NCBI GenBank assembly: GCA_963777605.1
Contig: CAVZRV010000007.1
Location: forward strand, 256,001 to 320,000
Length of the DNA stretch: 64,000 nucleotides
Source: an uncultured Acidobacteriota bacterium
GTDB taxonomy: Bacteria > Acidobacteriota > UBA6911 > RPQK01 > JAPXNP01
Direction of reading: 5' to 3'
The notes beneath the pieces are model-generated. The model had not been told where the DNA came from. It worked only from the letters and a program-made list of their open reading frames with translations, and made no database searches. The number at the start of each line of letters is the position of its first letter. Positions within the stretch are counted from its first letter, which is position 1. This document shows, in pieces, positions 1 to 64,000 of the stretch. Made by a program: the position numbers and the translations under genes.

Positions 1-1
1 T

Positions 2-187
2 CAACTTCCCCGGGACATGGGTTTCGAAATTCGCGTCAACCAGGGTTTCTTCTCGGACCTGACTGTGCCCGATGGATTCACCAAGGAAGGTGACACCTAC
101 TACAGCGACAACCGGGATCGAGTGGATAAGCTATTGAAAATCCGGGTGAGAGCAGGCATCGGAGGAGTCAAGTTCAGCTGGATGTAA
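2..187 (+). CDS. 3' end of a CDS entering from the left edge (possible LiaF/toast-rack-like C-terminus)
   Basis: Frame 2 is open from base 2 to TAA at 185-187: QLPRDMGFEIRVNQGFFSDLTVPDGFTKEGDTYYSDN...IRVRAGIGGVKFSWM*. Confidence 0.55.
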   Translation, partial: QLPRDMGFEIRVNQGFFSDLTVPDGFTKEGDTYYSDNRDRVDKLLKIRVRAGIGGVKFSWM

Positions 188-761
188 GCACCTGTTCAAC
201 GAGCCGGGCGATTCTTTCCGAAAGCGCCCCGAGATTCCGGTTGAACTGGCGCAGGAAAGCCAGCATCCCCGAATCGGCGGTATCCGAGACCACCTTGGGA
301 GCCAAACAGGGAACCTGGTAGCTTTCACTGATCATCATCGCAGCGGCGCTTTCCATGTCACAGATCCGGGCACCGGTACGCTCGAAGAGCCGCAGTCTTT
401 GATCCGCTTTCACGACCGGCCTCCGCACGGTGACCCCGGTCCCTTCGATCGTCCAGCCGGTGTCGAGGAGTTTCCCGGCAAGGTCCTCGGGAACAACATA
501 CTCACGGCCTTCCTCGAAACGCCAGGCTCGCGGGAACACGAAGTCTCCCAAATTCAGGGCCGGGTCGAGTTGACCCGCCATCCCGGTGAAAATCAGGAGG
601 TCTGGTTTCCGTCGTTCGAACACCTCCTCCAGCGTCCGCAACGTCCGGTCGGTGCCAAGTCCCGTGGTCAACAGCTGGATTTGGCCGCCGATCCTGTCCC
701 GGAGACCGCGGGTCTCCTTTTTCAATGCGCAGGCAACCAGAATTGTGGGCGGGGTCAGCAT
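174..761 (-). CDS. Nucleoside phosphorylase family protein (PNP_UDP_1; MTA/SAH nucleosidase or HpnG-like)
   Basis: Motifs VACALKKE, TTGLG, FTGMAGQL...LGD, ICDMESAA, KVVSDTAD; ATG at 761 chosen over GTG at 779. Confidence 0.8.
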   Translation of the reverse strand: MLTPPTILVACALKKETRGLRDRIGGQIQLLTTGLGTDRTLRTLEEVFERRKPDLLIFTGMAGQLDPALNLGDFVFPRAWRFEEGREYVVPEDLAGKLLDTGWTIEGTGVTVRRPVVKADQRLRLFERTGARICDMESAAAMMISESYQVPCLAPKVVSDTADSGMLAFLRQFNRNLGALSERIARLVEQVLTSS

Positions 762-830
762 GACACGGGAGACTACCACACAAGAGCCCTGTCACGGTTT
801 TGTGACGGAGGGCCGTCCATCGATGGGCCT

Positions 831-859
831 TTGACAATTGAGCGGGTTCCGCTTAGACT
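831..859 (+). promoter_or_regulatory. Sigma70-type promoter
   Basis: TTGACA (831-836), 17-nt spacer, TAGACT (854-859); ATG at 870. Confidence 0.7.
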
Positions 860-869
860 TCCGAAAACG

Positions 870-1925
870 ATGACGCCACCGGCTTCCGAGCAGACTCTGG
901 AACTGCAACCTCAGTCGCGGCTGGACGTGATCAACATTTCCCGCCGGCTTGGGGATTCTCTGTCCGCATATCCGAAGGCGCTCTACTACTCTTATCACAC
1001 GACCGCCGGATACCTGGATCCTCGCATCTGCGCCCGGCTCAAACATGACTCCGCCAACGTTCAGGCATTTCTGGAGTCATTTCAGACGCTGTTTCCCGAA
1101 GGAGCTGGATACCGCCACGACGACCTGGAGCACCGCGAAGAACTCACCGAGGAACAGAAGAAGGGCGAACCGCGCAATGCCGACGCCCACCTTACCTTCA
1201 TCGGGTCGGGATTGAGCAACTGTGTCACCTATCGGAATGATCCGGGAGTCCCAGTCTTCTTCATCGACCTCGACGGTGTCAACGGTTCCGTTCCCCGCGT
1301 CCGGCAGACTACAATTATCGGGTTCAGTCGAGAGGAATCCGCCGGCCACGTCCGCTTCGAGATCCCCGTCTCACGCCACCCGGTTGACTCGGTCAACCTG
1401 AAGAACCGGCAGTTAGGTTTCTTCGAGGCACTCGACGCGCACATTCGGGCCGAAGGTATCACGAGGGGCCGGATCGACATTTTTCTCGACCGGGAAGAGA
1501 TGAATGCGGGCCTGACCGTCAACGAATATGAGACCTTCTTGATGAGGAACGACCTCGCCGAGGTTCTTCGATACCCGTTCCGCTACATGGCGGATCGCGG
1601 ACGCCACATGATCTCCGATCCCAAGGCCATCCCGAGCAAGGCGAAGGGCTATGCCAAGTATGACTTCGTTCAGGTCCTGAACGAGTTCTTTGATGCAGTC
1701 GGGCTGAGCGAGACACTCTTTGAGCGGGTCGTCCACCGTTTTCTGGCGGTTCCGGCCTCCCGGTTTCTCCGCGTGAAACGGTCTGTGAGTTTGCTGATCA
1801 ATGATTGCGGCGACGGGCGAAGTCCTATCGTCGGCGGACAATATCAAAGTCCGATTCTGGTGCAATGGCGCCGGACGGAGAGTCATTGCCGGCACATGCG
1901 CGCCAACCTGATCCGGTTCGAGTAG
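870..1925 (+). CDS. Tandem YjbQ/UPF0047-like domain protein
   Basis: First domain has HTTAG, YRHDD, NADAHL and FIDLDG..R.R; second, degenerate domain has NAGLTVNE and GQYQSPILVQW. The upstream part of ORF 399.. is antisense to the previous gene. Confidence 0.65.
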   Translation: MTPPASEQTLELQPQSRLDVINISRRLGDSLSAYPKALYYSYHTTAGYLDPRICARLKHDSANVQAFLESFQTLFPEGAGYRHDDLEHREELTEEQKKGEPRNADAHLTFIGSGLSNCVTYRNDPGVPVFFIDLDGVNGSVPRVRQTTIIGFSREESAGHVRFEIPVSRHPVDSVNLKNRQLGFFEALDAHIRAEGITRGRIDIFLDREEMNAGLTVNEYETFLMRNDLAEVLRYPFRYMADRGRHMISDPKAIPSKAKGYAKYDFVQVLNEFFDAVGLSETLFERVVHRFLAVPASRFLRVKRSVSLLINDCGDGRSPIVGGQYQSPILVQWRRTESHCRHMRANLIRFE

Positions 1926-1935
1926 AGCGACCCGA

Positions 1936-2877
1936 TCAGAAGTCGTCCGGCTGACTCAATCCCAGAGCTTTCCCCTGCCACGAATTCCGTCGTTCAAGTT
2001 CCTGATGGATCATCGCGTGAATCTCGGCCCCAGTTGCATTCCAGACGGGAGCCAACTGGAACGCTTCGGGGGTCCATCCGAAAAGGCGCTGAATCACGAT
2101 CCGGGGATCCAGCTGCTCGAGGACATCACAGACAACCTCGACCCAGCCGCTCAAGGTGAAGAGGGGAAAAGAATTTCGGACATATTCCTCTGCCAACCGG
2201 GTCCCCTTTGCCAGGTGAAGGTGATGGATCTTGACAAAATCGACACCCAGCCGGTTGAGAAACGGCGGGTACTGCATCCACTCATCCTTCCCCTCACCCG
2301 GGAGGCCCAGTATGAAGTGGCTGCATATTTCGAAACCAAACGCTTTCGCCCGGCCCACGGCATCCTGGTAACAGGCCACGTCGTGCCCCCGGTTCAAACG
2401 TTGAAGGGTTTCGTCGAAAATCGACTCGAGTCCGATCTCGAGGCAGACGTACTTCGCGCCTGCTACCTGGCGGATCATCGCCAGGGTTTCATCGGGAAGG
2501 CAGTCCGGCCTGGTGCCGATGGCAAGGCCCAGGATCCGTGAGTCGGCGGCAAGGGACCGCCTGAAAAGCGGTTCAAGAACCTCTGGCGAGGCATGAGTGT
2601 TTGTGTAGTTTTGCCAATAGACCAGGAACCGATCCGCGGCAAATCGGCGTTCCAGGAAGCGGATCCCCTCCGTCACCTGCTCCTCAATCGGCTTCCGGGG
2701 GGCCGTGCCGACGGCCCGAAAACTCTCGTTGTTGCAATAGCTGCAGCCCCCCCGGGCCACGGTCCCGTCCCGGTTCGGACAGGTAAACCCTCCGTCCACT
2801 GACACCTTGTGCACGCGCGCCCCGAAGCGGCGCTTCAGCCAGGGTCCGTAGCGGCGAAAACGGGCGTTGTCTTCCAC
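1936..2877 (-). CDS. TIGR01212/YhcC-family radical SAM protein
   Basis: GFTCPNRDG...GCSYC, YWQNYTNT, GTRPDCL, RGHD, KIHHLH motifs. Confidence 0.9.
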   Translation of the reverse strand: MEDNARFRRYGPWLKRRFGARVHKVSVDGGFTCPNRDGTVARGGCSYCNNESFRAVGTAPRKPIEEQVTEGIRFLERRFAADRFLVYWQNYTNTHASPEVLEPLFRRSLAADSRILGLAIGTRPDCLPDETLAMIRQVAGAKYVCLEIGLESIFDETLQRLNRGHDVACYQDAVGRAKAFGFEICSHFILGLPGEGKDEWMQYPPFLNRLGVDFVKIHHLHLAKGTRLAEEYVRNSFPLFTLSGWVEVVCDVLEQLDPRIVIQRLFGWTPEAFQLAPVWNATGAEIHAMIHQELERRNSWQGKALGLSQPDDF

Positions 2878-2881
2878 GATC

Positions 2882-3628
2882 TCAGCTCTCTCCGTTCCCA
2901 GCCATCGGCGGATTGAGATAGAGAAAATACTCCCGGTTTCCTTTTTGCCCGGCCACCGGGGAAAGGAAGGTTCCCCGGCAAACGAATCCTTCCGACTCGG
3001 CGAACCGGCGCACCCGCATCAAGATCTCTTCCCTCAGGCCAGGGTCGGTGATCAGGCCCCCTCTTTCAACCTCCGCCGGTTCCGCTTCGAACTGGGGCTT
3101 GACCAGGAGAAGGCAGTCTGCACCAGCGAATTCCCGTAACCGGGGGAGGATCAGGCGAAGTGAAATAAAGGACAAATCAGCTACGATCAGGTCAACCGGG
3201 CCGTCGACATCGGAAGGTCGGATGAATCGCGCGTTGAACCCTTCTCGCACCTCGACACGAGGGTCGTTCCTCAAGCCCCAGTCGAGCTGCCCCTTCCCGA
3301 CATCGAAGGCAAATACACGCCGGGCGCCATGCTTTAGGAGGCAGTCCGTGAAACCTCCCGTCGAGCAACCAAGATCGACGCAATTCATCTCCCGAGGCTC
3401 GATCCGAAAATGCCGCAGCGCGGGCTCGAGCTTCCGCCCGCCCCGGGAAACATAAGAGGCTGGGGCGCGGACCGTGACACGGACATCATCCTTTACCAGC
3501 GTACCGGGCTTGGGATCGGGGCAATCCTCAACCTCTACTCTCCCGGAAAGCAAGAGAGCCACCGCTTCGCGCCCGTCTCGGGCCAGGTGGCGCTGGATCA
3601 GGACATTGTCGAGCCTCTTTCGGGCCAT
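2882..3628 (-). CDS. tlyA: TlyA family rRNA 2'-O-methyltransferase
   Basis: S4-like N-terminus, YVSRGGRKL, DLGCSTGGFTD, DLSFISL, LVKPQFE, GQKGNREY. Confidence 0.93.
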   Translation of the reverse strand: MARKRLDNVLIQRHLARDGREAVALLLSGRVEVEDCPDPKPGTLVKDDVRVTVRAPASYVSRGGRKLEPALRHFRIEPREMNCVDLGCSTGGFTDCLLKHGARRVFAFDVGKGQLDWGLRNDPRVEVREGFNARFIRPSDVDGPVDLIVADLSFISLRLILPRLREFAGADCLLLVKPQFEAEPAEVERGGLITDPGLREEILMRVRRFAESEGFVCRGTFLSPVAGQKGNREYFLYLNPPMAGNGES

Positions 3629-3631
3629 AGT

Positions 3632-4552
3632 TCAAAACCGGCGGGATGCGATGAAGCGGGCCAGCTCCGCCAGTGGACTCGCAGCTCCCCCCAATATGGC
3701 AAGGCTCTCGAGCGCCTCCGAAACCAAACGATCGACTTCTTCACGGCTCTTTGCCAAGCCAAAGAAAGCCGGGTAGGTCGCTTTCTGATCAGCCCGGTCT
3801 TTTCCCGGCGTCTTTCCCAGTTCCTCAGAACTGGCCACGATGTCCAGAATGTCGTCGACGATCTGGAAAGCCAGCCCAACCTTGAACCCGTACTGTTCGA
3901 GGGCCCAGAGACGGTCTCCCCGCACCCCGCAGAGGACGCCCGCACAGGAAACCGAAGCGGCGATGAGGGCTCCCGTTTTCGAGGAGTGGATGAATTCGAG
4001 CTCCTCCCGGGAAAACGAAGAGCCTTGTGTGGTCAGGTCCACCACCTGTCCGGCAATCACCCCCTGCTCGGTTCCGATGGCACGGCAAAGGCGGGCAATT
4101 ACCTCCAGACGAGTCTCAGCGTCCACTTCCTCGTTTCCTTCCGCCTCCGCCAGGACCTGGAAAGCACGATTCATCAGCCCGTTCCCGGCCAGGATTGCAA
4201 TTGCTTCCCCGAATTTCCGGTGACAGGTCAGATGACCTCGACGGTAGTCGTCATCATCCATCGCCGGGAGGTCGTCGTGAATCAGGCTGTAGGTGTGGAT
4301 CATCTCCAGGGCACAGGCGAATTTCATCACCCGATTCACCAGGGCGCCCACCGTCTCGGCAGTGGCCAGAGCAAGAATCGGACGAATTCTCTTCCCTCCG
4401 GCAAAAAGGCTGTAGCGCATGGCCTCGTGAATCAGGCTGGGGTGGCGCTCGGCGGCAGGGATCAGGCGAGCCAGGCACTCGTCCACGAGCGCCTTTTGCT
4501 CGGAGAGATAGCCTTCGATGTCGAATCCGGATTGAGAAGTCCGGTTACTCAC
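3632..4552 (-). CDS. ispA: Farnesyl/geranylgeranyl diphosphate synthase
   Basis: GGKRIRP, IHDDLPAMDDDDYRRG, FQIVDDILD, GKD, KATY; GTG start overlaps the xseB stop. Confidence 0.92.
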   Translation of the reverse strand: MSNRTSQSGFDIEGYLSEQKALVDECLARLIPAAERHPSLIHEAMRYSLFAGGKRIRPILALATAETVGALVNRVMKFACALEMIHTYSLIHDDLPAMDDDDYRRGHLTCHRKFGEAIAILAGNGLMNRAFQVLAEAEGNEEVDAETRLEVIARLCRAIGTEQGVIAGQVVDLTTQGSSFSREELEFIHSSKTGALIAASVSCAGVLCGVRGDRLWALEQYGFKVGLAFQIVDDILDIVASSEELGKTPGKDRADQKATYPAFFGLAKSREEVDRLVSEALESLAILGGAASPLAELARFIASRRF

Positions 4553-4835
4553 TTTCGCCCTCGCCATCAACGGTCGAATTGAAAGGGGCCTCCGACAGTT
4601 CGCCCGCTTCATTCTTGACCAGAATCTCGACCCGCCGCTGGGCGTCGTCGAGCTTCTTGCCGCAAAACCGGGATAAGGTCATCCCCTCCTCGAAGAGACG
4701 AACGGCTTCCTCGAGAGCGAGTTCCCCCGACTCCAGACGGCTGACGATACCTTCGAGACGGGACAGGGCTTCCTCGAAATCTTTCAGTTCAGTCTTCTTT
4801 TCGGGCTCGGAACTGCCCGTTAACGACTCTGACAT
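4545..4835 (-). CDS. xseB: Exodeoxyribonuclease VII small subunit
   Basis: FEEALSRLEGIVSRLESGELALEEAVRLFEEG..L...C...L; synteny with xseA and ispA; start uncertain. Confidence 0.9.
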   Translation of the reverse strand: MSESLTGSSEPEKKTELKDFEEALSRLEGIVSRLESGELALEEAVRLFEEGMTLSRFCGKKLDDAQRRVEILVKNEAGELSEAPFNSTVDGEGESE

Positions 4836-6066
4836 TAATGAGCTCCTTGGATTTCAGGTCGGAGGGATCACGAACGACCGCGCCCTCCTGCGTAGTTACT
4901 ATTGCATATCCCCGCTCGAGGACCAGCAGAGGCGAATAGGCTCTCAGTTTCTCAGAACAGGTTCCGAGCCGGTGACTTCTGTCGGTCAGGAAGAGAGCCA
5001 TCTGGTGTCCCAGTTCGCGGCGTGCCCGGGACACCCCGACCGAGCGATTCTGAATCAGAGGGCCCAGTCCAGCCTGCAACCTCAACATCGCCTCGTCCAG
5101 GCGCTGCTGAAAAAACCGGATTCCGGTTTCCGCGTCAACAAAGCCGCGGCTGCGGGTCAGCCGGTCCAGTTTCTGCCGGTGTCGCTGCAGCTGGTAGCGT
5201 GCGCCCTGAAAACCTCGCTGCACCAGGTGCCGGACCCGGGATGCCAATTCCTCGCGCTGCCCGCTGACGATCTCGGCGGCGGCAGAGGGAGTGGGAGCAC
5301 GCAGATCAGCGACAAAATCGGCAATCGTGAAGTCGATCTCGTGTCCGACGGCCGAAATCACCGGTATCCGGGATCGATAGATCGCCCGGGCAACCGGCTC
5401 TTCGTTAAACGGCCAGAGGTCTTCCAGAGAGCCTCCTCCCCTGCCCACGATCAGCACGTCGAGGTCCGAACGGGTGTTGAGGTAGTCGATTCCCGCCGCA
5501 ATCTCGGCAGCCGCCTGTTTCCCCTGTACCCGGGCTGTGTAGATGAGCACGCTGACGCGGTCGTTGCGGCGCTTCAGAACCCGCAGGATGTCCTGGATAG
5601 CTGCTCCCGTCGAGGAAGTCACTACCCCGACCTTGGCGGGGAGAAGCGGAAGTTTCTTCTTGTGGCGTTCGTCAAAAAGCCCTTCCTGATGAAGTCTTGC
5701 CTTGAGCTGCTCAAACGCCACCTGAAGCGCCCCCCGACCGAGGGGCTCCATGTGCTCGACCATGACCTGGAGCTGGCCTCGAGCAGGATATACGGTAGCC
5801 GTGCCCCGGGCCAGCACATCCATGCCGTCTTCGGGCTCGAACTTCAGGTATCTTCCCCGCATCCTGAAACAGACAGCGGAAATCTGGGCATCGTCGTCCT
5901 TCAGTGTGAAGTAAAGGTGTCCCGATCCCGGTTGCCGCAGGTTGGAAATCTCGCCCTGAATCCAGATATCGCGAAACTCACGTTCGAGGCCCTGGCGAAT
6001 ACCTCCCACCAGTTCCGAAACTGCGTAGATCCGCCGCTCCTCGAAGAGGAAAGACTGCTGTTTCAT
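4789..6066 (-). CDS. xseA: Exodeoxyribonuclease VII large subunit
   Basis: GEISN..SGHLYFTLKD, GRGGGSLEDLWPFNEE, SAVGHEIDFTIADFVADLRAPTPSAAAE. Confidence 0.95.
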   Translation of the reverse strand: MKQQSFLFEERRIYAVSELVGGIRQGLEREFRDIWIQGEISNLRQPGSGHLYFTLKDDDAQISAVCFRMRGRYLKFEPEDGMDVLARGTATVYPARGQLQVMVEHMEPLGRGALQVAFEQLKARLHQEGLFDERHKKKLPLLPAKVGVVTSSTGAAIQDILRVLKRRNDRVSVLIYTARVQGKQAAAEIAAGIDYLNTRSDLDVLIVGRGGGSLEDLWPFNEEPVARAIYRSRIPVISAVGHEIDFTIADFVADLRAPTPSAAAEIVSGQREELASRVRHLVQRGFQGARYQLQRHRQKLDRLTRSRGFVDAETGIRFFQQRLDEAMLRLQAGLGPLIQNRSVGVSRARRELGHQMALFLTDRSHRLGTCSEKLRAYSPLLVLERGYAIVTTQEGAVVRDPSDLKSKELINVRVVNGQFRARKED

Positions 6067-6120
6067 TCGATGCTTTGCTCCAGGTTCTACTTCAATTCTT
6101 CAGGCTGTGCTCCCTCCGGG

Positions 6121-7221
6121 TCAAGGGGACACGTAGATCGGATTGGAAATGATCCACGGCCGGTCACCCAGCAGAGGGGGCGGATCCAGAAATCGGACTT
6201 CGACCCGGTAGGCCCCTGGTGTGTCCGCCTGATAGGAAAAACGCAATCCTTCCAATTCTACGACTTTCAGTCCCTCACGAATCAGCCGGAATCGCGCCGG
6301 GAAAGGGCTCTGGAAAACCAACCGGCAGCCGAGCGGAACACTGGCTCCCATCGGGTAGGCGCTGTCCACGCTTTCGGCATGGAATGAAAAACCGGTAGGG
6401 TCAGCGATTTTCTCGAACGCAATGTAGGACGCCCCTTCAGCCAGGGCCTTCGTCACCGTATCAACGCTGAGAGGGGCACCACGAGGGATCTGCAGGTGAT
6501 TTGTCACAAAGCCCAGAGATTGAACGTAGGGATCGAGAAACAGGGAAAACAACTTCTGGCCGGTACCCGTCTCGAGGATCAGCCCGACATTCTGGTGAGC
6601 GTTGTTCCCGGCTGTCGCGGAAAGCTTCCGCGACGCCAGCATGCGATCCCAAAGCTCGAAGTTCCCCTGCTGGAATTCCCAGGCGTGAAAGAAAAAGAGA
6701 TCGGGGTGAAAGAGGCGGTGGTACAACCACGTTCCCCAACCGAACAGGTTGTTGCTCGCCCGGGCACTGACCGCGATGTTGAATACCTCAATACCGGTAG
6801 CCTCCGGGTCGACCGGCCGCTCTTCGTAGAGCAACTGAATCCGTACCCTGCCTTCGGGTCCGACCAGTTCCCGCAATCCGTCTTCACGAACTTGTTCGGT
6901 CCCGTAAACCATCACCAGGTCGGGGTCCTGAATCTGGTTGAACAGCTGCTCCTCGCGCGGATGCTCGGTGATGAAGAGGTAATCGAAATGCAGAGTCTTC
7001 GCCGCCTCAATGAGTTCGGGGTAGGTCCCAAGACTGTGGCCACCGGCGGCACTGTGGACATGAATCGTTCCACGAACGTCCTTGAAGGGCCGGTCAGCCA
7101 ACTCCCGGCTGGGCAGGTTGCGCCGGAATTCCGCCAGCCGATAGGTGCCGCACATCCGGTACAGAAACGGAAACTGCAGAAGTACGACAACGAGAAGGAG
7201 GTATTTCCAGACCTTTTTCAT
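6121..7221 (-). CDS. Membrane-anchored PHP-like metallophosphoesterase
   Basis: N-terminal hydrophobic anchor; IHVHS, ITEH and GNNAH metal ligands; C-terminal WIISNPIYV. Confidence 0.7.
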   Translation of the reverse strand: MKKVWKYLLLVVVLLQFPFLYRMCGTYRLAEFRRNLPSRELADRPFKDVRGTIHVHSAAGGHSLGTYPELIEAAKTLHFDYLFITEHPREEQLFNQIQDPDLVMVYGTEQVREDGLRELVGPEGRVRIQLLYEERPVDPEATGIEVFNIAVSARASNNLFGWGTWLYHRLFHPDLFFFHAWEFQQGNFELWDRMLASRKLSATAGNNAHQNVGLILETGTGQKLFSLFLDPYVQSLGFVTNHLQIPRGAPLSVDTVTKALAEGASYIAFEKIADPTGFSFHAESVDSAYPMGASVPLGCRLVFQSPFPARFRLIREGLKVVELEGLRFSYQADTPGAYRVEVRFLDPPPLLGDRPWIISNPIYVSP

Positions 7222-7279
7222 CGAGGGTCACTATTATACGGCTCGGCACCCGGAGACCATTGGCGAAGTGAAACTTGAA

Positions 7280-7318
7280 CCGCGCACCCGGGGGCGCGGC
7301 TCCGCCTTACCCCCGGCT
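7280..7318. repeat. GC-rich REP-like hairpin
   Basis: CCGGGGG (7288-7294) pairs with CCCCCGG (7310-7316); overlapping CCGCGC/GCGCGG inverted repeat. Confidence 0.4.
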
Positions 7319-7466
7319 CCGAGTCTGGCACCCCATTCTCACTTGTCGATACTCGATTCTGGCTTCACGCTCCAGCCCACGTCGTCCAGAATTCCTCCAG
7401 CTCCCCTGATCAATGTCCCCCCGATCAATTGCCCGGGAACCCGCATTTCCACTATCATGATGCCGC

Positions 7467-8318
7467 ATGAGCTGGTTCAAGCGGGAAAAGAAGCCGCTTC
7501 AGTCACCCGCGGAAGAAGAACGCACGGTTCGTACTGAGGGGCTGTTTACGAAGTGTGACGGCTGCAAAGTCATCATCTGGAAGAAAGACCTGGAATCGAA
7601 TCACTTCGTCTGTCCGAAATGCACCCACCATTTCCGGATCAACGCGAAGCAGCGCCTCGCGATGCTGTTCGATGACGGTGAATTCGAAGAATTCGATTCC
7701 GAAGTTCGGTCGCTTGACCCGCTGGAATTCGTTGATAAGAAGGGGTACAAGGACCGGCTGGCGGCAGCAGTCCGTTCGACCGGGTGCAACGAGGCCGTGG
7801 TCAACGCGGTTGGGGCCCTGAACGGCATCGAGACCGTCTGCGCGTCGATGGAGTACCGTTTCATCGGCGGATCAATGGGTTCGGTCGTAGGCGAGAAAAT
7901 CACCCGCGCCGTCGAGCGGGCGACCCGGGAAAAGCGTCCCCTGATCATCGTGTCGGCCAGTGGTGGAGCGCGCATGATGGAGAGTTTCCTCTCCCTCATG
8001 CAGATGGCCAAGATCAGCGCGGCGCTGGCGCAGCACCACGAAAAGGGTCTTCCCTACATCTCGATCCTGACCGACCCTACAACCGGAGGAGTCACCGCGA
8101 GTTATGCCATGCTCGGTGATCTCAACATTGCCGAGCCCAAGGCCTTGATCGGCTTTGCCGGGCCGCGAGTGATCGAACAGACGATTCGTCAGAAGCTCCC
8201 GGAGGGATTCCAGCGCAGCGAATTCCTGCTTGAACACGGGATGCTGGACGCCGTCGTCCACCGCCAGGACCACCGGGATTTTATCTCCGACTGTTTTCGC
8301 TTTATGCGCTTCGCCTGA
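7467..8318 (+). CDS. accD: Acetyl-CoA carboxylase carboxyltransferase beta subunit
   Basis: C4 zinc finger (CDGC...CPKC), GGSMGSVVGEK, SGGARMME, DPTTGGVTAS, FAGPRVIEQT. Confidence 0.96.
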   Translation: MSWFKREKKPLQSPAEEERTVRTEGLFTKCDGCKVIIWKKDLESNHFVCPKCTHHFRINAKQRLAMLFDDGEFEEFDSEVRSLDPLEFVDKKGYKDRLAAAVRSTGCNEAVVNAVGALNGIETVCASMEYRFIGGSMGSVVGEKITRAVERATREKRPLIIVSASGGARMMESFLSLMQMAKISAALAQHHEKGLPYISILTDPTTGGVTASYAMLGDLNIAEPKALIGFAGPRVIEQTIRQKLPEGFQRSEFLLEHGMLDAVVHRQDHRDFISDCFRFMRFA

Positions 8319-8360
8319 GACAACGCCCGGCTGACCCGAACTACGATTGAAGACTTGGAG

Positions 8361-8458
8361 ATTCACCGCAAAGTCGCGAAGGCCGCCAAGGTTCTCCTGG
8401 GTTCAAACAAAGAAACCTTCGCGCCTTGGCGGTTCAATCCACCCGTGGCAAGTGTTAC
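8361..8458. repeat. Dispersed ~100-bp palindromic repeat, copy 1
   Basis: ATTCACCGCAAAGTCGCGAAG...AAACAAAGAA...CTTCGCGCCTTGGCGGTTCAATCCA; aligns by eye with 60567-60665 and partly with 11700-11747. Confidence 0.75.
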
Positions 8459-8493
8459 GTCCAAAATGACTCTTCCATCGCGGCAGCGCTGAC

Positions 8494-9738
8494 TTGAACT
8501 ACGAAGAATGCCTGGCATTTCTGAACCGGCTGGGGAATGAAGTCCTCGCCATGAAATTCGGCCTCGAAACGGTCCGTCGCTTGCTCGAGGCCCTCGGTTC
8601 TCCACACCACCGGTTCAAGTCCGTCCTAATAGCGGGGACGAACGGCAAGGGATCGGTAGCGCGCTACCTGGATGCCATGGCCCGCAAGGCGCATATCCGC
8701 ACCGGCCTGTTCACGTCCCCGCACCTGGTCAACCTGACCGAGAGAATCCGGATCGACGGAACCGAGGTCGAGCGAGCGGAATTCGCTGCTTCCTTCTCCG
8801 AAGTGGTCGATGCTGTTCGACACCTTCAAATGGTGCCCCATCCTACGTTTTTCGAGATGGTCACCGCTACCGGTTTTCTCTGTTTCGCCCGGGCCGGCAT
8901 AGACCTGGCGGTTCTCGAAATTGGAATGGGCGGCCGGTTGGACAGTACCAACGTGGTTGATCCCATGCTCTCGATCATCACCGCCATCGACTTCGACCAC
9001 CAGCAGTACCTGGGCGACACTATCACGCTGATCGCGCGGGAGAAGGCCGGCATAATGCGTCAAGGAAAGCCGGTTCTTTCCAGCCTTCAGGTTCCAGAGG
9101 CAACGTCGGCATTGCTCGAGGCTGCCCGGGAGACCGGTGCCGACCTGCAGTTCTCTGATCCGACCGCCATGGTCCAATCACCGGATCAGAAGGGGCGCTG
9201 GAAATTCAGCGTTGACGGCACCGAGTTCCAGCTCGGGGCGTGCGGCCGAGCCCAGGTAGGAAATGCCTTCCTCGCCATCAACGCCGCACGCGAACTGAGT
9301 CGCCAGGGTTTCGAGATCGGGACCGAGGCGATGCGGGCAGCGCTCCAGGAAACAGAGTCCAGAGCGGTCCTTTGGCGGGTATCGGAGAATCCGACGGTCC
9401 TGATCGATGGGGGCCACAACCCGGGTGCCGCCCGCATCCTTGCTGATTACGTCGGCACATACACGGCACGGCCCCGCACCCTGGTCTTCGGGATGATGAG
9501 GGACAAGGATTTGGGAGCGGTAACCAGCATCCTGGTGCCGCTCTTCGATCGGGTCTTTCTCACCCGCATCGACTCGCCGAGGACCGCCAGCACTGCTCAA
9601 CTTCTCGAAGTCTGCCCGCTCGGTGTGCCGTTCGATTCATCGGCCGAAGCTTACCGCGCCGCACTCGACGGAAGCTCCACGGTTGTGGTCGCAGGCTCGT
9701 TCTTCCTCGCCGGAGAAATCACGCGGCTGCTGGACTGA
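8494..9738 (+). CDS. folC: Bifunctional folylpolyglutamate/dihydrofolate synthase
   Basis: IAGTNGKGS, FTSPHL..ERI, TFFE, EIGMGGRLDSTN, DH..YLG.T...IAREKAGI, DGGHN; follows accD; TTG start. Confidence 0.94.
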   Translation: MNYEECLAFLNRLGNEVLAMKFGLETVRRLLEALGSPHHRFKSVLIAGTNGKGSVARYLDAMARKAHIRTGLFTSPHLVNLTERIRIDGTEVERAEFAASFSEVVDAVRHLQMVPHPTFFEMVTATGFLCFARAGIDLAVLEIGMGGRLDSTNVVDPMLSIITAIDFDHQQYLGDTITLIAREKAGIMRQGKPVLSSLQVPEATSALLEAARETGADLQFSDPTAMVQSPDQKGRWKFSVDGTEFQLGACGRAQVGNAFLAINAARELSRQGFEIGTEAMRAALQETESRAVLWRVSENPTVLIDGGHNPGAARILADYVGTYTARPRTLVFGMMRDKDLGAVTSILVPLFDRVFLTRIDSPRTASTAQLLEVCPLGVPFDSSAEAYRAALDGSSTVVVAGSFFLAGEITRLLD

Positions 9739-9739
9739 A

Positions 9740-9795
<56 letters not shown>

Positions 9796-9880
9796 ATTGT
9801 ACTGTGTCAAATCCTGATTAAAAGTTGACAGTTGGTTTTGAGGTTTCGGGTTTCGGGATAGCCCCGCAAGGACGCCCTAA

Positions 9881-11440
9881 TCACGCTCTCCAGGGACGGT
9901 TGCGGTTGAGATCTTCAGCCATGATCCGGCAGGCCAGATTGACGTCATCGACGATCTGAAAATCGTACATTCCGACGCAGATGAAGTCGGCCCCTGCCTC
10001 GAGTGCATATCGGAATCCGACTTCCGGTTCGATGGCCCCGGCTGCGAGGATCTTGAACCCGATCCAGGGTTCCTCCCTCTCAGCCATGTACTGGATCGTC
10101 TCGTCCGGGTTGGTGCACCAGATGTTGTCGTGCTCCTCTTCGATCTGGGCCGACCAGTAGTTGCAGTGATGGATCGTCTTCACCCAAAAATCGGGCTTCA
10201 GCCCGGCTTCGACACAGGCCTGAACGGTCGCCAACTTGTGCGCGCCGATGCCGGCAGGGAGATTGTTCTGACGAATGAAATCAACCGCCCGGCCGATCTC
10301 ATCGATCTTGCCTTCCTCGTAGAGCTTGTCGGAAATTCCGCCCTGCACGTAGCAGGCGTGGGCGCCTCCGTCGATCGACATCCTGATGCCGGTCATGACG
10401 TCCTGGCCGTAGGCACAGTCCGAAATGAACTGGATCTTGCCGTCCCGCTTCCGCCAGTAGGCGTTGATAACCCGGGCCAGAGCCGGGTTGGTCAGAATCG
10501 TGTTGATGCCACACATCTCGGCGATCCGGAGGGTGTCGAACACCTTCTCATCCGTGTGATAGGACTTGACCAGTTTCGAGACGTAAATCAGATCCCTGGA
10601 ATGGGCCCAGCCGCCGATCAGGTTGCCGCCCAGGAACATCCGGCTCAGCTTCAGATCGCCGATCTGCCCATAGGTCATCTCCTCGGTCAGGTCTTTGAGG
10701 CTCGAGAACTGAAACGTCTTGACGGTCGCGCTCGAGACCGCATCGGTGGATCCGGAAGCCAGGAGATGGGTCTCTTCGTAGCTCTCCCAACCCCGTTTCT
10801 TCATGACTGCAAAGACGAAGCCGCCCATTATCGGAGTCGTTGCGAGCGCTTTCATCAACTGCCGGCGCTCGACCGAGCCCTTTGCCAGCAGTTCGTGCGG
10901 GCGTGGAGTCGAACTGACCGGCTCTGGCCGGGCAAATGCCGTAGCCGCCCTCTGAAACCAGCGTTTCAGGTAGACATCGAGCCCGGCGATCCCGCCGGTT
11001 GGAAGAAGGGCGACCACGCCCAGTGACATGAGCTCTATCATGTTCTTGTCGATCCAGAGGTAGTTCCCTTCCGTGGGCATTCCGGACTGGAACCCGATAA
11101 AAGGCGGATTGGCAATGTAATAGAGCGCGAGGAGGGAAGCGCCGGCGACAGCAGCGAAGCGGGTAAAAGTGCCCAGTATCAACCCCAGGCCGATCAGAGT
11201 GAGGCCCCAGGCGTTGAGGCCGTCAACCAGACCCAGCAGCCAAGGAGTCTGGGCGATGTGATGGAACGTCCCGGCAAAGAGCCACTTGGATTCGGCCAGG
11301 AACGGAGCCGACGTCCAATCCGGGTTCAGCAGTTTGGAGGCTCCTTCATAGAGAAAGTGCCAACCAATGACTACCCGTAATAGGACCAGAATCGTCAACT
11401 GCGCAGGGCCGAGTTGCTTTACTCGCTCATCCAGGTTCAT
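9881..11440 (-). CDS. DoxX-family membrane domain fused to an aldo/keto-reductase-like domain
   Basis: LLRVVIGWHFLYEG..KL and P.EGNYLWIDKN (DoxX); C-terminal LSRMFLGGN, GIGAH, IGFKILAAG, GADFICVGM. Confidence 0.75.
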   Translation of the reverse strand: MNLDERVKQLGPAQLTILVLLRVVIGWHFLYEGASKLLNPDWTSAPFLAESKWLFAGTFHHIAQTPWLLGLVDGLNAWGLTLIGLGLILGTFTRFAAVAGASLLALYYIANPPFIGFQSGMPTEGNYLWIDKNMIELMSLGVVALLPTGGIAGLDVYLKRWFQRAATAFARPEPVSSTPRPHELLAKGSVERRQLMKALATTPIMGGFVFAVMKKRGWESYEETHLLASGSTDAVSSATVKTFQFSSLKDLTEEMTYGQIGDLKLSRMFLGGNLIGGWAHSRDLIYVSKLVKSYHTDEKVFDTLRIAEMCGINTILTNPALARVINAYWRKRDGKIQFISDCAYGQDVMTGIRMSIDGGAHACYVQGGISDKLYEEGKIDEIGRAVDFIRQNNLPAGIGAHKLATVQACVEAGLKPDFWVKTIHHCNYWSAQIEEEHDNIWCTNPDETIQYMAEREEPWIGFKILAAGAIEPEVGFRYALEAGADFICVGMYDFQIVDDVNLACRIMAEDLNRNRPWRA

Positions 11441-11548
11441 TTTCGCCACGTCTCCCTCTGAATCCCTCCGGCCGACGGACGTCCGACGGACATCGGGATA
11501 AGTTTCTGGACCGATTCTAAGGGGCTGCCGAATGAACGGCAACAGAAA

Positions 11549-11616
11549 TCCGCGTGCGGGCCCACGGGCGCACCCGGACCCCGGGGATGTAAAACGAAGG
11601 GTCGGCAACCCGGGGC
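11549..11616. repeat. Two adjacent REP-like hairpins
   Basis: TCCGCGTGCG...CGCACCCGGA and CCCCGGGG (11579-11586)...CCCCGGGG (11609-11616). Confidence 0.4.
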
Positions 11617-11673
11617 CGTGAGGCCAGGCACCGCTGGGAGTCCCAAGCCAGCCCTGCGCCCGAGGCGAATCAT

Positions 11674-11979
11674 TCAGAGCGTGAAACTTGCTGAGAGAGA
11701 TTCAACCGCAAAGGCACCAAGGGCGCGAAGATACCCTGTCACAAAGAGATGGATCGCCGCCAGCCGGCGGCCTTCCTCAACGATCCGGTCCGCCGCGGTC
11801 GCAATTCCTTCGAGGCTGACGGGCCCGTCCACCAACTCGCAGATCTCCCGGGCGACTGATTCAAACGGCCTGCCGGTTTTCGCAACCAGGGAGGGATTCG
11901 TTGTCATGCCGTCGATCACACCCAGGGATAGACCCTCTCGGATTTCTTCGAGATCTGCGGTATCCAGGAACAACTTCAC
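11674..11979 (-). pseudogene. 3'-truncated transaldolase / fructose-6-phosphate aldolase family gene
   Basis: AAGGAGG RBS plus GTG; KLFLDTAD, GMTTNPSL, GPVSLE; homology stops at LAAIH, before the VVK Schiff-base lysine, where a half repeat begins. Confidence 0.85.
11700..11747. repeat. Half copy of the dispersed palindromic repeat
   Basis: ATTCAACCGCAAAGGCACCAAGGGCGCGAAG...ACAAAGA matches the left arm of 8361-8458. Confidence 0.65.
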
Positions 11980-12013
11980 AAGGCCTCCTTCCGAATGCCT
12001 GATCCACCACCGA

Positions 12014-12973
12014 TCAGGGAGCACCCTGAGCCGACACTTCCGGAGATTTTGCGCTTTCGTTGCCGGACCGGTCCAGGGCGCTGACTGCGTAATAGTTCAT
12101 GACTCCGGGCAGCGGATGCTCGTCAAAGAAGCGGTTCACCTTGATCGACTCCGTAAGCGGTTCAAAAGCACCCGCCGCGGACCTGCGATATACACGGTAT
12201 CCGGAAAAATCGCTGCTATCGACGGGATCCCAAATCAATTGAACTCCGCCCGACACGGATACTGCCTGCAGGCTCTGAGGAACGGGAGGCGAGAAAACGT
12301 CCTTCGGGACAAAGGTCAGCGGAATCGACGGCCCGCTGATGATCAGGGGGCGCTGCAGGCGGGACACGGCCTGCACGACCACGGTGTATTCCTTCCCGAA
12401 TTCAAAATCCTGCCTCACGAGCTGTTTATCGGGGACAAACTGGCTGAAATCGACCAGGTAGCCCACCACGGGAACTTGCGGGGAAGGCGGGGAATCCCAG
12501 GTTACCACCAGTCGATCCTCCTCTACGTCCACCTTCAGATCCACCGGCGCCGGAGGGGAGGGTCCAGGCTCGGTTGTCACCGAATTGGAAAAATCCGAGA
12601 GGTGCCCCTTCAGACTTCGGAAGCGCACGGCAAAGGTGCAGGGCTCGTCCAACCGGGGATCTGCGACCGGGTAGATCAGGCGGGTCCCGGCCGGGCTCAG
12701 CGTGAGCGTCGCCACTTCCTTGGTGTCGATCACTTCCAATTCCGCGTCAGGCGCCGGATCGCACTTCTGATAGAAGACGACGGATCGGACCGATCTCGGG
12801 GGAGGTGGTATCAGGAGAAAGAGCTCGCTGCCACCCTGCTGAACGACTTCCAACTCAGTAGCAGCCATCGGCGTATCCACGATTGGGGGCAGCGGGTCTC
12901 CCACTTTGGCACAGCCCATGGCCGGCACCAGGCTCATCAAAAGCAAGTAACGGCACAACCGCGGAGAATTCAT
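12014..12973 (-). CDS. Lipoprotein with fibronectin type III domains
   Basis: Lipobox PAMGC followed by AKVGDPLPP; P.P..L....V.L.W...GYRVYR...YAVSALD.SGNES. Confidence 0.75.
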   Translation of the reverse strand: MNSPRLCRYLLLMSLVPAMGCAKVGDPLPPIVDTPMAATELEVVQQGGSELFLLIPPPPRSVRSVVFYQKCDPAPDAELEVIDTKEVATLTLSPAGTRLIYPVADPRLDEPCTFAVRFRSLKGHLSDFSNSVTTEPGPSPPAPVDLKVDVEEDRLVVTWDSPPSPQVPVVGYLVDFSQFVPDKQLVRQDFEFGKEYTVVVQAVSRLQRPLIISGPSIPLTFVPKDVFSPPVPQSLQAVSVSGGVQLIWDPVDSSDFSGYRVYRRSAAGAFEPLTESIKVNRFFDEHPLPGVMNYYAVSALDRSGNESAKSPEVSAQGAP

Positions 12974-14370
12974 CAGAGGATGTAGCGAGAGAGATCCAGA
13001 TCCTTGACCTTCGAAGAGAGCCGTTCCCGCACGTAGGCACGGTCGATCCGTATACGCTGATCTTTGAGTTCGGGACCCTCGAAGGAAACATCTTCCAGAA
13101 GGGTCTCCATCATGGTGTGCAGCCTCCGTGCCCCAATGTTTTCAGTGGTTTCGTTCACGACCCAGGCAAGGTGAGCGATCTCGTCGATGGCCTCCTCTTC
13201 GAACTCCAGTTCAACTCCTTCAGTAGCCATTAAGGCCGTGTATTGGCGGGTCAAGGCATTTTTCGGCCGACTCAGGATCGCCCTGAAGTCCTCTTCCGTG
13301 AGCGGTTCCATTTCCACCCGGATCGGGAACCGTCCCTGCAGTTCCGGGATGAGATCAGACGGTCTCGCCACGTGAAAAGCCCCGGCGGCAATGAAAAGGA
13401 TGTGGTCAGTGCGAACCATCCCGAGACGGGTGCTCACCGAAGTCCCTTCCACAATCGGAAGAATGTCCCGCTGCACGCCCTCACGGCTGACTTCAGGGCC
13501 GAATTTCGACTCGCGGCCCGCAATCTTGTCCAGTTCGTCCACGAACACGATACCCGAAGTCTCAAGGCGATCGAGCGCTTCGCGGGTGACTTGATCCATG
13601 TCGATCAGCTTGTTCTCTTCTTCAACAATGAGGTACTCGAAAGCCTCCTCGACGCGCATCTTCTTCTTGGTAGTACGGGAACCGGCCAAGGCGGAAAGAA
13701 TGTCACGCAAGGGAAGGTCGGATTCTTCTTCCAGGTAGTCAGACGACCAGTCCGACGAGGAGACAAATCGCTCCTGGACTTCCAGTTCCACGACCTGGTC
13801 ATCGAGCTTGCCCTCACTCAACTCTTTCAGCAAACGGGCCCGTGTCCTCCTGGTCTCCTTCACCTTGGGTGCCGGTGCTTCCGCGGTTTTGGTTTTTCGG
13901 CGCCGCTTCTGGGGCCGATTGAGAATGTCAAGAAGGCGGTTCTGGGCGTTCTCCTCGGCCAGCTTCTCGACCTGCCCGACCTTCTCCTGGCGAACGATGT
14001 CCACGGCGATGTCGGCGAGGTCTCTGACGATCGATTCGACATCTCTCCCGACATATCCCACCTCGGTGAACTTGCTCGCTTCTACCTTGATGAACGGAGA
14101 GTTGGAAAGGCGGGCCAGTCTGCGCGCCACCTCGGTCTTGCCCACACCGGTCGGGCCGATCAGGATGATGTTTCGGGGCTGGACTTCGTCGAGCAGGTCC
14201 TCGGGCAGCCTCTGGCGACGAATCCGGTCGCGCAGAGCTACTGCAAGGGCCCGCTTGGCCTTGTTCTGACCGATGATGTACTTGTCCAGTTCTTCGACAA
14301 TCTGACGGGGTGAGAGGCTGTCTAGCCCGCCAGCCGTCGCTGGTGTCTCTTCCGACTTGGCTGTGTTCAT
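12973..14370 (-). CDS. hslU: ATP-dependent protease ATPase subunit HslU
   Basis: IIGQ..AK, GPTGVGKTE, EASKFTEVGYVG, GVQRDILP, PELQGRFPIRV, C-terminal DLSRYIL. Confidence 0.96.
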   Translation of the reverse strand: MNTAKSEETPATAGGLDSLSPRQIVEELDKYIIGQNKAKRALAVALRDRIRRQRLPEDLLDEVQPRNIILIGPTGVGKTEVARRLARLSNSPFIKVEASKFTEVGYVGRDVESIVRDLADIAVDIVRQEKVGQVEKLAEENAQNRLLDILNRPQKRRRKTKTAEAPAPKVKETRRTRARLLKELSEGKLDDQVVELEVQERFVSSSDWSSDYLEEESDLPLRDILSALAGSRTTKKKMRVEEAFEYLIVEEENKLIDMDQVTREALDRLETSGIVFVDELDKIAGRESKFGPEVSREGVQRDILPIVEGTSVSTRLGMVRTDHILFIAAGAFHVARPSDLIPELQGRFPIRVEMEPLTEEDFRAILSRPKNALTRQYTALMATEGVELEFEEEAIDEIAHLAWVVNETTENIGARRLHTMMETLLEDVSFEGPELKDQRIRIDRAYVRERLSSKVKDLDLSRYIL

Positions 14371-14377
14371 GGCTGTA

Positions 14378-14911
14378 TCAAAGGGTTTCAAGAAGGATGT
14401 TGGAGTTCGTGAATACACAGATCTCGCTCGCGATCTTAAGGGCCTCCTCAGCGATCACGGGAGCCGGTTTCCGGGTAAAGCGCATCAACGCGCGTGCCGC
14501 GGCAAGCGCATAGGGGCCGCCGCTGCCGACCGCGATGAGTCCGTCATCCGGTTCAATCACGTCTCCATCTCCAGAGATAAAAAACGAATTGTCGCGGTCG
14601 GCTACAATCAAGACCGCATCGAGGTGGCGCAACGCACGGTCGGTTCGCCATTCCCGCGCCAACTCCACCGAAGACCGGCGCAGATTTCCGCGAAATTCCT
14701 CCAGCTTCGTCTCGAAACGCGAGAAGAGCGAGAACGCATCCGCCGTGGATCCCGCAAAACCGGCCAAAATTCGATCATCGTGAAGCCGGCGTATTTTGCG
14801 GGCGGTACGCTTAATGACGGTATCCCCGAGGGTGACCTGGCCGTCGGCGGCCATTGCAACCTGTGATCCCCGCCTCACCAACAGAACGGTCGTACCACGG
14901 ATTTGTCTCAT
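14378..14911 (-). CDS. hslV: ATP-dependent protease subunit HslV
   Basis: [41 protein letters not shown]. Confidence 0.96.
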
Positions 14912-14920
14912 GTCCGAAGC

Positions 14921-14950
14921 AGTATAATATGCGCTCTTCCGGCCCCGCAA
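14921..14950 (-). promoter_or_regulatory. Putative sigma70 promoter for hslV
   Basis: Minus strand TTGCGG-N18-TATACT, then ATG 9 nt downstream. Confidence 0.45.
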
Positions 14951-14986
14951 AATCGAATCGTGGTTCCCCGGGTGCGGATGGTTCTC

Positions 14987-15903
14987 TCAGCGAGACGCTT
15001 GCGCGCTCGATGACGGGAGCGTCGAATCCGCTGCGGGCCCCGGAGTTTCGCCGGGCGCCTCCGCCGTCTCGCCGCGAATCTTGTGAATTTCAGAATCGAT
15101 TTCCCCTCCCAGCAGCAGGAAGAACGAGCTAATGTAGAACCAGGCCAGCAGTGCGATCAGCGCGCTCAGGGACCCCCACAGGATCTGCAGGTCCGCAAAC
15201 CGGTTTACCCAGAATCGAAAAAGTGCGGAACCGACCACCCAGCCGGTGGTGGCCAGAAATCCGCCGGGAGATAGCAACGTCCAGGGAAACCGATGAGCAG
15301 GAAGAAAGTGGTAAACGATCTGGACACCAAAATTCAGGAACAGCAGGATCAAGAGCCAGCGAGAGGATGTGTAGAGCGTGTTCCACAACATATTCTTGAC
15401 CAGCGTGTCGATGGCCCAATCGCCAAAGAAGAGCAGAACCCCGGCGACGATCAGGAAAATCGAAAACACAACGGTGACCAGGATGGCCACGAGTCGGGTT
15501 TCGAAGTAAGACCTCGTCTCCCGTACCTGGTACGCCTTGTTGAGCAGGCTGATCATGCCGTTGAAAGCCGATGAGGCAAACCAGAGGGCGGCCACGAGAC
15601 CGAAGGTCAAGGCTCCCTGGGCGCGGGAGTAAATCACCCTCTCGATCACCCTGGTCACAAGTTGGACCGACGCCTCGGGAAGGAAGTTGGAAAAATCCAC
15701 AAGCATGAGGCCGATCAGGTCGGGAAGGTAGGGGATAAACCCGATCAGTGCGCTCAAGAAGATCAGAAACGGGACGAACGCAAGCAGAAAGTAGTAACTG
15801 AGTTGCGCCGCCATTCCCCAGCAGTCGTCATCGTTCACCTCACGCCAGATTCGAACCCAGAATCGGCCCTCTGACAAATAACGAAATGCGGGGAAATCGA
15901 TTG

Positions 15904-15907
<4 letters not shown>
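14987..15907 (-). CDS. YihY/BrkB family membrane protein
   Basis: AAQLSYYFLLAFVPFL, LNKAY...E.R, PG...A...W, WGSL...I.LL.WFY....LLGGEI. Confidence 0.88.
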
Positions 15908-18259
<2,352 letters not shown>

Positions 18260-18826
18260 ATGAAGCTGGAAGAACGTCTCCGACCTGCACCGAAGGCACG
18301 GTTTTTCTTTGCCATCACCCACGCCGGCGACGCTGTTCACCAGGGTGTTCACGTGCGCCTCAGCGAGGAATTCGGCCCCCTCGGAAAGCCGAGCCCCATT
18401 TTCAAATTCAGCCATTTCAGTCCCTACTATGACGAGGAACTGGGAGGGGAAGCCTGGAAGTACTTCGTGGCAGCCCCCGGATTAATGAGCGCCGACGAAC
18501 TGGTTCGAGTCAAGCAGGCCACGGAACGCCTTCAGCTGGAGTTCGCCGTAAACCGGGGCGGAGAACGCGTTCGCACGGTCAACATCGATCCGGGGTACGT
18601 CAACGGCTGGCAGGTCGTCCTGGCCACAGTGAAGAACCACAGCCACCGGATCTACTTGAGAGACGGCGTCTTCTGTGAAGTGACCCTGCGCTACAAAGGT
18701 GGCCGATGGGAACCGCTTCCCTGGACCTATCCGGATTACACGACCGAACTTGCCCTCCGGTTTTTCGACGAAGAACGACGTGAGTTCAACACGCTTCCCG
18801 GGTCAATGATCCGAACCAACCGGTGA
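18260..18826 (+). CDS. DUF4416 family protein
   Basis: YYDEELG, RTVNIDPGY, LAT.KN.SHRIYL, W..LPWTYPDY. Confidence 0.8.
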   Translation: MKLEERLRPAPKARFFFAITHAGDAVHQGVHVRLSEEFGPLGKPSPIFKFSHFSPYYDEELGGEAWKYFVAAPGLMSADELVRVKQATERLQLEFAVNRGGERVRTVNIDPGYVNGWQVVLATVKNHSHRIYLRDGVFCEVTLRYKGGRWEPLPWTYPDYTTELALRFFDEERREFNTLPGSMIRTNR

Positions 18827-18873
18827 TTTTGTCGTATTAGAAAGAACAGGCACTGACCAGAATTGCCAGGACA

Positions 18874-18900
18874 TGTAACGGGTCTTCGTGGAAATTCGTC
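18874..18900 (+). promoter_or_regulatory. Possible ECF-sigma promoter
   Basis: TGTAAC-N17-CGTC upstream of the PP2C gene. Confidence 0.3.
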
Positions 18901-18940
18901 GATCACGTAACTCTGAACGGCGACTCAAGAGGAACAACCG

Positions 18941-21016
18941 ATGCGATTACGTTCGAAGCTCATCCTCGCATTTTTCCTTCTGGCGGTCGTCCCGCTGGCC
19001 GGGCTGACCACCTACTCCTATTACTCCTCACTGGAGGCGTACCGAAGCGCCGTCCGTGAGCAGACCCGGCAACTGGCCGACCAGATGGGATTCCGAATCG
19101 AAACCGTACGTCACGACGTCGGCCGGCGGATTCGAAACCTGGGGCCCCAAGAATTCTACTCCCTGGTCGCTGCAGACCCCAAGCAGCTCGACCCTGAAAC
19201 GTATTCCAGGATCTTTTCGCAACTCGAGGACGTGGCCGTGATGCTGGAGGACATCCAGCTCGATCCGAAGATGCCGGATGCAGCACCCCTGTCCCCCGGC
19301 GCCACCGGGATCACGCCGGTGCCTCCGGAACCCCCACAGCCTCCCCCTTCCGTTCTGATCCGCATGCCTGAAGGACCTGTAACCACGGACGCGATGCCCG
19401 CCGACGGCGAAGAGGTCATGCACTCGATCGACCTTCCGGGAAAGGGAAAGGTCATCGTTCGACGTCCTCCCCCATTCAAGGGATCTCAACCGCCGGACCG
19501 GGGCGAACACAATTGGCAACGGCGCCAGGAAATTGAGATGCATTGGCCGGAAGCAAAGCTGAAGGAACTCGAATCCAAGGCCCGGAGCTGGGAGTTAGAG
19601 GCACTGAACCTGAGCAAGGCGCCTTCGGAGGCCGCGACAAACGCGGTCAGCGTCTCGAACGAGGATTCGACAACTTCATCCCCGGACAAGCGAGTCGCCT
19701 GCCTTGACCTGACGTCGCAGATCAGCATGAAAGGGTCCTATAAGACGACAGTCGTTGCGCGAATCAACGCAAAGCGCCTGCTCGGTTCGGTCCTCGGACG
19801 GACCGAGCGCATGCGGGGAGAAATTCCGTTCGCGGTGGATCCGGAAGGACGGCTCTACACCGCCCAACGGCAGGATCGCACGGCCCTCAAACAACTTGTC
19901 GCCACCTGGTCCGACCTGGCCAAGGCACAGGGCATCCCTTCTGATTGGATTGTCTCATCGCGGAACGATCCTGAAACCGGGATGGTGTTTGGGATTGCAA
20001 AGCCGATCGGCGAAGGGTTGACAGAGATCCGCCAGGCGGCCGCACGGAACCTTGGATACGGCCTGGCGCTGGTAGGCATCGCCCTGATCGGAATCTTGCC
20101 GCTGTCCCGGAGGATGACCAGGAACCTGACCGTACTGACCGAAGGCGTCGAACGCCTGGGCGAAGGAGACCACTCTGTCCGCGTCCCCGTTCGATCTCGT
20201 GATGAACTGGGGCGCCTGAGTGCCGCCTTCAACCGCATGGCTGGTCACCTGCGCGAGAACCAGGAACGCAAGATCGAGCAGGAGCGGATGCGGAACGAGC
20301 TCGAAATGTGTCGCCAGATCCAGCGTGAAATGCTTCCCCGCAACCCGCTCTGCCTCCCGTTTGCCGAGGTACAGGGAGTGTCGATTCCCGCTCGTGAAGT
20401 CGGCGGGGACTTCTTCAACTACTTTTCGCTTGCCGACGGCAAGGTCGCACTGCTGATCGGTGACGTCTCTGGAAAGGGAGTCCCGGCCGCGCTTCTCATG
20501 GCCAACATCCAGGCGACCCTGCGAGCCCGGCTCACGTCTGGCGGCGATCTGGTCGGACTGGTTGCACAGCTGGACCGCGAGATTGCCGAAAGCACTCCGG
20601 CGGCGACCTACCTGACTCTCTTCGTCGCTGTCCTCGACGAATCGGGCTCGACCTTGCGTTGGGTCAACGCCGGCCACAACACTCAGTACGTGGTCCGCAA
20701 GGAGGGTGCCATCGAGCCGATGGCATCCTCCGGCCGACCGGTCGGCCTGCTGCCCGGCAGCACTTGCTGTGAAGGGGTTTTGACGCTCCACAGCGGTGAT
20801 GCGATCTTCCTCTACACCGACGGTCTGGTCGAAGCTGAAAACGAACTGGATGAGGAATTCGGATACGATCGCCTCGAAAGTCTCCTCAAAACGGCCCATC
20901 GGCCGGAGGCTTCCGAGTTTCTGGCCAGAATCGAAGAGGAAGTCCGGCTTCACAGGGGGAATTGCGAGACACAGGACGACGCCACCATGCTGATGCTGAA
21001 TACCCCGATCGTGTAG
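18941..21016 (+). CDS. Membrane sensor with HAMP and PP2C/SpoIIE (RsbU-like) phosphatase domains
   Basis: Two TM helices; HAMP (DELG.L..AFN.M); VGGDFF, IGDVSGKG, NAGH, YTDG..E, DDAT. Confidence 0.9.
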   Translation: MRLRSKLILAFFLLAVVPLAGLTTYSYYSSLEAYRSAVREQTRQLADQMGFRIETVRHDVGRRIRNLGPQEFYSLVAADPKQLDPETYSRIFSQLEDVAVMLEDIQLDPKMPDAAPLSPGATGITPVPPEPPQPPPSVLIRMPEGPVTTDAMPADGEEVMHSIDLPGKGKVIVRRPPPFKGSQPPDRGEHNWQRRQEIEMHWPEAKLKELESKARSWELEALNLSKAPSEAATNAVSVSNEDSTTSSPDKRVACLDLTSQISMKGSYKTTVVARINAKRLLGSVLGRTERMRGEIPFAVDPEGRLYTAQRQDRTALKQLVATWSDLAKAQGIPSDWIVSSRNDPETGMVFGIAKPIGEGLTEIRQAAARNLGYGLALVGIALIGILPLSRRMTRNLTVLTEGVERLGEGDHSVRVPVRSRDELGRLSAAFNRMAGHLRENQERKIEQERMRNELEMCRQIQREMLPRNPLCLPFAEVQGVSIPAREVGGDFFNYFSLADGKVALLIGDVSGKGVPAALLMANIQATLRARLTSGGDLVGLVAQLDREIAESTPAATYLTLFVAVLDESGSTLRWVNAGHNTQYVVRKEGAIEPMASSGRPVGLLPGSTCCEGVLTLHSGDAIFLYTDGLVEAENELDEEFGYDRLESLLKTAHRPEASEFLARIEEEVRLHRGNCETQDDATMLMLNTPIV

Positions 21017-21119
21017 GGGGCGCATCTCCGGGCGGATAGATCGTTTCGGCGACCTCCGGGATCTTGATTCGTCTTCCGGCCGGGAACTGGGGTAAAATGC
21101 CTGCATTGCGTCAGTAGGC

Positions 21120-23450
21120 ATGACAATTCTCAGGGCATTGTTAGTTACCGGATTAATCCTCCTGCCGTCGGCTTGCAGTCAATCTCCTGAAAGTCCTTCC
21201 CCCGGGAACGAGAACGAGTTTGTTGGCTCCTCGGACTGTCGCTCCTGCCACGAGCGTTTCTACAAGAAGTGGGAAAATTCCCATCATGGCCAGGCGATGC
21301 AACTATTTACGCCCGGACTCACTGGGCGAGTCGTCCCGGAAGAACCGATCCAACTCGGCGAAAAGCGCTATGGCGTCGCCTATGAGGCCGACCAGGGCTG
21401 GATCATCGAAAAGACCGGAGAATCCGAAAAGCGGTTCCGCATGCTTTATGCCCTGGGGGGCAAGAACGTCTACTTCTTCCTGACCGAGCTTGACCGCGGA
21501 ATGCTGCAGGTACTCCCGATTTCTTTTGACGTGCGGGCAGGGAGTTGGTACGGGACCACGGGGAGCATGGTGCGCGGGTTCCACGAGCAGTTCGATGAGG
21601 CGGTCGACTGGACCGACCGCCTGCTTACTTTCAACACCTCCTGCTACGGGTGCCACGTCAGCCAGGTGACGACGAACTACGATTCCGTGACCGACAGCTA
21701 CCGGACGGTTTGGGAAGAACCCGGGGTCAACTGCGAGACTTGCCACGGCCCCGGCGGCGAGCACGTCCGGGTCTGCAAGGAAGCCGGAGACGGCAAGAAA
21801 CCTGATGACCTCAAAATCATCATCACTGCCAGCTTCGACAATCATCAGACTAACTCCATGTGTGGCCCCTGCCATGCCAAGATGTATCCGATTTCCTCGG
21901 ACTTCATGCCCGGCGACCTCTACTTCGATCACTTCGGCCTGAACGCCCTCGAGGATAGGGACTTCTACCCAGACGGGCGGGACCTGGGTGAGAACTACAC
22001 CTACACGCAATGGCTGATGAATTCATGCGCCCGGAAAGGGACGCTGGACTGTGTCGACTGCCATACCTCATCGGGACGCAATCGACACGCTGACGCCCCC
22101 GACAACGCGTGCATGCCGTGCCACGACCAGTATGTGACTGATCCCGAGCCGCACACTCACCACGCCGCGGACAGCGAGGGCTCTCGCTGCGTGTCCTGCC
22201 ACATGCCTCAGACCACGTTCGCGCGGATGGTTCGTCACGATCATTCGTTCCTGGCACCAACCCCGGCGGCGACCATGGAGTTCGGGTCCCCCAATGCCTG
22301 CAATATCTGTCACGAGAACCAGAAGGCCGACTGGTCGGATCGTTGGGTACGAAAGTGGTACACCCGTGATTATCAAGAACCGGTCCTGGAGCGAGCCCGG
22401 CTGATCGAGGCCGCCCGCAAAGGAGACTGGAGTGGCCTCGACCAGATGCTGGCCTATCTTTCCAGGTCGGACCGGGATCCCGTGTTTACCGCGTCCCTGG
22501 TCCGGCTGTTGGAGGACTGTCCGGACGAGCACAAGTGGCCCACGCTTCGCCAGGCCATGTCGGATCCCTCTCCGCTGGTTCGCTCCGCAGCGGCCGCAGC
22601 CATGGGCCTCGAGCCGGTGGGAGAGAACCGCCAACTCCTACTGGCGGCACTGGCCGACGAAACGAGACTCGTCCAAATCACGTCCGCGGCCGGCCTGAGC
22701 CAGATCCCAATCGACCAGTTCTCCGGCCCCGATCGCGCCAAGGTTCAGGCCGCCTTCGCTGCCTACCAGAAATCGCTGGAGAGCCGGCCCGATGACTGGG
22801 CGTCATGCTACAGCCTGGGGAATTTCTATGCCTCACAGGGCAATCTGCAGAAAGCAGTCAGCCTTTACGAGAAGTCGGGCTATCTCCGTCCCGATGCCGT
22901 GCCGCCGCTGGTCAACATGTCCATGGCCCAGGCCCGCCTCGGCCGCATGGACGATGCCGAGTCGTCCCTTCGAAAAGCGCTCAGCCTCAATCCGCAGAAT
23001 GCCGGAGTCAACTTCAACCTGGGACTGCTCTTGGCTGAGCGGGAACAAATCGAAGAAGCTGAGGCCTGCCTGCGCCAGGCGCTTAAGAGCGACCCTCAGT
23101 TTGCGGAGGCCGCTTTCAACCTGGGAGTCCTCCTGGGCGGCCAGGAGGCCCCCGAATCAATTTCGTGGTGCCGTAAGGCCTTTCAGCTGAGGCCCCAGAA
23201 TGATCGCTACGGGTATACTCTCGCCTACCAGCTGGCGCGGGCCGGGAAGACTAGTGAGGCGGTCAAAATCCTCAATTCGGTGATCGCCCTGGAACCGGCA
23301 GACTCCTCTCCTTACCTGCTTCTGGCCGACGTCCTCCAGTCCCGGGGAGAAGGACAACTCGTCGCGGACGTGTTCGAAAAAGCGGCCGGAAACAGCCGAC
23401 TGAACGCCCAACAGCGATCCTGGTTTCGAAGCCGGGCGGAGGGAAACTGA
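21120..23450 (+). CDS. Octaheme cytochrome c lipoprotein with HEAT and TPR repeats
   Basis: Lipobox LPSAC; eight CxxCH motifs (CRSCH, CYGCH, CETCH, CGPCH, CVDCH, CMPCH, CVSCH, CNICH); HEAT (DPSPLVR) and TPR-like C-terminus. Confidence 0.88.
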   Translation: MTILRALLVTGLILLPSACSQSPESPSPGNENEFVGSSDCRSCHERFYKKWENSHHGQAMQLFTPGLTGRVVPEEPIQLGEKRYGVAYEADQGWIIEKTGESEKRFRMLYALGGKNVYFFLTELDRGMLQVLPISFDVRAGSWYGTTGSMVRGFHEQFDEAVDWTDRLLTFNTSCYGCHVSQVTTNYDSVTDSYRTVWEEPGVNCETCHGPGGEHVRVCKEAGDGKKPDDLKIIITASFDNHQTNSMCGPCHAKMYPISSDFMPGDLYFDHFGLNALEDRDFYPDGRDLGENYTYTQWLMNSCARKGTLDCVDCHTSSGRNRHADAPDNACMPCHDQYVTDPEPHTHHAADSEGSRCVSCHMPQTTFARMVRHDHSFLAPTPAATMEFGSPNACNICHENQKADWSDRWVRKWYTRDYQEPVLERARLIEAARKGDWSGLDQMLAYLSRSDRDPVFTASLVRLLEDCPDEHKWPTLRQAMSDPSPLVRSAAAAAMGLEPVGENRQLLLAALADETRLVQITSAAGLSQIPIDQFSGPDRAKVQAAFAAYQKSLESRPDDWASCYSLGNFYASQGNLQKAVSLYEKSGYLRPDAVPPLVNMSMAQARLGRMDDAESSLRKALSLNPQNAGVNFNLGLLLAEREQIEEAEACLRQALKSDPQFAEAAFNLGVLLGGQEAPESISWCRKAFQLRPQNDRYGYTLAYQLARAGKTSEAVKILNSVIALEPADSSPYLLLADVLQSRGEGQLVADVFEKAAGNSRLNAQQRSWFRSRAEGN

Positions 23451-24333
23451 TCAGGCGGCGACATCCCCTTCTGGAAGATATCGGTAGACCACCAGGTCAC
23501 CGGTCCTGGCGTCAACCTGGCGGGCCGTGACGTCACACTTGGCCCGGAAGATGAACCAGGCCGCCCTACCGCCCCCGGAAAGGGTTTCGAAATTTCCCTG
23601 ACCCTTGGCGATCACCAGGTCCGCCTCGTCGAAGACCCGACGAAACTCCTCTCCGCAGTCTTCCAACACGACTCCGGGAATACCCGACCCGGTGTCAATG
23701 ACTTCCACAAGGGAAGTTACACCAACGGCTTCCGCATCTTCGATCGTAGCGTCATTGAGGACGGGGCGGCCCCGCACGGCCAGTATTGTCCGGTCCCTGG
23801 GCATCAATTCGAGGAGGAGCTTGTCAAACACGATCTCTCCGGCGTTGTCTGCGATAAAAAGTATCTTCGAAGCGGCGGCAATCTCCTGCTCGAGCCGGCT
23901 GATATCGCCCACCAGAGTTGAGGTCGAACGCCTTGTTCATCTCCCGCTCAACCTCCTCCGGAGTCAGAAAATGGTTCACGGCGAGATCGATCGTGTTGCC
24001 GGTAGCCGAAAACCTCACCGCCGTCTCGAACGGATGCCCGGATTCCTGGACTTTTCGGCGGGCATCAGGGAAGGCCTGCAGCGCCAGTCGGTTGAACACT
24101 TCCTTGGCCTGGAGGTAGGGGTCCTCGATCTCTTCATCCGGCAGCAGCGGTTGAGCCAGGGAATGCAGCTTCCCGGCTATGGCCGGTGCCGAGTCGTTCC
24201 AGTCCATTTCACTGATCACGGCAAGGAACCTTCGGGCGAGGCGCTCCTGCTCTTGTGGGACGGGAGTGGCGACCCGCGCTAATTCGACAGCCTGACGGGT
24301 CAGGCAGGGCAGACAATCGAGTGACGCTTTCAT
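23451..24333 (-). pseudogene. DUF89/ARMT1-like damage-control phosphatase split by a +1 frameshift
   Basis: N-half has CLPC, DPY...K and GNTID; C-half has DNAGEIVFD, PVLNDAT, KGQGNFETL and AKC; frame change near 23917; span 883 nt = 3n+1. Confidence 0.8.
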
Positions 24334-24417
24334 ATCTGGCAAGTGTACCTCAGCGGCCGGACGCGGGAGCCGCGAAAGACTTCGCCTCGGGCGACTGGAA
24401 GATGGGATAATCGGGCC

Positions 24418-25002
24418 ATGCGCATGGCACGAACGATCGTTGGCGTCCTCCTGGTTGCCTCCGCTCTGGGAGCCGGAGAAATGTCGGAGTCCGAGCGGGC
24501 CGGAGTCATTTCAGTCGGGCAGGAAGCCTCCCAGGTTCTGATGAGTTCACTCAAGTCCGCACTGATGAAGGCAATGCAGGACGGGGGAGCAGCTCACGCC
24601 GTCAGCTTCTGCAGTGAGCAGGCTCTGACCCTGACCGGTGAAGCCCAGGCCCGGCTGGACGGACTCGGCATCAAGAGAACGAGTCACCGCTTCAGGAACT
24701 CCGCCAATGCCCCGGATCATCGGGAAAGCCAGGCCCTCGACCGCTTCGAAAACACCGATGCTTCTCAACGTCCCGCCCAACTCATTGAGAAGTTCAGTCG
24801 AAGCGGAGACGTCGTCTACCGTTACTACCAGCCGATCTACGCCGGAGCGTTTTGCCTGACCTGCCACGGTGAGACGGTCTCCCCGGCAGTTCAGAAAGTC
24901 CTCGACGAGCGCTACCCGGACGATCGGGCCGAGGGATACCGGGACGGCGATTTTCGGGGCCTGATCCGGGTGGAGATCCCTTCCGGCCGACTGCCGAAGT
25001 GA
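24418..25002 (+). CDS. DUF3365/Tll0287-like secreted heme c protein
   Basis: Signal peptide; AVSFC, KRTS.R.RN..NAPD..E, CLTCHG, YP.D.A.GY..GD.RG. Confidence 0.85.
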   Translation: MRMARTIVGVLLVASALGAGEMSESERAGVISVGQEASQVLMSSLKSALMKAMQDGGAAHAVSFCSEQALTLTGEAQARLDGLGIKRTSHRFRNSANAPDHRESQALDRFENTDASQRPAQLIEKFSRSGDVVYRYYQPIYAGAFCLTCHGETVSPAVQKVLDERYPDDRAEGYRDGDFRGLIRVEIPSGRLPK

Positions 25003-25027
25003 GAGACTCCTCGCTGGTTCGCGTTTT

Positions 25028-26386
25028 CTAACGCCTCAGTTGACCCGGGGGTTGATCCACGATCTCTTCAGACTGGCGGTCCCAGTAGAGTTTCTTGCCT
25101 TCCCGATATGCCTGCGTCGCCATGGCCGCCCCGATCGAATGCCAGAAACCGGTGTGAATGTTTCCGGCCGGCAACAGATTGCGTGCCCGGATGCAGTCGA
25201 TCCAGTTGTCGAGGTGGGGCTTGCTGTCGTCACTCTGAGCAGTCGGCGGAAGCTCTTTGTTTCCGTCCAGGGTGACCAGCTCGGCGGCTCCCTTTTTCAC
25301 CGCTTCCTCAAATCCGCCGTAGAAGTGACGCCCATCATCCGGCACCTCGGGAATGAGGAACCAACGAGGGCTACCCTCACCGCCCTGGGCATAAAGCGTC
25401 GCCTCTTTGCCCCGGATGCAAGTGTGGTCCCCGAACCGGTTGGCGTAGCTGGAGGAGAATGAGTGCATGAACTGGGCGTCATCGAAGGTTGCCAGGCACT
25501 GAAACGTGTCCGGATTCTGCCGCAGGTCGTGCCAGCCAAAGATCCCGCCGGACGCCACCATGCTGTCCGGAATTGCAGTATCGGTCAGGAAATGGACGAT
25601 TCCGATCCCGTGGCTCAACCACTGGCTGGTGATCCCACCTGAGAAATCCCGAAAGATTCGGAACTCAAAGTACATCCAGGGATTAAACGGACGGTAGGGC
25701 TTGTCGAGGAGCCAGCGTTTCCAATCGGTGTCCGCTTCGCGGATCGAGGCAACATCCGGATCGTCCGCGTCATGCCAGCGGTGATTGTTGTCGTTCCAAA
25801 CCTGCTCGATCTTGGTGATCTCGCCGAGCCTGCCGGAACGGATGATCTCCCGCACCTTGATGTGGTAAGGATCACTCAGCCACTGCGAGCCGTTCTGGAC
25901 CACCTGTTTCGAATTCAGTACGGCACGCCGGGCCAATTTCGCTTCCTCGACATCGAGGGCCATCGGCTTCTCGCAGTAGCAGTCTTTGCCCGCTTCTACG
26001 ACCTGGGCGAGGAGCCGCCCGTGCTGGAAGTCCCCGGTCGCGATCATGACCGCATCCAGATCGGGCATGGAGAGCATCTCTTCGGAATATTTGAACTGCT
26101 TGACGTCAATACCGAACTTCTTCTTGCAGTCCGCAGCCGCCTTTTCCCGGTTGCCAGACCAGAGGTCGCATACCGCAACGACTCCCAGGTTCTTGTCCCG
26201 GTGCGACATCTCCACCATGCGGCGATGTCCCCTGCTCCGTCCCCCGCAACCGAGGAATGCGATGTTGACCCGGTCATTGGCGCCGAGAATTCTCCCGTAC
26301 GACGTCGCCGAGAAACTCGCCTTGGAGACAGCCGCCGCTGTTGCTGCTGTTGTAACAAACCCACGCCTGCTGATTCTCTTGCTCAT
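25028..26386 (-). CDS. Tat-exported Gfo/Idh/MocA oxidoreductase
   Basis: SRRGFV Tat motif; ILGANDRVNIAFLGCGGR, IATGDFQH, YCEKPM. Confidence 0.88.
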   Translation of the reverse strand: MSKRISRRGFVTTAATAAAVSKASFSATSYGRILGANDRVNIAFLGCGGRSRGHRRMVEMSHRDKNLGVVAVCDLWSGNREKAAADCKKKFGIDVKQFKYSEEMLSMPDLDAVMIATGDFQHGRLLAQVVEAGKDCYCEKPMALDVEEAKLARRAVLNSKQVVQNGSQWLSDPYHIKVREIIRSGRLGEITKIEQVWNDNNHRWHDADDPDVASIREADTDWKRWLLDKPYRPFNPWMYFEFRIFRDFSGGITSQWLSHGIGIVHFLTDTAIPDSMVASGGIFGWHDLRQNPDTFQCLATFDDAQFMHSFSSSYANRFGDHTCIRGKEATLYAQGGEGSPRWFLIPEVPDDGRHFYGGFEEAVKKGAAELVTLDGNKELPPTAQSDDSKPHLDNWIDCIRARNLLPAGNIHTGFWHSIGAAMATQAYREGKKLYWDRQSEEIVDQPPGQLRR

Positions 26387-26468
26387 AGTCTTATCCTTGC
26401 CGTCCGGACGGTGACCAACCCTTGTCGAGTCAGATTGAAGAGTAACAGCGAGAGGCGAATTCTGCCAA

Positions 26469-28301
26469 CTAGATGATCAGTTCATCGACGCCTTCGTCAT
26501 CGAAGTTGAGCCGTCGGTCAAGGTCATAGGCGGCACTGATCAGGGACAGATGGGTGAACGCCTGCGGGAAGTTTCCAAGGTGCTCCGCCTGGTAACCGAG
26601 TTCCTCGGAGTACAATCCGAGATGGTTCGCGTACCCCAGCATTTTCTCGAACACGAAGCGCCCACGATCGAGGTCGCCGGCCCGGGACAGGCATTCGGCA
26701 AACCAGAACGTGCACATGTTGAACGTGCCCTCCTCGCCGACCAGCCCGTCAAAGGAACCGTCCCCAGCACGATAGCGATAGACCAGCGAATCATAGACGA
26801 GGTTTTCGTCGATCGCCTTCAGCGTGGACAACCAGCGCGGATCTCTCGGGCTGATGAACCGGACAAGCGGCATCAACAGCGCTGATGCATCGAGTGTGTG
26901 CCCATCCGCGGACTGAACGAAGGCCTGGCTTTTCTCGTCCCAGAAATGTCGGAAGATGTCCCGGTAAATCCCGTCCCGGCATTCGAGCCAGGCGGCGACC
27001 GGAGCCGGCCGGGAACGCTTGATGGCGAGCCGGGTTCCCCGGTCCAGGGCCACCCAGCACATCATCCGGGAATAGAGAAAGTCGTAGCGTCCTCCGCGAA
27101 CTTCCCATATTCCCTCGTCGGGCTGGCGCCAGTTCTTGCATACCCAACCGAGCAGATCAACGATGTTGTTCCACAGGTCGTGAGACACTGGCTTTCCGTA
27201 CTTGTCATAGAGGTAGACCGAGTCCATCAGCTCACCGTATATATCCAGCTGGAGCTGGTTGTAGGCCCCATTTCCGGTGCGTACGGGTCCCGACCCCCGG
27301 TATCCCTCCCAGTTGTTCAGGACCTCCTCGGGAAGCTCATGTCTCCCATCGATCCCGTACATGACCTGAAGTGACCCATCCGGCTCGAGCTCATCGCAGC
27401 GCGCTTCGATCCAATCCATGAACTTCCCGGCTTCTTCGGTGTATCCAAGGCGAATCAACGCGTATATCGTGAAGGATGCATCGCGGATCCAGGTCAAACG
27501 ATAGTCCCAGTTGCGCTCTCCGCCTATCACCTCGGGAAGTCCGAAAGTCGGGGCGGCAACGATCGCACCCGTCGGCTGAAAGATCAACAGCTTGAGGATC
27601 AGGGCGGATCGATTAACCATTTCGCGCCAGCGCCCTTTGTAACGGGACTTTCCAGTCCACCGCCGCCAGTAGTTCAGCGTCTCGACAAATGAGCGCGTGA
27701 CGTACTCCGGTCGCCCCGATGGAGAGGCCTCCCCAGCGTTGACTTCCTCGAGAACGAAATCGACCTCTTCACCGACCCTGAGCCCGAATTCTCCCTTGAC
27801 TATCCCGCTCTCCACCTCGAACGGTTTCGTGCAGCGAAAGCGGATCGCCCCTTCCTTTTGTCCACTGGGGAGAAAGAGAACCGAACCGTCGTCAACTCTT
27901 TCGACCCGATGCTCCTGCCTTCCGTAGTCGAATCGAGGGGCGCACCTGAAACGAAAAGAGATCTCCCCCTTGATACTTTTGACTTGTCGGACCAGGTCGT
28001 GAGCATGCTTCTTTTGCCCGATCGGCATAAAATCGGTGATCTCTGCGACACCATCCTCAAACAGAAACCGAGTCAGGAGGATGTTGGAGTCGGGAAGGTA
28101 CATCTGCCGATGCTTGCACTCCTGATTCACCGGGTGGAGTTCGAATCTGCCTCCATTCTGGTCGTCCAGCAGAGCCCCGAAAATGGTCGGGGAATCGAAG
28201 AACGGGAAGCACATGAAATCGATAGAGCCGTTCATCCCGATCAACGCGACGGTGTGCTGATCCCCTACGACTCCGTAATTTTCAATCGGCTGATAGGGCA
28301 T
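26469..28301 (-). CDS. Glycoside hydrolase family 15 (trehalase/glucoamylase-like)
   Basis: IVAAPTFGLPE.IGGERNWDYR.TWIRD, QLDIYGE, DEGIWEVR, LYSEE, GNFPQAFTH. Confidence 0.93.
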   Translation of the reverse strand: MPYQPIENYGVVGDQHTVALIGMNGSIDFMCFPFFDSPTIFGALLDDQNGGRFELHPVNQECKHRQMYLPDSNILLTRFLFEDGVAEITDFMPIGQKKHAHDLVRQVKSIKGEISFRFRCAPRFDYGRQEHRVERVDDGSVLFLPSGQKEGAIRFRCTKPFEVESGIVKGEFGLRVGEEVDFVLEEVNAGEASPSGRPEYVTRSFVETLNYWRRWTGKSRYKGRWREMVNRSALILKLLIFQPTGAIVAAPTFGLPEVIGGERNWDYRLTWIRDASFTIYALIRLGYTEEAGKFMDWIEARCDELEPDGSLQVMYGIDGRHELPEEVLNNWEGYRGSGPVRTGNGAYNQLQLDIYGELMDSVYLYDKYGKPVSHDLWNNIVDLLGWVCKNWRQPDEGIWEVRGGRYDFLYSRMMCWVALDRGTRLAIKRSRPAPVAAWLECRDGIYRDIFRHFWDEKSQAFVQSADGHTLDASALLMPLVRFISPRDPRWLSTLKAIDENLVYDSLVYRYRAGDGSFDGLVGEEGTFNMCTFWFAECLSRAGDLDRGRFVFEKMLGYANHLGLYSEELGYQAEHLGNFPQAFTHLSLISAAYDLDRRLNFDDEGVDELII

Positions 28302-28502
28302 GAGCTAAGCGTACTAACCCGAATCGAGAAACACCAGTGCAACCGCCCATCAGGATCGACGGGAAGACCAAGAGAGGTCGTACGGCTTGCCTGATCCTGA
28401 GATCCTGTGGTCTAATTACTTACTAATTTCTCGATCGGACCAAATGAGTCAATGGATCGTTATGTTTCTGTGCAGAGGCGCTGACGTTGATGTCAATTGG
28501 TG

Positions 28503-28532
28503 TTGACGGCGGTTTGGTAGTGCCGTTATGCT
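28503..28532 (+). promoter_or_regulatory. Putative sigma70 promoter
   Basis: TTGACG-N18-TATGCT upstream of the radical SAM gene. Confidence 0.4.
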
Positions 28533-28569
28533 CTGACCTCCAGCCGAAGGCTTATGTGCGCAAATATCC

Positions 28570-30165
28570 TTGAACTGCATCGACTTCTTAAGGAGGCACC
28601 TACTGCAGGTTCACCTGATAAATCCCAGTGATCTTTCATTCGGAACAGGAGTTGTGGCTCCTCGTTGGCAATACGTCTTGGCCGCAGCGACTCCTCGTAC
28701 CTTCCCGGATCCCATTATTGTTGACGAAGCCCTTGAGCAGACCGACTTCTCCAAAATCGGCAAAGGGGACGTGGTGGGCATCGGTATCCACACATCGAAT
28801 GCACTCAGAGGTTACTCTGTTGGGCAACAAGCCCGAGAGCGAGGCGCCTGGGTAGTTTTCGGAGGAATTCATGCATCGCTCTTCCCGGAGGAAGCGCACA
28901 AGCTGGGTGGTGCCCATTCGGTAGTTCGCGGTGACGGTGACCTCGTCTGGTCCGAGGTGCTTTGCGATTGCGAGAAGGGTGAACCTTCACCAGTTTACGA
29001 AGGCGGCCAACTTTCCGGCACCGACTTTCTCCCCGCTCGCTGGGACCTCATGGCGAGCGACAAATACATGTGGGCTTCCGTCCAGACCACTCGGGGATGC
29101 CCCAAGCATTGCTCCTTCTGCTCGGTCTGGCGCACCGATGGTCAGGAACCGCGACAGCGGGCGGTAGATACGGTGATTGAGGAGCTCGTCCAACTGAGAC
29201 GAAGCGGTTTTCGTTTCATCGTTCTGGCCGACGACAACTTTTATCCCGTCACCCTCAGAGACATTGAGGTTGCCGACAGGCGCGAGGACAAAACTCGGCG
29301 AGATCAACTCATTCGCCTCCGTGAAGAACGCTTCGAGTTGATGGACCGCCTTTCGCAGTTGCCGGAGGACATGGTTTTCTTCACCCAGATCACGATGGAG
29401 GCCGCGGAAGATATTGAGTTTTTGAAAGCGATGCGCAGAGGTCGAATCAGGGGAGTGCTGGTCGGAGTGGAATCGGTCACCGCTGAAGGCCTCAAGGCGG
29501 TTTACAAGAATTTCAACCTCTCGGGCGACAACCTGGTCGAGCGGCTCCTCCGTTTTCGGGAAAATGGCGTTTTCGTATTGGGCTCATTCATATTCGGGCT
29601 ACCCACAGATGGACCGGACACATTCAGGCAAACCTCCGAACTTGCCACGCGGGCTGGACTCGCTTTTGCCCAATTCGTAACCCTGTCTGTTTTTCCCGGG
29701 ACGCTGGACTTCGCCAAGTGGGAAAAGGAGGAGGGCCGGGATGAAATTGGTGAGAACGGCTTTCCCCGAAGCCATTACTGGCTGACTCCCCGCAGTCTTC
29801 GACCCGACCTCGCTGCCGCCCATCCCACGCTCTCATCCGACGAGATCAAGGCAGGGACGCAGGAAACGTGGGACAGGTTTTACAGCTACCGAACGCTCTG
29901 GGAACGCTCAGGATGCCTGGTACGTCTTAGGTCTCGCGTCGCGTTTTTCCTTGTCTCCAAGCTTTATCGCCAGATGTACGCGAACACAGGGATTGCCAGC
30001 GACAGTGCCCGCGTCAACCGCTCTGCCCGCTGGGCCCGGTGGATTGCTAAACCCTGTCAGCGCTTTTTCAAAGCCAAGCCGATGCCTGATCTGAAGGTTC
30101 CGACACGACACGAGAGTCTCGCAGGTACCGGTGAGTTCGTGCCGAGCAGGGTCGGGCTTGATTGA
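28570..30165 (+). CDS. B12-binding-domain radical SAM protein
   Basis: VVFGGIHAS..PEE, RGCPKHCSFC, DDNF, GVES, GSFIFG; true start may be CTG at 28603. Confidence 0.88.
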   Translation: MNCIDFLRRHLLQVHLINPSDLSFGTGVVAPRWQYVLAAATPRTFPDPIIVDEALEQTDFSKIGKGDVVGIGIHTSNALRGYSVGQQARERGAWVVFGGIHASLFPEEAHKLGGAHSVVRGDGDLVWSEVLCDCEKGEPSPVYEGGQLSGTDFLPARWDLMASDKYMWASVQTTRGCPKHCSFCSVWRTDGQEPRQRAVDTVIEELVQLRRSGFRFIVLADDNFYPVTLRDIEVADRREDKTRRDQLIRLREERFELMDRLSQLPEDMVFFTQITMEAAEDIEFLKAMRRGRIRGVLVGVESVTAEGLKAVYKNFNLSGDNLVERLLRFRENGVFVLGSFIFGLPTDGPDTFRQTSELATRAGLAFAQFVTLSVFPGTLDFAKWEKEEGRDEIGENGFPRSHYWLTPRSLRPDLAAAHPTLSSDEIKAGTQETWDRFYSYRTLWERSGCLVRLRSRVAFFLVSKLYRQMYANTGIASDSARVNRSARWARWIAKPCQRFFKAKPMPDLKVPTRHESLAGTGEFVPSRVGLD

Positions 30166-30393
30166 CATCGGTATGCGGCGACTGATATTCTCAAAGCAGT
30201 TTTTTGATCTTGAGGCTGATTGAAAAGCGAACTTATTTCAGGCCTCGCAAGTCTGACTTTGTGAATCCATCCCAAGAAATAGCTGACCACATTGAGTCCC
30301 GCAGACCGGATCAAGTTTTCCGCTCCTTTCGAGGTTTAGGTCCCCAGGGTTAATAGTACTTGTAACCAAGCGCATCCTTGTTAGGAGAAAAAC

Positions 30394-30699
30394 ATGAACG
30401 GCAAGAAACTCTATGTTGGGGGTCTCCCCTACTCGGTATCCGACGGCACGCTGGAACAGATGTTTACGGAATTCGGCAGCGTCGAATCCGCCAAGGTCAT
30501 CACCGACCGGATGGACGGACGATCCCGAGGCTTCGGGTTCGTTGAAATGAGTTCCCAGGCAGAGGCTCAGGCTTCCATCGAGGGAGTGAACGGGACTCAA
30601 ATGGACGGACGGACCTTGACGGTCAACGAAGCCCGCGACCGCAACGCATCCGGTGGTGGAGGGTACGCCGACCAGAGCAGATCCCGCAGCCGGTGGTAA
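30394..30699 (+). CDS. RRM RNA-binding protein
   Basis: RNP2 LYVGGL, RNP1 RGFGFVEM, Gly/Arg-rich tail; AGGAG RBS. Confidence 0.93.
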   Translation: MNGKKLYVGGLPYSVSDGTLEQMFTEFGSVESAKVITDRMDGRSRGFGFVEMSSQAEAQASIEGVNGTQMDGRTLTVNEARDRNASGGGGYADQSRSRSRW

Positions 30700-30826
30700 G
30701 TCCTTTGGCTGAGAACAGCCACTGATTCAGACCACTTCAACGAGGCGTTCCCAGGAACGCCTCGTTCTCTTCCCCACTCCCCCCCTGTCTCACGCGCCAA
30801 GTTCCTGCGTCGCATTGACTTCTGCG

Positions 30827-31972
30827 TTATTTTTGTTCTCTTTTGCACCAGCTTCGGACAAGTCTTACCGTGAAAGCCCATGGATTCTGAAGGAAGCCGG
30901 ATTTGAAAGGTACCGTTCCGATGGTTGAACGGGGTCTGAGCAGCAGGAGCCGCAGAAAGTGAAGGCGCTTCCTCCACCCGTCAATCAGGAGGGGATGGAA
31001 GACCAGCAACTGGACCCGCTCGGAAATCCAAGGTCTTGCCGCCAGGGCTGCTTTTCGGGTGAGAACGGCAACGAACCGGGCCCTGACGCGTGGGAATTGA
31101 GGAATCGTAACCGGCCATTTCGTTCCGAGCAACTCTCTCCCGACTTCCATGGCGGCCCAGATACAGGCCGAGAAGTGGTACCTGGAAGCAAACTCCAAAA
31201 CCCCGTCCAAGTGTCCGCACAGCGCCTCCTGGTTCGATGCCCGTTCCAGGTCAAGGAAGTTGAGGAGGTCGAAATATCCGTGCTTCATCGCGTGAACGAA
31301 CAGAAGGAGGAAGAAGTCAACGTCCGCGAGTTCCTTCACGCCGTACTTCCAAGACCGGGCCCGCTCCCAAAACGGCTCCGCCGGGAAGTGGAACGCCTCC
31401 AGTCGGCTCAGCGGACTCGAATGAAGGTCAATCGTGATCCCCGGCATCTCGTTCGGTGACAACGTCACCGGAAGCCTCCAGGAGACGAGTGTCTCCGGGG
31501 CAATACCTGAATACGGTCCGGGCGTAACCCGGTATTCCGCAGAGCAAAGTGCTCTCAAAACCGCTGAAAACTGCGCTGGCCGGACCATCAGGTCGAGGTC
31601 GCGAAACACCCGGGTCAGCGGATTCGGATAGAGCCTCTCGGCCAGATTGGCACCCTTGAGAGTGATCACATCGACCCCGGAATCGGCGGCGATCCCAGAT
31701 ACGTCCTCCAATACCGAGAGAAGCACCTCTCGCTTTGCCTGCCAGGCAGCCGCCTCAATCAGCAACGTGCGGCTGATCAAGTTGGGAAAAGGCTGCTGTG
31801 CCTGACTAAGAGCATCATTCAAGACGAGATGCACCCGATGACGCTGAGACAGGTCGAGTAACTCCACCCAAAAGGAGGGCTGCCGCTTCGCTGGATCCGG
31901 TCGGACTCGTTCCGCCAGCAGGTCCAACAGCCACCTCTCAGGACTGTCCTGTGGACACCTCTTGAATCCCAT
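30827..31972 (-). CDS. Nucleotidyltransferase family protein (NTP_transf_5/PF14907-like)
   Basis: LKG..LA..LYP....R.FRDLDLMV, IDLH, LFVHAMKH, LDL. Confidence 0.82.
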   Translation of the reverse strand: MGFKRCPQDSPERWLLDLLAERVRPDPAKRQPSFWVELLDLSQRHRVHLVLNDALSQAQQPFPNLISRTLLIEAAAWQAKREVLLSVLEDVSGIAADSGVDVITLKGANLAERLYPNPLTRVFRDLDLMVRPAQFSAVLRALCSAEYRVTPGPYSGIAPETLVSWRLPVTLSPNEMPGITIDLHSSPLSRLEAFHFPAEPFWERARSWKYGVKELADVDFFLLLFVHAMKHGYFDLLNFLDLERASNQEALCGHLDGVLEFASRYHFSACIWAAMEVGRELLGTKWPVTIPQFPRVRARFVAVLTRKAALAARPWISERVQLLVFHPLLIDGWRKRLHFLRLLLLRPRSTIGTVPFKSGFLQNPWAFTVRLVRSWCKREQK

Positions 31973-32113
31973 CCCCGGAGTCTAAGCCTTTTCGGAAACC
32001 CGTTGAAGCTCTGTCGACGTCAGGATCTGGTATTGCGGGAGCAACTGTCAAGGGTGCAGGAGGCGTGATGAGATTGAGGATTTGAAGGCGTCCCAATAGC
32101 CGGGAAAAGTCTA

Positions 32114-32142
32114 TTGACGGATTCGTGCGCGTGTGCTAGAAA
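32114..32142 (+). promoter_or_regulatory. Putative sigma70 promoter for the peptide-PqqD-kinase operon
   Basis: TTGACG-N17-TAGAAA with a TGn extension. Confidence 0.5.
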
Positions 32143-32176
32143 GTACTAATACTTGAAAGAGGGTAACCATAAGAAT

Positions 32177-32353
32177 ATGAGCAAGATGGATATCGAAGTG
32201 GCCGCCAAAGATCGACGGCGGTTTGTCAAGCGATTGGCAATTGGAGTAGGGTTGTCCATACCAGTGGTTGTCACCCTGACGAACCGGAAATTGGCGGCGC
32301 AATCCGGACCCGGACCTACGGCAACACCGTCACAGACTCCCACTCTAGACTAA
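32177..32353 (+). CDS. Putative RiPP-like precursor peptide with twin-arginine leader and Ser/Thr/Pro-rich tail
   Basis: MSKMDIEVAAKDRRRFVKRLAIGVGLSIPVVVTLTNRKLAAQSGPGPTATPSQTPTLD; has its own promoter; lies 18 nt upstream of the PqqD gene. Confidence 0.7.
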   Translation: MSKMDIEVAAKDRRRFVKRLAIGVGLSIPVVVTLTNRKLAAQSGPGPTATPSQTPTLD

Positions 32354-32371
32354 CCGACAACCAGCTCGGAT

Positions 32372-32650
32372 GTGACTGTGGAGATTTCTTTCGACTGCTG
32401 TCCGAGAGTGGCTGAACGAATTGTCGAGCAGGTGGCGGAGGATGAGTTGGTCCTTTATGACCCTGCTTCTGATCAGGTTCATATTCTCAACACATTCGCC
32501 GCGGCAATTTACGATCTGTGTGATGGCAGCACGTCTATCTTTTCGATCGTCGCCGAACTCGAGAAAGTGATTGCATCCCCCGCATTCGATCTTGCAGAGG
32601 AAACCCGCCGACTTGTCGCATCACTCGTGGACAAAAAGATTCTTGAATAG
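32372..32650 (+). CDS. Stand-alone PqqD family / RiPP recognition element
   Basis: DELVLYDP....HILN..AA.IYDLCDG..SI..IVAEL......L.DK.ILE; 92 aa. Confidence 0.88.
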   Translation: MTVEISFDCCPRVAERIVEQVAEDELVLYDPASDQVHILNTFAAAIYDLCDGSTSIFSIVAELEKVIASPAFDLAEETRRLVASLVDKKILE

Positions 32651-33461
32651 GAGTGTACGAGTCAGCCTTGAGTCCGTTCACGAACCTGGCAGCCTCGATC
32701 AATTGTTTGGGCCTCTCCCGACAGCTCATCACTCGGAACTGGAATACACTATCCAGGAGTTATCGAGTGGTCACATAGCAGTGATTCCGGCCGCAGGAGG
32801 CCAACCTCTTTCCGTGAGCAGCCTCCCCGAGGCGTTTTACGCGCTGGAAAGCGACTTCTACAATAATATCCTCTGTAAAGACACATCGACGTTGATTATT
32901 CATGCGTCGGCGGTCGTTCACGTGACGACCCGCCAGACTATTGTGCTCCCCGGGGCCAGCCACTGTGGGAAGAGCACTCTGGCGGCGGCCCTGGCAGCAT
33001 CAGGCCGTTTTCTCTACCTCGGTGAAGAAGCCATTGGCCTCGACTGCACAAGCAACCGGTTGTTGTCCTACACCAAACCGGTCAAACTGCGCTTCGGGGC
33101 CGAGCACCGGATTCTGGCGGACGGCTCATGGCCGTGCCTACGAGTTTCGTCGCTCAACTTTACTTACGCAATTCCACCTCAGCCCGTCATCGCGACTGAG
33201 GTCGATCCAGAAGTGCCGTTTCTGTTCGTTTTTCCAACCTTCGCAGCCTCTGTCAAGGCTACCTTGGAAAGAGTTTCTCCAGCTATGGCAATCGCCAAGC
33301 TGGCCACCTATTCGGTCAACCCACCTCAGTTCCTAACATCCCACCTGGAAACCGTCTCGGTCCTCCAGCCGGGAAGAGCATCGTGGGACCTCACCTGGTC
33401 CTCCTGGGAGGAAGTCGTGAAGGAAATCGACTGTCTGTGCTTCTCTGGGTGGAACCGCTGA
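32571..33461 (+). CDS. HPr-kinase-related P-loop kinase
   Basis: IIHASAV, Walker A GASHCGKST, YLGEE acidic pair, ..KP; start uncertain (in-frame TTG overlaps PqqD). Confidence 0.8.
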   Translation: MHPPHSILQRKPADLSHHSWTKRFLNRSVRVSLESVHEPGSLDQLFGPLPTAHHSELEYTIQELSSGHIAVIPAAGGQPLSVSSLPEAFYALESDFYNNILCKDTSTLIIHASAVVHVTTRQTIVLPGASHCGKSTLAAALAASGRFLYLGEEAIGLDCTSNRLLSYTKPVKLRFGAEHRILADGSWPCLRVSSLNFTYAIPPQPVIATEVDPEVPFLFVFPTFAASVKATLERVSPAMAIAKLATYSVNPPQFLTSHLETVSVLQPGRASWDLTWSSWEEVVKEIDCLCFSGWNR

Positions 33462-33536
33462 GCCGGTCTGATCAGGTCCAGTTGCGGATAACTGAGGTTC
33501 CTATTCCGCTTCCGCTGGACTATCCTTTCTGAACCG

Positions 33537-35894
33537 ATGACCTGGGACCACGTGTCGTCGAATCTGTTGCTCCTGCTGAGTTGGTACGGTGCACTGACCG
33601 TTCTCCAGGTCGCCGCACTTCCGCTGACAGCTTCCGTTTTCCGGCGGCTCCCCGATGGTGGATCTTCCCTCTCAAAATTGACCGGGCTGGCTGTGACCGG
33701 GTTCGTCCTCTGGTCGGCCTGGGCCTATGGTCTAGTCGCCAACGACCGGAGTGCGGCCTGGTCCACGGCGGTCGTTGTCGGCGTCGCCTGTTGGGCGATT
33801 CAACTTGCCGTTGACCGCCAGGCGCTCGTCGCATGGATTCGCAGCCACCTGCCGTTGATCGCGGTTTGCGAGCTGGTATTTCTGGCGGGTTTTCTAACGC
33901 TGGCAGCGATCCGCACGATAGCGCCGCAGGTTCGGCACACTGAGCAGCCGATGGATCTCATGATGCTGACCAGCCTTTGGAGCAGCCCTGAATACCCTCC
34001 CCACGACGCCTGGCTCAGCGGATTTCCGGTCTCCTACTATTACTTCGGCTACTGGCTTCAACTCCTCGCAGGCCGCCTTTCCGGAATCGCCCCGGACATC
34101 ACATACAACCTCGGGCTTGCGACCCTCTTCGGTTTCCTCACAGCCGGACTGTTCGGCCTCGGATTCAACCTCGTACGCAGTTCCTGCCTGCGGTCTTCAG
34201 CCCGCTTGCGGTCGTCTTACACGGGTGGCTTCCTGGCCGTTGTCCTGACTGCCTGCGCGGGGAATTTTCGCTCCTTATACGACCTGGCCGTTCACGCTTC
34301 TCACCTCGACAGGTGGTGGTGGCTAAGCAGTCGCGCCCTCCACGACGTTGCACCGAACGGTGTTACCCGGCCCGTGATCACCGAATTTCCCGCCTTCAGC
34401 TACCTGCTGGGGGACAATCACCCTCACCTGCAATCGTCTTCTCTTCTGCTCATGGCAGCCGCGGTGGCAATGAGCCGCATGATGTCGTCAGACGCAAGCG
34501 TCAAGAGAGTACGGCCGGGACTCACGAGATTGTCATTCAGTGCCGGGACCTTCCTCGAGTCTGTACTCTTCCCCGCGTTTGTTCTGGCGGCCGTCACTGC
34601 CACGAACTCCTGGGATGCTCCCGTTGCGTTCGCCCTGGTTTGCCTCGGCTGCTGGTTCTCGAAGAACGGATCGGCCTGGTCGAAGCTGGCGCGAGTCGGG
34701 ATCCGTTGTGCCGGGATCGCCGCGGTGGCATTGCTCATGCTCACGCCGCTGTTGCAAACCCTGCGGGGAAAGGTGTTCGGGATTCTCCCCAACCTGTTCA
34801 ACTCAAGCGATCCGCTCCGGTTTCTCTCGGCGATGGGGCCTGGATTTCTGGCCACTTGCGCGCTCCTCTTCGTGCTCTACCGACGCCGGGCCGGATGGCG
34901 ATCGGCCGCCTGGATCGGAGGACTCGCCTTGTTGGCGCTGGTGGGCATTGCACTGGTTACGCTGAACGCAATGGCCAGCCCTCAGTGGAACAATTGGCTG
35001 AACCAACTTGGCCTCGATCCGTCCCTGCCTTTCTGGCCGCTTGCTCTTCGGCGATGGGCGCTCCATTTCCTGGTGGCCGGCGGCCTGCTCGTTGCTCTCG
35101 GAGTCGTCCTCTCGCAGAGAATCAAGGGGCGGTTTAGGCGGGAAAATGTCGGGCTCCAGATGGGCCTGATTTTGACGGTGGTCTCGATATGCCTTTTGCT
35201 TGCCCCCGAGTTGGTTTTCGTTCACGACATTTTCCATTACCGGGTCAATACTGTTTTCAAATTGCATTACGGTGCCTGGATCCTGCTGGGCCCGGTCGGG
35301 GCATACGCCTTGACGCGACTGGCTGCAACCCGTCGGCACCGAGGAAAACTTTGCCTGCTCGGCTTTGCCTCGTCGGCTGCCCTGCTCTACCCTCTCTTCG
35401 CATTTTGGCCCCTAACTTTCGGGAACGTTCCACCGCAATACACACTTTCCGCGAAGGCGGCACTGGGGGAGACCGAACCTCAGCTTCTCGATGCACTTGA
35501 GTGGATCGACAGCCACACACCGCATGACGCGGTCGTCGTGGAAGCCCCCGGGGCGGCTCAAGATCCTCTTTCCTGCCCGGTCAGCACCTATACGGGAAGA
35601 GCGACTCTCCTCGGCTGGCAGGACCACGAATTACAGTGGCGTCCGGAGCAACTCGACTCGGTCTTCACTGAACGAACCCGGGCCCTCGAATCGATTTATC
35701 GAACGGAGTCTGCTTCGATGATTGAAGCTCTGGCGGGCCGTTACGAGATCAACTTCATCGTCCAGGGCCCCCGTGAACGGGTCCGGTACGGAGATGAATC
35801 AAAGGGACTCGAACGGCTGGGTGCGCCCGTCTTCCAGAGCAAGACTTACCGGGTCTACGCAACCGGTCGCAGGAAAGCGGGATTCGAGCGGTGA
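33537..35894 (+). CDS. DUF2298 / Chlor_Arch_YYY (TIGR03662-like) polytopic membrane protein, putative GT-C
   Basis: EQPMD, PPHDAWLSG..VSYYYFGY, ITEFP.FSYLLGDNHPH, NSWD, NTVFK, GW..HE.QWR. Confidence 0.85.
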   Translation: MTWDHVSSNLLLLLSWYGALTVLQVAALPLTASVFRRLPDGGSSLSKLTGLAVTGFVLWSAWAYGLVANDRSAAWSTAVVVGVACWAIQLAVDRQALVAWIRSHLPLIAVCELVFLAGFLTLAAIRTIAPQVRHTEQPMDLMMLTSLWSSPEYPPHDAWLSGFPVSYYYFGYWLQLLAGRLSGIAPDITYNLGLATLFGFLTAGLFGLGFNLVRSSCLRSSARLRSSYTGGFLAVVLTACAGNFRSLYDLAVHASHLDRWWWLSSRALHDVAPNGVTRPVITEFPAFSYLLGDNHPHLQSSSLLLMAAAVAMSRMMSSDASVKRVRPGLTRLSFSAGTFLESVLFPAFVLAAVTATNSWDAPVAFALVCLGCWFSKNGSAWSKLARVGIRCAGIAAVALLMLTPLLQTLRGKVFGILPNLFNSSDPLRFLSAMGPGFLATCALLFVLYRRRAGWRSAAWIGGLALLALVGIALVTLNAMASPQWNNWLNQLGLDPSLPFWPLALRRWALHFLVAGGLLVALGVVLSQRIKGRFRRENVGLQMGLILTVVSICLLLAPELVFVHDIFHYRVNTVFKLHYGAWILLGPVGAYALTRLAATRRHRGKLCLLGFASSAALLYPLFAFWPLTFGNVPPQYTLSAKAALGETEPQLLDALEWIDSHTPHDAVVVEAPGAAQDPLSCPVSTYTGRATLLGWQDHELQWRPEQLDSVFTERTRALESIYRTESASMIEALAGRYEINFIVQGPRERVRYGDESKGLERLGAPVFQSKTYRVYATGRRKAGFER

Positions 35895-37762
35895 TCCGGA
35901 CTAATGCTCTCAGCAAACACGAGTGGGCTGGATGGGGACTCCTTCTCGCCATCGGAATCTGTTCCCACTTCGTCGGCCTTGGGGATCGCGTTCTCAGTTA
36001 CGACGAGTCCGTCCACGCCTTCTATTCCTACCGACTGGCTGAAACAGGCTCCTATATCCACTCGCCGGTAACCCACGGCCCGCTGCTGTTCTACCTCAGT
36101 GCCCTTGTCTTCCTGTTGTCCCCTGCCACCGACTTCACGGTCCGGCTGATTCCAGCAATTGCCGGGTCTGGGCTCGTAGTCATGCCATTGCTGTTCCGAA
36201 GATGGATCGGCGCCGGAGCGGCTTTCGCAGCCGGCCTGCTCATTACGGCGAGTCCCCTCCTGCTCTATTTCGGGCGATACCTTCGAAACGATATCTACAT
36301 CCTCGTGCTTCTGCTGGCCTGGGTTTTCGCGATCTTTCGCTTTCTGGAAACACCCCGCCTGAGCCTGCTCTACTCACTCACCATCGCAATGGCGCTCTCC
36401 TTTGCCTGCAAGGAAGTCAGCTTTATTTCGGCTTCCCTGATTTTTCCGTTCCTGCTCATCATGGCGGCTTTGAACCGGCAACACGATCCACTTCCATCCC
36501 TGCAACTCAGCATTCTGCATTTCACCCTGCTTCTCCCCCTCTCGATGCCCCTGGTACTGCGATTGACCGGATTGGAGGCCACCCGCGTCTGGCTTGAGAA
36601 CCATCCCCGGTGGGGACTTGGTTCCTCGATTCTCGGCATCCTGGTTTCCGTCGTGATCGCTTTCCTCGCAACCAGCCGAATCGCCCGGGCGGGAGGAGTT
36701 CTCACATTCCGAAACTGGCTCAAGGCGGCCGCTCTCTTCTGGCTGATTCTCGGATTCTACTTTTCGACCTTTCTCAAGAACCCTCCGGGGCTCTTCACAG
36801 GACTGTTCCAAGGCCTCAATTACTGGCTGAGCCAGCACCACGTTGAACGCGGTGGTCAACCCGTCTACTACTACCTCATCCTGCTCGGTCTCTACGAATT
36901 CATCGTTGTCCTTTTGAGCATCGGCAGCCTCGGGTCACTGGCCGTGAAGGTCATGCAACGCGGTGCCCGCAACTGGCTCAGCGGTCTCACGGAGAAGCCG
37001 GGGGAGCGCTTCAACGTTTTTTGCGTCTGGTGGGGAATCGGAAGCCTCCTCGCGTACTCAGTCGCCGGAGAAAGGATGCCCTGGCTTGCGGTTCACATTC
37101 TCTTGCCATTCATCTTCCTGTCGGCAGGGATGATTTCCTCCCGACTGAACCGGATTCGCTCGGCTGGTCACCTGCCGAGAAACCCGCTGTTGATCCTCGG
37201 ACTGATTCTGACCGGAGTGATTGCGGTCCTCGGTCTTCGCACGAGCGTTCAGCTCAACTTCGTCAACGGCGGCCTCCCTGTTGAGCCGGTCGCTTACGCC
37301 CAGGGAGGACCCGCAGCACCCGAATTGGCCGCCAAGATCCGGGGATTTGCCCACAAGGGAACACAGGTCGCCATTGATAACCGGGTAGCGTGGCCCCTGT
37401 CCTGGTACCTGCGGGAAATCGCGCCCAACTGTCGAACCGGCGACTTCGCGGCGGGAGTCCCGCTCGAATTCGGCCTCCTGGTCAGTGCCTCCCCTGGACC
37501 GGGCAACGGGCTCGAGTCGAACGACTGGCGTCTTTTGTCACAGGGCCCCGTGCTCTGGTGGCCCATCCACGACTACCGACGGCTCTATGCTTCGCAAACC
37601 GGTGCGGGCTCGCTCCGAGAAGGACTGGTCACGTTTTGGGAAGTCTTTTACAATCGCCATTTTCAAGGACTGGCAATCGAATCCTGGCCCGCTCGTCAAG
37701 ACGCTTGGCTTTATGACAGGACCGCAACTCACCGCCGCCATCGCCTGGCTCCTTCTGATTGA
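35891..37762 (+). CDS. TIGR03663-like (PMT_2/GT-C) membrane protein
   Basis: LGDR...DES.HA, P..HGP, RYLRND, KE, YWL.QH.V.RG.QP.YYY, AGE.MPWL.VH; GTGA overlap with the previous gene. Confidence 0.82.
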   Translation: MIRTNALSKHEWAGWGLLLAIGICSHFVGLGDRVLSYDESVHAFYSYRLAETGSYIHSPVTHGPLLFYLSALVFLLSPATDFTVRLIPAIAGSGLVVMPLLFRRWIGAGAAFAAGLLITASPLLLYFGRYLRNDIYILVLLLAWVFAIFRFLETPRLSLLYSLTIAMALSFACKEVSFISASLIFPFLLIMAALNRQHDPLPSLQLSILHFTLLLPLSMPLVLRLTGLEATRVWLENHPRWGLGSSILGILVSVVIAFLATSRIARAGGVLTFRNWLKAAALFWLILGFYFSTFLKNPPGLFTGLFQGLNYWLSQHHVERGGQPVYYYLILLGLYEFIVVLLSIGSLGSLAVKVMQRGARNWLSGLTEKPGERFNVFCVWWGIGSLLAYSVAGERMPWLAVHILLPFIFLSAGMISSRLNRIRSAGHLPRNPLLILGLILTGVIAVLGLRTSVQLNFVNGGLPVEPVAYAQGGPAAPELAAKIRGFAHKGTQVAIDNRVAWPLSWYLREIAPNCRTGDFAAGVPLEFGLLVSASPGPGNGLESNDWRLLSQGPVLWWPIHDYRRLYASQTGAGSLREGLVTFWEVFYNRHFQGLAIESWPARQDAWLYDRTATHRRHRLAPSD

Positions 37763-40175
37763 AGGACTGGCACTCCTGGCATTCCCTCTCCTTTTGCCGG
37801 TCACACGAAACCTGCCGGACAAGGGTTGGCTCCTGTCCAAGCCGGCAGGTCTTCTGCTGATTGGCTATCCAGCCTGGCTTCTGGGGAATCTCTATTCCGA
37901 AGGCTTTTCAAGAGTCTCCATTGCAGCGGTGCTGACGCTTGCCCTGGTTGCGGCCGTCGCCTGGGCCTGGCGACATCGCGCCCGGCCCGCGAAAAGGAGG
38001 ATGGACCTGGTCACGACCCTGGTCCTGCCGGAACTGGTCTTTCTCGGAACCTTCCTTCTTTTCCTCTTGCTACGGCTGTTCGACCCGGAACTTTGGAACC
38101 CGGTTTCAGGCGGTGAGAAGCCGATGGACTTCTCGCTCCTCAATGCCTGCATCCGGAGCGATCACCTCCCCCCCGAAGCGCCCTGGCTCTCAGGCCACCC
38201 GGTCAATTACTACTACTTCGGCTACGTGCTGTTCAGCATCCCATCCAAGCTCCTGGGTATTCCGGCCGAATATGCCTACAACCTCGCGCTGCCGACAGTC
38301 GCCGCGTTGACGGCCGCGGCGGCATTCACAATCGTTCAGTCGATTCAATCCCGTCACGAGCCCATTGCAGTCCCGGGGTGCAGGAAGAGTCTGGTGGCGA
38401 AGCAGGCGATCCTTTGGGCCGGCCTCGGTCCCCTCTTCGTGGCTCTGATCGGGAACCTGTTCGAGGCGAGGCTGCTCCTTTCGGGCCTGAAGAAGCTCGG
38501 GGCCGACAATGTCGCAACTGGAATTCCGGTCCTTGGGTCTCTCTGGTCGGTCGTCACAGGAGCAGGCAGACTAATCGACGGCACTGCCACCTGGCCCTAC
38601 CGGGCAGCTTCCTTTTACTGGAGCGCCACTCGCGTGATCCCCGCCCACGGCAAGGAAGTTCCTCCCATCACCGAGTTCCCGTTCTTCTCGTTGCTCTACG
38701 GTGACCTTCACCCTCACCTGATGGCCCTGCCCTTCACGATGCTGTTCATCGGCCTTGCCGTCGCAGCAGTGCTCCACCGCAGGGGATCCTCCAGGTTACC
38801 TTTTTCGGAGTCCGCCTGGCTGGCTGTGTCGCTGACGGGGATCCTCCTGATCCACCCCTGGAACGTCCCCTTGAGCGTCTTCATCCTGGTCCTCCTGCTT
38901 TGGACGATTGCAGAACCGGGCCATCGAGGGGGACTTGCACGTCTGCGGGGAGCCGCGACCAACTCGACGTTGGTGATCGTCTCAGCCCTGATCTTTGCGG
39001 CTCCCTTCCTCGTCCATTACGCCGTACCGGTCGCCCATCCCGCCGCGTGGCTTGGGACTCAGACTCCACTGGGCGTGTTCTGGGACATCTTCGGCCTCTT
39101 TCTGGCCCTGATCGTGACCGCCGGGATCTTCCGTCTCCGGGATCGCCCCTTGGAGGGATCTCTGGAAGAACCGGGAGTTCGCGTCTCCGTCCTCCTTTTG
39201 CTCGTCGCAGTTGCAATCTGGCTGGATTGGACCGATTATCCCCTGACTTCGGCTGCGGCGCTCGTGGCGGTCCTGATCGTCGCCGGCTCGCTGCGAGTCA
39301 TGCTCAAGGATCCCAACCCTGAGGATCGAATCCCCTGGGCACTCGTGATCACGGGCTCGATCGGCATCGTCATCAGCGAAACACTGACATTCGGAAACGG
39401 TGTGGGGCACATGAACACCGTGTTCAAGTTCTACTACCAGGTCTGGTTGTACTGGGCACTGGCGGCTGCCGCCCTCTCTCCGGAAGTGTTCCAGCGGTTA
39501 ATGTCGCTGCCTGGGAGGTGGTTGCGCATCGGCGCCTGTACCGGGTTTCTTGCTCTCCTTGCCGCGAGCTGCCTTTATCCTCCCTTTTCACTCTACGGCA
39601 AGATGGCGGGACGCTGGTCCAAATCTGTCCCGAATCTTGACGGCAGCCTGTTCATGGAAAGCGCGCGGCTTCCCCTCGGCGATATCCTGCTCCCGCTTCG
39701 GCCCGACCTCGAGGGGATCAGGTGGCTGAAACAAAACGTGCCCGACGCGAAAACATTGGTTGAAGCCGCCGGCTCCGACTACAGTTGGGCGGGAAGGATC
39801 AGTTCCAGCACCGGGATACCAACCGTGATCGGCTGGCCTTCCCACGTTCTCCAGCACCATCCCCAGCTTACCGCCGGAGAAGTTGACGACCGGGTTGAGG
39901 CAGTGAGAGAGATCTATGAATCGATCGACGTCGAATCAATCCTGCCTCTGCTGCGGCGATTCAACATCGGGTACATCTATGTCGGCCCCCTTGAACGCAA
40001 GACCTACGCCCCTGATGGCCTCCGGAAGTTCGACCAGCCGGCACCGGGCGTCTGGGAGCCGGCCTATATCGGATCGGGCACCCGGATCCTCCGAATCACC
40101 ATCAACGACGTGCCCTCGAAAGTCGAACCAGAAGGAACGCGCTCCGGAGCACACCGACAACCAATCGACCACTGA
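37713..40175 (+). CDS. Second DUF2298 / YYY polytopic membrane protein
   Basis: GGEKPMD, PWLSG..VNYYYFGY, ITEFPFFS.LYGDLHPH, MNTVFKFYYQ.W, TG.PTVIGW, YIYVGPLER. Confidence 0.87.
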   Translation: MTGPQLTAAIAWLLLIEGLALLAFPLLLPVTRNLPDKGWLLSKPAGLLLIGYPAWLLGNLYSEGFSRVSIAAVLTLALVAAVAWAWRHRARPAKRRMDLVTTLVLPELVFLGTFLLFLLLRLFDPELWNPVSGGEKPMDFSLLNACIRSDHLPPEAPWLSGHPVNYYYFGYVLFSIPSKLLGIPAEYAYNLALPTVAALTAAAAFTIVQSIQSRHEPIAVPGCRKSLVAKQAILWAGLGPLFVALIGNLFEARLLLSGLKKLGADNVATGIPVLGSLWSVVTGAGRLIDGTATWPYRAASFYWSATRVIPAHGKEVPPITEFPFFSLLYGDLHPHLMALPFTMLFIGLAVAAVLHRRGSSRLPFSESAWLAVSLTGILLIHPWNVPLSVFILVLLLWTIAEPGHRGGLARLRGAATNSTLVIVSALIFAAPFLVHYAVPVAHPAAWLGTQTPLGVFWDIFGLFLALIVTAGIFRLRDRPLEGSLEEPGVRVSVLLLLVAVAIWLDWTDYPLTSAAALVAVLIVAGSLRVMLKDPNPEDRIPWALVITGSIGIVISETLTFGNGVGHMNTVFKFYYQVWLYWALAAAALSPEVFQRLMSLPGRWLRIGACTGFLALLAASCLYPPFSLYGKMAGRWSKSVPNLDGSLFMESARLPLGDILLPLRPDLEGIRWLKQNVPDAKTLVEAAGSDYSWAGRISSSTGIPTVIGWPSHVLQHHPQLTAGEVDDRVEAVREIYESIDVESILPLLRRFNIGYIYVGPLERKTYAPDGLRKFDQPAPGVWEPAYIGSGTRILRITINDVPSKVEPEGTRSGAHRQPIDH

Positions 40176-40818
40176 CCTGCAGACCGGCACCGCTGTGACG
40201 GGGAACCCAGTGAACCGGGAGCTCCAAAGTCCGCCACCCGTCACGGGCGGCAAATCCGCTCAGGATCACGTTGGGTGCAAATGCAGTTGATGGAATCAGG
40301 GGAAGATAACTGTCGAGGAAAGGCCTCCGCATCAGCCTGAACGGGCAGTTCACGTCCCGAAACCGGGAACCAAAACAAATTCTGGAGGAGACTCCTGCCA
40401 TCCGGGAGAGCCCGCTCCTGGCCACACTCAAGTTCCGGCCCATCCGGCAACCCAACAGGAAGTCATAGCTGTCCCTGGACCGCCAGAAGGCCGGGAAGTC
40501 CGATGGAATAACTTCTCCGTCACTGTCGATCTGCAACACCCATTCGGCGCAGGATTCCGTGTAACCCCGAAGAACAGCGGGGCCGTGCCCCATGTTTGGG
40601 TGCGAGCGGACCGTAAGTTCGTGGAATGGTTCCCTCAGTTCTGAGAGCAAATCGGGAGTCCGGTCGGTGGACCCGTCATCGAGCACGATCATCTCGAACT
40701 GAACTCCGGCCCCACGCAACAAGCGGCACCACTGTTCCACCGTCGTCGCAATTACCGATTCCTCGTTGTAGACGGGCATCACCACCGAAAGTTCTTCGGC
40801 AGCTCTCTCTGCGTTCAC
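40102..40818 (-). CDS. Glycosyltransferase family 2 (polyprenyl-phosphate sugar synthase-like)
   Basis: VVMPVYNE, DDGSTD.T, N.GHG.A, IDSDG, D.NC.FR; 3' end overlaps the convergent DUF2298 gene. Confidence 0.88.
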   Translation of the reverse strand: MNAERAAEELSVVMPVYNEESVIATTVEQWCRLLRGAGVQFEMIVLDDGSTDRTPDLLSELREPFHELTVRSHPNMGHGPAVLRGYTESCAEWVLQIDSDGEVIPSDFPAFWRSRDSYDFLLGCRMGRNLSVARSGLSRMAGVSSRICFGSRFRDVNCPFRLMRRPFLDSYLPLIPSTAFAPNVILSGFAARDGWRTLELPVHWVPRHSGAGLQVSGRLVVGVLRSAFLLVRLSRARR

Positions 40819-40854
40819 TTAGGCACCTGAATTCCGAGGCTCCTTAGCCAAGGC

Positions 40855-42621
40855 TCAGGGATCTCCCGAGATATTCGCGTCGTCATGCATCAATTCCAGC
40901 ACCTCCACTCGCAGGTTGGGACCGGGCCTCTCCACCTCCGACAGAGAGTCGAAAGGAAGGAAGAACCCGTCGATAATGTCCCAGCTTGCGGATTCCGCCC
41001 CTGTAGTCGAGATGAAGTCAGCCTGCCTGAGAACGTGGCCCTGCCATTTGGAGAGTTCCCCGGCCGGCGAGTTACCCAGTTCGAGGGGGTGCCAGGAGGT
41101 CACCCTCACGATCCGACTTCCCGATATATCGCCGGGCTGCGGGAACCGGTAAACCTCCCGGCCCTGGCTTCCGATATCAGGATTGGTTAACTGGTCACGA
41201 TAGAGCCGTGAGATGAAATCCCCGGCGCTCGCGCCATAGCGCCTCGAAACGTACTCCATTCGCCGTGCCAGGGAATCCGGGCTCTCCAGGATCTGGGGCT
41301 CCGATTCAGGCCCGCAGAGGAGCACGATCGGCGTCTCTTGGCTCACGTTGTCCCGGATCCACTGGCCCGCCAGGGCGCGAGTGTCCGTCTTCGAAAGCAG
41401 CCCATCCAGTCGAACCGACCTCGCCACCGAACCCGCGAAGCTGACCGTCAACAATACGGTCAGGACGGTTTTGGTCAGCCTGCGGTCGAGTGCGTTGAAA
41501 AGATCGGCGAATCCTTTCCCTGCCAGAACCGCCAGGAAGGGCAAAATCGGCAGGAGGTAGCGAAACGGGACGGGATGTTGAAACGGCACCAGCGCCAGCA
41601 GGTGCAGCAAAACGAAACCCGCCAGGAAGACCGTCGCTTTCCGGCCCCGGGGCACCGCGAAAGCGAAAACCACACCGGCGCCCGCCAATCCCAGTCCCAG
41701 CAACTCTCCCGGACCGAACTGGAGCGGCCGCAGAATTCGCCCCAGCGAAAGCCCGACACTCCAGGGAGGATCTCCCTCTTGCCACAAGTAGAAGATTTTC
41801 AAGATGGAAAACAGTTCGGAGAGGGCTGCCCGGAAGTTCGGAATGATGTATGGGTTGAGCAGAAAGAAGAGTGCCAGGGGGACGATCGCGATGATCGCCA
41901 AGTGCCTCAGGCGGTCTTGCCAGGAGCGTTCGAGGCCGGATGTAAAGAGGTCGGCCAGGGCGATACGGGGGCCCATCAGCAGGGCCGTGTACTTGCAGGC
42001 GGCCGCCAGTCCGAACAGAGCCGAAGACATCACGAGAGTCCCGGGTTCCCCATTCTCCTGGTACCGCAGGAAGTAAAGCGCGCACAAGGAAAGGAAAAGT
42101 ACCATCGGAGTATCCGTGACCCCAAAATGGGCATCCCGGACCGCGAGCGGGGCACACGCAAAAAGCCCGGCCGCAGCGAGAGCCCCGGTCTCCGAAGTCA
42201 GACGACGGCCGATCTTGAAAACAACCCCTATCGTCGCGGTACCGCAGAGGACCGATATCCAGCGCGGGATCAGGAAGTAGGCATCCTGGAAGCGGGCGAA
42301 ATCGGCCACGAGGCTGCTCGACGCAGGCTCGCGAAACAGAGTAGCAACCCAGTAGTAGAGGTGATACAGGATTGCGGTCACCTCGGATACAAGGGCCGGG
42401 TAAACGTAAAAACGGGGATCCCCCAGCCTTTCGAACAGGTGAAGAGCCGGTTCGACGATCAGGCTCTCATCGGGACGCACGTATAGGTTGGAAAGAATCG
42501 GGGTCCCGAATCCCACTCCCCAGGCTCTGAGTATGAACCCGGCGATCACAAGAATCGCCAACACAATGAGATCGGCCGCACCCCCCCTCCACCCTTTGGG
42601 TTGCGGCGGGACGGGCCCCAT
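40855..42621 (-). CDS. ArnT/PMT (GT39/GT83-like) membrane glycosyltransferase
   Basis: RPDE in the first loop, F.YP, R..S...G, AHF...D, G.A...KY, RYLLP. Confidence 0.8.
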   Translation of the reverse strand: MGPVPPQPKGWRGGAADLIVLAILVIAGFILRAWGVGFGTPILSNLYVRPDESLIVEPALHLFERLGDPRFYVYPALVSEVTAILYHLYYWVATLFREPASSSLVADFARFQDAYFLIPRWISVLCGTATIGVVFKIGRRLTSETGALAAAGLFACAPLAVRDAHFGVTDTPMVLFLSLCALYFLRYQENGEPGTLVMSSALFGLAAACKYTALLMGPRIALADLFTSGLERSWQDRLRHLAIIAIVPLALFFLLNPYIIPNFRAALSELFSILKIFYLWQEGDPPWSVGLSLGRILRPLQFGPGELLGLGLAGAGVVFAFAVPRGRKATVFLAGFVLLHLLALVPFQHPVPFRYLLPILPFLAVLAGKGFADLFNALDRRLTKTVLTVLLTVSFAGSVARSVRLDGLLSKTDTRALAGQWIRDNVSQETPIVLLCGPESEPQILESPDSLARRMEYVSRRYGASAGDFISRLYRDQLTNPDIGSQGREVYRFPQPGDISGSRIVRVTSWHPLELGNSPAGELSKWQGHVLRQADFISTTGAESASWDIIDGFFLPFDSLSEVERPGPNLRVEVLELMHDDANISGDP

Positions 42622-42875
42622 CACAGGGTTACGCCTCCTCGCCGATGCCCGCATCGGCTGCGTCGGCGACGCCTTGATCTGGACCCCGACGCGCTCGCAA
42701 CAGGTGCGTGCGAATTTCTGACTTAGGACACTGGTCCGCTGAAGCATGAATCGCTCGGATTCTAGCCTCTCCCCCTGCGATATGGAAGTCCGGGACACCG
42801 TCCGTTTCCGGCCGTCCGGACTCTACCCGCCGTCAGTGGGCCTGCGGTATGTTCGCCTGGTCCCGCCTGATTGAC

Positions 42876-44309
42876 CTAGCGGAAGCCGGTTAGCCTGAAC
42901 ACAAAAACGTTCCCGCCCGAAGCAGGCCCGGGAGTGATCTCGGGAACGTCGATTTCGATTCCCCGGTTGGTCTCCTTCCAGGGCAAGGGCCCCTCTCTGC
43001 CCACCATCCGAACTTCCGCTCCCCCGGCAGGTTGTGGTTCGGAGAGCACGAGGCGGCTCCCCGGGAGTCCCAGGACCAGGGCAAAAACAACCCCGTTCTT
43101 CTCGGTGTATCGAACCTGTCGCGTCTTCGGATGGGGAGTCTTCCAGCCACCGTCGGTGATGATCTGGACCGCTTCAGGATGGGGAATCTCGGGCCCGTCC
43201 TCGGACACCCGCCACGGACGCGTTCCGTAGATCGCCTCCCCGTTCACCTTGAGCCACCGCCCAATCTCGACCAGGCGCTCCTGCATGATGACCGGGATAC
43301 GACCGTCCCCTGTCGGCCCCACACAGAGAAGCAGGTTCCCTCCCCGCGCGACTGTGTCCACCAGGAGGTGGACCAACTGCGCCGTGGTGCTGTAATCGTC
43401 GATCGATTCATTCCGGTTGTAGCCGTAGGAATGTCCCATCCCCCGGTTCTCTTCCCATTTGTGCGCCGATCCGAGATCGGCCTTGGTGTAACCTCCGTAC
43501 TCGAGAGTGTAGAAGCCGCCGTGCTGCCCCCGGGTGTCCTTCCCCCAACGGTCATTGACAACCACATCGTCCCTAACCGACGAGTCGTTGAACAACCAGG
43601 CCAGCAATTCCGGCGTCTTCCAGGTGGCACTGTCCTGTTCCCACTCTCCGTCGGCCCACAACACCGAGGGGTGGTAGGTTTCGACGAGATTCTTGACCTG
43701 CGGGTGCAGGTGTTCTGCTACGAAGCGGGGCAGATCGAAACGGTAGTCGGGATGGAACCACTCGTAGAGCGAGTAGTAGTAGCCCATCCGAAGTCCCCGC
43801 GCGCGCACCGCTTCGGTGAGGTCGCAGACCAAGTCCCGGTGAGGCCCCACATCGACGCTGTTCCAGTTCCATGCGAACGGGCTTGGCCAGAGACAGAACC
43901 CGTCGTGATACTGGGCCGTCATCACAACGTAGCGGGCGCCGGCACGGGCGAAGAGTTCGGCCCAGTCCGAGGGATTGAAGAGTTCCGCTCTGAAGCGGCT
44001 CGCGAGATCCTGGTATTGAACACCTTCCCCGTACACCTGACGGTGAAACCGGTTCACCGGGCTGTCCGGCCGCAGCAACCACTGCCAGTACCACTCGGCA
44101 TAATCGGTCTTCGGGCTCCAGGACGGGACGGAGTAGACGCCCCAGACCACGAAGATCCCAAATTTGGCATCGTCGTACCACGCCGGCATGGGGCGGCTGT
44201 CGAGGGATGCCCAGTCGGCCCGGTAACGCGTCTGCGCCGGCAAGTGAACCAGCACCAAAGAGAGAACCACTGTCACGGCGACAAGTACGGCGGGTCTGAG
44301 GGTACGCAA
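42876..44309 (-). CDS. Alpha-L-fucosidase, GH29
   Basis: Signal peptide; WYDDAKFGIF..WGVYSVP, HDGF.LW, LW.DG, VNDRW, KWEENRG, GNLLL..GP..DG, NGEAIYGTRPW; AGGAGA RBS. Confidence 0.93.
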   Translation of the reverse strand: MRTLRPAVLVAVTVVLSLVLVHLPAQTRYRADWASLDSRPMPAWYDDAKFGIFVVWGVYSVPSWSPKTDYAEWYWQWLLRPDSPVNRFHRQVYGEGVQYQDLASRFRAELFNPSDWAELFARAGARYVVMTAQYHDGFCLWPSPFAWNWNSVDVGPHRDLVCDLTEAVRARGLRMGYYYSLYEWFHPDYRFDLPRFVAEHLHPQVKNLVETYHPSVLWADGEWEQDSATWKTPELLAWLFNDSSVRDDVVVNDRWGKDTRGQHGGFYTLEYGGYTKADLGSAHKWEENRGMGHSYGYNRNESIDDYSTTAQLVHLLVDTVARGGNLLLCVGPTGDGRIPVIMQERLVEIGRWLKVNGEAIYGTRPWRVSEDGPEIPHPEAVQIITDGGWKTPHPKTRQVRYTEKNGVVFALVLGLPGSRLVLSEPQPAGGAEVRMVGREGPLPWKETNRGIEIDVPEITPGPASGGNVFVFRLTGFR

Positions 44310-44469
44310 GGGTATCTCCTCCTTCTCACAACCCCCAGGCTCCTGAAGAAAACACCCCGGAGGTACAGAGACGATCTTTTGGTCACCTCATTCTGGCCCG
44401 AACAGGTCCTCAAGAAAAGCCCCGAGCGGTTTCTTCTATACTGGGATGGTTTTGGCAAGAGCGGCAGCT

Positions 44470-46059
44470 ATGAACGACGGGCCACTGGTGGAGGTGAGGA
44501 AGCTTTCCGTCAATCTCGAGGGCCGCGTCTACTTCGAGAACACGGACTGGACTATCAACCGGGGTGAACACTGGGCCGTGGTCGGCCCGACCGCTTCGGG
44601 CAAATCCATCCTGATCAAGGCTCTCTGCCGGGAACTTCCCCTGTACGATGGGACGGTCCGGTACTTTTTCAAACCTTTCGGTGCGCCAAGGTCATTTATT
44701 CACCGCGGAGAGATCATCCGGGTGACACCCGAAGCCGAGGCAGAGCTCAGAGGCGCCAGGCATGGCTATCACCAGGCCCGCTGGCACAGCTTCGAAGGAG
44801 CGAATTCCCCGAGAGTGACGGAGATCCTGACTGGCGAAAATATCGAGAGAGTTTCTTCCTACGACATCACGCCGCTTCGACGTTCCCGCCAGGAGTACGA
44901 GCGGGAGCGCGAACGAGTCGTCGCCTTGCTGGGGCTCGAGGGCCTGATGGAAAGGAAGGCCTTCCAGCTATCTCATGGGGAGGCACGCAAGGTCCTGATT
45001 GCACGTGCGCTGATGCAGTCCGCTGCAATCCTGGTCCTGGATACTCCTTTTGGAGGCCTCGACCAACACTCACGCCTCCAACTGAAAGGCATCCTGGAGC
45101 GATTGCTGGCCGAAGCCACGCCCACGATCCTCATCCTGACCAGCAGTCGAGAGGATCTTCCGGAAGGTATCACTCACCGGGCCGAGGTATCGGGAGGCCG
45201 GATCGTCAAATTGTCCCGGATCAACGACGATGCGTCTTCCCTTGTCGAACACGTTGATTTTGCGGGCCGGACGGAACGCGGCGAATTCGACTCTCCGAAG
45301 GTCTTCAGAGACTTTGCGACGGTGACAACTCCCGGGACTCAGCTTCCCACCGGTGACCCTGGTGATACGACTGTCGTAGAGCTCAGGGGAGTCAATGTAA
45401 GCTACGGTCCGGTCCGGGTGCTTTCGGAAGTGAGCTGGACGGTCCGCCGGGGAGAGAGATGGGCGCTGCTCGGCCCCAATGGAGCCGGCAAGAGCACCCT
45501 GTTGAGCGTGATCCTGGCCGACAATCCCCAAGCCTATGCCAACCAGGTTCGGATCTTCGGGCGACGGCGGGGGAGCGGGGAAACCATTTGGCAGATCAAG
45601 AGGCGAATTGGCTGGGTCTCTCCGGAACTCCAGAGCCACTATCCGCCGACAACACCCTGTCGGGCGGTCGTCGAGTCCGGACTTCACGACAGCATCGGGT
45701 TGTATTCGTCCGGTCGGCCCGAGGATTCGGGCCGAGTTGACGAACTCCTGGGCGCGATCGGGATTGAACAGGTTGCTGGGCGGCCCTTTGGGGCGGTCTC
45801 TACTGGAGAACAGCGTCTTGTACTTCTGGCCCGAGCGCTGCTCAAGGAACCGGAGTTGCTGATCCTCGATGAACCCGTCCAGGGCATGGACGGGCCGCTT
45901 CGAGACCGGCTTAAGGCATTCCTCGAGGCCTACTGTAGGTCGCTCCCGGTTACGCTGATCTATGTGACACATGTCCCGTCGGAAATTCCCGGTGTGGTTG
46001 AGCATACTCTCCGGCTGGAAGAAGGCCGTGTTCTGCCCGGATCGGATGCGGTAGACTGA
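44470..46059 (+). CDS. Duplicated ABC ATP-binding protein (ModF-like)
   Basis: Two Walker A motifs (GPTASGKS, GPNGAGKST); LSHGE and VSTGE signatures; GSGETIW.IK..IGWVSPE. Confidence 0.85.
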   Translation: MNDGPLVEVRKLSVNLEGRVYFENTDWTINRGEHWAVVGPTASGKSILIKALCRELPLYDGTVRYFFKPFGAPRSFIHRGEIIRVTPEAEAELRGARHGYHQARWHSFEGANSPRVTEILTGENIERVSSYDITPLRRSRQEYERERERVVALLGLEGLMERKAFQLSHGEARKVLIARALMQSAAILVLDTPFGGLDQHSRLQLKGILERLLAEATPTILILTSSREDLPEGITHRAEVSGGRIVKLSRINDDASSLVEHVDFAGRTERGEFDSPKVFRDFATVTTPGTQLPTGDPGDTTVVELRGVNVSYGPVRVLSEVSWTVRRGERWALLGPNGAGKSTLLSVILADNPQAYANQVRIFGRRRGSGETIWQIKRRIGWVSPELQSHYPPTTPCRAVVESGLHDSIGLYSSGRPEDSGRVDELLGAIGIEQVAGRPFGAVSTGEQRLVLLARALLKEPELLILDEPVQGMDGPLRDRLKAFLEAYCRSLPVTLIYVTHVPSEIPGVVEHTLRLEEGRVLPGSDAVD

Positions 46060-46137
46060 TCCCGGTTTTGGTTTGCCTCGGTCGCGTTCGCCAGCCGTAA
46101 TTGGGATCGGGCGATCAACAGGAGCAATGGAGATCCT

Positions 46138-47244
46138 ATGATGATGCGTTCCCGCGGTATGCGCTCGAGCAATTTCCATTTTCCAACAAAGGCCGCTCGC
46201 CTGGCAGTCTCAACCTGGCTGGCCGCCGGCCTGACGACTGGAGGTCTTGCGATCGCCCAGGAACTGCAAAAGACCAAGCTTGAATGCAAGAGCGAGAACT
46301 ATCAAAGGACCGTCTGCTCCGTTGGTGCCCCCATCGAGCAGATCCGCCTGACCAAGAAGAAATCCGATTCCCCCTGCATTGACGGCACCAGTTACGGCTT
46401 TTCCGACCGGGCAGTCTGGGTGGACAAAGGCTGCGCGGCACAGTTCGAGGTCACTTACCGGGCAACGTCACCTGGCCGCCGTCCTCCCGGGGAAGGCATC
46501 CCCTGGTGGGAACGCATCGGATCTTCCGACACGGAGGTCGCAAAGGTTCGCTGCGCGAGTGAAAACTACGGCAGAAATATCTGCTCTGTCGACGGCGAAA
46601 TTCACTCGATCGACATTCAAAAACAACGCTCGCAGGCTCGCTGTGAAGAAGGCGTATCCTTTGGATTCCACAATGACTTCGTCTGGGTTGACAAGGGCTG
46701 CGAGGCGGACTTCGAAGTCCGATTCACTCCACGCGGCGGTTCGGGCGGGTCTTCCGAGACAACCCGGCCGCCTCGCCGGGACACCGAGAAGGTTCGGTTC
46801 AACTGCAAGAGCGAAGACTACCACCTTGGAATCTGTTACGTCGCGGGGCCGATTATCAACCTCAGTTTTCGAAAGACCAAATCGCGTGCGCCCTGCACGA
46901 GCAATGACTCATTCGGATACCGTGACGACTTCGTCTGGGTTGACAAAGGCTGCGAGGGGGAATTCGAGGTCACATTCCGTCCCGACGGCCGATTCGGAAA
47001 TTCCGACTGGGAGTATCACAAGAGCGACCCCAAGAAGAAGAGCCTGACCTGCAAAAGTGACAACTACCGCCGAGAACGCTGCGAGGTCGGAGGCATCATC
47101 TCTACCATACGACTCAAGAAGACGAAGTCCAGGGCTCTCTGCAAGGCAGATTCGACCTACGGATACCGATTCGACGAAATATGGGTCACCGACGGGTGCG
47201 AGGGCGAGTTCGAAGTGATCTACTTCCCACGGCCCAACCCTTGA
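46138..47244 (+). CDS. Secreted protein with four Cys-rich DUF3011-like repeats
   Basis: Four repeats of C.S..Y....C...S...C.....G.....WV..GC...F.V; signal peptide ending AIA. Confidence 0.8.
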   Translation: MMMRSRGMRSSNFHFPTKAARLAVSTWLAAGLTTGGLAIAQELQKTKLECKSENYQRTVCSVGAPIEQIRLTKKKSDSPCIDGTSYGFSDRAVWVDKGCAAQFEVTYRATSPGRRPPGEGIPWWERIGSSDTEVAKVRCASENYGRNICSVDGEIHSIDIQKQRSQARCEEGVSFGFHNDFVWVDKGCEADFEVRFTPRGGSGGSSETTRPPRRDTEKVRFNCKSEDYHLGICYVAGPIINLSFRKTKSRAPCTSNDSFGYRDDFVWVDKGCEGEFEVTFRPDGRFGNSDWEYHKSDPKKKSLTCKSDNYRRERCEVGGIISTIRLKKTKSRALCKADSTYGYRFDEIWVTDGCEGEFEVIYFPRPNP

Positions 47245-47575
47245 AGTCCTTGCCCGTGCAGAAGCCTGACATGCTTGTCCAACCGGTGACGTCTACTCTC
47301 CGCAATGTCCAGTCTACCTCGAGCCTCTATTCCACTGGCGTCCGGTCAAGAGTCCCATCATTTGAAGTGCCGGACGCGGCAGCTTCCGGTTTTGTTCAAA
47401 CGGAGCCTCTCGGTTCGCACAAATGAACTATTACAAAGACGCACTCGCCAGTTAGCCGGACAGCAGTGCCTCAATCCTGAGGGCCAGTTTCCCCCACTCC
47501 TCACGATCGGCAAACCAGCCTCGAATAACTGTTCTCGGAATCGTGATACCATGGCGTGAATTTTGGATATTACAA

Positions 47576-48271
47576 ATGAATGACAATTCACAAATTTCAA
47601 ACGACGACGACGCCACTGCGGACACTCGCACCCTCCGCCGCCTGTCACGCCGTGAACGGGAATACGAGCGCCACATGGACGAGATAGTCCGCGCCGCCGA
47701 ATCACTGTTTGCCGACAAGGGCTATGCGGCGGCCACCATGGAAGAAATCGCACAGCGAGCGGAGTTCGCGGTCGGAACGCTTTACCGCTTCTTCCCGGGC
47801 AAGAGCGAACTCTACGCCGAGACGATTTCACGGGGGCTCCGTCAGCGAGAAATCGAGGTCCATGAGACGCTCTCCTCGGCCGAATCCCCCAGGGTTCAGA
47901 TCGAGCGCTACCTGCGATGCCGCATGGACCAGTTCTGGAAGAACCCGAACTTCTTCAGGCTCTTTTTCCAGGGTACCGACCGTGCCAACTGCAACATTCC
48001 CACCAACATCGTCTCGGACCTGACTGACCGGTACGAGAAGGTAAAGCAACGGCTCCGTGAGACTTTCGCCGAAGGAATCCGCCAGGGTCAGTTCCAGGAC
48101 TACGACGAGGAGGTCCTGACCGTCGTACTGGAAGGTTTCATCAGGGGCTACGTTACCCAGTTGACGCTCAAGGCCGAGCCTGTTCGAAACGAGGACCGGG
48201 AACGGCAATTGATCCAGCTCTTCCTCCACGGTGCGGCCGGACACCCCAACTCCATTGAAGGAGTCCACTGA
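47576..48271 (+). CDS. TetR/AcrR family regulator
   Basis: I..AA..LF...GY...TMEEIA.RA..AVGTLYRFF..K.EL; directly upstream of the RND operon. Confidence 0.92.
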   Translation: MNDNSQISNDDDATADTRTLRRLSRREREYERHMDEIVRAAESLFADKGYAAATMEEIAQRAEFAVGTLYRFFPGKSELYAETISRGLRQREIEVHETLSSAESPRVQIERYLRCRMDQFWKNPNFFRLFFQGTDRANCNIPTNIVSDLTDRYEKVKQRLRETFAEGIRQGQFQDYDEEVLTVVLEGFIRGYVTQLTLKAEPVRNEDRERQLIQLFLHGAAGHPNSIEGVH

Positions 48272-51200
48272 TGTTCCTTTCCGATATTTCGATTCGACGC
48301 CCCGTCTCGACGCTCCTCTTCACCGGTGCAGTCATGTTCTTCGGCTACATCGCCTTCCAGAACATGGGGGTCGACCTGTTTCCCGAAGTGGAGTTCCCGA
48401 CAGTGTCCGTAACCGCCGTGCTGGTCGGGGCTGACCCGGAAATCATGGATGAGGACGTCACTGACGTGCTCGAGGAGCAGATCAACACCATTGAAGGGGT
48501 CAAGAGCATCACCTCGATATCCAACGAGGGGCTCTCCCAGATCATCGTTGAGTTCGACCTGTCCAAAGATGTCGACGTAGGCGCTCAGGAAGTGCGGGAT
48601 AAGGTCAACCTGGCTCAGGTCGATCTCCCCAACGATCTCGAACCCCCGATCGTTCAGAAGATTGACATCGCCTCCCAGCCAATCATGTGGATCGCCGTCA
48701 CTACCAGCGGCGACTACCGGCGGATCGCCCTCTATGCCGACAATGTAATCAAGGAACGCCTGCAAACGGTTCCGGGTGTGGGCGCGGTGGTACTGGGAGG
48801 TTTCCGTGATCGCGCCGTCCGGGTCTGGTTGAACCCGCAGGAGCTCGAGGCCCGCAAATTGACCCCGGTTGATGTGGCCAACGCGATTCGCGCAAAACAC
48901 ATTGAACTTCCAGGAGGGCGCATCGAAGAACCCAAGAAGGAGTTCGTCGTCAAGATTCAGGGCGAGTACAAATCGGTCGATGGCCTGAAAGAGCTGGTCG
49001 TGGCAACACGCGACGGCGCCCTGGTTCGGCTCAAGGATGTGGCATTTGTGGAAGATGGCTCCGAGGACCTTCGCTCGGTGGCCCGGTTCAACGGACTGCC
49101 GGCAATCGGCCTCGGAATCCGGAAACAGTCGGGAACCAACACGGTAGCGGTCGCAGACGGGGTCAAGGCAGCCTTGTCCGAGATCACGAAGAATGTCCCG
49201 GAGGGCATCAACGTTCAGATTGCATCCGACTCCTCCCGCTTCATCAAGAACTCGATGCAGGACGTGATTTTCGACCTCTTCCTGGGTGCAATTCTCACTT
49301 CGATCGTGATGCTCGTGTTCCTGCGCAACTTCCGGATGACGTTTATCAGTATCGTGGCCATCCCCACTTCGATCATCGCCTCCTTCGTGATTATGTACTG
49401 GGCCGATTTCACGATCAACAACATGACCATGCTGGCCATGTCGCTGGCTATCGGGATCGTCATCGACGACGCCATCGTTGTCCTCGAGAACATCTTCCGC
49501 CACGTTGAAGAAGGCCAGGGAGCTCTTGAAGCCTCCCAGATCGGTACGAGCGAGGTTGGCCTGGCCGTCATTGCCGCATCCTCCTCGATCATGGCCGTTT
49601 TCATCCCGGTCGCATTCATGAAGGGAATCATTGGCCGGTTCTTCTTCGAATTTGGATTGTCGGTCGCTCTTTCGGTGCTGATCTCTCTGATCGTGGCCCT
49701 GACTGTCATCCCGATGCTCTGCTCGCGACTGCTCCGTCACGACCCGGACCACGGGCCCATATTCCGGGTATTTGAGCAGGGTTTTCGAAAGATCGAATCG
49801 CTCTATGCCTACTATCTCGACCTCTCCCTGCGCCACCGCTGGATCACTATCGGCCTGGCCGTCGCCGCCTTCATCATTGGACTGAGCCTCTTCCCCTTTC
49901 TCAAGACCGGCTTCGTAACCGAACCGGACGAAAGCCGTTTCGTGGTCCGCTTTGAGTTGCCGACCGGAACATCGGTGGAAGAATCAGCCCGGCGTCTACA
50001 GGACATCGAGAAGACGGTGCTTTCCCAGAGCGAAGTGAGAAGTGCCTTTGCTGCAACGGGGTTCGCCGGCGGCCCGAACACTGGAATTGTATTTGCGAAC
50101 CTCGTTTACCGGTCAGACCGGGATGCCTCACAAAGCGACGTCATGGCCCGACTTAGAACGATCCTGAAGGAGGACGTTCCGGAAGCTCTCATCTCGGTTG
50201 AGAATGTTTCGATCGTCGGAGGGGGGCAGAGGAATGCCGATCTGCAGTTCGTCATACAGGGCCCGGAGGTCGAACAACTGGGCCAGGTCGCCAACTCCAT
50301 GCTTACCGAGATGCGAAAGCTTCCGGGCTTCGTTGACGTGGACGACAACCTCCGCCTGAACAAGCCGGAACTCAAAGTTGAAATCGACCGCAATTTGGCC
50401 GACGACATGGGCGTGGACGTTCGAACGATCACCCAGAATTTCAACATTCTTTTCGGTGGGCAGGATGTGGCCAAGTTCAAGGAAGGGGGCAAGCGGTACG
50501 ACATTCGACTCCGAGCTCTTCCCGATTCGCGATCTCGGCCCAGTGACCTCCTGAAAGTGGCTCTTCGGTCTGCCAGCGGTGAACTCACCTACAGTCCAAA
50601 CCTGGTAAGAGTGATTCAGGGCGTCGGTCCGCAGGCGGTAAACCGATACAACCGCAGCCGGGCAGTCACCCTTTACGCCAACCTGTCCGGGACCTCCCTG
50701 GGTACGGCCCTGGATGAAATGAGGGTTCTGGCCGACAAGTACGTCCCCAAGGACCCGGCCTGGGGTACGGCCCTGACGGGTAGTGCCGACGTATTCGCTG
50801 AATCGTTTCAGTACCTGTTCAGCGCGGTCCTCATCTCTCTGCTGGTCATCTACGTCATCCTCGGATCGCAGTTTGAATCCTTCATTCATCCTTTCACGAT
50901 TCTCATGTCTGTCCCACTGGCCGTCGCCGGCAGCTTTGGCCTGATCCTCCTGTCGGGCGTTCAGCTCGACATCTTCGCGTTTATCGGTTTCGTTATGCTG
51001 ATCGGAATCGTGACCAAAAACGCCATCCTTCTGGTTGATTTTGCCAACCAGTTCCGGGCACGGGGGATCCCCCGCGACGAGGCACTGAGAAAGGCCGGAC
51101 CGCTGCGACTCCGACCGATCCTCATGACGGCCTTCACGACCATCGCCGCGGTCACGCCGGTGGCACTTGCCCTCAGCGAGGGTGGCGAACAGCGAGCCCC

Positions 51201-51372
51201 CATGGGAGTTTCGGTCATCGGGGGAATGCTTACTTCAACCTTGCTGACACTGATCGTGATCCCTTCGGTCTACACGGTAATGGACGATATCAGTCTCTGG
51301 ATTGCAGCCAAGTGGCGGAGCCAGGGCCTTGGTGCGAAACAAACTCAATCCATCTCAGGGGAAGCCTCCTAG
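48271..51372 (+). CDS. RND efflux permease (AcrB/HAE1 family)
   Basis: 1033 aa; GIVIDDAIVV.ENI, GIVTKNAILLV, RLRPILMT. Confidence 0.95.
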   Translation: MFLSDISIRRPVSTLLFTGAVMFFGYIAFQNMGVDLFPEVEFPTVSVTAVLVGADPEIMDEDVTDVLEEQINTIEGVKSITSISNEGLSQIIVEFDLSKDVDVGAQEVRDKVNLAQVDLPNDLEPPIVQKIDIASQPIMWIAVTTSGDYRRIALYADNVIKERLQTVPGVGAVVLGGFRDRAVRVWLNPQELEARKLTPVDVANAIRAKHIELPGGRIEEPKKEFVVKIQGEYKSVDGLKELVVATRDGALVRLKDVAFVEDGSEDLRSVARFNGLPAIGLGIRKQSGTNTVAVADGVKAALSEITKNVPEGINVQIASDSSRFIKNSMQDVIFDLFLGAILTSIVMLVFLRNFRMTFISIVAIPTSIIASFVIMYWADFTINNMTMLAMSLAIGIVIDDAIVVLENIFRHVEEGQGALEASQIGTSEVGLAVIAASSSIMAVFIPVAFMKGIIGRFFFEFGLSVALSVLISLIVALTVIPMLCSRLLRHDPDHGPIFRVFEQGFRKIESLYAYYLDLSLRHRWITIGLAVAAFIIGLSLFPFLKTGFVTEPDESRFVVRFELPTGTSVEESARRLQDIEKTVLSQSEVRSAFAATGFAGGPNTGIVFANLVYRSDRDASQSDVMARLRTILKEDVPEALISVENVSIVGGGQRNADLQFVIQGPEVEQLGQVANSMLTEMRKLPGFVDVDDNLRLNKPELKVEIDRNLADDMGVDVRTITQNFNILFGGQDVAKFKEGGKRYDIRLRALPDSRSRPSDLLKVALRSASGELTYSPNLVRVIQGVGPQAVNRYNRSRAVTLYANLSGTSLGTALDEMRVLADKYVPKDPAWGTALTGSADVFAESFQYLFSAVLISLLVIYVILGSQFESFIHPFTILMSVPLAVAGSFGLILLSGVQLDIFAFIGFVMLIGIVTKNAILLVDFANQFRARGIPRDEALRKAGPLRLRPILMTAFTTIAAVTPVALALSEGGEQRAPMGVSVIGGMLTSTLLTLIVIPSVYTVMDDISLWIAAKWRSQGLGAKQTQSISGEAS

Positions 51373-51382
51373 GCAGGATTTT

Positions 51383-52654
51383 ATGGAAGCACGTATCATG
51401 ATGAAGCGAAAACTCCTTCTGTTGCTGTTGGCCTTTCTTCCCTTGGCAGCCGCCTGTTCCAGTTCGACTACTGCCGACGAGGCAGGAGTTACCAAGGAAG
51501 TGGCCCTGAATGCCAAAGAAGTGAGTGTCGCCCCCGTCTCGCGGCGAAACTTCGAACAGACTTTGAACGCAACCGGCTCGCTCATTCCCGTTGAAAGGGC
51601 GCGGATCCGTGCACTGGAAGCCGGCCCACTCGTTGGAGTTGGGGTTGACATTGGGGACCGTGTCAGCGCCGGCCAGGTCCTTTTCAGAGTTCGCCAAGTC
51701 GATGCGGAGAATGCGTTGCGATCTGCCCAGGCCCAAAAAGCAACGGCTGTTGCCTCGCTTCGAGACCTGGAAGCATGGCGTAGACCCGAAGAGGTGGATG
51801 TACTGCAGGCACAACTGGAGCGAGCCCAGGTCGAGGCCAAACGGCTGTCCAACGAGAGAGATCGTGCGGCAACCCTTCTCGAGCGCGGCGCAATTTCCAA
51901 GTCCCAGTGGGACCAGGCTCACGCGGCCGCCGAATCTGCTGAAGCCAATCTCAGAGTAGCCAGAGAACAGCTCCGCATCGCCAAAGCCGGCCCCACCGAG
52001 GAACAACTGGCCGTAGCCAGAAGCAGGGTCCAGGAGGCCGAGGCCCGGCTGCAGGAAAGCCAGCAGCGCTTTAGTGACACCACCATTGAAGCCCCCTACA
52101 CGGGGATCATAACCGGCCGCTTTCACGAAGTCGGCGACTACGTCCAGAAGGGACAGGATGTGGTGGAGATCTCTGATATCACGCGGCTTGAGGCCGAAAT
52201 GAAGGTTCCAGAGCGCTACTCCGGAACGTTGCACATCGGTCTCCCCGTGGATGTCCGCATCGAGAGCATTCGCGTATCCCGAAACGGGACAGTGGTTGCA
52301 GTCAACGAGGCAATCGATCAGAACACTCGGACCTTCCTGGTCAAGGTTGCGGTCGACAACTCGGGCACCCTCATCAAGTCAGGCGCTTTCTGCACCGGCA
52401 GTTACCAACTCCCGCCCATCGAGAACGCGATCGCAGTCCCTTCGACTGCTCTGCAAACTCGTGAAGGCCAGACCTTCCTCTGGGTGGCTCAGGACGGCAA
52501 GGCTCACCAATCCGATGTCGTGATTGGCGAGCGCTCAGACGGGTGGATCGAGATCGTCAGCGGGCTGACAGGTTCGGAGAAGGTCATCATCGAGGGATTT
52601 GGTGCCCTTTCAGAAGGTGACGCAATCCAGTTGACTGCCGAAACCACGAACTGA
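51383..52654 (+). CDS. RND membrane fusion lipoprotein
   Basis: Lipobox LAAAC; GD.V..GQ.L, long coiled-coil hairpin, I.AP..G. Confidence 0.9.
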   Translation: MEARIMMKRKLLLLLLAFLPLAAACSSSTTADEAGVTKEVALNAKEVSVAPVSRRNFEQTLNATGSLIPVERARIRALEAGPLVGVGVDIGDRVSAGQVLFRVRQVDAENALRSAQAQKATAVASLRDLEAWRRPEEVDVLQAQLERAQVEAKRLSNERDRAATLLERGAISKSQWDQAHAAAESAEANLRVAREQLRIAKAGPTEEQLAVARSRVQEAEARLQESQQRFSDTTIEAPYTGIITGRFHEVGDYVQKGQDVVEISDITRLEAEMKVPERYSGTLHIGLPVDVRIESIRVSRNGTVVAVNEAIDQNTRTFLVKVAVDNSGTLIKSGAFCTGSYQLPPIENAIAVPSTALQTREGQTFLWVAQDGKAHQSDVVIGERSDGWIEIVSGLTGSEKVIIEGFGALSEGDAIQLTAETTN

Positions 52655-52713
52655 ACCGCAACCCGGAATTCAGTCAAAACGCATTCCGAGGCACTCTTCA
52701 TTGGGTGAAGCAA

Positions 52714-54411
52714 ATGAAACGAAGCCAAACCATTCAAGATAGCTCCTCCACATGGGGAAAAAAGTCTCCCGCAACACTGCTCCTGGTCTGCTTCTTTATG
52801 ATCGCCGGATCATATGGACAGACTCCCTTCGGTCGCTACTACTCCGATGAAAATCGGCGTTCGGTCGAAGTCGGAGGAACCCGGTTCTATGGAACCTTCG
52901 AAAATGGCGAACTTCGCCTGAGCGAGCGGGAAGCGATCGAGATGGCTCTGAAAAACAACCTCGACGTCAACATCCAACGCTACGATCCTATCTCCGCAAA
53001 GTGGGCCGTTAACGAAGTCCACTCTGCCTACGATCCCGAAGCGTTCTTCAATTTCAACTGGAACCGTCAGGTGACACCCACGACATCGATCCTGCAGGGA
53101 CGCGAGAGCCTCACCACGATCGCGACGACAGGGAACTCGGGTGTCCGGAAACTTTTCCCGACCGGAACCTCGGCCGAACTCTACTTCGACGTTCGGCGAG
53201 ATCGTTCAACGTCTTTTTTCTCCACCATTAATCCTGCGATCAACACAAGTCTCGGCATTCTCGTCCGCCAGAATCTGCTCAAAGGATTCGGCAAATTCAG
53301 TGCCGAGTACCAGATCGAGATCACCCGAAACAACCTTAGCATCAGCAATGAGCAGTTCCGCCGGGTGGCCAGCGACCTGATCCTTCAGGTCCAGCAGGCT
53401 TACTGGGATCTCCGGTACGCTATGGAAGACATAGACGTCAAGCAGAAAGCCCTCGACGCAGCCAGTGCCCTCCTGGATCAGAATCGAGCCCGCTACGAAG
53501 CCGGCACGGCTGCCCGGTTGGACGTCTCCCAAACGGAGGCCGAGTACGCACTGCGCGAGGAGGAACTCACCCGGGCAAAGGCCACAAGGGAAATCCTCCA
53601 GGATCAGTTGATTCAGCTTATCTCTACCTATGAAGACCCCCGGGAATTCCCGGGGACGATCATTCCCGATCGTCCCGACGATACCTTTCCCCCTTTGGAA
53701 AGCTATTCCGAACTCAAGAGTCTCGCCGTGGAGAAGCGGCCCGAACTGCTGCAGAACGAACTGGATATCGAAAACAAGAAGATCGGGTTGGAATCCACCA
53801 GAAATGAACTCCGCCCCACCCTGGACCTGGTGGCCGGTTACGAACATTTTGGACTGGGTGGCCACAACAAAATTGTCGATTTCTCAGGCGGGATCACGGA
53901 CCCGGTCATTCTTGACGTCATTCCCGGAGGAATTCGGCAATCGATGAACCAGTTAATGAGCGGACGCTTCTACGGATACGTCGTCGGAGTTGACCTGAAT
54001 ATCCCCCTGGGAAACGAAGGAGCGCGGGCTCGCAACGCCCAGGCCCAAATCGCCTATGCCCGGACCGTGCTCGGAAAGCGAAGTCTCCTCCAGGGTGTCA
54101 GTCTTGAGATCCGGGACGCAATGACCCGTATTCAAACCAGCCGCGCAAGTATCCAGTCCAGCCAGGCCGCAGTCGAGGCGGCTAGACAGAGACTCGACGC
54201 GGAGGAGGCGCGCTTTGAAGTGGGCGCGGGAACCACTCGGGAATTGATCGAAGCCCAGCGGGACCTGCTGGTTGCAGCATCGGTCCTCGTCCGTGCCCGA
54301 ACGGCGCTTGTCAAGAGCTACGCTGCCCTGGACCGTGCAGTAGGAAGATCATTCGAGCGCAACGGGATTCTCCTGGAACAGGCTCTGACTACCAACGTCG
54401 TCGGCCCGTGA
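52714..54411 (+). CDS. TolC family outer membrane protein
   Basis: AI..AL.NN, two OEP repeats (V..AYW.L; E..RF..G..T..ELI.AQ). Confidence 0.9.
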   Translation: MKRSQTIQDSSSTWGKKSPATLLLVCFFMIAGSYGQTPFGRYYSDENRRSVEVGGTRFYGTFENGELRLSEREAIEMALKNNLDVNIQRYDPISAKWAVNEVHSAYDPEAFFNFNWNRQVTPTTSILQGRESLTTIATTGNSGVRKLFPTGTSAELYFDVRRDRSTSFFSTINPAINTSLGILVRQNLLKGFGKFSAEYQIEITRNNLSISNEQFRRVASDLILQVQQAYWDLRYAMEDIDVKQKALDAASALLDQNRARYEAGTAARLDVSQTEAEYALREEELTRAKATREILQDQLIQLISTYEDPREFPGTIIPDRPDDTFPPLESYSELKSLAVEKRPELLQNELDIENKKIGLESTRNELRPTLDLVAGYEHFGLGGHNKIVDFSGGITDPVILDVIPGGIRQSMNQLMSGRFYGYVVGVDLNIPLGNEGARARNAQAQIAYARTVLGKRSLLQGVSLEIRDAMTRIQTSRASIQSSQAAVEAARQRLDAEEARFEVGAGTTRELIEAQRDLLVAASVLVRARTALVKSYAALDRAVGRSFERNGILLEQALTTNVVGP

Positions 54412-54491
54412 TCCCCCTTTGAATTCCCGCTGGACTGGTGGAACCCATCGGTTTGTGGTACAGACAGTTCGAACCCAGGGAGGATGCCAAA

Positions 54492-55790
54492 GTGAAATCG
54501 TTGCGATGTCGGTTTCTGTTTCCAGTACTCTGGTTTGCCGTCCAATTTTCCGTTTCGGCGGGAGAGCTTCCCACCGTATCTCCCCGCCAGGCCGGTTTCG
54601 ACCCGCACCGGATGGAACAGATCACAACGGTATTCGGTGACTACGTCAAGGCGGGCAAACTTCCCGGTACCGTGGCACTGGTCGCTCGTCATGGCAGTAT
54701 CGCCTACCTGAAGGCCGACGGCTTCAAGGACATCGAGTCCAAGGAACCGATCGGACTCGATACGATATTCCGCATCTACTCGATGACGAAACCGATCACC
54801 ACCGTCGGCGCCATGATTCTCTACGAGGAAGGTCGCTTCCAGCTGGATGACCCGATCTCCAAGTACATCCCGGAATTCAAGGACCTCAAGGTGCTGGTCG
54901 GAGATGAAACCGGAGATGCCAACCTCGTCAAGCCGGACAGGCCACCGACGATCCACGATTTGATGCGTCACACCGCCGGGTTCACCTACGGGGTCTTCGG
55001 CGACACCATGGTGGACCGAATGTATCGCGATGCCAGGACGCTGGGTGAGGACCTTCCCCTCCACGACTTCATCTCCCGCCTGGCCGGACTTCCCCTTCAA
55101 TACCAGCCGGGAACACACTGGCACTATGGCGTTTCGGTTGACGTGCTGGGTTATTTGATCGAGGTGGTCTCGGGCCAGACGCTGGACGTGTTCCTGAAAG
55201 AACGCATCTTCCACCCCCTTGACATGAAGGATACCGCTTTCTCAGTGCCGCCCGGGAAACTGGGCCGGTTTGCGACCTGCTATGTCCCGAACCGGGACGC
55301 GACTTCCGAAAATGGTCTCCCCCTTATGAAGGCCTCCGACCGCCCTGAGACCAGCCCGTATGCGGCCCAGCGCAAGTTCCTTTCAGGGGGAGGGGGGCTG
55401 GTTTCGACGGCCCGGGACTATGCCCGGTTTCTGCAGATGATGCTGAACGGCGGCGAACTTGACGGGACCCGCATCCTGAGCCCCAAAACGGTCGCATTCA
55501 TGACCCGAAACCACCTTCCAGCCGTGGCGCTTGCCCGCAAACCGCTCGCCGGTGCCGGTTTCGGACTCGGCTTTGCGGTCGTGCTGGATCCTCCTCAGAG
55601 CGGAGTGATCAGTTCGGAAGGGGAGTATAACTGGGGCGGTTATGCCAGCACCGAGTTCTGGGTCGATCCGAAGGAGGATCTGTTCGCGATCCTGATGACC
55701 CAACTAATTCCATCCTCGACCTATCCCCTGAAGAACAACTTCAAGGTGGCTCTCTACCAGGCCCTCATCGATCAGGAGCCTTCCGAATAG
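54492..55790 (+). CDS. Serine hydrolase, beta-lactamase family
   Basis: FRIYSMTKP (SxxK), LMRHTAG, PG..W.YG, SGGGGL, WGG, WVDP; signal peptide. Confidence 0.9.
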   Translation: MKSLRCRFLFPVLWFAVQFSVSAGELPTVSPRQAGFDPHRMEQITTVFGDYVKAGKLPGTVALVARHGSIAYLKADGFKDIESKEPIGLDTIFRIYSMTKPITTVGAMILYEEGRFQLDDPISKYIPEFKDLKVLVGDETGDANLVKPDRPPTIHDLMRHTAGFTYGVFGDTMVDRMYRDARTLGEDLPLHDFISRLAGLPLQYQPGTHWHYGVSVDVLGYLIEVVSGQTLDVFLKERIFHPLDMKDTAFSVPPGKLGRFATCYVPNRDATSENGLPLMKASDRPETSPYAAQRKFLSGGGGLVSTARDYARFLQMMLNGGELDGTRILSPKTVAFMTRNHLPAVALARKPLAGAGFGLGFAVVLDPPQSGVISSEGEYNWGGYASTEFWVDPKEDLFAILMTQLIPSSTYPLKNNFKVALYQALIDQEPSE

Positions 55791-56518
55791 GATCCTTCGG
55801 ACTGGGCTCCCGAGGCCAGTTGCTCATAGCTGTCGTGAACGACTCTCAATGCCTCGAGGATTGAAGAGTCGTCGTCAGCGGCAATCGCGTCGCTGAGCAT
55901 CCCGGTGGCGTCCTGGAGTTTCTTTGCTTTCTCGACTTTCTCCGGAGCCATTTGTTCAGCAGTCGCCAGGATCAGTCGAGATCGGATTCGAAGCTTGGGA
56001 GCCGCCGCCTCAATCGCTGCAACGTCCTTTTTCGGGTAAGCACTGTGCCAGAGCGGGCGCACCAGCGTGTGGAAGTCATCCAGCAGGTCTTCAAGTGTTA
56101 CCAGTGAACTGTTGAGCGCCTGGTAGCCTCGGTGGACTCGGTCCAGCGCTGCCTTGACCGCCGCTTCGTTTCCACCCGGCTTGCTCGCCGCCGCCAGTTG
56201 GTCGACCGCGCTGGAAAAGTCGGATGCTTTCGCGGAAATCTCACTGCACCGTCCCGCCAGGTTCTTCGGCAGCGACGACTCCATGACTGCTTCCTTGAGT
56301 CGCAACAACTCAGGGGCCTGCTGCTTGACCGGACCGTAGTCTCCCTGCCCAACCGGTCCATGAATCAGCTTGCTCATCACATCATGGAAGTCGCCGAGGG
56401 ACCCTCTCATGCTGTCGTCATCGGCTGTCTTGAAGAGGCAATCGGATCCCAGGGCCGGCCGGATTCCGAACATCAGGGCCACACATACTAACGGCAGAAC
56501 AGCTGCTCTCAGTCTCAT
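55772..56518 (-). CDS. Secreted helical protein with two His-bearing repeats
   Basis: Signal peptide; repeats DFHDVMSKLIH...VHRGYQAL and DFHTLVRPLWH...VHDSYEQL; GGAGAG RBS. Confidence 0.7.
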   Translation of the reverse strand: MRLRAAVLPLVCVALMFGIRPALGSDCLFKTADDDSMRGSLGDFHDVMSKLIHGPVGQGDYGPVKQQAPELLRLKEAVMESSLPKNLAGRCSEISAKASDFSSAVDQLAAASKPGGNEAAVKAALDRVHRGYQALNSSLVTLEDLLDDFHTLVRPLWHSAYPKKDVAAIEAAAPKLRIRSRLILATAEQMAPEKVEKAKKLQDATGMLSDAIAADDDSSILEALRVVHDSYEQLASGAQSEGSYSEGS

Positions 56519-56633
56519 GGTCTACTCTCTCCGATGGATTGGTACCTGGGCTGCAAAACCTGAAAGAGTCAGATGATAACCGAAAGCCGGCTCCATGCAA
56601 AGCTTCCGGGGCAGTTCAAAGTCTTCAGCCCGA

Positions 56634-59600
56634 TCATTCATCAGCGGGGCAACTGCCGAGAAAGATCTCCGGGCCCCGGTCGCGGTTCTCCCCGGTGAAA
56701 TCCGCGTTCGAGAAAAAGAGCAACTGGAGACCGTCCGAAGAGAGCACTCCTCCGGAGTTGAGCGCCCTCCGACTGCGGGTCACCTGATCCAGCGTCTGGC
56801 TCGGCTCGTTCCAGATCAGGACTTCCTGGTTCCCGTCCCGGTTCAGCTGCAGCGGGTTCCCATCCGACGTCAGAGCCAGCCTCTTACCCAGGGAATCGAT
56901 TGACGACATCCGTGCTGCGTAGCGTGAAGGGTTGATCTGGCGCAACTCCGAAGCGCCGGCGTCGAACAGGTAGGTCGCCCAATCGAGGCTCGGGTTTCGG
57001 CCCACGAGGTCGAGCTTGGAGTTGAAGCCAATCCGCTCGCCGGACGCATCCATGTCAAAGACCACGTCATCGGGCAGCAGGCGACCCGTCGCGACCTGGG
57101 CCACCGGCAGGAAAGTTGCAGCGCCGCGGTCAGCGAGAATCAGAAGAGTGTTGCCATCAGGGTTGCTACCCTGGATGTTGGCCGTGGAGAGAAACGCAAA
57201 ACGGGAACCGTCCGCAGAAAGGCGGGGTGAGAAATTGGCCCCGGTGGCCGAATTCGTTAACTGACTCAGCGTCTCAGACTCCAGATCGAAAAGGAAGACC
57301 TCGGGATTCCCGCCGGGGTTGCTCCCCAACGGGTTTCCCGCAGCCATGTAAGTCAACTGTTGTCCGCGCACCATCAAAGTTCCCGGGAAAGGCCGCGATC
57401 CCCGGAAGAACGCTGGTGCTTCCCTGCTCGACGTCCATCAGGACCAGCACCGCCTGCCCTGCCGATCCTCCAATTCGATCGGCGTCGGACCGGTACATCA
57501 CCCACCGGCCGGCCGGGCTCAACACCGGGAAATCATTCCCGCCCGCAGTCGTCCGCGTCAACTGTACGGGGCGCCGGTCTCCCTGTTTGAAGAGGAAGAG
57601 TTCCTCGTTGCCGTCCGGGTTTTCATCGACAGGATCTCCCGTGGACGAGAAGACGACCGCGTTTCCCGATTCACTGAAGGAAGCCCGGCCCAGTCTCAAT
57701 TCGGTTCCCGAACTCTTCGTCAACTGTCGAATTGTGCAGGGCGGGAACGCCTTTCTCTCCAGGAGGTTGTTGGTCTCGGAAAGATAAATCCCGGGAAGCG
57801 GAACGAACCGGATCACAGAACCCTGCCCAGCTGCTTCGGAAAGCACGATCCCGCTGGTTCCCGTCAGTGGGTTGTCCTCCCCGAGGAACGTCATGCTGGT
57901 GGCATCAGACGCATCGACCCAACGCCTGACCGTCCCGTCGAAGGGGACCACGAACGTCAGTCGGTCTCCCTGACGCTCTGAAACGAGCAGGTGGAATGCA
58001 GCGGGACAACTCACACCTCGACGGTAGAATCCCAGCAGCGCTCCGGGCTCGCGGAGTCCCGAAGCGACCGTTCGCAACCCGCCGGTGAGCCGATTCAGCT
58101 CCAGAATCACCCCGTCGTCTTTGACCGAGACAAAAACGCTCCCACTGCAGCGGTCCACTGCGAGCCTCCCGCTTCGTGCCGCCAGGAGAAGCCGCTTCCC
58201 ACCCGACTGGAGCTTGATGCCTTTCGAAGCCGGCCCGCTCAAGTCGATCTCCAGAACCGAGAGCGGATACGAACTGACCTCATCTGCTTCTGCCACGAGC
58301 AGGAGATCCTCGACATCGTCGATTACCAGAGAACTGGGCTGGTTCAATCCCGACAAGACAACCCGAGATCCTCCGGTGGAAGGATTCAAGCGAATCACGG
58401 ACCCGCCCGTCTCGGCGGCCATGACCAGGTATTCTTGCCCGTCCGATGCCAGGTACGAAACCATTTCGGAGATGGTCTCGTTCGGAAAGCTCGCGACTGC
58501 TACAGGGACCAACTGGGTCAGATCGAGGATGGAAGTGCCCCCACTGGCCGGCGCGATTCGACCTGAAGCCCCCGGCGCAACCGACAACTCCGCCGCAAAC
58601 AGGCGCTGCAGCGAATTCAGGTAGGCCAGCGACTGAACCAGTCCGAGGCCGCTGAGCAAGTCTGCCTTGGAGAGAATGTCGACCGATGCTCCGGCCGCCC
58701 GGTTTCCGCTCGCGGCGGAAATCGTCACTGGGAGCGTCGGAGGAGTGGTGGCGGGTGCCAGATACCGCCCCGATCCGTCGATCGTCCCGAAATCCGGAGT
58801 TCCCACCGGGAACGGAATTCACAGCCCAGGCGACCGCCCCCGAGCTCTCCGATGTGAAGACCTGCTCATTTCCGGGCTGCACTACGGCAAGCCTCGGGCT
58901 GACGCCCACAGGATCGGGTTCGCTGTCCGGTTTGAAATCGGCCGGAACGGTCTGGGGAGGGATGTTGGAGAGAACTCCACTCGCGATGTTTCCGAACAGT
59001 GAGGTCAGGTAGATCGGAAGGTCGCTGGATAAGCGGATGAAGCCCCCGGCCATGTTTGCCGACTCGGGAACGAATTCGTCGATGAGCCGGCTGACCCTTT
59101 CGCCGGGGCGAAGCACCGCTGCGAACGAACCCACGAGGCTTCCGTCGGGATGGTAGGCGCTCACTTCCAGGTTGGCGGCTAGCGTTCCGGGGTTAAGTGC
59201 AGCGACACCCGTGAAGAAGCCCAGGCTGGTAGCGATATGGGAGAAGAGCGCGCTGGTTTCGCCCTGGGCAACGGTGGCCACCCCGGCCGCGGACCCAATC
59301 GACGGAACCGAGTAGGTCAGCATGCCGTTCAGGGATTCGGAAGAGGATTCCACTTCGAGCCAACCATCAAGAGTTTCGCTGCCCCGGAAGCCAAAGAGCG
59401 ACTCCAGATCTCGTCGCAACGCAGCCTCCGGATCGAGCGGCCAGTGTCACCGGGTTGGTGCCGGACTCGGGCTCGTAGAGGCCGCCGTCCGGTTGGTGGG
59501 CAGTCACCCGGGCAATCACCGAACGGGTCGAGTAGTTGACCAGGACCAGTTCGCTCTTGAAGGGCCCCAGCACCGCCAACTGGGGAAACACGAGGCGGGA

Positions 59601-60296
59601 CAACTGCTCCGTTCGGGGCCTCGCACTGAAACCGATGATGTCCTTTCCGGCCACGAGCCCAAATCCCACCAGGGGCTGGTTCGAATCGGCCCGGACGTAC
59701 AGAGCCGAATCGTCAGAGGTCGAGGCAGCAACCTCGAAGAATGAAGCCACATCGAAACGGAGGCAGCCGGATGCGGCAAGATCGACCTGCTTCACCAACG
59801 GCGTGCCGAGCCCGAACAGCGTCAGCTGAACAGAAGCCGTTTCGTCCGCCGGGTTGACCAGGTTCAGCTCAGTCGAGTAGTCGGATCCGACACGGACCTG
59901 GTTAAATACCACCTCCGCTGTCGGTTCCGGGATATCCCCACCGTCAAAGATCGAGACCTCGGCATTGAGGTACAGAAAGAAACCCGTGAGATCGTCGGCA
60001 CTGCTCTCGGCAAGGATCCAGGCTACCTCGGTCGGCTCCGTTGATCCTCCAAAGGCTTCCAGGACGGTCGTCGCGTATTGGGTTCCCGCCCCCACCACAA
60101 CCTGAAGCGGATTTCGGCTCGCCTCGACCAGTTTCCCCTGAAAGTCATAGGCCGTCAGCGTGACTGACGCCGATTCCTCGTTCGGATTGACGATTGCCAA
60201 CCCCGTAATGGTGTTCGGGCTGAACGAAGCCCGCGCAAAATGGAGCTCCGATTTTGCCAGGGCTGTCGACCCGTGCGCCAGCAACATGGCCAGCAT
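56634..60296 (-). pseudogene. Large secreted/surface protein (beta-rich repeats, Ig-like segment, beta-propeller/TolB-like repeats) broken by three +1 frameshifts
   Basis: ORFs 59367-, 58280-, 57274- and 56634- read on into each other (e.g. VPGGNS/DFGTIDGSGRY); joined length about 1220 codons; repeated NPDGN.E.FL motifs. Confidence 0.7.
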
Positions 60297-60566
60297 TGTG
60301 AGTAAACAAATCTTCAGGAAATCGCAACTCCCAGCCCTCAAGTGTGGGCGGACGTTCCCCTTGGCGTTCAATTCAAGGTTGTCCCATGGCGTTGAACTCA
60401 CAGGCCCCTCTCTACTCCTGGTTGGACTTAGCGGTTCACGGAATGAATTGCGCAAAAGTATACCCGAGATGATGATCGAGCGGCTTTCAGAACAAGAGTG
60501 AAAGGACGGCATCTCCCGATTTCCACCAAAATGCCTGACTCGAAACTTCATCCCTGGAGACTCCGA

Positions 60567-60665
60567 ATTGAAACGCGAAGTCGCGAAGTTTTCCAAGGAT
60601 AATCTTGTTGAAAACAAAGAAGATCTTGGTGCCTTGGCGGTTCAATCCAGTCGCGGCAGTTTTAC
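60567..60665. repeat. Dispersed ~100-bp palindromic repeat, copy 2
   Basis: Shares AAGTCGCGAAG, CCAAGG, AAACAAAGAA and GCCTTGGCGGTTCAATCCA with 8361-8458. Confidence 0.75.
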
Positions 60666-60771
60666 TCTCGGAATGGTCCCGCGCCGCCGGGGGGCCAGAT
60701 AACCTGAAACAGAAATCTGGAAAAACTGGATGAATTGGAATTGGGGGCCAGCCCGGAGGGCGGCATGGAGA

Positions 60772-60846
60772 AGCCCAAGACCAGCCGAAGGCGCAGTCCT
60801 GGGCCGTCCGGGGCCCCACCCCACCCGAGTCCCGCCTCGGCGGGAC
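60772..60846. repeat. REP-like hairpins
   Basis: GCCCAAGAC...GTCCTGGGC and the perfect hairpin GTCCCGCC-TC-GGCGGGAC. Confidence 0.45.
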
Positions 60847-61001
60847 AGACACGACCAAATAGCATTTGTGATCTTTGGTTTTCAATTTGTGATTCGGGGG
60901 GGACGGGAAGATTCCATTTATCGGAGTTCGCCCTCCAAGGGGACGGAGGCAACGGAAGCTGTCGCTTCCTGACCACGACTGAGCCTTTCCGTCTGGCTGT
61001 A

Positions 61002-61661
61002 TTAATAGAATTTTTCCCCAGCGACCTTTTCGGACAGGTGGGACGAATCGCAGTCCCCGTCCAGTTCCCAACCGGACGGCGTCTCCACCAGGCGGGCAAG
61101 GGAACAACACGGGACCGAGGGGAAAACGCCGTCAGCTTCCTCGGGCGGTAAGCCGAGCAGTCCGGCAGCGACACCTTGGACGGAGGCACCGTGGCCCACC
61201 CAGAGAGAATCAGCCGAAATTTCCCCAACCAGTTCTCGGGCGGTTCGTGCCACTCGCTTGAACATTGCCGCTTTCGATTCCGGGTAGCACGGATGGACCA
61301 GGGATTGGCGCGATCGAACGATGCGTGGAAAGGACTCAACCAGCCCGTTCGAGACAAGCAACCGGGGGCGGGTTCCGAACCAGACCGGGTTGAGCCATTC
61401 GGATAAGCCCCATTCGAGGTGAATAGGCAGATTCAGAATTTCGGCTATCTCCGCCGCAGTCTGCACACAACGCTGGAACGGGGAGGAGTAGATCGACCGA
61501 ATGCCGGCTCCCCTCAATGCCAGGCCGGTCTCTTCCGCCTGTTCGAGCCCATCCTCGGACAAAGGAGGGTCGTCCGGAAACTTGGCACTACTGCGCCACT
61601 CCGGGTCTACAAAGTCCATCCGGTTTCCATGTCTCGCAATCCATATCGTTCTGGTCGTCAT
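61002..61661 (-). CDS. Histidine phosphatase (phosphoglycerate mutase) family protein
   Basis: ARHG, DPPLS..G..QA, SSPF.RCVQTA, GLSE, VGHG. Confidence 0.88.
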   Translation of the reverse strand: MTTRTIWIARHGNRMDFVDPEWRSSAKFPDDPPLSEDGLEQAEETGLALRGAGIRSIYSSPFQRCVQTAAEIAEILNLPIHLEWGLSEWLNPVWFGTRPRLLVSNGLVESFPRIVRSRQSLVHPCYPESKAAMFKRVARTARELVGEISADSLWVGHGASVQGVAAGLLGLPPEEADGVFPSVPCCSLARLVETPSGWELDGDCDSSHLSEKVAGEKFY

Positions 61662-62020
61662 TCCGCGGTACCCAACCGTCCTTCCTCTTGGGACATGATG
61701 CCACGATGGTTCAATCTTACCCCGGCGATCCCGCTACCGGAGCCTGAATCGAGCGGCCGATTCGCCTTCCTCCTTCGATCTTACCCCAGCCCGCGATAGA
61801 GGCCGGCCGGCACCCCACGGTCTCGCACCCGATCCGTCCAGTCTTTCCAAGCAGCCGATTGAATCAGTGCATCCAATCGGAACCATTTTGGTAACCATTC
61901 GAACGCGTCGGGCAAATTTGCTCATATAGGATGTAAATTAGCGAACTTCACTTCTCGCCGATGTTAGGCGTCCCCCGCATCACCCGGGACGGCGGAAAGT
62001 CGGCCACGAGGACCACAATA

Positions 62021-63175
62021 ATGAAGAAATACTATCTCCTGTCGATAACCCTCTTTGCAGCCGCTGCAGCAGTGATCAGTCTGAGCTGGACAGCCGCCGA
62101 AAGCAGCAACAACAAGCCCGAACTGTCCCCCACCAGCCTGTCCAGTGCCGTTTTCGCGGGAGGCTGTTTCTGGTGTGTTGAGGCCGATTTCGAAAAACTG
62201 ACGGGAGTTTCGGAGGTCGTTTCGGGATATGCCGGAGGAAACGAACCGAACCCCACCTACCGGCAGGTCTCATCAGGAAGTACCGGCCACCGGGAATCGG
62301 TCAAGGTTCTTTATGATAGCTCGAAGGTCTCCTATGCCGAACTGGTCGACTACTTCTGGAAGCATGTTGACCCGACCGACCCGGACGGGCAGTTCGTCGA
62401 CCGGGGGAAACAGTACCGGTCGGCGATCTTCTACTCGACCGAGACGGAACGGCGGGTTGCCGAGAACTCGAAGAAGATGCTGGAGGAGTCGGGGATCTTC
62501 AAACGCCCGATCGTCACTGAAATCATCCCCCTCAACCAGTTCTACCCGGCCGAGGACTACCACCAGGACTACTACAGGAAAAACCCGATTCGCTATCGTT
62601 TCTACCGTTCCGGATCCGGCCGCGATGACTTCCTCGAGGAAACCTGGAAAGGCCGCGAGAAGGAAATCTCATTGATCAGCAGAGAGGACAAGAAAATGGC
62701 AACCGAAGAGAAATTGGACCCATCGACCCCCTATTCCAAACCCAGCGACTCCGAACTCAAGGAGCGACTGACGCCAGAGCAGTACAAGGTTACCCAGAAG
62801 GAGGGCACGGAACCGGCATTCAGAAACGAGTACTGGGACAACAAGAAGGAAGGGATCTATGTGGACGTGGTCAGCGGAGAGCCGCTCTTCAGTTCGACGG
62901 ACAAGTTCGAGTCAGGAACCGGCTGGCCCAGTTTCACGAGGCCCATCGAGGCTGCAAATATCATCGAACACCAGGATCGTTCCTTTTTCACGGTTCGTAC
63001 CGAAGTTCGCAGCAAGCAGGGGGATTCGCACCTTGGCCACGTCTTTCCGGACGGCCCAAGGCCGACCGGGCTTCGCTACTGCATCAACTCGGCTTCGCTT
63101 CGATTCATCCCGAAGGAGGACCTGGAAAAAGAAGGATACGGCGAATTCGCCAGCCTGTTCGATGGAGGAAAATAG
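62021..63175 (+). CDS. msrAB: Exported bifunctional methionine sulfoxide reductase MsrA/MsrB
   Basis: Signal peptide; MsrA GGCFWC and AEDYHQDY; MsrB GTGWPSF, HLGHVF and RYCINS. Confidence 0.95.
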
Positions 63176-63178
63176 CGA

Positions 63179-63895
63179 ATGAGATTGCTGCTTCTGTTGT
63201 CATTGCTGATCGGCACTTTCGGTTGCTCCGGTCAAACCCCACAGGAATCGACTGACCTCGATCAAGCTCCACCTTTTGAGGAGATCATCAAGATCGACGT
63301 CCATTCCCACATCTTCCGGGATGTTCCCGAGTTCGTCGACATGATGCGGCGGTCGAACCTGAAGATCATCAACATTTGCGTCCGAGGCAACGACCTGGAG
63401 CGGCTTCACCAGATGGAGGCGATCGCCGAGTCGATGCACCAGAAGTACCCCGACCTGAACTTCATCGGAGCCCACCTGGGTTCGATGGCCTTTGATGTTG
63501 AAGAAGTCGCCAAGCGCCTTGACCGGTTCCCCAATTTCAATGTCGAGGTTGCCGCCCGGACCCGCGATCTCACCCGCCAGCCCCGGGAGAAGGTTCGCAA
63601 TTTCTTCATCAAGTACCAGGACCGGATCATGTACGGGGTTGACCTCACGCTCGAGCCCGACAGCGGCGACGGAAGCGGCCCGCAGGACATGGCAGCCTAC
63701 GCGAATGACATCGAGGAACGCTACCGGAACGATTACCGCTACTACGCCGGCACCGGCACCCTGGAAATGGCCGGCAAAACAGTTGAGGGGATAGGGCTCC
63801 CGCGAGAGGTTCTGGAGAAGTTCTACAACCGGAACGCCCGGCGGATCATCTCGAATCTGAAGTTTCTAACTGCAACGCCGCCAGTTGTCATATAG
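63179..63895 (+). CDS. Amidohydrolase_2-like lipoprotein, apparently internally shortened
   Basis: Lipobox TFGC; IDVHSH, FIGAHLG, QDRIMYG.D, LP..VL.K.Y..NA; only 238 aa. Confidence 0.75.
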   Translation: MRLLLLLSLLIGTFGCSGQTPQESTDLDQAPPFEEIIKIDVHSHIFRDVPEFVDMMRRSNLKIINICVRGNDLERLHQMEAIAESMHQKYPDLNFIGAHLGSMAFDVEEVAKRLDRFPNFNVEVAARTRDLTRQPREKVRNFFIKYQDRIMYGVDLTLEPDSGDGSGPQDMAAYANDIEERYRNDYRYYAGTGTLEMAGKTVEGIGLPREVLEKFYNRNARRIISNLKFLTATPPVVI

Positions 63896-63946
63896 ACGCC
63901 CTCGAGGAGGAACTAATCGGCCAGAACAGACGAAAGGAAGACCGAA

Positions 63947-64000
63947 ATGACAAAGCTGATTATTGCTCTGCTGATTGCCCTCCCCGGCGGATTCCTCGCG
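63947..64000 (+). CDS. 5' start of a secreted protein running off the window
   Basis: AAGGAAG RBS; MTKLIIALLIALPGGFLA signal-peptide-like start. Confidence 0.6.
   Translation, partial: MTKLIIALLIALPGGFLA

Follow-up and report, generated by a model that had tools for sequence, protein, structure and literature searches.

A nine-gene syntenic block in Acidobacteriota that may encode an RRE-guided, phosphate- and sugar-decorated peptide with a twin-arginine-type leader

Linear polyphosphorylated peptides (LPPs), a peptide family known since 2026 whose lppA-K-B-S-D-N clusters have been described in Bacillota (Popov et al., Nat Commun 2026, PMC13381572), are encoded by a precursor gene together with genes for an HprK-like kinase, a discrete RRE, an NTP transferase, an SpI-type peptidase and an exporter. 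According to that paper, LppK polyphosphorylates Ser3 of a linear core starting A-Q-S, a signal-peptidase-I homologue cuts off the leader, the archaeal-type SpI LppS served to discover the family, and deletion of LppN brought no change in a heterologous host. The same source terms LPPs restricted to Bacillota, reports that LPP and lasso clusters frequently co-occur in one genome, and gives [Y/W]xxPx[L/V] as the RRE motif and YxxPxVLxHQxIxFETxxS as the LPP leader motif. Among lasso peptides, paeninodin-type kinases target a C-terminal Ser, and in tailoring of the PsmK/PsmN type the linear precursor is the kinase's substrate and hexose is put on the phosphate by the nucleotidyltransferase, with PsmN of pseudomycoidin adding one or two hexoses (reviewed in PMC8498205).

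We analyzed a window of 64,000 nt from an uncultured Acidobacteriota bacterium (lineage UBA6911; RPQK01; JAPXNP01), namely positions 256,001-320,000 of the forward strand of contig CAVZRV010000007.1 in assembly GCA_963777605.1; the host has been called a soil acidobacterium. An earlier note on this DNA had described a module at 30827-33461 in which a PF14907 nucleotidyltransferase gene on the minus strand is followed on the plus strand by genes for a peptide, a PqqD protein and an overlapping P-loop kinase, and all four genes were recovered there (Table 1). As a unit, this module proved too small, since four GT-C-type genes and a GT2 gene had been missed, and comparison of the sequences indicates that the quartet is part of a larger block of nine genes. 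The block is syntenic in 4/4 genomes, this one and three relatives, and adds to the quartet three GT-C-type membrane proteins in the peptide operon, a convergent GT2 of polyprenyl-phosphate type and a fourth GT-C protein; in 2/3 relatives, a 4-nt overlap joins the kinase stop to the DUF2298 start. Of 401 Acidobacteriota genomes, five gave matches at E <= 1e-20, strong ones in this genome and the three relatives and a weak one in the fifth, and only 11 library representatives reached E <= 1e-30.

Table 1. Features of the syntenic block, with positions in the window.
Feature	Position	Strand	Details
NTP_transf_5 (PF14907) nucleotidyltransferase-fold enzyme	30827-31972	-	381 aa; divergent from peptide operon
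Predicted sigma-70-type promoter	32114-32142	+	-35 TTGACG 32114-32119; 17-nt spacer; extended -10 TG 32134-32135, TAGAAA 32137-32142
Precursor peptide (candidate)	32177-32353	+	58 aa from ATG; MSKMDIEVAAKDRRRFVKRLAIGVGLSIPVVVTLTNRKLAAQSGPGPTATPSQTPTLD
Stand-alone PqqD-family protein (RRE type)	32372-32650	+	92 aa; GTG start; PF05402
HprK/PEPCK-fold P-loop kinase (predicted fold)	32613-33461	+	282 aa from TTG 32613; ORF open over 32571-33461
DUF2298/Chlor_Arch_YYY membrane protein A	33537-35894	+	785 aa; probable GT-C fold; PF10060, TIGR03662
Agl23-like/PMT_2 GT-C membrane protein	35891-37762	+	623 aa; start overlaps preceding stop by 4 nt
DUF2298/Chlor_Arch_YYY membrane protein B	37713-40175	+	ORF open from 37485; likely start near 37713 (read from translation)
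GT2, polyprenyl-phosphate sugar synthase type	40102-40818	-	238 aa; convergent with operon; PF00535 E 1e-20
Fourth GT-C membrane protein (PMT_2)	40855-42798	-	647 aa; upstream of GT2 on minus strand

The peptide opens with a twin-arginine RRRFVK, followed by an uncharged segment of 14-15 residues with a conserved Pro and a basic NRK, and its C-terminal part consists of L-A-A, an invariant Q-S-G and a variable Thr/Pro/Ser tail. Directly past the signal-peptidase-like site, A-Q-S-G is invariant in 4/4 aligned peptides (its Ser is Ser43), the leader keeps the pattern RR-x4-RLA ... P-hydrophobic, and a C-terminal Ser is found in one peptide of the four. The earlier note had made its reading depend on a conserved upstream peptide, and a check for homologous loci lacking one failed to refute it: the peptide precedes PqqD in 3/3 related Acidobacteriota loci, or 4/4 syntenic loci with this one. 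In a comparative set that is small (4 loci, 2 genera), no gene of the block is conserved as well as the peptide, of which the genome has one copy: its identity between genera is 59-68%, against 39-42% for PqqD, 36-41% for the nucleotidyltransferase and 30-35% for the kinase. Over 34 conserved codons, synonymous and non-synonymous differences in the six pairs were 16/7, 10/10, 17/9, 13/3, 15/4 and 15/3, and the peptide is under purifying selection and more than a chance ORF; its recurrence upstream of PqqD in the relatives, together with the mostly synonymous change, marks it as a real gene. Conservation also supports the promoter-like element that had been noticed before the peptide gene, as TTGAC (32114-32118) and TG-n-TA-n-A-n-A (32134-32142) are invariant at 17-nt spacing in 4/4 intergenic regions, where the flanking sequences are poorly conserved. 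A generic consensus promoter scan did not list this element because its second hexamer ends in A. The predicted promoter, supported by this conservation, would drive an operon of the peptide, PqqD, the kinase and the three GT-C-type membrane proteins.

As had been described, a stand-alone PqqD gene begins 18 nt past the peptide stop; its product is 92 aa long in 4/4 loci, aligns without gaps and matches PF05402 (E 5.7e-9, 36.6 bits, cut-off 23.4). The kinase gene shares 38 nt with the 3' end of PqqD, its TTG start having been chosen from an alignment with relatives, and encodes a Walker A motif GASHCGKST, followed by YLGEEA. The nucleotidyltransferase was likewise correctly assigned (PF14907, E 1.3e-30, 107 bits, cut-off 31); it is syntenic at 37-41% identity in 4/4 genomes, with a gene that looks frameshifted in one of them, and its G107, D125, D127 and H184 (G...DxD...H) are invariant in 5/5 aligned sequences, that is, the four syntenic ones and the genome's paralogue. 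Of the four profiles that the earlier note had proposed for searching, PF05402 and PF14907 thus scored above their cut-offs, and TIGR04352 (kinase, E 1.5e-15, 57 bits, cut-off 200) and TIGR04353 (PqqD, E 1e-5, 26.4 bits, cut-off 35) scored below. TIGR04352 matches 40/40 aligned kinase relatives, and the best folds for the kinase model (pLDDT 93.6, pTM 0.91) are ATP-dependent PEP carboxykinase (E 9.2e-7) and HPr(Ser) kinase 3tqf (E 1.1e-3). The modeled fold is confidently PEPCK/HprK-like and, together with the TIGR04352 match, bears out the HPr-type P-loop kinase proposed before.

The interaction of the peptide with PqqD was modeled, as the earlier note had suggested, and the complex scored 0.35 (runs 0.30, 0.50 and 0.35) against 0.01 for the best of three controls, with runs agreeing in at least 65% of contacts and a partner pLDDT of at least 50. 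Among 80 solved complexes 58 pass the mark used, as do two among 110 mismatched pairs; with scores of 0.60 or less it is passed by only 7 of the 80 complexes and by both of these mismatches. Because solved RRE-leader complexes exist, likeness to them may be all that the pass reflects, and the prediction gives weak support for binding of the peptide by PqqD. Distant kinase loci carry related gene sets: of the 14 whose flanks were usable, BLASTP showed 11 to have a PqqD homologue and 8 an NTP_transf_5 homologue, and the trio of kinase, PqqD and nucleotidyltransferase recurs at distant loci without GT-C genes. In at least 9 of 26 distant loci, PqqD is fused to RR-hydrophobic-A-M-A-x-S and a variable tail, a family whose leader is built on the principle seen here, a Ser again standing two residues past the A-x-A site. 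A permissive Tat-like pattern showed no enrichment around distant kinases (0.187 hits per kb there, 0.155 away from them); only the clearly homologous fused family counts as distant support.

We propose that the product of the block is a small peptide that is modified and exported, guided by an RRE and decorated with phosphate and sugar, a reading by analogy that we judge to stand about evenly between right and wrong. PqqD would bind the conserved leader and offer the peptide to the HprK-like kinase, which would phosphorylate Ser43 of A-Q-S-G, possibly several times, like LppK on Ser3 of LPPs, and the divergent NTP_transf_5 enzyme would extend the phosphate with a sugar, like PsmN in pseudomycoidin. 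The twin-arginine leader would route the already decorated peptide through Tat, with the leader-bound RRE acting like a Tat proofreading chaperone, and a general signal peptidase I would cut after L-A-A (V-V-A in the relatives); Tat and this peptidase would do the work for which LPP clusters have an SpI homologue and an ABC exporter of their own. The core of the earlier note, that a kinase and a nucleotidyltransferase modify a linear, Tat-leader peptide in an RRE-dependent way and without a cyclase, fits all the testable evidence and has an experimental precedent in LPPs (PMC13381572). Its gene count had to be corrected, and so did the nucleotidylation it had considered possible, which is less likely than a sugar on the phosphate given that the pseudomycoidin enzyme of homologous type adds hexoses (PMC8498205). 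Counted against the proposal were the C-terminal Ser used by paeninodin-type kinases (PMC8498205), which only one of the four peptides has, the kinase, PqqD and window Tat-signal scores that fall under model cut-offs, and the LppN deletion, which was without effect even in the LPP model system (PMC13381572).

The membrane proteins downstream bring glycan biology to the locus. DUF2298 proteins A and B match PF10060 (E 1.2e-86 and 5.7e-93) and TIGR03662 (368 and 482 bits, cut-off 300), the Agl23-like protein matches PF13231 (E 2.6e-10) and TIGR03663 (265 bits, cut-off 126), and all three are syntenic in 4/4 genomes. A sequence search of the DUF2298 proteins against solved structures gave no match; for the low-confidence model of protein A (pLDDT 58.9), Foldseek ranks 1-23 were all GT-C glycosyltransferases, with a best E of 1.2e-3 and a TM of about 0.2, and on this model the probable GT-C fold of DUF2298 proteins is based. 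We know of no function for DUF2298 proteins. The best solved relatives of the GT2 are ArnC (E 1.8e-19), dolichol-phosphate mannose synthase 5mlz (E 1.5e-8) and sll0501 (E 5.7e-6), and both the GT2 (46-48% identity) and the fourth GT-C protein (49-52% identity; PF13231, E 7.5e-20) are syntenic in 4/4 genomes. The pair of DUF2298 and Agl23-like genes also occurs without the cassette, as BLASTP on eight stretches from five genomes of two other genera found no nucleotidyltransferase, peptide, PqqD or kinase beside it, so the link to glycosylation is lineage-specific and is drawn from synteny alone. In the most speculative step, the Thr/Pro tail or the phospho-sugar would be glycosylated outside the membrane by the four GT-C proteins with a sugar donor from the GT2. 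The peptide would then be the primer or acceptor of an extracytoplasmic glycan, passing through RRE-guided cytoplasmic phospho-glycosylation, Tat export with the RRE as chaperone and GT-C elongation on its Thr/Pro tail from a polyprenyl-phosphate sugar to give a bacterial mini-mucin or proteophosphoglycan; we consider this rather unlikely, and if true it would provide the first candidate substrate for the orphan DUF2298 'YYY' family.

The same genes allow another reading, in which the GT-C glycosylation machinery uses the peptide as an acceptor or subunit that is exported or anchored in the membrane, the substrate of the kinase and nucleotidyltransferase is not the peptide but a lipid or sugar intermediate such as polyprenol or a sugar phosphate, and PqqD only chaperones a small hydrophobic protein. 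The shared operon and syntenic block, the resemblance of the GT2 to polyprenyl-phosphate sugar synthases and a Thr/Pro tail that, read directly, looks like an O-glycosylation acceptor all fit, as does the unproven function of NTP_transf_5, with the LppN deletion being without effect (PMC13381572). However, the HprK-like kinases characterized beside discrete RREs phosphorylate peptides (PMC8498205 and PMC13381572), the kinase-PqqD-nucleotidyltransferase trio recurs at distant loci without GT-C genes, and the invariant Ser past the cleavage-like site matches the phospho-site geometry of LPPs (PMC13381572), and we regard this alternative as distinctly unlikely.

With respect to export, the leader in 4/4 peptides consists of RRRF[VL][KR], an uncharged stretch, a basic c-region and a small-x-small site, and TIGR01409 (TAT_signal_seq) matches 4/4 peptides, with a best E of 0.004 and 14.2 bits for the window peptide against a cut-off of 16.7. 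The genome encodes TatC (E 7.6e-65) and two bacterial signal peptidases I, and for the archaeal-type enzyme (TIGR02228) the whole genome gave a single sub-threshold hit on contig C30 (29.9 vs 51.85 bits) and none in the window. Pfam scans of the syntenic block found no dedicated exporter or leader peptidase; in the relatives, nothing at the matching position beside the block corresponds to the two-ATPase ABC protein of 44446-46059, and their fetched stretches hold only weak ABC-type matches elsewhere. The conservation of the peptide far exceeds what export alone would need, and its hydrophobic, twin-arginine-like N-terminus could serve for recognition by the RRE and kinase only, with a product that is cytoplasmic or leaves by an unlinked exporter. 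The excess leader conservation, the likeness of its L-x-x-P-x-hydrophobic stretch to the RRE motif [Y/W]xxPx[L/V] (PMC13381572) and the sub-threshold Tat score of the window peptide favor such a role. Nonetheless, a canonical RRxF[LV]K is conserved in 4/4 peptides along with the signal-length uncharged stretch, basic c-region and small-x-small site, the block is without an exporter or peptidase of its own, and the distant fused family has the same segment, with A-M-A-x-S, flanked by a PqqD domain of cytoplasmic type and a variable tail, which makes a pure recognition element improbable.

Profile searches of the whole genome with PF00733 and PF13471 confirmed that the window holds neither a lasso cyclase nor a transglutaminase-like peptidase, as the earlier note had stated. 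PF13471 scored above its cut-off only on contig C28, and PF00733 matches lay on contigs C15 and C28, with a weak one on the window's own contig about 17 kb before the window. The claimed lack of YcaO, LanM and SPASM enzymes also held in Pfam scans of the large ORFs at 21120-47244; synteny with the relatives does not extend to a B12-radical-SAM gene at 28570-30165. Contig C28 carries a separate lasso-type cluster with an HprK-like kinase, PqqD, a sulfotransferase, Transglut_core3 and Asn synthase, and without NTP_transf_5. Tailoring of that cluster in trans by the cassette would fit the missing NTP_transf_5 beside its kinase and PqqD, and the frequent co-occurrence of LPP and lasso clusters (PMC13381572), but the cassette owns a strongly conserved peptide, the window's kinase and PqqD have only remote similarity to those of C28, and one of the three related block-bearing genomes (97% complete) has no match to the lasso leader peptidase Transglut_core3, so that we hold it to be very improbable. 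That the small ORF is non-functional, or its adjacency fortuitous, is scarcely credible, as the rather long Shine-Dalgarno spacing read from the sequence (13 nt) stands against conservation in 4/4 loci, the synonymous excess, a conserved promoter ahead and the highest conservation in the block.

Taken together, the kinase/RRE/nucleotidyltransferase logic of LPPs is now seen in Acidobacteriota, by our reading rewired to the general Tat and signal-peptidase machinery and joined to a complete set for lipid-linked sugar transfer. If the decorated, exported peptide is real, it would link RiPP-style peptide modification to envelope glycan biology, would be the first RRE-dependent precursor with a twin-arginine leader as far as our searches show, and would offer a short, defined candidate substrate for the PF14907 family and the orphan DUF2298/TIGR03663 membrane proteins. 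The block is small enough to be rebuilt in a laboratory host.

Set against known systems, the block shares with HPr-rel-A the family TIGR04352 as the kinase's best NCBIfam match and TIGR04353 among the top two of PqqD, but its scores lie far under the curated cut-offs, and no mention of these two families was found in the literature searched. PMT-family GT-C enzymes O-mannosylate proteins using polyprenyl-phosphate mannose. Here too, PMT_2 proteins have a GT2 of polyprenyl-phosphate type as a neighbor, and the candidate acceptor, predicted to be exported, is Thr/Pro-rich, but that acceptor would be a ribosomal peptide of 15-18 residues with its own kinase, RRE and nucleotidyltransferase. The paeninodin kinase and pseudomycoidin PsmK/PsmN likewise pair an HPr-kinase homologue and a nucleotidyltransferase with a PqqD-type RRE (PMC8498205), whereas the window is without a lasso cyclase and B2 peptidase and 3/4 block peptides lack the C-terminal Ser of those kinases. 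Bufferins, as described by Leprevost et al. (PNAS 2024, PMC11626156), have as N-terminus a general export signal cut by signal peptidase, because of which they need no dedicated exporter or leader peptidase, and are modified in the cytoplasm before export with the assistance of a partner protein; their signal is of Sec rather than twin-arginine type and is dispensable for modification, and their thiooxazole chemistry and MNIO enzymes differ. Of the known systems, the LPPs (PMC13381572) are the closest. The block differs from them in its acidobacterial rather than Bacillota host, in an operon that includes DUF2298/Agl23-like GT-C proteins, in the lack of an archaeal-type SpI peptidase (LppS) and an MsbA-like exporter (LppD), and in a twin-arginine-type leader instead of YxxPxVLxHQxIxFETxxS, which is missing from the four aligned peptides. 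Both, however, are without a cyclase and combine a linear precursor with an HprK-like kinase, a discrete RRE and an NTP transferase, likened by family or fold and gene type, and both have glycan-gene surroundings and a genome shared with a lasso-type cluster. In both, a conserved N-terminal leader precedes a variable C-terminus, and a Ser lies two to three residues past a signal-peptidase-type site, within A-Q-S of the LPP core and the invariant A-Q-S-G of the block.

All four genes that the earlier note had read at 30827-33461 were recovered at those coordinates, and the searches it proposed with PF14907 and PF05402 found the nucleotidyltransferase and the PqqD-family protein, respectively. 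The interpretation built on this cassette stands in part, but its four-gene extent does not, as BLASTP of the window genes against related loci revealed a block of nine genes that is syntenic in four of four genomes, the window and three genomes of one other genus, adding five candidate sugar-transfer membrane genes to the cassette. Within the block, 18 nt separate the peptide stop from the PqqD start, the kinase, whose TTG start was set by alignment with relatives, overlaps the 3′ end of pqqD by 38 nt, kinase stop and DUF2298 start overlap by 4 nt in two of the three relatives, and DUF2298 copy A overlaps the Agl23-like gene by 4 nt in the window. The window covers 256001-320000 of contig C7 in a source genome of 6.7 Mb, and the public MAGs closest to it carry the label Acidobacteriota. 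Just upstream of the nucleotidyltransferase lie a B12-binding radical SAM protein (28570-30165, 531 aa, no specific NCBIfam family over cut-off) and an RNA-binding RRM protein of 101 aa (30394-30699); both were rejected as cluster members for want of synteny in the relatives.

Genes of the nine-gene block and of the lasso-type cluster on contig C28 of the source genome (L012, the stretch G000:C28:106000-124000)
Feature	Position	Strand	Match or basis
PF14907 (NTP_transf_5) nucleotidyltransferase, 381 aa	30827-31972	-	PF14907, E 1.3e-30; synteny
Putative precursor peptide, 58 aa	32177-32353	+	Conserved in relatives
PqqD-family gene, 92 aa	32372-32650	+	PF05402, E 5.7e-9
P-loop HprK-like kinase, 282 aa from TTG 32613	ORF open 32571-33461	+	TIGR04352
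Then, in order: DUF2298 copy A, Agl23-like PMT_2 protein, DUF2298 copy B		+	
Convergent end: GT2 (238 aa) and PMT_2 protein (647 aa)		-	Synteny
C28 lasso-type cluster	L012, about 2342-11938		
C28 Asn synthase	L012 2342-3676		
C28 large ORFs	L012 5450-7219, 7639-8832		No Pfam match
C28 PqqD	L012 7261-7563		Second PqqD match near 8912-9016
C28 HprK-like kinase	L012 9733-10632		
C28 sulfotransferase	L012 10892-11224 and 11073-11495		Two overlapping ORFs, possible frameshift
C28 Transglut_core3	L012 11492-11938		

Comparative evidence argues that the 58-aa ORF is a real gene. A kinase search of 61 related genomes returned full-length relatives in three genomes of the one other genus (32-36% identity), and in all three loci the same small ORF lies between the divergent nucleotidyltransferase and pqqD, the recurrence for which the earlier note had proposed a test. 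The peptide is the best-conserved gene of the locus, since its identity among the four loci is 59-68%, against 39-42% for PqqD, 30-35% for the kinase and 36-41% for the nucleotidyltransferase. Over 34 conserved codons, the six pairs showed synonymous/non-synonymous differences of 16/7, 10/10, 17/9, 13/3, 15/4 and 15/3. The intergenic DNA before the peptide carries TTGAC and, at 17 nt, TG-n-TA-n-A-n-A, both invariant within divergent surroundings; a generic promoter scan passed over this site, as the second hexamer has A as its last base. A genome-wide search of the source genome gave no peptide paralogue, and a public-run look-up listed three DNA runs, sharing 0.06-0.10 of the sequence words, and no RNA run.

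The four-peptide alignment shows K-D-R-R-R-F-[VL]-[KR]-R-L-A-I-G, a canonical RRxFLK-type twin-arginine motif that is invariant or nearly so, followed by about 15 uncharged residues including G-L-[ST]-x-P, then [DN]-R-K as a basic c-region, a cleavage-like [VL]-[VA]-A, an invariant Q-S-G, and a variable tail of 9-15 residues that are nearly all Thr, Pro, Ser, Gly or Ala. The NCBIfam Tat-signal model matched all four peptides (best E 0.004; the window peptide at 14.2 bits, cut-off 16.7), and the source genome encodes TatC and two bacterial signal peptidase I genes.

The kinase matched only TIGR04352 (HprK-related kinase A; E 1.5e-15, 57 bits, below the cut-off of 200) and, weakly, kinase B; like the kinase, PqqD scores below the HPr-rel-A family cut-offs. 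The confident kinase model (pLDDT 93.6, pTM 0.91) was closest in structure to ATP-dependent PEP carboxykinases (E 9.2e-7; TM on the query 0.56) and to HPr(Ser) kinase 3tqf (E 1.1e-3); HprK and PEPCK share the same fold. Its Walker A motif reads GxSH[CS]GKST and is followed by Y-L-[SGA]-E-E-A, with both Glu invariant across the subfamily. Among 40 aligned relatives, all matched TIGR04352 and nine the model for true HPr kinases. The superfamily, with 9908 representatives at E <= 1e-3, is very large; the window's subfamily, with 11 at E <= 1e-30, is small. Against solved structures, a kinase profile search returned P-loops only, and the best sequence match of PqqD was at E 0.41. In the nucleotidyltransferase, G107, D125, D127 and H184 are kept in five of five aligned sequences. 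In one of the three related genomes this gene (L023 4704-6146, equal to L026 6199-7245 in the fetched stretches) shows an apparent frame change near the N-terminus, which could reflect either a mistake in assembly or incipient decay.

Modelling of the peptide with PqqD, which the earlier note had proposed, weakly supports their binding: the complex scored 0.35 against 0.01 for the best control, contacts agreed by at least 65% between runs, and partner pLDDT was at least 50. Of 80 solved complexes, 58 attained the passing mark, as did two of 110 mismatches, and the score lies in the range (<=0.60) that holds seven of the 80 solved complexes and both passing mismatches. Resemblance to RRE (RiPP recognition element) complexes that are already solved may account for the pass.

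The remaining genes of the block may act in sugar transfer. The nearest solved relatives of the GT2 protein, ArnC (E 1.8e-19), dolichol-phosphate mannose synthase (1.5e-8) and sll0501 (5.7e-6), are enzymes loading sugar onto polyprenyl phosphate, and PMT_2 is the family match for two of the large membrane proteins. A sequence search of solved structures returned nothing for DUF2298 or either PMT_2 protein. The AlphaFold model of DUF2298 is poor (pLDDT 58.9); GT-C enzymes (DPY19, AftA, STT3/OST, AftD, PglB, ArnT; best E 1.2e-3, TM ~0.2) fill all of its Foldseek ranks 1-23, which is only suggestive of a GT-C fold. TIGR03662 is present in 12 of 76 genomes of the order. The DUF2298 and Agl23-like pair also exists without the cassette: none of the cassette genes (nucleotidyltransferase, peptide, PqqD, kinase) had a homologue in eight such stretches from five genomes of two other genera, so the coupling of cassette and GT-C-type genes is specific to this lineage. 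In these stretches (L105-L112, genera g29 and g10), some DUF2298 proteins are ~1800 aa and apparently doubled, and a GT2 and a gene resembling UDP-GlcNAc-2-epimerase are among the neighbours.

The earlier note's view that no lasso cyclase or transglutaminase-like peptidase accompanies the cassette was borne out, as a whole-genome search gave good matches to the lasso leader peptidase and cyclase only on other contigs. Likewise, a Pfam scan of the large ORFs at 21120-47244 agreed with it in finding no YcaO, LanM or SPASM enzyme, and gave no membrane ABC exporter; no archaeal-type signal peptidase scored over cut-off anywhere in the genome. Contig C28 holds a genuine lasso-type cluster (table). 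Its kinase and PqqD are only remotely similar to those of the window, and Transglut_core3 had no match in one of the three block-bearing related genomes (97% complete), which together argue that the cassette is independent of the lasso pathway. Contig C27 bears a further, solitary NTP_transf_5 gene with a stronger match (E 1.7e-51; 7724-8998 of L013, G000:C27:76000-92000), with a PEP-CTERM protein, GDP-mannose dehydratase and SecA as neighbours and no PqqD or kinase nearby.

Searches for further members gave few close loci. A protein word-index search gave three matches, a genome-contig scan returned the same three close loci only, and a metagenome scan yielded 16 loci, every one distant; among 401 Acidobacteriota genomes sampled, five had matches at E <= 1e-20, strong in four and weak in one. 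The close gene contexts compared here are those of the window and the three related loci; the library lists 8 to 10 further close kinase proteins. In the 14 distant kinase loci whose flanks were usable, BLASTP detected a PqqD homologue in 11, an NTP_transf_5 homologue in eight and a GT-C homologue in none. At least nine of 26 distant loci carry a fused variant, in which PqqD is joined to an RR-hydrophobic segment (R-R-[EQ]-V-A-[RQ]-R-L-A-L-A-G ... P-L-V ... A-P-T-P-A-M-A-x-S) and a variable tail, sharing with the window peptide the R-R-x4-R-L-A start, a Pro within the hydrophobic stretch and a Ser two residues past A-x-A. In our judgement, only this clearly homologous family counts as a candidate wider leader pattern; a loose Tat-like pattern showed no enrichment near distant kinases over background (0.187 vs. 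0.155 per kb) and was discarded as a measure. The fused gene, seen in Bryobacterales genomes and metagenome contigs (stretches L027, L029, L032, L033, L040, L044, L050 and L052), directly follows the HprK-like kinase and, where flanks allow, precedes an NTP_transf_5 gene. In other distant loci (L035 at ~199, L041/L042 at ~6858) an RR-hydrophobic segment precedes a poly-Thr run, or a poly-Pro run and then a Cys-rich tail, a hint that this leader logic may carry very diverse cargo.

Gene content, conservation and synteny of the block are shown, and from them we infer a series of chemical and transport steps. The PqqD/RRE protein would bind the peptide leader, the kinase would phosphorylate Ser43, and the nucleotidyltransferase would attach a sugar to that phosphate. 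The decorated peptide would then leave via Tat and be cleaved by signal peptidase I after L-A-A or V-V-A, and outside the membrane the Thr/Pro tail may receive sugars from the GT-C-type enzymes, which GT2 would supply.

Parts of this scheme have precedents in the literature. Our search gave no mention of TIGR04352, TIGR04353 or "HPr-rel-A", the RRE survey literature it covered made none of HPr, kinase or nucleotidyltransferase, and among the matches listed neither "twin-arginine" in the RRE/PqqD literature nor a discussion of DUF2298 appeared. According to the review PMC8498205, kinases of the paeninodin type place a phosphate on the linear precursor's C-terminal Ser, and in pseudomycoidin the nucleotidyltransferase extends this phosphate by one or two hexoses; bufferins (PMC11626156) are a precedent for RiPP precursors with a general (Sec) signal peptide. 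The nearest system is that of the linear polyphosphorylated peptides (LPPs), whose core genes, in PMC13381572 (Popov et al., Nat Commun 2026), encode a precursor, an HprK-like kinase, a discrete RRE, a signal peptidase I of archaeal type (SpI), an MsbA-like exporter and an NTP transferase. There, Ser3 of a core beginning A-Q-S receives as many as four phosphates from the kinase LppK, the SpI homologue cleaves just before that core, and no visible change followed deletion of the NTP transferase. The clusters sit in capsule loci, frequently in the same genome as paeninodin-type lasso clusters, and are termed restricted to Bacillota in the same source, whose supplementary cluster lists might hold non-Bacillota or Tat-leader cases. 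Three defining LPP features, SpI, the exporter and the leader motif, are missing from the block, and it is not a member of that family, but its kinase, RRE and nucleotidyltransferase logic and the position of its Ser are alike, suggesting that it works like an LPP cluster.
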